Below are positions 1 through 34,048 of a stretch of 34,048 nt of DNA, one piece after another. Source of the DNA: Proteromonas lacertae (lineage: Eukaryota); the NCBI GenBank assembly GCA_002245135.1, contig NGBS01001165.1, forward strand, positions 248,001 to 282,048. Direction: 5' to 3'. A program made the position numbers and the translations under genes. Within the stretch, counting starts at the first letter, position 1, and each line of letters starts with the position of its first letter. The notes under the pieces were generated by a model. That model made no database searches. It worked only from the letters and a program-made list of their open reading frames with translations, and was not told the DNA's origin.

Positions 1-2256
1 AAAGACTGGTTTTTGGGTGTGAAAGACTCTATTAATTGGTATGAAGCTAAAAAAAGTATATTAATAAAGAGTAATGCAGTAAAATTCTTAAAGAAGGATG
101 ATTTTTGGAATAACAAAGATAATATAAGAAGAAATAATAATATTTCAGTTCAACCCAAATCATGTATATTAATATTATATTATTATTATTATTAGATTCT
201 ACTTACATTAAGTTAACTCCACCGCATGGAGGAATAATCAATGACTTAGTGAGTAAAGGATATGGAGATATAACATTCAAAGTAGGTCAAACTGAGATAA
301 AAAGTGTGAAGAATATATTATTATACCAACAAAATAACTATATAAATACCTTAATAGACAATGCATTTGATAAGAAATCAACTATTTATTTATCAGATGG
401 AATTACAGTGAATGGATTTAAGATGTTAATGGTTTATTATGGATATGGTGATGTAGAAGTAGATAGTAGTAATATTGGTGATTTGTTGATAACAAGTTAT
501 TTAATTAAAGATTATTCATTATTCAAACAATGTAAAGAGTATATATATATATATATATATATTAATAATATGAAAATAGATTTTTTGTGAATAATTTAGA
601 TTATAAATCCATTGATGTTTATTTCAATAATAATGACTATCTTGAACAAAAGAGTAAAAAAGTTTTGGATTTAGAAGTGCAATCTTATATATCATCCAAC
701 AATAATTATTTATTTAAAGATGATATCATATTAAATTATTCAATAGACTCACTTACAAAGATGGTTAAAACACCTGTTTTATATTTAACAAGTGAAAATA
801 CATTTGCTAATCAAATGTTGTTCTATTATAATGAATCAGAAAAGAATGGAAAAGTGAATATTTACTTTAAGAAACAATTCAGAGAGATTTGTGAATATAT
901 AGATTGGAGTAAAGTGGATAAGAAGATGTTGTTAAAATGTGAAGCGTTAAATGAAATTGATATAAATAAAAAGACATTAAAAGAAGGAATTGTTCACCAT
1001 TATATTGAAGAAAAAATACCATATCAATTGATGAGATTGTCATTCTTGAGAGAAGTAGAAGAAATGAAAAGTATAATTTATTTATTTATCCAATTTCAAT
1101 AGAAGAATATAATGAAGAATTAGTCAAAATAGATTTGAGAGAATATTTTGAAATTGAATCGTTACAAGATGATATTACAGAATATTGTATATATATATAT
1201 TATAACATTTATCGCATGTATAGTAATTGATAAAGTGTATGTTTTATTGGATAAGAAAATGAAAATCAGTAAAGATATCTTAGAGCCAATTCCTGATAAT
1301 GAGAAGTTATTCAAACATATATATGACGAATTCCCACAAAAGAATGTTGCTTCTACTTATTTACAGAATGAAAGTTATTTCTTATTGATAAGAGGTTATT
1401 TATTAAAACCACAATTGAAAGATAAATATCCATTAAATGAGTTAGTGTCTGAAATAAAGAGAAAGTTTTATGATGGAATTATTCATAAAAATATAATGGA
1501 TTTTAGACGTATAATTTTTAATTACTCTTTCTTTTTAAAATAGAATGTCCACTTACTGGTGATAATATCTTAATATTATCTAAACATTTCTATATGTTAG
1601 ACACTTTAAGAAACTTAGATCTGCCCAAACCGCAATTAAGAAAGTTATTCTCCAAACCATCCAGTGATAATGCTGAGTATTTAGTTAACCTTAAATCATT
1701 AACATGTGATGGAAAAAGAATAAAAGATAATGATTGGACATTCATATTCTTTAACATGACAATTAATTCAGCTGTTAAAGTAAGTAAATATAGTGAATTT
1801 TTCTATAATATAATTCATGATCATTATGTAGCGAAGAGTTATAAAGAAAAGAAAATATTTGAAGAAGAAGTGAAACAGAATAATTTATATGCACATAAAG
1901 AAGAAGAGGAAGAAAAGCAGAAGAATTCACATAAGAAAGGAAAGAAGAGTAAATCAAACTCTGATAATAATAATAATAATAATGAAGAAGTAAAACAAAA
2001 TGATTTACAATGTGCTAATAAAGAAGAAAAAGAAGAAGAAGAACAACAACAACAAGAGAAAGTACCAGAAGAAGAAGAAGAACATGAGGAAGAAGTGGAG
2101 GAAGGAGAAGAAGAAGAGGTTGAAGAAGAAGAAGAGGAGGAGGAGGAAGAAGAAGAAGAAGAAGAAGAAGTTGATTATGATGAACTTGATTTGGGCGATG
2201 ACGATGAAGTGGTGGATGGAAAAGGAAAGAAGGAAGAAATTATGGTAAAAGAATAA
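1..2256 (+). CDS. BTB/POZ (BACK-like) domain protein with acidic poly-Glu tail; 5' end lies outside window; multi-exon
   Basis: ORFs join in frame via GT-AG introns 164-195, 539-579, 1071-1102, 1187-1223 and 1509-1543. BTB-like motif DITFKVGQTEIKSVKNILLYQQNNYINTLI...GFKMLMVYYGYG. E-rich C-terminus; stop TAA 2254-2256. Confidence 0.7.
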
Positions 2257-2357
2257 CAAATCTTTATAAAATGAATTTATATTTTCTTTTCTTTATACTT
2301 TTCTTCTTATTTTTTATAAAACCAAAAAGGAACAATAAAATATAAAAATTAATCACT

Positions 2358-3173
2358 TTAAATTCTCGCTTTTTGAAATATATTTGTTGGATAAGGAATT
2401 AATGTATGTATTTTCAAATGAGTTTTTAATTCACTCATTGTAAAGAAACTTCTTGGACATTCAGCTATTAAACATGGATAATCTCTTCTCTTTTCATGCA
2501 TTCTCTTTTTATGAGCAGCTAAACCACTTGCATACATATATCTCTTGCCACAGTCTTTTACATCACAAACATGTGGAGATAATTCTTTTGTATGACATCT
2601 TTCATGTGGTTCTAACATTCTACGAGTTCTGAAACGTTTATCACATCCTTCATATCTACAACTAAATGGAAAAGCATTCTATATACATATAAAATAGTAT
2701 GATTATTATACATTATGAGTTAACATGTGTTGATTCAATATACTTGAAGTTGTAAAACATTTATTACATATTGAACAAACGTATGGTTTCTCATGTGTAT
2801 GTGTTCTTTGATGGATTATTCTACCACTGTCATTAGCAAATGTTTTATTACAATAATTGCAATGATAAGGTTTATAACCTGTGTGAATACGAATGTGATT
2901 CTTTAGCAGACTTTCATGGTGAAATAATTTACCACAACCTTCAAATGAACAGATATATGGTTTATCTATTTATATATATATATATATATTATTTTATACA
3001 TGTTTTATCTATTTTTCCTTTAGGAAATGCATAGGAACAAACACTACATACTTTTTTAGAGTTTCCTGAAAGACTTGCACAAATTGGACATCTTTTACCT
3101 TTCTTCATAGTAGATGGTGTGTTTTTAATAAACTCTAAATTCCATTGTGGTTTTATTGTTGTTGTTAATAATG

Positions 3174-3204
<31 letters not shown>

Positions 3205-4611
3205 AGAAGATAACGATGTTTGAGATGAAGCTTGAGATGGTGGAGGTGGTTGTAATAGTTGTGAATTTGGAGAAGATATTGATGTAGTCAAAGTTGCTGT
3301 TGATTGGTTATTGTTATTAATATTTGAAGGTGAAGATGATGATGAAGTTGAATGTGGTGGTGATGTGATTGATGATGATGATGGTGGAGTTACAGGTTGA
3401 ATATTCTGTGATAGTAACGGATTAGTATTAGAATCAACTAATAATGAAGAAGTAGAAGATGAAGCTGTAGATGTAATTGTAGAAGATGATGAAGAATGTG
3501 GTGATGTTGGTTGATTTTGTTGTTGTTGTTGTTGTTGAGATGGTTGTGTAGGAGGCATTATTGAAGATGGTAAAGAAGTTGAAATTCCTTGAGGTAATGG
3601 ATTACTTACGATTTGTTCAGAATTCATTAAATATAAAGTACCATTGCTATTATCATCTGATTTATTATTATTCAACAACATATGATTATTATTATTTGTA
3701 CTAGTAATGTTATTACACAATATTTGTAATCTATCAGCCATTAATCGATGGTATTTCCACGCATTAATCACTTGTTCTTGTGTATATTCATCAATATTTG
3801 GAATTACGTTATTATTATTGTTTGATTGTAGTTTTTGCACTAATATACAATCTCTTGCAAAGGAACTTTCAACGGCTGAATATAATTGATCATTAAACCG
3901 AATGGCTCTATCACAGGAACTTCCATCCTTTGGCTTTGTTCTTATTCTATTTCTGATGAGTTTATTAACTCCTTGCATGGTTAAGTAGATAGAAGGTGGA
4001 TTAAATCCAACATCTCCTATCATTTTCACTGCAACTTTATCTTCCCAGTAAAATAATAATATATTAAAGTTACTATTTGTATATATATTAAAAGATATAT
4101 CTTTAAAAGCTCGTAAGTATTGTGATATTCGTGTTTTTGTAGTTGGATTTATTGCTTGAATAACTTCTTTTACTCCAAATAGCACTTTGCCAGCTTCATA
4201 GATGATTGGAATATTTACTTCATCGAACTGAAACGTACCTGTATTGGATAATTCTATTGTTAAACCACCATTGGAAGACTATTTATGAAGAATAATTACC
4301 AATTAAACAATACTAATTGCTGCAATAAATTTGTACTTGTAGAGCAATAAATAGATTCTGCTTCATGAATTATATCTCCCTCAACTTCATAGCTGTTTTG
4401 ATCTATAAATCCTTGATGCTATAATTGAATATAATTATGTATAAATTTTGCTTTATACTTCTTCTAATGTTTGAGATGGTAAATATCCAAAAGAACCCAT
4501 ATTGGGAGAATTGGGTGTAGGCTGATATTTTTGGTATGCATCTGGTAAATAATGAACTGTATCTGTAATTCCATTATCATGAATAGATCCCTGATTGTCA
4601 GAATTATTCAT
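2358..4611 (-). CDS. Putative transcription factor: Bro-N-like domain, Q/S/P-rich region, C4 zinc ribbon, six C2H2 fingers
   Basis: ATG at 4611; introns 4419-4458, about 4279-4313, 2966-2999 and 2679-2711 join exons in frame. Six CX2-4C...HX3-4H fingers with HTGYKPY and HTHEKPY linkers; CPIC...CSVC ribbon. Confidence 0.8.
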
Positions 4612-4694
4612 AGAACGAGAAAAGAACAAACAAAAACCTCAAGCAAAAGTTTGGAATCGAGCTTTATTGATTTGATTTGTGTATCATTTATTAA

Positions 4695-5714
4695 ATGATT
4701 AAGTATTTAGGTATAATCTCAATATTTTTATGATTGTTTAGCATTGTTTTTGGCGAGCTGGCTTTTGTCTTGTATGGTTATTGCTACTATATTGTACTAG
4801 CAACCGTTATTGTTGATAGAGAGGCTTTCAGACCTACTGAAAAGAATTTGGAATTTGATTTTTATCCTCCTAACCCAGATGTCAAGTATCCCTATTTCAT
4901 TTTTAATATATATAGTAATATAACAGAGATTATGCTACAGAGAGACAATTGTGATACAGAATTGAAAATCGAGTATAATGACCAAATAGCCACTATGGAC
5001 AAGGATGCTAAGAACATGAAAATTTATAATGGTGATAAAGGTTTTTGTTATGAAAACTGCAAATACCATTTCACTGCAAATAACTCATGTGATGGCTCAA
5101 TTTTATTAAAGATAAAAGCAGACGAAAAGAACCTTGATTATGGTGAAAATCCAACAATTTTAAACATAAATACAACTAACTATTATAACTACACTGACAA
5201 AACTGATTTAACAAATATAACATATTTACACTTTGATGTAAGCAATTACAATTCAAATAGCGAATTATATGTCTATGTTAGTCACAAACAATTCCCATCC
5301 AAGAGTAATTCCGTTATATCTGAATGGACAGTTTCTCCTAATTCTATTGGCGAATTTAATATACCATCCTATGAAGCTTGGTTCTGTTTGAATTGTAATT
5401 ATTACATTACCCTTGCTTCCAACAATAAAGATGAAAAACCACTTGATAATATTACTATTAATATATATTATAGCTTCGAACCAAATCAACCAGATACACA
5501 GACTATAGTTTTATGGTCATTATTAGGAATAAGTGTAACTTTGGCTTTGACTGTATTATCTGTAGTTTTTGTGAAAGTATGTATGGTTATGATGGATAAA
5601 AGAAAGGAAAAGAAGAAGGCTGAAGAACAACAGAAATCTCAAAATCAACCATTGTTAGATAATGCTGATACTGCTATAACCACGACCACGACCACAACTA
5701 CTACTTCTGTTTAA
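4695..5714 (+). CDS. Single-pass type I membrane/surface protein of unknown function
   Basis: ATG 4695 plus introns 4711-4741 and 4772-4800 gives the signal-like MIKYLALFLASWLLSS; Asn/Tyr/Cys-rich ectodomain; TM helix IVLWSLLGISVTLALTVLSVVFV followed by a basic tail. Confidence 0.7.
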
Positions 5715-5900
5715 GAATTATCTATAATATAACTTAATATTTTGATCAATTACTTCATTTACCATTATTATTAATACTGTTGTGAATTATTTTGTGTGAA
5801 ATGATGAATTACATAATTTTGAGGGTTAAAGAATGTGTTTAAGACATTTTTTTAATATCAAGCCTTTATATAAAACTCAAGCTGCATTTTTGTATTTTGG

Positions 5901-7100
<1,200 letters not shown>

Positions 7101-7151
7101 ATATGTAATGTTTTTGGATGTTATTTTTGTTTTTTTAATTGAAATGGGGTT

Positions 7152-8123
7152 ATGAAAAAAATGTTTCACCAGATTTTTTTTAGAACTTTTAAGAATTCTG
7201 CTTTATTGCTAATGAAGAAGGAAGTAGTCTTTGCTGGAGGTTGCTTTTGGTGTATGGAAAAGACATTTGATAAGATACCTGGTGTTTTAAATACAACTTC
7301 AGGATATTGTGGTGGAACTAAAGAAAATCCAACATATAGAGATGTTTGTGATGGGAATACTGGCCATTATGAAGCACTTAAAGTAGAATATGATGATGAA
7401 CAAATCGCTTTTAAATCTTTAGTTGATATATACTTTAGAAATATTGATCCAACAGATACAGAAGGTCAATTTAATGATAGAGGTAGTAGTTACCAAACAG
7501 CTGTATTTTATTTCGATGAAGATCAGAAGAAAGTAGTAGAAGATAAGATTCGAGAAATTAAAGATAGTAATCTATTTAAGAAGCCCATTGCAACAAAAAT
7601 AATCCCACGAAAACCATTTTATCCAGCTGAAGACTATCATCAAAAATATTATATCAAAAACTCTGATCATTATAATAGCTATTATGTTGGTAGCGGAAGA
7701 TATAGTTCATGCAAGTTAAATTGGGATAAAAATCCTGAAAGAGCAAAGAAATCTAATTTAGATAAGAATTCAATAGAATATAAAGTAACTCAAGAAGATG
7801 GAACAGAACCTCCATTTGATAATAAATACAATGATTTCTTTGAAGATGGAATATATGTTGATATAACAACAAATGAACCATTATTTTCATCAAAAGACAA
7901 ATTCAAATGCACTTGTGGATGGCCAGCATTTAGTAAACCAATAAATAACAATTGTACATATACAAGGATGGATTTAAGTCATAATATGAAGAGAACTGAA
8001 GTAAGATCATTATCCAGTAATAATCACCTCGGTCATGTGTTTGATGATGGTCCAGAAGAATCAGGAGGTTTAAGATACTGTATAAATTCAGCTTCACTTA
8101 AATTTATACCTTCTAATAAATAA
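7152..8123 (+). CDS. msrAB: Bifunctional peptide methionine sulfoxide reductase MsrA-MsrB, intronless, with short N-terminal extension
   Basis: MsrA motifs FAGGCFWC and [12 protein letters not shown]; MsrB motifs [16 protein letters not shown] and RYCINS. Confidence 0.95.
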
Positions 8124-8160
8124 ATAAATAAAACAATTTAAAAAATAACAAATAATTAAA

Positions 8161-8881
8161 TTAATGTTTTTTCATAAATAGTATTGGAATTAAAATGATT
8201 AATATATTTGATACTACAAGTATTAAAAAAATATTGAACAAACAAAAATTGTATTTGCCAATACACTTACCTGTCCAAGGACAATGGTGATCTAACTATG
8301 AGAGTTATAAAAATAATTAACAAATAGTATACATCTTCAATACATACATCACAATATTCACAATGATATGTATGAGGAGGAATATAAGCGTGACAAATAG
8401 TACATTTCCTTAACGGACGATAGTTATAAAACTTTTGAGCAGCTTCAAATGTGAGATTTGATGGTGCAATTCCAGGATTCGAAAAGATGAGCATAGTATA
8501 TACAGTAACTGTAGCTATTCCAAATGTTGGCACTATAAAATTACCTATTTTGTAGGTTGGATTTGACATTATTACTAACAATGAAAAAAGAATATTTGCA
8601 CCAATTATCATTCCATAGGTTATGATTGTGACATACCAATGTGGTCCAAGAATAAATATCTTTGGCGGAAGATGTTCTTCCAAATTGCCTTTGAATAAAT
8701 AATTACTTCCTAAATAACCACCTATATAAAATAATAAATGCCTTTTTCACATACCAGTCAATGGTTTTTTACAACATTTGAAACAAGACTTTGGTGAATT
8801 GGGTGTTTCATATTGTGCTTCTAATTGATCTTCATTGTTGGGTCTACGCTTTGATGTTAAAAGTTTTGAATTTTCACTCAT
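8161..8881 (-). CDS. DHHC-type palmitoyl acyltransferase-like protein (short C-terminus)
   Basis: ATG 8881; intron 8722-8754 and a second intron just before LDHHCPWTGKCIGKYN; Cys-rich CTIC...HCEYCDVC; stop at 8161-8163. Confidence 0.85.
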
Positions 8882-8970
8882 TAGTCAGGAAAACAATGAA
8901 GTTTATAATTCAAATTAAAAATAGATTCGTTTAGTTATCAGTTTCTCGAAAATTGGCTGAATAGAGGAAT

Positions 8971-9960
8971 ATGAGTAATAAAAACGATGATTTAAAAACC
9001 CAACTTAGATATACTTACCCATTTGACAAGAGTTATGAGTTAGTTGACCACTCTAAAGACTATTTGAACTTGATTCTAGGTAGAAAACTGGAACAAGCTA
9101 TTGAAGAAGCAGAAAATAAAGAAGAGGAAGAGAATGCACAAAATGAATATAATGATGAGCAGGTTTTGATAGATATTGATGACAGTCAACTCCAATCTGC
9201 AGAACCTGTTGAGACTACCAATGTTTTAGCATTTGATGTTGATTCTGATGATGAGGATAGATTTGGTGATATGGGTTTCTTATATACACCACCAAAGCCG
9301 AAACATACATTATGTTGTCATAAAAGTATATAACTTTTGTTGATTATTATTTATTTTTTGTTATTTATTAGGCGATGTATATGGGTATATGACAAAATTA
9401 TATGGATCAGAAAACAGTCACTATTTCCCATTTGTAATGATAATTGGTCCAGATATAGCCACAATGGCATGCACAATCTGTTCAAATTTGATTGTGAACT
9501 TAGCTTGTTTAATATATACTTATGTTGGCAAAAAATGTTATATTGGAGGTAGTGTTAATTTGGCAATATTTCTTATACATTTATTTTTCTATTTTATGGC
9601 TGCTTTCAGTGACTGTGGTGCAATTCCAAAGAATCTATCATTATTAGAATCAAAAGAAAAATATAGCGAGTTTGGAAGAGTTTTAAAATGTCGTATATAT
9701 ATATATATATAATATAAAATATAAAATAGATCAATGCCATATGTATAGACCAGCAAGAGCATTTCATTGTGAATATTGTAATGTTTGTGTTGATCAAGTA
9801 TATATATATTGAATATATTATATTTTAGATTGATCATCACTGTCCTTTTGTTGGAAAATGTATAGGCAAATATAATTTACCATTTTTCAGAGGTTTTATT
9901 GTCTTTTTATTGGTAAATATATTGTCTGTACTTGTATCTATAGTTGCATGCAGTTTTTGA
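8971..9960 (+). CDS. DHHC-type palmitoyl acyltransferase-like protein (short C-terminus), paralog of the divergent neighbour
   Basis: Spliced ORFs give IIGPD, SDCGAIP, HCEYCNVC and DHHCPFVGKCIGKYN; stop TGA 9958-9960. Confidence 0.85.
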
Positions 9961-10099
9961 TAAAAGTTTGTTGTATTTATGTAGAAATTAATAATAATGT
10001 ATATATATAATATCTTTTGAGTTGAACTGTATAAAAAATATAATTAAAACACAAAATATTAATAACTAAATAAACAAAAAACACACATGAAACTAATTT

Positions 10100-11257
10100 C
10101 TACTTAATGAGTAATTCATCAACTTGATTCCCATTTGGTTCTGCTAATACATCTTTAAAGAAGTACCAAACATCATACAAGCCAATTGGTGACAAGTCTT
10201 TCACTGCATATACATCTGATAAATCTGTAGTTGAAACTAAGCTCTTTATATCCACCATTTTACCTTCAATATTATTGAGTTCTACACCTGAATGCTTTGA
10301 AAGTATTCCAATATATTCGTCTAATAAATAAATTGGATCAACTTGACTTAGACTATCAATAAACTATAACATTATAGTCAATAGTGAATTAATAGATATT
10401 TATACCTTTTCTAATGACTTTGAAGTGAAGATACAAAAAGATTTATCAAAATGAGGTGGATATTCTTCATGTGGGTATATATCTGGATATATCATATTTA
10501 GCTTATTAGCATCTCTTTCAACCTTCTCATTTTCAATAAGTATTCCCTTTCCTGTGTATTGCTTCTCTCTTAATTGAGGAATGTCATGATTAATTATATA
10601 ATGTATATTTACAAATGTCGATGTATCACATTTCATAAAGTAATATATTGAATCACAATTATCATTCAGCCATTTCAAAGATAACATAAATGACAGTGTT
10701 TCTTGAAATTCTTTATTTTCAAAAGAAAACTGAATTATATCTTTATACTTCTCATACTCTTCTTCCAATAACTCTTTGTTATTTAAGGAAACACCCACGA
10801 AAAATCCTATTTTTATTGAATATCTGTTGTAATTTCTTATATTAGCTATAGTCTTTCTGATTACATATCTCTCGAATAATTTATCCGCTCTAACATAATA
10901 GGCAATGAATATTCTCGGAACATCAGAACAAAGATCTACTGGATTGAGTGTTACTTTGTAATTACCTAATGCTACTGTTAATTCTGAAATGCTATGGATT
11001 TTACGTAAGTTAGGTGATGATTTGATATCGCTAATAACACATTCAGGATCAGGTTTCATAGAAACACATTTTGACACATATTTACCTTTTGCTTCAATTT
11101 TTAAACTAAATTCATTTTCTAGTCTAGTTAATGGTGAGGAAATTTCATCTGAGAATCTTAATGAGGTGTCTTCCTTGATGAAAACTCCATATATTATAAA
11201 TGATGCTGCGCCATATATAAGTAACAAACCTAAGAATATATATTTGATTAAAGTCAT
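10100..11257 (-). CDS. GT31-family (beta-1,3-galactosyltransferase-like) type II membrane glycosyltransferase
   Basis: N-terminal TM anchor; RYVIRKT, FFVG, EEYEKYKDIIQ, YFMKCDTSTFVN, YPP and DEYIG motifs; one intron near 10373-10403; stop 10100-10102. Confidence 0.75.
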
Positions 11258-11551
11258 TTATATCACACAAAAATGCAAAATCTTTATTTTCTTCGGTTGG
11301 AGGTGTTATTGAGAGAAAATGCTTGTAATTTTTTAATAAGAAAATTATTTGAGTTATGGTTAATCATCCAAACTATATGGGATGTTGTAGAATGTATTTG
11401 TCACATTTCTTGCACATTTAAAGAAAATTTGGCATAAGTAATTAATCCATAATGATTATTGTGATTTGATGTTTTATTTGTTTTTTGTATTGCAATATAG
11501 CGAGATAATTGACTTTTAAATATTAAGAAACGAATATATTTTTTGAATTAG

Positions 11552-14090
11552 ATGTCTTTTTCTTTTTTTCTTCTGCTAGTTTCACTTATCGTGACTATTA
11601 ATTGTCATGAACTGACTAATACACTATTTACTAAAGCTGGAGTATATATTTGTTTTATTATGAGTAGGATAAAATACTTGTTAAAGAAATACTGCATATT
11701 GGACTAATAGGTTTTGATGATATGGTTACTGAAGAGGAATTGTTGGATATGTTAAGTCATACTATGTCAGACTATACACCTACTCTATTCCATTCAAACA
11801 AAGAGAATATGAACTTTTTTAACTATAGCATAGAATATGATGTATGTTAGTAATGCTTATAAAGTATTAGATTCGATTATTTTCAAAGAATGAGGGAGAT
11901 GAATTGTGGATTTTGAATGAAATCTCTTTTAAATATCATTTTTATAATTCAGAAATAGCCAAGATACCTTAATTAGTGTAAATCCCTCCTCTGATTTTAG
12001 TGATTATGCATCAATCAATTACAATGATCCAATGTTTGAATCACAATTAAACATTCTCTACAATAATCGTATTGATAGAAATAAAGCATTTTTAACCAAT
12101 AGATTTTCAACCAACAGGATCCTATCATAAACAAAATGAAATAGATATACCAACATTTGGAGTATTATTCTTATATATATATATATATTTTAATAGATAT
12201 TATTTATTAATCCAGATTTGGAACAAATTAAACCAGAATGGTATGAAGAACAAATAAAGCCGTTTCATTATTTATACAAATCAACAGAAGGATACAATAA
12301 TACAGGAACATTTGTATAATATATATAATATATATATTATCATACATTAGACTTGGTTGAGTAAATTAGGTTATATTGTTATTGATATAAAAGCTGGTCC
12401 ACTTCATTGGGGTAATATGAAAGATAATGATTATATTCATTCAGATTTATATACGAAATATAAGCCAGGAATTGATACACATGGAGATCATAGTATATAT
12501 TAATTTATAATTATTATTTTTATTAGTATTATATAAGAATCCAAGTTTATTATCTAAAATATGTGTATTAACAGTAAATTCAATTGAATTTTTATTTGCT
12601 TCTGATATTCCATATGATACAATCAATAATAATCATGTATATATTTATAATAAATATATTTTAATATATATATAATATAATATAGGTTATAATTCCAATC
12701 GTAATATTTTACAATCACAATGATTTCAATCCAATTGGTAATGAAAAAGAAAATTTAATCGATTTTACATTCATAGAAAATGAAATAAAGAAAATTTTAC
12801 TACCTCATCAAATACTCCATATAGTACCAATGTTATTGCCAATTCAATATAATACACATATTGCATTAGCATTATCAAACGGTTTGAAAACCAAAATGAG
12901 TTATATAAAAATTGGAGAAAATCATTATCATCCTTCTATTAATTATTATTTAGAGCCAACTGTATTATATGAATCAATAAAGAATGAAGGGAATGAATTA
13001 ATTATTGATTATCTCAATTCAATAAATGAATATTCTGAAATTATAAATACAACAAAAATTAGACCAATTGAATCTTCTATTATTCCAGTTTATGTATTTT
13101 CATTAAATTCATCATCTTATGATGAAAATATCACTTTTGCTAATAAATATGATAATAATAATCATTTATATTATGAACCATTTTCAGATGGAGTTTTAGT
13201 TTTACAAACTATAAATACGAATAAAGAAACTGATTTCTATACAAATAAAAAACAAATAAAATGTAGTGGATTATTAACTACGAATTATATTATAGCTGGA
13301 TTACTACAAACAGTTGTATTATTTTTATTATTATTTTTTACTTTATTTTATTAATTGAATAGGGAAATATTAATGTTCCATTTGTTAGATATTCAGAACC
13401 ACATCAGAAATATGAGTATAGTTATTTATTTGTGTATGGTTATCATCCATTTTCTTTGATTAACAAATGTTCTTCACTTTCTAATGTTTATTACAGTATT
13501 TCACAGAGGAATAATATATTGGCTGAAGTTGCTGATGCAATTATTGAAATGAGAAATTCTTTAGAAAAGATAAACGATTTTGCATTTGAAAATTTCTTGT
13601 ATAATTATTATTTCTATTTTTCAAAATAGAATTACACCATTTTATTCATCAGCCACTCATGAAGAAGATAACAAGCAAATTTGGATTGATATATTATACC
13701 ACAATGATCCTAATAACAATGACAATTCTGATATTCATTTATTAACTTATACTTCTTTATCAAAATTACATTCAATGATGTTGGAAATTGAAAAAGACTA
13801 TCAGTATATTTCAAGGGAATTTAATAACGCCAATTTTAGAGTATATATATAACTATCATCTATAGAAAGCATATGATTTTAGTTTGATGTTTTTAGATCA
13901 TATTCATACATTTACTGTAACTGTAAATGAAGAACTATATCAGATGAGAGAAAATATGAATTGTTGTTTTGTGAAGCATGAAATTGAGTCTGTTGTCAAT
14001 AGTAGTGTATTTCTGAAGATATTTGGAGTATTTGTCTTCATTTTTGTAATTGGCTTTGTAGTAACTTTAATTGTCAGAAAGCCATTTTAA
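11552..14090 (+). CDS. Large multi-exon membrane protein with signal peptide and C-terminal TM helix; resembles an uncharacterised plant/protist family (At4g16180/At5g58100-like)
   Basis: Signal-like MSFFFFLLLVSLIV; many short introns; motifs IVIDIKAGPLHWG, IIPVYVFSL, YGYHPF and QRNNILAEV; terminal TM FLKIFGVFVFIFVIGFVVTLIV. Family similarity is from memory only. Confidence 0.55.
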
Positions 14091-14232
14091 TATATATATT
14101 ATAATCTTTATTATTCCATTCTATTGTTGATTTATAAATGTTATACAAAAAACAAATGTTAAATGAATTTAATTAATCGAGTCAAGCTTTTCCGTTTTTT
14201 ATAAAACTGATTTTTAATTTTAAAAAATAAAT

Positions 14233-15742
14233 ATGGATATTAATGACATGAAATTTACACCTCAACAACTATATGGAGGAGGTAAATATAGTTTAGGTAC
14301 AAGAATAGGAAACTGGCAAGAGGATTATGAATTAGCAGCAGTATATTTGATTAATTATAGTATAATAGCAACGTCAAAAAGAATTTGAAATAAGAAAAAT
14401 GAATGGACATTCTGCAGTTGCAGCAAGAGCAGAAAAAGTAAGAGCAGCATTACAACCAGTTCCATTATCATATTCAGAAGATGGATATTTACATTATGGA
14501 TATACAGTAATGTTTGTACACAAACTAGGTAGTCTAGCTGTAAATCTTTGGGAACCAGGTGTTGGAGTGAATGATGTATTGTCTTCTGTAATAGAAAGCA
14601 AGCAGCCAATGTCAAGAAACACATTCATATTAACCAAATTACCATTTGAGAATTACAAAGATGATTTAATTCGTTATGGTGATTGTTTTTGTATACAATC
14701 AGTTCCAGCATTACGAGCAGATCCAATAACAAATGTTACTCGTCCACCATTCTATTTACACTCTGTATTGAAGAGATCAGATAGATTATCAAAATTAGCA
14801 AAAGAGCAGGAAGTATGTATGACTCAAGATGTAGATCAAGATGTAATGTTTAAAGTAATGCCAAGAAATCCAGTGAAGAGAGGTGTAGATGATGGTAAGC
14901 CGGTTGAAGCAAATATTCCAATCGTTTTATATCATGTTCGAAGTTATCAAGCTTTGGCTTGTAATAAACAGTATGATATGGGATCTGATTTTGGAGGAAA
15001 AGAGTATGAAGTATATTGCAAAACAACAACTTCATTTGCAGCAAATGGATCATTAGAAAAAGAAATAAAAGGCTTGAGAGTTGCAAGCCAAACTTCCAAA
15101 GCAGAATTAATTGATAATGTTTGGACGATTGTAACAGCAGAAAAACCAACAGAACATGTAAAAGAATACATTCCAATGGATCCTGAAACCATGTTGAAGA
15201 TGATAAGAAGATCAGCTTACAGTAGAAGTGATCGAGGTGGTAGAGGCTTGTGTCGTGCATTAGAAGTAATGGATGAACATCACAGAGACAGATTACAATT
15301 GGAAGACTTACAATTCGCATTAAGAGATGTAGGAATGAGATTTGAGAGATATGAAGTAGATATATTGATGAATGGATTTAAGCGAGAAGCTGATGGTACA
15401 ATATCGTTGAATGAATTTATTGAAGCGTTAGTTCCTCCAATGCAAGAAAATCGATATAATGTAGTAATGGATATATTCCACATGTTAGATAATGAAAAGA
15501 ACGGCGAACTATGTCTTAAGTTAATTGTGCCATTATATGATGTAAATAGTCATCCAACAATAAGAGAAGCTAAACTAACACAAGATCAAGCATTAGATCA
15601 ATTCATTAATCATTTTCGATATACAATAAAACCTGGATTTATAAGTATGAATGAATTTTTAGATTATTATTTGCTGTTAAGTTCAATGTATGAAAGTGAT
15701 GAAGACTTTGAGACTTTAGTAAGAAGTAATTGGAGAATCTGA
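14233..15742 (+). CDS. CFAP161: CFAP161-like domain fused to calcyphosin-like EF-hand domain (full-length copy)
   Basis: ATG 14233, intron 14341-14368. RIGNWQED, LSYSEDGYLHYG, RNTFIL, IRYGDCFC, GKPVEAN, FGGKEYEV and NVWTIVT match CFAP161 blocks; the C-terminus has EF-hands and a calcyphosin-like ending (EFLDYY...DEDFETLVRSNWRI). Confidence 0.85.
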
Positions 15743-15790
15743 TTATTTCAATAATAAATTTTATATATATTATCATTATTTGTTTGTTGG
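15010..15790 (+). repeat. Direct repeat copy 1: 3' part of the CFAP161-calcyphosin gene plus 3' flank
   Basis: Matches 20648-21428 (offset 5638) with no mismatch seen by eye; 15329-15790 also matches 26788-27249. Confidence 0.95.
15781..15788 (+). terminator. TGTTTGTT motif, candidate downstream polyadenylation element (also 21419-21426, 27240-27247, 30652-30659)
   Basis: Exact TGTTTGTT about 40 nt after the stop codon; this motif is known downstream of poly(A) sites in Blastocystis. Confidence 0.45.
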
Positions 15791-15795
15791 GTATT

Positions 15796-16026
15796 TGCAA
15801 TATTCTTGATTTATATAAGAAATGAATTATACTAAACATTTGCAATGCTTTTGATATATATAAGAAATGAATTATACTGAACATCTGCAATGTTCTTGAT
15901 TTATATAAGAAATGAATTATACTAAACATTTGCAATGCTTTTGATATATATAAGAAATGAATTATACTGAACATCTGCAATGTTCTTGATATATATAAGA
16001 AATGAATTATACTGAACATCTGCAAT
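15796..16026. repeat. 45-bp tandem repeat, 5 copies plus a partial copy, alternating variants
   Basis: Units start at 15796, 15841, 15886, 15931, 15976 and 16021 (TGCAATG(T/C)T(C/T)TTGAT(T/A)TATATAAGAAATGAATTATACT(A/G)AACAT(T/C)). Confidence 0.97.
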
Positions 16027-16051
16027 TCTTCTATTTTCTTATAAAGTTGAT

Positions 16052-19000
16052 ATGACACAGGAAATTGATATAAATTGTCAGATTATAAATTCAGATAATG
16101 AGATTAAAACGTCTGTTGGAGGTATACACTATTACGGGAATGGTTTTTTGATAAAAAGGGAATGCTATTCAAACATTTACGATAAAATGGATAATTACAT
16201 CAGTATAGAGAATGGAATTCAAAAAAATTTCCTAGTTTATGGTAATACAGGCATTGGTAAAACTAGTTTTTGCTTATATTTGTGTAGAGAACTTAAATGT
16301 GAAAGTAATTATCAAATAATATACAGAAGCTCTACCAACACATATTATTACAAAAACGTAGGAGAGGATAGATATTCTGAAGTTGGTAGTCTTCCAGAAA
16401 GACAGGTAGGAATTAATCAAAAATCGATAATAATATGCGATGATTTAATAATTTCAGAAGATGAATATAGTGAAGATGATGTGGTTATACTAGTAAGTGG
16501 TATGAAGTTGGAAAACTATAAAGTTATGCGTAGCAAGAGAGCTCCAATACAGTTCTGCCTTTTACCATTTAGTGATAAAGAAATTGAATTATATGTAGAA
16601 TATATGAATAGTATAGCAATTCCACTTCAACCTAAATATAATAAGTATGGTGGAATTCCTGGATTATTTGTTATGAATGTAAAGGAAGAAATTGAAGAAA
16701 TTGAAAAGATTGATGTTTATGATGGTATTCCTGCCAAATATAATGAATATATCTATATTTATGATGTTGAAAATGAGTTTGAAATTCCTCAGAAATTGAA
16801 ATTCATTTCAAAATATATTGAAGAAAAAGCATTAGAGAAAGTTGTTATTGATAAAAACAATTATAATATTTATCTTACTCTTTTAACAGAAAGAATTGAA
16901 GGAGATAATGAGAAAATAGGTAAAGAAGGTGGATTATATTATGAACCGTTAATATTATATTATAAATCTTGTAATATAAAACACAAAATTAATGAAAAAT
17001 CACAATTGGATGGATTAGATAGAAGCAAATTACCATTATTCATTAATTGTTCATTTCAATCTAATTTTGCATGTGTTGATGCGGTAGTGATAAATGAAAA
17101 ATGTATTAATGGAATACAAGTAACTGTATCTGACCAGCACACTATTAAAGAATATGTAAGTATTTTATTCAATGTGATCTTTCAAAAAACATATGAAAAA
17201 AGAAAAGAACTGATACTTAGAATGTTTGAAAATAGAAAATTAACTAAGATTACTGAGACTCTTTATTATTTAGGAGTATATTAATTATCTATAATATCAA
17301 TATTTATAAATAGTATACACCATCATCGATAATAAATGAAAAATTACAGGTAGAAGTAATCAAGGATAAAGTAAAGAAATATATAGAAGAAGAATCAGTA
17401 TTAAGATTTGGATCAAAATTGCTTATTTCATTAGAATTATTAACAAATCCTAATGAAATAGAAAAGAATAAAAAAGTTAAAGGTATAATAAAAAAGAATA
17501 AAAAAATTGAAGGTATAACAAAAAAGAAAGTAAAGAGATTAATTCTAGATGCAAAAGATTATGCTTATGACTGTTATATTCAGAATGAAATAGATAGAGA
17601 AATACTTTCAAGGGGAAGGACAAATAAAAAACTAAGATGTATGATAAGAAACAATATAATGGATGAAAATAAGAAAGTAATTATAAAGGAAATAAAAAAA
17701 GAAATGAAAAATGTGATTGGAAGTATGACAAAGGATGATTTCAGTAAAAAATATCTTAACAGAAATTATAATCCAAGATTTATAATTACAATGGTAAATC
17801 ATAAAGAGAACGTAAGTATGGATATAGAAGAAGTATTTGACTTCAGCAGTTATGTTGAAGAATTGAAAATAAAAATGTCAAAATATATAGAACAAATTTA
17901 TCCATCATATAATTCATTTAAAGACGCTGAAAAAAAGAGAATAATGACAAATAAATTCTTAAGAGTGGAACAAGCAAATGAAATCATATCATATATTGAT
18001 TTGGAGAGAAATAGAATAAACAATCCAGATTTAAATATTGAAAAGATGTATTATGGAGATGACAAACATGAAATTATGCATTATGATGAAGAAGATTTAA
18101 AAATAACAAAATCTCTAATCAGCAAATTAAGAAGTAACGAGAGAATGAAAAGATTTTTAGATTCAAATTTTATATTTTTAAATCCATCAAATATGATATG
18201 TAGCTCCTATAAGGAAGGTTTAGATAAGTTAGATATGATTTTATGTGGGTATATTTCTCCAACAACGTTTTATACTTCAGATGGACAAAGAAGGAATTAT
18301 TATGATAGTAGCATGAAATTTCCAGTTGAAATACCATGTGTATTGATTGAATTAAAATACCAAGGTGAAAAACAAAATGTAATAGTTAAAGGGAAAAGTA
18401 GAGATGAACTACATCCTAATTTTTTTACATATGATAATTTGTATAGATTAATTTTAAAAGCAAAATGTGTAGGCAATAAAAATGAAGTTTATAATATTAC
18501 AGAAACTTTAACTTGTCCATATTGTAATAATGAAAAAATAATTCGAAGAGAATGTGAATATGTAAATGGTTTTAAAAATAGAAAAACATTCTATTGTTAT
18601 AATTGTAAAATGAAAGTATCATGTATACCTAAATTAGATAATCAAGGTAATACAGAATTGAAATATGTAGAAGGTGGGATTGATATATATGTATATAATA
18701 AACGACAAGAAAAGCTATAAATATGGAACGTTTGCTTTTAATAGTGATGATATTGAAACGGAATTAGAAGATGATGATTATATTCCTCCAGATAGTGATG
18801 AAAATAAAACGGAATTAGAAGATGATGATTATATTCCTCCGGATAGTGAAACTGCAACTAAAAGAAAAATTAACAGTAATGATAAACAGCATCAGTCTAA
18901 GAAGATTAAAAATAATACTTCGCCGAAGAGAAATAGTATATATATATATATATATATTTGAGTATAATATAATAGGTTTTAATTATTTGCAATATATATT

Positions 19001-20534
19001 TAATGAAGATAAGTTCCTTCCTAAGTTTATATATAATGAAACATTGATAGAAATTGATGATAGTTTAGATATATTTCAATATCCTATGCATAAAATATTG
19101 GTGAGAGATTATTACCCACTATTTTGGAAAAGAATAGAATGTAATATTATTCTTAATTGTTTTTATAAGTATAGAGAAGATGAATTTGTTTTAAAGAAAC
19201 TATTGAAATGCATAAATGTTGATGTTGATCCTTTAATTAATGAAGATGATTTACATAAAATCGTTGAAAGAGAGAAAGAAGGATTAAAAAAGACTATTAA
19301 ATATCAACCTGATAGAAATGGCGTTAAAAGTTACTATTTACTGAGAGGTCAACCAGGATGTGGAAAATCCACATTTTTAATTTATTTTATTTTAAAATTT
19401 ATCCAATTGAAGGAAAAAATAGGTATTGATTTAGGTTTAACATATTATAAAAGTTCAAAGAAAGAAGTTGAAAGACCAAGTGGTTTTGTTGCATATAATT
19501 TGGATGGAAGGTATTTAAAAGAAGAAGCTGCTGATCAAGATATAATAATATGTGATTCATATGATATTCATAAAGATATATTTAAAAGAAGTAGTATAAT
19601 TGTAAATGTCAGTTCTCCAGATAATAAAAACTATTCAAATATTATAGATTTTAAACCAGGTAATAAAGTCTATTTCTATTTAGATATTTGCAATAAAAAA
19701 GAGATAGATATATGGAAAGCAAATTGTTTACCTAAAGATTTAGGAAATGCAATTGATGAAGATCTTATTTCTTTATACAATCGAGTACCAAGACATTTAT
19801 ATTTTGCAGCAATATATAAGACATATTATAAAGATAGAAATTATTGGGATGATATTTATACAAATTGTATTAAAACAACTGTGAATAGCCTTGGTTATTT
19901 TGGTTTTATAAAGAAATATCTTTATCCATGTGAAAGAGGTAAAACATCAAACTTGGAAGAGGATAATGGATTAATTGTTAATAGATTAGATACAGATTTG
20001 TCCCATTATGCAGTAAAATACAAAGTATTAGATTATGATTCAATTGATAAATTTCAATTGGAATACATCTCTAACCAAGTATTTAAATTTCTGTATATAT
20101 ACTCAAGTCACACATGCAATAGAAGAGAATCTAATCTTATTAAGGAGTTTTTCTTTAATCAAATAGTATGGAAAAACAATCATCCTCTATATAAACTATT
20201 ATTCAATGAATTATTATGGTATACAATGTTGTATAGTAATAATTGGATTACTTTTGTTAATAAGTTTAATAATATTCGGAAGGATATATTTAATATATAT
20301 TTCAAAAACACTAAAACCTCAATAGGATGTGGAGAAGGTTATTATATTGGTCAATTTATAATTGGTGATGATATTTGTTACATTTTTAATAATGTTGTTG
20401 TATTTCCATTTTCTCATGATATAGATAAAATAATGAATGATAAAGAATTTAAACAGTATTTTGAATGTTATTCAAAAGATATTAACTGTATTGTTAATTA
20501 TAAAGTATTTACAGTTGATGATATAAACTTTTAA
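16052..20534 (+). CDS. Crinkler/RHS-type protein A: P-loop NTPase, REase, second PD-(D/E)xK-like domain, Zn ribbon, second P-loop NTPase
   Basis: Walker A GNTGIGKT and GQPGCGKS; Walker B-like IIICD; SSP and GGIP/RVPR motifs; REase FACVDAV...GIQVTVSDQH; LDMIL...LIELKY; CPYC...CYNC. Introns 17276-17313 and 18936-18975 join ORFs; the junction near 18710 needs a 1-nt indel or an atypical intron. Confidence 0.75.
18741..18849 (+). repeat. 51-bp coding tandem duplication (two TELEDDDYIPPDS-containing units)
   Basis: ATAGTGATGA...GAATTAGAAGATGATGATTATATTCCTCC repeated at 18741 and 18792. Confidence 0.9.
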
Positions 20535-20647
20535 TTATAAAAATTACTATTATTATTATTATTTGAGCTACATCTACTTCATCTGAAATATTAAACTAAA
20601 ACATCTTTCGATTAAAAGGGTTTAATTTTAAAGTAATGGTTAGGTTT

Positions 20648-21620
20648 AGTATATTGCAAAACAACAACTTCATTTGCAGCAAATGGATCATTAGAAAAAG
20701 AAATAAAAGGCTTGAGAGTTGCAAGCCAAACTTCCAAAGCAGAATTAATTGATAATGTTTGGACGATTGTAACAGCAGAAAAACCAACAGAACATGTAAA
20801 AGAATACATTCCAATGGATCCTGAAACCATGTTGAAGATGATAAGAAGATCAGCTTACAGTAGAAGTGATCGAGGTGGTAGAGGCTTGTGTCGTGCATTA
20901 GAAGTAATGGATGAACATCACAGAGACAGATTACAATTGGAAGACTTACAATTCGCATTAAGAGATGTAGGAATGAGATTTGAGAGATATGAAGTAGATA
21001 TATTGATGAATGGATTTAAGCGAGAAGCTGATGGTACAATATCGTTGAATGAATTTATTGAAGCGTTAGTTCCTCCAATGCAAGAAAATCGATATAATGT
21101 AGTAATGGATATATTCCACATGTTAGATAATGAAAAGAACGGCGAACTATGTCTTAAGTTAATTGTGCCATTATATGATGTAAATAGTCATCCAACAATA
21201 AGAGAAGCTAAACTAACACAAGATCAAGCATTAGATCAATTCATTAATCATTTTCGATATACAATAAAACCTGGATTTATAAGTATGAATGAATTTTTAG
21301 ATTATTATTTGCTGTTAAGTTCAATGTATGAAAGTGATGAAGACTTTGAGACTTTAGTAAGAAGTAATTGGAGAATCTGATTATTTCAATAATAAATTTT
21401 ATATATATTATCATTATTTGTTTGTTGGTCATGAAATATTGTATAGTTAGTTTTCTGTTAATCTTTAATTTTCAAAATTTCCATCATTTTTAAGGCTCAT
21501 TGTGATTAATATATTTACTCTTTGTATTACCAGTTATACAGAGAGATTATTGGTATATACTTTCCAAACATCATGAATCTGTGAATGATGTTAATTTTGT
21601 TAAGCAGCACATCAGATGGA
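20648..21620 (+). pseudogene. Direct repeat copy 2: 5'-truncated CFAP161-calcyphosin fragment (ORF to 21380) plus 3' flank
   Basis: 20648-21428 equals 15010-15790; 20967-21620 is nearly identical to 26788-27438. Confidence 0.9.
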
Positions 21621-24600
21621 TGAAATGAAATTGATTACATATAGTTATTGATTAATATTTACTTTATGACATGTATATTACATGTAATTGACAAGTTTAT
21701 AACTATACATTTCATTTGATAATTATAATAATTGAAGAGTATAGTTATTGCATTTTATTTAATCTCATGGATTTCAATTATGTGATAAGGTATTCTGACA
21801 TTAATAAGCTGGAGTTGATGGTAAAAAGTGAAAACAATAAGAAGGTATATTATTTTATGTATCCATCTTCTATTGAAGATCCACTTATTGTTTACTTCAT
21901 TTTGATAAGAGATAGTTATGTTAATATTTATAACTCCATCAAAAATTTAGTAAAAAAGAATGAAGGTGTTGGTAAGAATCGAAGTGAAAGTGAGAATAAA
22001 AGAAGTAGGAATAGTCAGAATTGCTTTTTAGTGTATGGCAATCAAGGTTTAGGAAAATCTACATTATGCTGTTTTTTAGCGTATTTTCTTAATAATGACG
22101 ATGATTTTGATGAATATAGTATAGTAGTATATGGTGTAAATGATTCAAAAGAAACTTATCACTATAGATTAGCAAATACTCATGAATTTCATATAAGATA
22201 TCAAGTTATACCCGAATTAAAAGGCAAAACAATCATTATAAGCGATAATGAACAGATTCATGAAGATGATTTCAGTGATGATAATGTAATAATTATGATC
22301 AGTTCTCCAAAAGCAGAAAAATATAAGATTATGGCAAATAAGAGATGTTGTATCCAATTCTACATTCAACAGTTCAATAAAGAAGAATTAAAGATTATAA
22401 TTAATCAAAAAGAGAAATTAGATGATGATAAGAAAAAGAAAATATTAGATAATGCACTTATATATGGAAACTTTACTGCAGGTTATTCATTTGAAGATAT
22501 GCAAGGATATGTAAAATATTTTAAAGATAAAAAAGAAATGCCATTATTTATTCCACCCTCTTATGAAGAAGAAATATTTGTGTATGATACAAATCAAATT
22601 AATATAATACCTGACACCTTGAGATATTTATCAACAGAAATAGAACAATATATATTAAGTCATTGCTTTTTTGATTTTAATGACTATAAATTATTATATG
22701 AAGTATTAGAAAGTGAATTATTGGATAAAAAAGATCCATGGATATTCGAAAGAATGTGTCACATTATATTCGAAGATAATAGTTATACTACTTATAATAA
22801 ATGTAAAAAAGAATTACCATTTGATTTACCTGAACATACACTAACTTATAGAGAAATGGATAAATTCAATGATTATCTTGATAATGGTGAGAAATATAGG
22901 ATTAGAAACTGTAAAATAAGCAAAGGAACACTTGTAAGTGGTAAAACTACTGATCAAAATAGTACAACTGTAATAGAAGATGGAATATTAGCAGACTGTA
23001 AAATAACAAATGGATATGTGACAAAGGAATATACTAGAATTAAAGATTGTATAATTATGGGATTGAAAACAGTGAAAGATAAGAAAGAAGGTGATAAGAT
23101 TAGTGGTTTAATAGAAGATGGTTTAATATCAGAAGGAGTTATATTTGATGGCATTTATTTGGATTTTGGAAGAATAATTAATTTTCCAGCAATAGATTCA
23201 TGTATTATTAACAAGTATAGTATTAACTGGAGTTACAAATGACAATTTCTAACAATCATCCAACTAAGAATACTGTAATAGCATTTCTAAATGTATATTA
23301 TTATTATTATTATTATTGTATAGATGTTATATAGCTATCATAAATCATATATAATCGATAATTTGAAAAGACTAAATAAATATATGAGTAATAATGAATA
23401 CAACAAAGATATTCTTGCAAATGCGTTATATGATAATGGATATATCCCAAAGAATAAAAAGAGAGAGATAATAAATAGTATGGATAAAGAAAAGAGAATA
23501 ATGTGTGAGAGTTATGTATGATATTAATATTTATATATTATTTATATAGTTTTTAATCAATGAACTTCATCATAGGGGATATAAAAACATATATGACGAA
23601 AAGTTTATAAAAAGATATTTAAATAAAAGAGATAGTGATGCATTAACTTATAATACATTATTATTGTATAGATCTATAATAAAGAATGAATCTCTATCAA
23701 GTGAAGAATTAACTAGTGAGGATGATTATAATTGTTATAGATCAAAAGATATTAATAATTCAACCTTGAAAAGAGGTAGAAGTAGAAGTCAAAGTTTATA
23801 TTCTATTAAAGTTAAAAAAATAAAACTTAATAATTATATAGACAATGAAGATAAAAGAAATAATACTGAAAAATTGATAAAAGAAATTGAAGGCATAGAT
23901 ATAGATGAACTAAAAAATAAGAATGATGAAGTTAAAGCTGCTATAAAAGATAAGCAAATATTACATGACTTAGATGATTATTTGATTGATGTAGTATACC
24001 ATGATAAGAAAAATAATAAAGAAAAAAAAGAAATGAAGAATGATATTATTGCTGTATATATATTATTGTATTATTATTATAGTCAATTAAAGAAGAAATC
24101 AATTCAGGTATTGATAATGAAGATATTATTAATCAATTGAATAAATGTAATCCAATATTTAATATTGTGTTTATTACATACAATCGAAATGAAGTAACAT
24201 CATCACTTGAAGAAGGTGAAACTGATTTTGGACATTATGGAATATTTAAAGATAAAATAATAGAAGAAATGAAGAAAACTTACAAATGGGATGAAATGAA
24301 ATCAACTGGTAAAGAAAATGAAATAACTTCTGCTGTTGGTACAGGAAAAGAAAATAATAAATCCAAAAAATTAATAATGTCAATAAAATCGAAAAGATTA
24401 AGATTTTCAACCTATAATATGAATTCTGATGAATTGAATGATTATTTAATACATCAAAAAAATGTGGAAACATTACATTTGTATTTTGATGAAAAGAAAA
24501 ATTCCATAGATTTAGAAGTCACAGGATATACAAACCCATCAGTAAATATTATACATCATGGAATTGAAGAAAAAAAGATAGATTGTGATTATAGAATATG

Positions 24601-26787
24601 TGAAAAGATTATAAATAAACTAATCGATAATGAAAAGGCGAATGAAATCTCAAAAGCTGTTTGTGATGTTGTTATTGATGAAAAAAACACAATCATTGAA
24701 GAATGGAAAAAACTAAACGAGAGTTTAATATTTGATGAAAAGAATGTAGCAATAAAATTATTGAATAACAGTATAGTATCAAATGAAATAAAAATATTAA
24801 AAATAATGTTTAATATAATAGAAAAAAATATAGAAAATTATAGTAAAAATCGTACAAGTATATATATATATATATTAATTATATCAATAATAGGTACTAA
24901 CTCTTTATGTAAAGTATTTGGAGATTCAACTCCACAATACAATGAGAAAGCTGAAACAATAAAAATTAATTGCGATATATACCAATATCCAAATAATCAA
25001 GTTTATATTAGAGATGTTTACAAGGTTATATGTGATGAATTAATCAGTCATATTTTAAGTTTTAAACTAAAGAATATAGAGGAAAATAATGTAGAGAGTC
25101 TCAAAAAAATTTGTCATGAATTGGGTTATAAAAATGTTACAGATGAAAAAGCAAAAGAAATTCGTGACGAGGTGATGAAGAATACCCTTTATGATAGAGA
25201 TTTAAGAATTTTATTAAGAGGTAATCCAGGTTGTGGTAAAACTTCATTTGTTATCTATCTTCTATGTAGAATCATAGAATTAAATGAGAATATTGATGTT
25301 GGAATCAAAGCAACTGTTCTTAAAGCATCTGTGATTAAATCAATAGATAATAAACCAATTTCTGATCAGTACAATTTAAAAGGTAAAAAAATGGATTATG
25401 ATGTAGATAAAGAAATAACATTTTCTGATATTGTGATATGCGATTCTTATGATATTCAAGCTACAGATTGTAAAGGTAATATTTATTTATATGTCACTTC
25501 ACCAGATTATAAAAATTATGCAAATTTTTCAAAAAGTACTGATGATGATCATAGAAAATATTATTTTATGGATGTATTTAGTAAAGATGAAATTGAAAAA
25601 TGGGAAGAAAATTGTTTACCAGATGATTTAAAAAAGTAGCAAAAAGGTTTAATAGTAGATATGGAAATATTCCAAGACATATCTATTATGCTTCAATATA
25701 TGATGTTTGTTATGGTGAAGATTATTGGGATAAATTATATTCAAAAGGTATAAAAAGAATCGTTGGTAAACTTGGTTATATGAAATTTTTAAGGACATAT
25801 ATATATCCCTGTGAATCAAATGAAAAGGAAGATAAAATATCCAATAGAACAACAACATTTGATAGTACATTATGTCATTATATAGTGAAGTATTCTATTC
25901 CCTATGTAGATGAAGAGAATAAAATCAAATATTATGATAGAATTAATGAACATGAGATGGAATTCATATCAGATGAAGTATTCGATTATATTTATGATTG
26001 TGTTAAACACAAAGCTGTAGAAGATGATGTTAAGAATATGCAGGAACAATTTAAAATAGTTTATGAGGAAGGTAATACTTCCCAATTATTTAGGTTATTA
26101 TTTCAAGAATTAGTTTGGTATAACTGTTTATATCATGGTAATAAGATAACTCTTGATGATAGTGTATTAGTTGAAGAGATTGAAAATAATATATTAGAAG
26201 TATTTATGAATCTGTTTGATGGTGATATCTATTGTAGTAATGATAATAAATACTGTTTAGTTCATTTAGCAACATTGAAGAATAGAGAAATGATTTACTT
26301 ATTGAATAACTGTTTTATTCATGTAATAAATGATCAACGAGAAATATTGGATTGTGATGATCAAATAAAAGAATGTATATGTGGTTTGCAACAAATGGTG
26401 AATTTTAAAAGAATGTATTATATTACAGTATCCAATGATAAATCACCTGGATCGTCACCTAAAAAATCACCGTGTATATCAAAAGTATTAGTTTCACATT
26501 ATAAAGGCGATAAAACCAAAAGAGATGCAAAAATTACATATTGTAAATCTATATTTGGAGATTCAGTGTATGGAAATAATTTCAATGTACAAACAAACAT
26601 GTAGAGGCAAATCAACAGAATTAGGTAATAAATGTGGTATGAGTGAAAATTTTGAAGAAAAAGATGATGATGAAGAGGAGAATAACAAAATGACAGATAT
26701 ATATTCTTCATCTTTTTCATTGCAACAACAACATTCACAACCATCTATTCCTTATACTGCAAGTAATATGAAAGAAGAAGATATGAA
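21621..26787 (+). mobile_element. Putative Crinkler/RHS-like inserted cassette B between about 650-bp direct repeats (left boundary may instead be 21429)
   Basis: Unique block bounded by direct repeat copies 2 and 3; contains one NTPase-nuclease gene. Mobility is inferred. Confidence 0.55.
21767..26604 (+). CDS. Crinkler/RHS-type protein B (two P-loop NTPases plus REase), diverged paralog of protein A; frameshifted as assembled; may extend to 26791
   Basis: Walker A GNQGLGKS and GNPGCGKT; SSP and GNIPR motifs; NFPAIDS...QMTISNNH. Introns 23293-23323, 23516-23549, 24054-24082 and 24858-24893; frameshifts near 23225-23235 and 25630-25635. Confidence 0.7.
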
Positions 26788-27438
26788 GTAGGAATGAGAT
26801 TTGAGAGATATGAAGTAGATATATTGATGAATGGATTTAAGCGAGAAGCTGATGGTACAATATCGTTGAATGAATTTATTGAAGCGTTAGTTCCTCCAAT
26901 GCAAGAAAATCGTTATAATGTAGTAATGGATATATTCCACATGTTAGATAATGAAAAGAACGGCGAACTATGTCTTAAGTTAATTGTGCCATTATATGAT
27001 GTAAATAGTCATCCGACAATAAGAGAAGCTAAACTAACACAAGATCAAGCATTAGATCAATTCATTAATCATTTTCGATATACAATAAAACCTGGATTTA
27101 TAAGTATGAATGAATTTTTAGATTATTATTTGCTGTTAAGTTCAATGTATGAAAGTGATGAAGACTTTGAGACTTTAGTAAGAAGTAATTGGAGAATCTG
27201 ATTATTTCAATAATAAATTTTATATATATTATCATTATTTGTTTGTTGGTCATGAAATATTGTATAGTTAGTTTTCTGTTAATCATTTTTCAAAATTTCC
27301 ATCATTTTTAAGGCTCATTGTGATTAATATATTTACTCTTTGTATTACCAGTTATACAGAGAGATTATTGGTTTATACTTTCCAAACATCATGAATCTGT
27401 GAATGATGTTAATTTTGTTAAGCAGCACATCAGATGGA
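26788..27438 (+). pseudogene. Direct repeat copy 3: shorter calcyphosin EF-hand fragment (ORF 26794-27201) plus 3' flank
   Basis: Matches 20967-21620 except two synonymous changes (CGA>CGT, CCA>CCG), one flank SNP and a net 3-nt indel near 27285. Confidence 0.9.
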
Positions 27439-27475
27439 ATATATGTATAACCGTAAGAATATCACTGTAGGTGGG

Positions 27476-27558
27476 TAACCCGTACCAGACTATTCTTAGG
27501 TGCCTTCTACAGGTAAGAATAAGCGATTTGAGTGTAAATTAGTTTTTGGTACGGGTTA
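27476..27558. repeat. Nested inverted repeat (12-bp outer stem, 8-bp inner stem)
   Basis: TAACCCGTACCA 27476-27487 pairs with TGGTACGGGTTA 27547-27558; TATTCTTA 27491-27498 pairs with TAAGAATA 27514-27521. Confidence 0.85.
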
Positions 27559-27702
27559 TACTGGAGCAAGTGGTGAGTTTAAATTTCTTTATATATTTTA
27601 GTGTATGAGTAATTTTATGGGTTAAAATTTTTCTTTTGTTTTTTGTATATAATTTCATTTAACTTTTTCTTATTGTTTTTTATCAATCATAATTTCAAAA
27701 GA

Positions 27703-28044
27703 ATGTCAAGAATTTGGATCGAGAATGTTAATATAGAAGATAGAAATAAGCGTGAAGATGAAGACTTTGAAAGAATCTATGCAATCATTGAAAGTGAAGT
27801 AGCTAGAATAGTAGCTGAGCCACCTCCAGTAGTAATGTGGTATACTTCTGATACAGCTGATGAGGATGACAGAAAGTATGAAGAATGGCGTGCAATTCAT
27901 AAACCAACCAGAGTAGCACAAGCAACCATACGCCCTAGAAAATGGGTTGATCCTGAAGAAGAGCGCAGAAAAACAAAGATGTTAAAGCGTTATGGTATTG
28001 ATGAAAAAAACATCATTGAAGAAAGACTAAGATTTCATAACTAA
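27703..28044 (+). CDS. Hypothetical charged protein (element ORF)
   Basis: Intronless ORF from ATG 27703 (MSRIWIEN), coding-like composition, no recognisable motif. Confidence 0.55.
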   Translation: MSRIWIENVNIEDRNKREDEDFERIYAIIESEVARIVAEPPPVVMWYTSDTADEDDRKYEEWRAIHKPTRVAQATIRPRKWVDPEEERRKTKMLKRYGIDEKNIIEERLRFHN

Positions 28045-28172
28045 TTCTTAAATCATTGGTTTTAATTGAATTTTTGTTATTTGATTGGCTGAATAGAAAT
28101 AAACATAATATTACATAATTCTTTTCATTCATAAATTTCTTGCGATTTTTGAAATAATCTACATAAATTAAA

Positions 28173-28757
28173 ATGAGTGATATACAAAACGAATTAGATG
28201 CTAATATTGAAAAACACTTACAAGAAGGTGAAATGTATGAGAATGATATGTCTGAAGTAAAATCATTAATTATTAAAGTATTCAAGGATATGTTGGATGG
28301 TATGTATTCTGTGATTGAAGAGTATGAAGATGATCCAGAATGGAGTGAACAACCAGGTGATGATATTGATATAACAATGGAAGAAGAAGAAGTGAAGGAA
28401 GAAAAACAAAGTGAATCTAAATCTAAAAAAAGAAAGGATATAACAAAGTCAGATTCAGATTCACAAGTGTGTAGTACTTGTGGTAAGAAGAAAGCTAATG
28501 ATGAATTTGGTTATAAGAGTGAAGGTGTATTCTATAAATCTTGTACAGAGTGTAGAAATAAGAAGAAGAGAAGATATGAAGAAGTAAAGAAAGGAAGTGA
28601 TAATAGTGGAGAAGATAAGAAGCGTAAAGTAGAGAATAGTTCCACTGCCGAGGGTCGACCAAAGGTAGATATTGCTAAAGTAGATTGTTCTACAAGTCCT
28701 ATCCCGGGGGTAGCTACAGTAGATCTAACTACATCACCTACCTGTATAATTAATTAA
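28173..28757 (+). CDS. C4 zinc-finger protein (element ORF)
   Basis: CSTCGKKKANDEF...CTECRNKKKRR, a CxxC...K...F...CxxC ribbon common in viral and phage proteins; NLS-like basic runs. Confidence 0.65.
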   Translation: MSDIQNELDANIEKHLQEGEMYENDMSEVKSLIIKVFKDMLDGMYSVIEEYEDDPEWSEQPGDDIDITMEEEEVKEEKQSESKSKKRKDITKSDSDSQVCSTCGKKKANDEFGYKSEGVFYKSCTECRNKKKRRYEEVKKGSDNSGEDKKRKVENSSTAEGRPKVDIAKVDCSTSPIPGVATVDLTTSPTCIIN

Positions 28758-28821
28758 CTTTTGGTTTAAAATTCATTTTTATATTTCTATACGTTTTTAT
28801 ATATAAATAATTTCACATAAT

Positions 28822-29205
28822 ATGCCATATAATTCATCTTTAGTTATGTTAGGTGATATGAAAGATACTTTAAATGGTTTGAAACAAGAACTGTATATTT
28901 TATTAGGTTGTGTAGTTCTATGGGTTCTTTATAAATGCAAGAGAATATGTGCATGGTGTTATCATAAAGCCTGTCCTCCAGAATTAAGTGAAATATTAGC
29001 TGAGCCAGAACCTGCTGTTCAATTAGCATTAAGAAAATCTACTATTGTTTCTGCTATTCCATTTACTTTAACACCTGAAAATAGTAGAATAAATTCTAGA
29101 AATGCTAGTGATAATGAAGATGAAGAGCAATTAGAAACAGAAATAGAAATTATTCCTATTAATAAACCTGAGATTGAAATTCAAAAACCAATCATAAATA
29201 TTTAA
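28822..29205 (+). CDS. Small single-pass membrane protein (element ORF)
   Basis: Hydrophobic LYILLGCVVLWVLY followed by a Cys/basic juxtamembrane segment. Confidence 0.55.
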   Translation: MPYNSSLVMLGDMKDTLNGLKQELYILLGCVVLWVLYKCKRICAWCYHKACPPELSEILAEPEPAVQLALRKSTIVSAIPFTLTPENSRINSRNASDNEDEEQLETEIEIIPINKPEIEIQKPIINI

Positions 29206-29386
29206 TTTTATATATAGTCTTTTTTCGTATTTGATTTTTGAAAGTTATTTTTTGTACCCCCTTAAATATTACATAAAGAAAAACCGTTTTATTTTTCATT
29301 CACACTTTTCTTACTCATTTTCAGTATTTTATTTTTTTCATTTTTTACTTTAATAGAAAATTAATTATTCAATCATTCAATCAAAA

Positions 29387-30559
29387 ATGCCAGCAGACAG
29401 AGTCAAACAACCAACCAATTCAGAATTATGCTCCCAGCTTCCATTAAAGGGACAGGCTTATGAGTTCTATCAGAAAGTGAGTCGTAACATCCAGCATTTA
29501 AAGACATTTTGCGACGAAATGTATATTCAAAGTTTGGCTTATGATGACAGCAAAAAATCAAAGAAGAAGCAAAGTCCACCACAATTCAACTATATCGAAT
29601 TAGAGAAGTCAGCTACAGCAGTTTATTATTGCTTTTCATGTAAGTTTGATAATCAGAAGTTAATTCCCATTAAACATCTAGAGACATTAGATCAAAATGA
29701 GTATATGAATTTATACTTTAGTGACGAAGAGATGAAGAGTATAGTAAAACCAGATGTAAAACAGATTAAACCTTTTATTCAACCTCAGTTAAAACAACAA
29801 CAACAACCACAACAAGAACCACCACCACCAACTGTACCTCAAAAACCTAAAAGAGTTTATAAAAGAAGAACTGATACTGTAAAGAAACCTAAAACAAAAG
29901 CAGTTATTGATAGTGATGATGAATTAATTCATTTAAAGAAAAGAAAGATTGTTAAGGATTCTGATTTTGTTGACGAACCAGTGGGTATAATTGTGAAAGA
30001 TACTGAATCAAGAACATCTGCTGATGATTTATTAAGTAGCCAAAGTCCTACCTTTACACCTCCAATGTCACCAAGGTCTGATACTACACTTCTTGATGTT
30101 ACTGATATTGATATACTGGATGCTGAATTGAAATATTTTAATGCTGAAATAACTAAAAAAGATGAAGAAAAACAAAAAGAGATAGAAGAGAAAATTAAGC
30201 ATCAAGATGCAGAGAGAAAGAAACAAGAAGATGAAGAAAAAAAGAAAAAACAACAAGAAGAAGAAAGAGTTAGAAAAGTACAAGAAGAAGCAGAGAGAAA
30301 GAGAAAACAAGAAGAAGCAGAAAAGAAAAGAAAAGAAGAATTAGTGGTTATTAGAATGCTTCAAGAAGAAGAGAATATGAGACAACAAGAAGAGTTAAGA
30401 AAGAAATGGGTATTAGAACAAAAGAGACAAATGGAAGAAAAGATGAAAAAAGAAAACGATGAATTAGAAAAGAAGATGGAAGAAGAGTTTAAGAAAAGAA
30501 TTGAAGAAGAGAAAAGAAAGAAAGCTGAAGAGTTTGAGAAGATGATGAAGAACTTATAA
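29387..30559 (+). CDS. Hypothetical protein with long E/K/R-rich C-terminal helix or coiled coil (element ORF)
   Basis: 390-aa intronless ORF with a P/Q-rich linker and charged C-terminus. Confidence 0.7.
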   Translation: MPADRVKQPTNSELCSQLPLKGQAYEFYQKVSRNIQHLKTFCDEMYIQSLAYDDSKKSKKKQSPPQFNYIELEKSATAVYYCFSCKFDNQKLIPIKHLETLDQNEYMNLYFSDEEMKSIVKPDVKQIKPFIQPQLKQQQQPQQEPPPPTVPQKPKRVYKRRTDTVKKPKTKAVIDSDDELIHLKKRKIVKDSDFVDEPVGIIVKDTESRTSADDLLSSQSPTFTPPMSPRSDTTLLDVTDIDILDAELKYFNAEITKKDEEKQKEIEEKIKHQDAERKKQEDEEKKKKQQEEERVRKVQEEAERKRKQEEAEKKRKEELVVIRMLQEEENMRQQEELRKKWVLEQKRQMEEKMKKENDELEKKMEEEFKKRIEEEKRKKAEEFEKMMKNL

Positions 30560-30698
30560 GTATTAATATATACTTTAAATTTGTCTGGTTTATGCTTTAA
30601 TCCATATACTTGAAAAAAGCACTTTGAATTCATTACTTTGATGAAAATTGGTGTTTGTTTTATATGTAAAAAATAACATAAATAAAAAACATAAAAAA

Positions 30699-31860
30699 TT
30701 ATACGAAATCATTAAATAGCGAATTTTTCTTATATACTCTACCATATCTACTTTTTCTGCCTTCTGGTACTGGTTGAATATCTGGTTCTATAGGTTGTGC
30801 TTCATTATTTATACTATGAATTTGTCTTAATCTAAACTTACCATTTGTTGTAATACTATTAACTGGTACTCTTTTTATTTCATGAGATTTGAATCTATAT
30901 GAGCCTATATCTCTAGGATTGAATTCTCTAGGTATTGTTCCATCCAAGTTCTTAACAGAATATGAAAATGGTCCAACTTTGTGTATTTGGTATACTTTAT
31001 CAGTATAATAAGTAGTTTTTTGAAGTTTGTTATCTCTACGTTCTTTTATTCTGACAAAATCATCAGCTTTAAAATGAGTATCACTTTTACGCTTCTTTAA
31101 GTTTCTAGCATGGGATTCTTTTATACAATCTATCTTGGACTTCAAAATCATTGAATACTTCATTTGGAGTTAGATTATTGAGTGCAGAATGTGGTTTTGC
31201 ATTGTAATCATCTACAACAGTATATACTATATTACACAATGATTCAATATTGTTAATTTTATCAAATTCTTCATCAGAAAATGTATTAATTTTTCTATAA
31301 AACATATCTTTAATAGTTCTCCACACATCGATCCAATATTTTCATTATATTATGTTCATTACGTTCTTTAAGTATAAATCGTATATGATTTTTGTTAAAC
31401 AAATCTAAAAATTTCTTACCATAGATAATACCAGACTCTTCATCTGACAATATACTTCCTACAAAACGAGCGTTTTCATCCTTAGGTTGCATACCCTGAT
31501 AAACCATTTTTCAAACACTGGATATACATCATTTTCTGATTTAGATTTAACATAATATATCCAACACTTACGACTAACAACTTCTATAATTAACAAAAAT
31601 GGAACTTTTGTATTGTTGAAAAACACCAAATCTATTTGATATGACCCAGGTAACTTTTCAATTTCATATTTAATTCTATTCCTTTTAGTTGCAGTGATTT
31701 GATAATCTGGTTTAGACTCTACAAGTTCACTACTAGCTTTTTTAATGTCAGATTTTTTAAAGTTATTCTCAAGTTCATTTACAGAGAAATTAATAAAGTC
31801 TCGTTTGTTTAAATAACCATATGTTTTGTATAACTCATTTATTTTATCTTGTAGTGACAT
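30699..31860 (-). CDS. Retroviral-like (c-int/rve) integrase of Maverick/Polinton type; three frameshifts as assembled
   Basis: Joined ORFs give YQIDL, IEVVSRKCW, SDEESG, ILDRCVRTIK, YNAKPHSALNNLTP and FKADDFVRI; shifts near 31502, 31321 and 31120. Confidence 0.9.
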
Positions 31861-31920
31861 TCAAACAATATATAAAAAAATATGAATGATATATTTTAAA
31901 GAATTAATGAATTAAAATAA

Positions 31921-32694
31921 TTAAATCATTTCTTCTACCTCTCCCAAATCCTTATCACTTAAAGCGTTACCAAAGTTAATAGACTTAGCAGCACTAATAA
32001 AACCATTACTAATTACTTTCTTAGCAGGGAATGGTCTACGAGTACTAATTAAATCACTATCTTCTATCTTAGTTCTCTTAATTCTTGGAGGTGAAACAAA
32101 TTTGTTTTGATTAGCTTGTTCTTTCTTAATTTTCTTCTCATTACTTCTTCTAATAGTTGTAGCTAAATCAGGATTTTCATCATAACCAACAATATCACTA
32201 CAAACTCTATGATTAACAAAGTTTTGAGTACCATTACTCTTAATAGAGATTTGATTATCAACAACACTTACAGCAATTTTACTACCAACATCAACATCAG
32301 ATGGAACTCTATAGTTACTATTATCCCATATCATAATAGAATTGAAATTGTGGAAGTATTTAATACCATGTTGAGGTTCTCTACATCCTACACTAATCAA
32401 ATATCCACGAATGATTTTTTCTATAAAGTCATTCTCGTTTCTATCATAAATTTGTTTCAATACATATTTCACTTCATCAGCTGAATATGTTTCAAAATCT
32501 CTTCCATTATTAATTACAACTTTATGATCCAAATCATGAACAAAAGTAATCAATACATATTGACTAGTTTTAGTAGGCTTAACTGTAATACTCTCAACAG
32601 TTCCTTTAATAATCCACTTGTTACATAACTTTGGATTCTTGTAGTAATCACTGAATTCTACATCTGTAGCTTCATAGGGTGTTTCGTTACTCAT
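31921..32694 (-). CDS. Putative OB-fold single-stranded nucleic-acid-binding protein (element ORF)
   Basis: Intact 257-aa ORF; IIKGTVESITVKPTKTSQYVLITF and SIMIWD...VDVGSKIAV resemble OB-fold strands. The fold is an inference. Confidence 0.45.
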   Translation of the reverse strand: MSNETPYEATDVEFSDYYKNPKLCNKWIIKGTVESITVKPTKTSQYVLITFVHDLDHKVVINNGRDFETYSADEVKYVLKQIYDRNENDFIEKIIRGYLISVGCREPQHGIKYFHNFNSIMIWDNSNYRVPSDVDVGSKIAVSVVDNQISIKSNGTQNFVNHRVCSDIVGYDENPDLATTIRRSNEKKIKKEQANQNKFVSPPRIKRTKIEDSDLISTRRPFPAKKVISNGFISAAKSINFGNALSDKDLGEVEEMI

Positions 32695-32779
32695 TTTATA
32701 TAAGGGAGAGATGAAAATAAAAAATGATTAAAAAATGTCAAGAAAAATGAAAATGAAAATTTCTTTTTATTTTTAAAGT

Positions 32780-32840
32780 CGACCAATCAAATCATCCGAC
32801 CAATCAAATTTCATATTTCATTTTTGATTTATTTCGCGAA
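32780..32840. promoter_or_regulatory. Divergent promoter region with tandem CCAAT boxes and a TTCGCGAA palindrome
   Basis: CGACCAATCAAAT at 32780-32792 and 32797-32809; TTTCGCGAA at 32832-32840; lies between divergent ATGs at 32694 and 32855. Confidence 0.5.
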
Positions 32841-32854
32841 TTCTGTCTATATAT

Positions 32855-33070
32855 ATGAGCAAACATAAAAAGCTTTTAAAAGCATTTTTTAAACTTCTAG
32901 AACAAACTTTTAATAAAAATAAACATCATAAGCATAAGCATCACCATCATCATAAACATAAACATACAGATGAACTACCACCAGAAGAAGCTCCAAAACG
33001 AAGATTAGCGCCATTATTTAGTACAGATGCTATTCAAAATAAAAAAGATATAATAATGATATACCAATAA
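32855..33070 (+). CDS. Small His/Lys-rich basic protein (element ORF)
   Basis: 71-aa ORF containing KHHKHKHHHHHKHKH. Confidence 0.45.
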   Translation: MSKHKKLLKAFFKLLEQTFNKNKHHKHKHHHHHKHKHTDELPPEEAPKRRLAPLFSTDAIQNKKDIIMIYQ

Positions 33071-33096
33071 TCAGTGATACATTCTTTGGTGGATTA

Positions 33097-34048
33097 ATGC
33101 CTTCTTCCCTACCAAAACCTAACCAAAATCAAAGATTTAATGATAGAATACGTGATGCTAGAGAAGTTGATAAATCATCTCAAGGTGTTACCAGGAAATG
33201 GGTTTTCAATTATAACAATAGAAATTACAGTACACCACAACAATGTTATCATGATTTTGTTAATAATAGTGATATCAAAGATATATTACATGAACTAGCT
33301 GATACTATGAATATGATCAAATTTTTCTTTATTGTACGTTCAATTTATATACCTGATGAGTCTACTGACAGTGATGATGAAGTTTCTATATTTAGTCGTA
33401 GTAGACTATGTGAAATAACAAAATGTCTACTGTAGGTGAAATACAAACTATACTGGAGAATATATTTACACAAATATCAGAAGATGATTCAAATCATCCT
33501 CAAAGTGGTCTTACTTTTGCTAGAGTAAATACTATAGAATTATATGTAACAAAATTTAAAGTGATACGTGGAAGTAGTTTTATTGTTTTACCTGCTAAAC
33601 TTCAAGGTCTTAGATGTTTAACAAATGTAATAAATGAAGATAATGAATGCTTTAAGTGGAGTGTACTATGCTCTTTTATATTCTAATAATCTACAATGTA
33701 ATAAAGATAAACCTGAAAAATACAAAATGTATGAAAAGAAACATGATTGGAGTATGTTAACATTCCCTGTTGATGCTACAGACAATGAATTATTGATAAG
33801 TTTGAAACAAAGAATCGACTAAATGTGAATATATTTTATATTGATATTGCTAAAGATAAAGAAGAAATATTCTTACCCATTCATTTATCTAAACAAAAGA
33901 AATCTAAAAAATATAGTGTTGTAAATCTATTGCTAATAAAAATGAAGATGGAAATTCACACTATGTAACAATAAATACCTTACCTGCTCTATTTAGAAAA
34001 ATGATAGATAAAAAGAATAATACTAATAATATATTTGTGTGTCCATAT
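33097..34048 (+). CDS. N-terminal region of Polinton-type protein-primed DNA polymerase B; partial; frameshifted as assembled
   Basis: SGLTFARVNTIELYV...GSSFIVLP...NVINEDNECFKWSVL, FPVD...KFETKN, NLLLI...HYVTI motifs typical of Polinton pPolB N-termini; the catalytic domain is not in the window; four 1-nt shifts. Confidence 0.7.

Follow-up and report, generated by a model that had tools for sequence, protein, structure and literature searches.

We identified two gene cassettes, A and B, each bounded by long direct copies of the same host gene 3′ end, within a 34,048-nucleotide stretch of the genome of the flagellated protist Proteromonas lacertae (contig NGBS01001165.1, positions 248,001 to 282,048; hereafter the window). 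Our leading explanation, held tentatively and at somewhat below an even chance, is that A and B inserted as DNA on two separate occasions, each time duplicating a long piece of the target, with the cassette's own nuclease making the cuts and host break repair joining the ends. Crinkler/RHS proteins, to which the cassette proteins are related, have been widely proposed as mobile-element descendants, and in the published work we found their genes travel solely aboard other transposons and show no insertion footprint of their own. Separate insertion as DNA is likely, and if so the array would offer rare evidence of continuing mobility in this effector-related family; the inserts, each the size of one gene and framed by defined duplications of great length, make such mobility directly testable.

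In the assembled contig the array runs from the host gene 3′ end through cassette A, copy 2 and cassette B to copy 3 (Table 1). The host-end copies flanking both cassettes, reported in an earlier sequence-only reading of this DNA, were confirmed, with copies 1 and 2 identical at 781/781 bp and with 98.8 % identity between 20964-21620 and 26785-27438 by blastn. The exact repeat around B begins at 20967/26788 and its two copies measure 654 and 651 bp; relative to copy 2 the copy 3 interval is shifted, beginning 319 bp later and extending 192 bp further 3′. Copy 3 carries four events: single-base changes at 26913, 27015 and 27373, and a complex indel of 3 bp near 27285. The host gene (Pfam E-values of 2e-12 for the CFAP161-like and 3e-11 for the EF-hand match) has a single 28-nt intron at 14341-14368 and is left whole by the inserts, the host stop being contained in both the 781-bp and the 654-bp repeat so that the target gene is spared. 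Predicted introns in the window are short (28-40 nt) and its DNA is AT-rich. The motif TGTTTGTT is present at ten exact sites, three of them in repeat copies, with no clear gene-end pattern.

Table 1 Features of the cassette array and its neighbourhood (positions in the window)
Feature	Position	Strand
Host gene, CFAP161-like + EF-hand protein (Pfam), 493 aa, intact	14233..15742	+
Copy 1: host gene 3′ part + 48 bp past stop; A's left duplication	15010..15790	+
Cassette A, 4857 bp	15791..20647	+
About 5 tandem 45-bp repeats, beginning 2 bp inside A's left junction	15793..16030	+
Predicted gene A, about 1460 aa	16052..20534	+
Gene A NTPase1 + nuclease-like motif	16052-17275	+
Gene A linker: CxxC..CxxC ribbon + 51-bp repeat	17314-18935	+
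Gene A NTPase2	18976-20534	+
Gene A predicted introns (n=2)	17276-17313, 18936-18975	+
Copy 2: A's right duplication, 100 % identical to copy 1	20648..21428	+
B's left duplication: overlaps copy 2, adds 192-bp segment X3 (21429-21620)	20967..21620	+
Cassette B, 5167 bp	21621..26787	+
B left non-coding end: TATAGTTAT x3 (one inverted) + imperfect hairpin (z -2.4)	21621..21766	+
Predicted gene B, about 1570 aa, domain order as in A	21767..26604	+
Gene B predicted introns (n=4)	23293-23323, 23516-23549, 24054-24082, 24858-24893	+
Copy 3: B's right duplication, 651 bp, 4 differences from 20967-21620	26788..27438	+
Decayed Polinton-like region, left boundary provisional	27439..34048	.
Integrase-like pieces	31860-30702	minus
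PolB-like pieces (presumed)	from 33043

Each cassette consists of one gene encoding an NTPase, a nuclease-like motif, a linker and a second NTPase. Gene A shows one frame break near 18690, either a short intron or a frameshift, while gene B is broken near 23225, within the nuclease motif, and near 25635. Non-coding margins are 261 and 113 bp in A; in B the left margin is 146 bp and the right margin either 183 bp or nil, an acidic open frame after gene B extending to the junction. The right end of A, GGTTAGGTTT, has a telomere-like look and is a single short word. The two proteins had been described as alignable only in motifs; blastp shows them instead to be collinear along their whole length at about 25 % identity (24.6 % over 1493 columns, E 9e-93), with segments at 28-39 % across 176-279 aa. 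The companion claim that most intron positions differ was borne out, with 1/5 predicted positions in common, a phase-1 intron preceding the second NTPase.

This collinearity, the same orientation and the common intron are what would be expected if a unit of cassette plus host gene end had been tandemly duplicated long ago and gene conversion had since held the host copies identical. We regard such a history as most improbable: the proteins at 25 % identity sit beside DNA at 99-100 %, the breakpoints lie 319 and 192 bp apart with no decayed homology past them, and the frame breaks in B agree with its flank divergence. Beyond the repeats no residual homology was detected between X1 (outside B's repeat) and the right end of B (p=0.68/0.35) or between X3 and the left end of A (p=0.60/0.27). 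The two left ends gave p=0.02 locally and p=0.34 globally, and the right ends gave p=0.10/0.04 at positions that are not homologous; A and B have no terminal sequence in common, which counts against our leading explanation. The flanks of B differ at 4/654 positions against 0/781 for A (Fisher p=0.043), and its gene carries two frame breaks; A looks recent, B older and frame-broken. The proposal of separate DNA-level insertions, as opposed to tandem duplication, is supported by differing breakpoints, lack of homology beyond the repeats and differing ages, whereas the description of both insertions as recent holds for A and not for B.

Known mobile-element features were then sought at the cassette ends and in the cassette ORFs. 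There are no TIRs (end-to-end identity 14/40 and 13/40); the best shifted 20-mers match at 15/20 and 11/20 positions, a level of 15 or more being attained by random pairs in 7/300 and 23/300 AT-rich draws. Poly(A) or poly(T) is found at no cassette junction, so that the earlier statement of no TIRs or poly(A) tails stands. Pfam scans of the cassette ORFs gave no match to an RT or a DDE transposase and no methyltransferase, and no Rep or helicase family passed the cut-off. For the assignable parts of the proteins this agrees with the earlier statement that no transposase or RT could be recognised; the 459-aa linker has no homologue, usable model or assignable fold. Short fixed TSDs are absent and long duplications (781 and 654 bp) are present instead. 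We rejected a TIR/DDE transposon on the lack of TIRs and of a short fixed TSD. Helitrons are defined by a RepHel protein and by lack of target duplication, and this class was rejected on the missing Rep/helicase match and the long duplications. A non-LTR retrotransposon of the Dualen type was also rejected, A and B having no RT and no tail and keeping their predicted introns.

The same three features weigh against mobilisation in trans by a Dualen-like LINE, whereby an unspliced or antisense transcript would be reverse-transcribed at the target and two LINE endonucleases would generate the long duplication. Dualen-4b_cRei of Chlamydomonas, which encodes an RT together with APE and RLE endonucleases, does resemble A and B in that duplications of hundreds of bases flank the insert (median 900 bp; PMC9977147), the variable right ends could represent 5′ truncations of antisense RNA, and the left end of A carries tandem repeats. 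However, B has no tandem tail and the window contains no LINE, and we consider this route very unlikely.

In the cassette proteins an NTPase with Walker A/B motifs precedes the nuclease-like motif D..Q.T...H..K, and another NTPase follows. The motif is present in A and in 8/8 closest homologues, is broken by a frame break in B, and in A aligns with its counterpart in distant CR-like proteins. In place of the canonical (D/E)xK lysine it has Q.T, and a conserved K lies further along, a departure that counts against our leading explanation. Nuclease activity is predicted from this motif. The suggestion of a Crinkler/RHS-like NTPase-nuclease was supported by this alignment, by Atlas feature scores of 0.98 for a CRN cluster (RHSP 13 % of members), 0.93 for RHS and 0.91 for Crinkler, and by hhalign to distant CR-like proteins (E 4.8e-15 and 1.9e-10), two distant profile hits themselves carrying sub-threshold RHSP Pfam hits. 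Neither A nor B has a direct Pfam match to RHSP or Crinkler, and no header Pfam match was found at the N-terminus, the NTPase module starting about 30-45 aa after the Met in both. From their sequences we file A and B as putative header-less CR-like proteins, not CRN effectors.

CR (Crinkler-RHS-type) NTPase + REase proteins are reportedly those treated by Zhang et al. 2016. Two further papers (PMC5289972, PMC11342252) describe NTPase+REase modules as linked to mobile elements and show the arrangement also seen in A and B, a P-loop NTPase followed by a REase-type motif. A and B differ in lacking the N-terminal header of CR effectors (ubiquitin-like LXLFLAK or other), in carrying a further NTPase beyond a long linker, and in their long flanking host duplications. 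Our literature searches found no description of CR/RHS genes flanked by long target duplications, and in the main text of one genome paper (PMC12129017) the words Crinkler, hot spot, NTPase and Polinton do not occur. According to PMC11342252 and PMC12957317, the CR-related genes Medea1 (Tribolium) and AACRNL (fish) act selfishly in non-pathogens but are carried with TIR-bearing Tc1, hAT or mariner transposons, a carrier that A and B lack.

Searched with Foldseek against PDB and viral libraries, the predicted model of NTPase1 plus nuclease (pLDDT 52, with the nuclease-motif part under 60) matched nothing at E 0.001. From this low-confidence model the best VIA fold match was Clp1 (Z 9.7, rmsd 3.2, 141 aligned) over residues 24-173 only; NTPase1 fold matches are generic P-loops alone, the best being Clp1/Grc3 kinases, which leaves the earlier idea of a translocating NTPase unsupported. 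The linker model has pLDDT 32 and the best Atlas score for this region is 0.78. Word-indexed homologue searches confirmed 0/7996 candidates for the linker, 3/7996 for the NTPase1 profile and 0/6700 among longer proteins for NTPase1. The cassette proteins have no PDB sequence match and only weak PADLOC and PHROGs hits, exact look-ups of three window ORFs gave no match, and Rfam at E 0.1 gave none in 14000-34048.

Insertion of restriction-modification genes with long target duplication is said to have been described by Nobusato 2000. In PMC2853133, such genes have long variable target duplications of about 45-420 bp, which frequently include a start or stop codon and are attributed to double-strand breaks. 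A and B resemble them in having a nuclease-type gene, no transposase, long variable target repeats and an intact target gene; they differ in being eukaryotic and intron-bearing (as predicted), in lacking a methyltransferase, and in their longer repeats of 654-781 bp. By analogy, A and B would work like this long-target-duplication class without being an RM system. To call the array a new mode of mobility, as had been done, is overstated, long duplications having been published for restriction-modification genes (about 400 bp, PMC2853133), the Dualen LINE (PMC9977147) and cycles of templated insertion (PMC7025897).

Under the favoured reading of two insertions, the cassette's own predicted nuclease would cut at two points separated by 650-780 bp, in a staggered fashion on a single duplex or else on a pair of sister chromatids or homologues. 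The left end of the cassette would join the downstream cut and the right end the upstream cut through microhomology-type host repair, and the interval between would therefore be present twice. B would have inserted first and then decayed, with A inserting recently, and inserts sparing the host stop and 3′ end would survive selection. This reading rests on two inserts at a single locus, and draws support from breakpoints that differ between them (781 and 654 bp), from the host gene having stayed whole, and from the tight margins, the retention of predicted introns and the different ages. The alternative of Campbell-style circle integration was not sustained, as it would presuppose the same non-homologous junctions and leave them unexplained.

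Two of the four insert ends have a word matching host DNA within 35 bp of the breakpoint. At the left end of A this is a 10-nt inverted match (p=0.04), formed by the first 10 nt of the 45-bp repeat array and the start of the duplicated segment, and at the right end of B a 9-nt word (p=0.02; 13 nt across the junction), both post hoc and modest. Such words fit repair-type joining, and junctions of that type are as compatible with passive capture as with the favoured reading. In passive capture, members of a large gene family would have been copied into an unstable site when host replication repair switched template away and returned, so that 650-780 bp were replicated a second time; we judge this unlikely, though deserving of serious weight. 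Besides the junction words, it is favoured by the lack of common termini and by the right end of B lying within coding-like sequence. Repair is known to produce cycles in which a host segment is replicated again (PMC7025897), and in Arabidopsis non-transposon genes have relocated, flanked by repeats as long as 550 bp (PMC2869330), in both cases placing a DNA-level insert between host-segment copies with no element enzyme needed. Their inserts are, however, arbitrary segments or diverse genes, whereas A and B are both nearly complete nuclease-motif genes from a single family, inserted at one site in the same orientation, and neither has a margin above 261 bp. Since the two inserts are tightly bounded around one gene, a random captured fragment would seldom be expected to do so twice. 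Nor is the family dense here, there being no such gene among the ordinary host genes of the first 15 kb of the window. TGG precedes both right breakpoints, noticed post hoc.

A decayed Polinton-like element sits to the right of the end of copy 3; we take its pieces from 33043 to be PolB-like from their motifs. As a counterpoint to self-insertion and in keeping with passive capture, the left junction of B coincides with the point where Polinton-like DNA begins after copy 3. The element may have supplied the break at this junction, and under passive capture may have supplied the breaks more generally.

The two substitutions that fall in the coding region of copy 3 are both synonymous (p about 0.10 if the copy were dead). 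This hints that a second haplotype, and with it a chimera, may be present. An assembly artefact, either an extrachromosomal circle of cassette plus host fragment threaded as a loop or two one-insert haplotypes joined, would account for this allelic appearance and for the complete identity of copies 1 and 2, as in a collapsed loop. We consider it quite unlikely, as the four non-homologous host-cassette junctions must derive from some molecule, a haplotype switch explaining all four differences must sit in the last 65 bp of X3, and the coding sequence examined in three host genes (about 3.5 kb) needs no frame break.

Among metagenomes, 5/144 pattern matches were confirmed with distant CR-like proteins and 0/255 with close-family alignment, and scans of viral contigs confirmed no locus. 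A long flanking direct repeat was present at 0/5 of the distant loci, which counts against our leading explanation, though these are short-read contigs of 1.1-5.8 kb and only one of the five aligns to A beyond a P-loop. It is rather doubtful, though conceivable, that A and B belong to an undescribed class of autonomous eukaryotic DNA elements, with a Crinkler/RHS-type NTPase-nuclease-NTPase protein as the sole mobilising enzyme and each insertion copying 650-780 bp of its target, leaving the host gene intact and making use of its 3′ end; if so, they would be living mobile relatives of Crinkler/RHS effectors. Self-driven insertion would extend to eukaryotes the bacterial route of insertion with long target duplication, through elements missed by TIR-, LTR- and short-TSD-based annotation, while a passive origin would make the array an unusual yet explainable repair scar. 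Near-identical members (90-99.8 %) were present in 4/10 clusters looked up, and these may be recent copies or only strains.

By self-comparison of the window we identified three copies of one host segment with two cassettes, A and B, embedded among them in the order X1 X2 [A] X1 X2 X3 [B] X2' X3'. The product of the host gene, an open frame of 493 aa in its predicted spliced form, has a CFAP161-like domain and EF hands, and A begins 48 bp past the host stop codon. The near-identity of the copies described in a sequence-only reading was borne out for copies 1 and 2 at every base, while copy 3 (26788-27438) differs from 20967-21620 by three substitutions and one complex indel. We regard the array as a real, odd structure, and its order is what two separate insertions would be expected to give, A duplicating X1X2 and B duplicating X2X3. 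GC content climbs from 0.22 to 0.31 in X3, whose opening 40 bases show weak similarity to the B left end (p 0.055). X3 could be intergenic host DNA, belong to a neighbouring gene or form the end of a different element. The motif TGTTTGTT (15781-15788) lies 2 bp ahead of the A left junction and is repeated in copies 2 and 3. It is absent from the tails of A and B; should it act as a 3'-end signal, both cassettes could borrow that of the host.

Coordinates of the features of the array and its right-hand neighbourhood
Feature	Position	Strand	Remarks
Copy 1	15010-15790		781/781 bp identical to copy 2
Host part X1	15010-15328
Host part X2	15329-15790
Cassette A	15791-20647	+	one long gene
Copy 2	20648-21428		781/781 bp identical to copy 1
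Host part X3	21429-21620		192 bp, in copies 2 and 3 only
Cassette B	21621-26787	+	one long gene
Hairpin	about 27476-27558		12-bp arms, z -2.5
Integrase-like gene	31860-30702	-	four frame pieces; rve E 0.02, below cut-off
PolB-like gene (presumed)	33043-34048		five pieces

Flank and end comparison found no surviving homology outside the repeats. This speaks against an ancient tandem unit homogenised by conversion and agrees with the earlier rejection of simple tandem duplication; an ancient duplication is highly improbable. B is older than A, since its flanks have diverged (4/654 sites) whereas those of A are identical (0/781; Fisher p 0.043), and its broken frame agrees; of the recent independent insertions proposed earlier, the separateness fits the array and the recency fits A only. 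Copy 3 has two substitutions in coding sequence, both of them synonymous (p ~0.10 were it a dead copy), a pattern expected if this copy derived from a homologue through either real inter-homologue repair or chimeric assembly. An assembly loop or chimera is in our view quite unlikely.

A and B share a domain order of NTPase, nuclease-like motif, linker of ~550 aa and second NTPase, with Walker A motifs GNTGIGKT (A) and GNQGLGKS (B) in the first NTPase and GQPGCGKS (A) and GNPGCGKT (B) in the second. Aligned with X placed at frame breaks, the proteins match at 24.6% over 1493 columns (E 9e-93), a span indicating homologues along their whole length rather than, as had been thought, in motifs alone. 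Predicted introns (two in A, four in B) are 29-40 nt, host-like in length, and only a phase-1 intron ahead of the second NTPase is common to both, in keeping with the mostly differing positions noted before. A has one frame break, near 18690, which may be a short intron, and B has two, one near 25635 and another, which falls within the nuclease motif, near 23225. No frameshift was needed in any of the three host genes examined (~3.5 kb coding), and at least seven frame changes occur in the DNA right of 27438, making decay more likely than base errors, although the contrast between B and the host genes, taken alone, is too small for significance. GC3 in the cassettes (0.14-0.18) is close to that in host genes (0.17-0.18, n=2), suggesting a family long resident or derived from a similar genome. 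B carries a ~100-aa insert ahead of the nuclease motif (22750-23150), absent from A and the closest homologues; B in turn lacks the CxxC..CxxC ribbon of A and its 51-bp tandem repeat (18741-18849).

An exhaustive phmmer search with the first exon of A returned 19 proteins with E values of 0.001 or lower, eight of them at 1e-10 or lower; ten of the 19 were looked up, and all ten lie on Logan contigs 1.5-4.8 kb long. All eight closest homologues keep the motif F/M-P-x-x-D ... Q/K-x-T ... H/D-x-x-K and stop just past it, and these ends suggest that the reading frame runs on into an intron placed where B has its first. The homologue P0012 (1041 aa) has the two NTPase types in swapped order, which suggests module shuffling within the family. 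A family profile matched five more distant proteins (E 5e-15, nuclease motif included), two of which have sub-threshold RHSP matches, and Atlas ranking gave 0.98 for the CRN cluster and 0.93 for the RHS cluster. Neither A nor B has the header, the N-terminal domain of CRN effectors, and both are therefore filed as header-less Crinkler/RHS-like (CR-like) proteins rather than CRN effectors. The predicted fold covers the P-loop core only, and its best match, to Clp1/Grc3 kinases (Z 9.7), is uninformative about translocation. The linker, with no homologue, Atlas match or usable structure model, might hide a catalytic domain.

End comparisons revealed neither TIRs at the cassette ends nor homopolymer tails at A or B, as the sequence-only reading had it, and LINE trans-mobilisation of the cassettes is very unlikely. 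The A left end starts with five 45-bp repeats and that of B has a 9-mer in three copies and a weak hairpin, the two showing weak likeness at best; the right ends lie at non-homologous positions. Non-coding margins are 261 and 113 bp in A and 146 bp at the left of B, and at its right 183 bp or none, since an acidic open frame extends to a stop created at the junction. On a metagenome contig, a distant CR-like gene is followed by an array of ~41-bp repeats (L005:4663-5113), loosely like that of A. Two of the four insert ends share a word with breakpoint-adjacent host DNA: the first repeat unit of A has a 10-nt inverted match to the X1 start (p 0.04), and the last 9 nt of B (13 including the junction) are found again just inside X2 (p 0.02), both tests being post hoc. 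We lean, equally post hoc, towards repair-type joining over clean strand transfer.

We tentatively favour insertion with long target duplication, in which the cassette's own predicted nuclease would place two cuts 650-780 bp apart in the host target and host repair would join the cassette between them. Such cutting is suggested by the fact that both inserts belong to one nuclease-motif family and are tightly bounded genes, and by bacterial precedent: restriction-modification genes without transposase are reported to insert with long variable duplications, often across a stop codon, the repeats reaching about 420 bp among the table rows consulted (PMC2853133). Counting against it, a search of homologue flanks for long direct repeats, proposed earlier as a check, found them at none of five distant CR-like loci, which are short and remote. 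Passive capture of the cassettes through template switching (cf. PMC7025897, PMC2869330) is a rather unlikely though serious alternative.

A new mode of mobility had been suggested, but duplications of this size class are already known in a eukaryote, those of Dualen-4b_cRei having a reported median of 900 bp (PMC9977147), although this is an RT element, in contrast to the A and B cassettes. The literature searched (subscription journals largely outside it, supplements excluded) held no report of CR/RHS genes with flanking long target duplications. That the cassettes form a new class of autonomous element is doubtful. The original paper on CR NTPase+REase modules reportedly raises whether such genes still act as transposons. 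These modules have been reported as transposon-linked (PMC5289972, PMC11342252), and a Crinkler-like fish gene is described as propagating within hAT and mariner elements (PMC12957317).

The DNA past copy 3 is foreign in character, with ORFs without introns and integrase-like and PolB-like pieces, the latter assigned presumptively by motif, and we read 27439-34048 as a probable decayed Polinton-like element; no close relative was found among viral contigs. Its left end could lie at 27439, within X3 or further right. If it starts at 27439, the B left junction would fall on the same point, and the element may have made the break. The Polinton TSDs reported in PMC12220804 are of the ordinary kind.

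Elsewhere in the window, two divergently oriented DHHC-like genes with an inverted 125-bp match (74%, 8246-8370 vs 9760-9878) are probably an old inverted duplication. The intronless gene at 7152-8123 is a fused MsrA-MsrB (Pfam PMSR + SelR), a bacterial arrangement, and was possibly acquired by lateral transfer.
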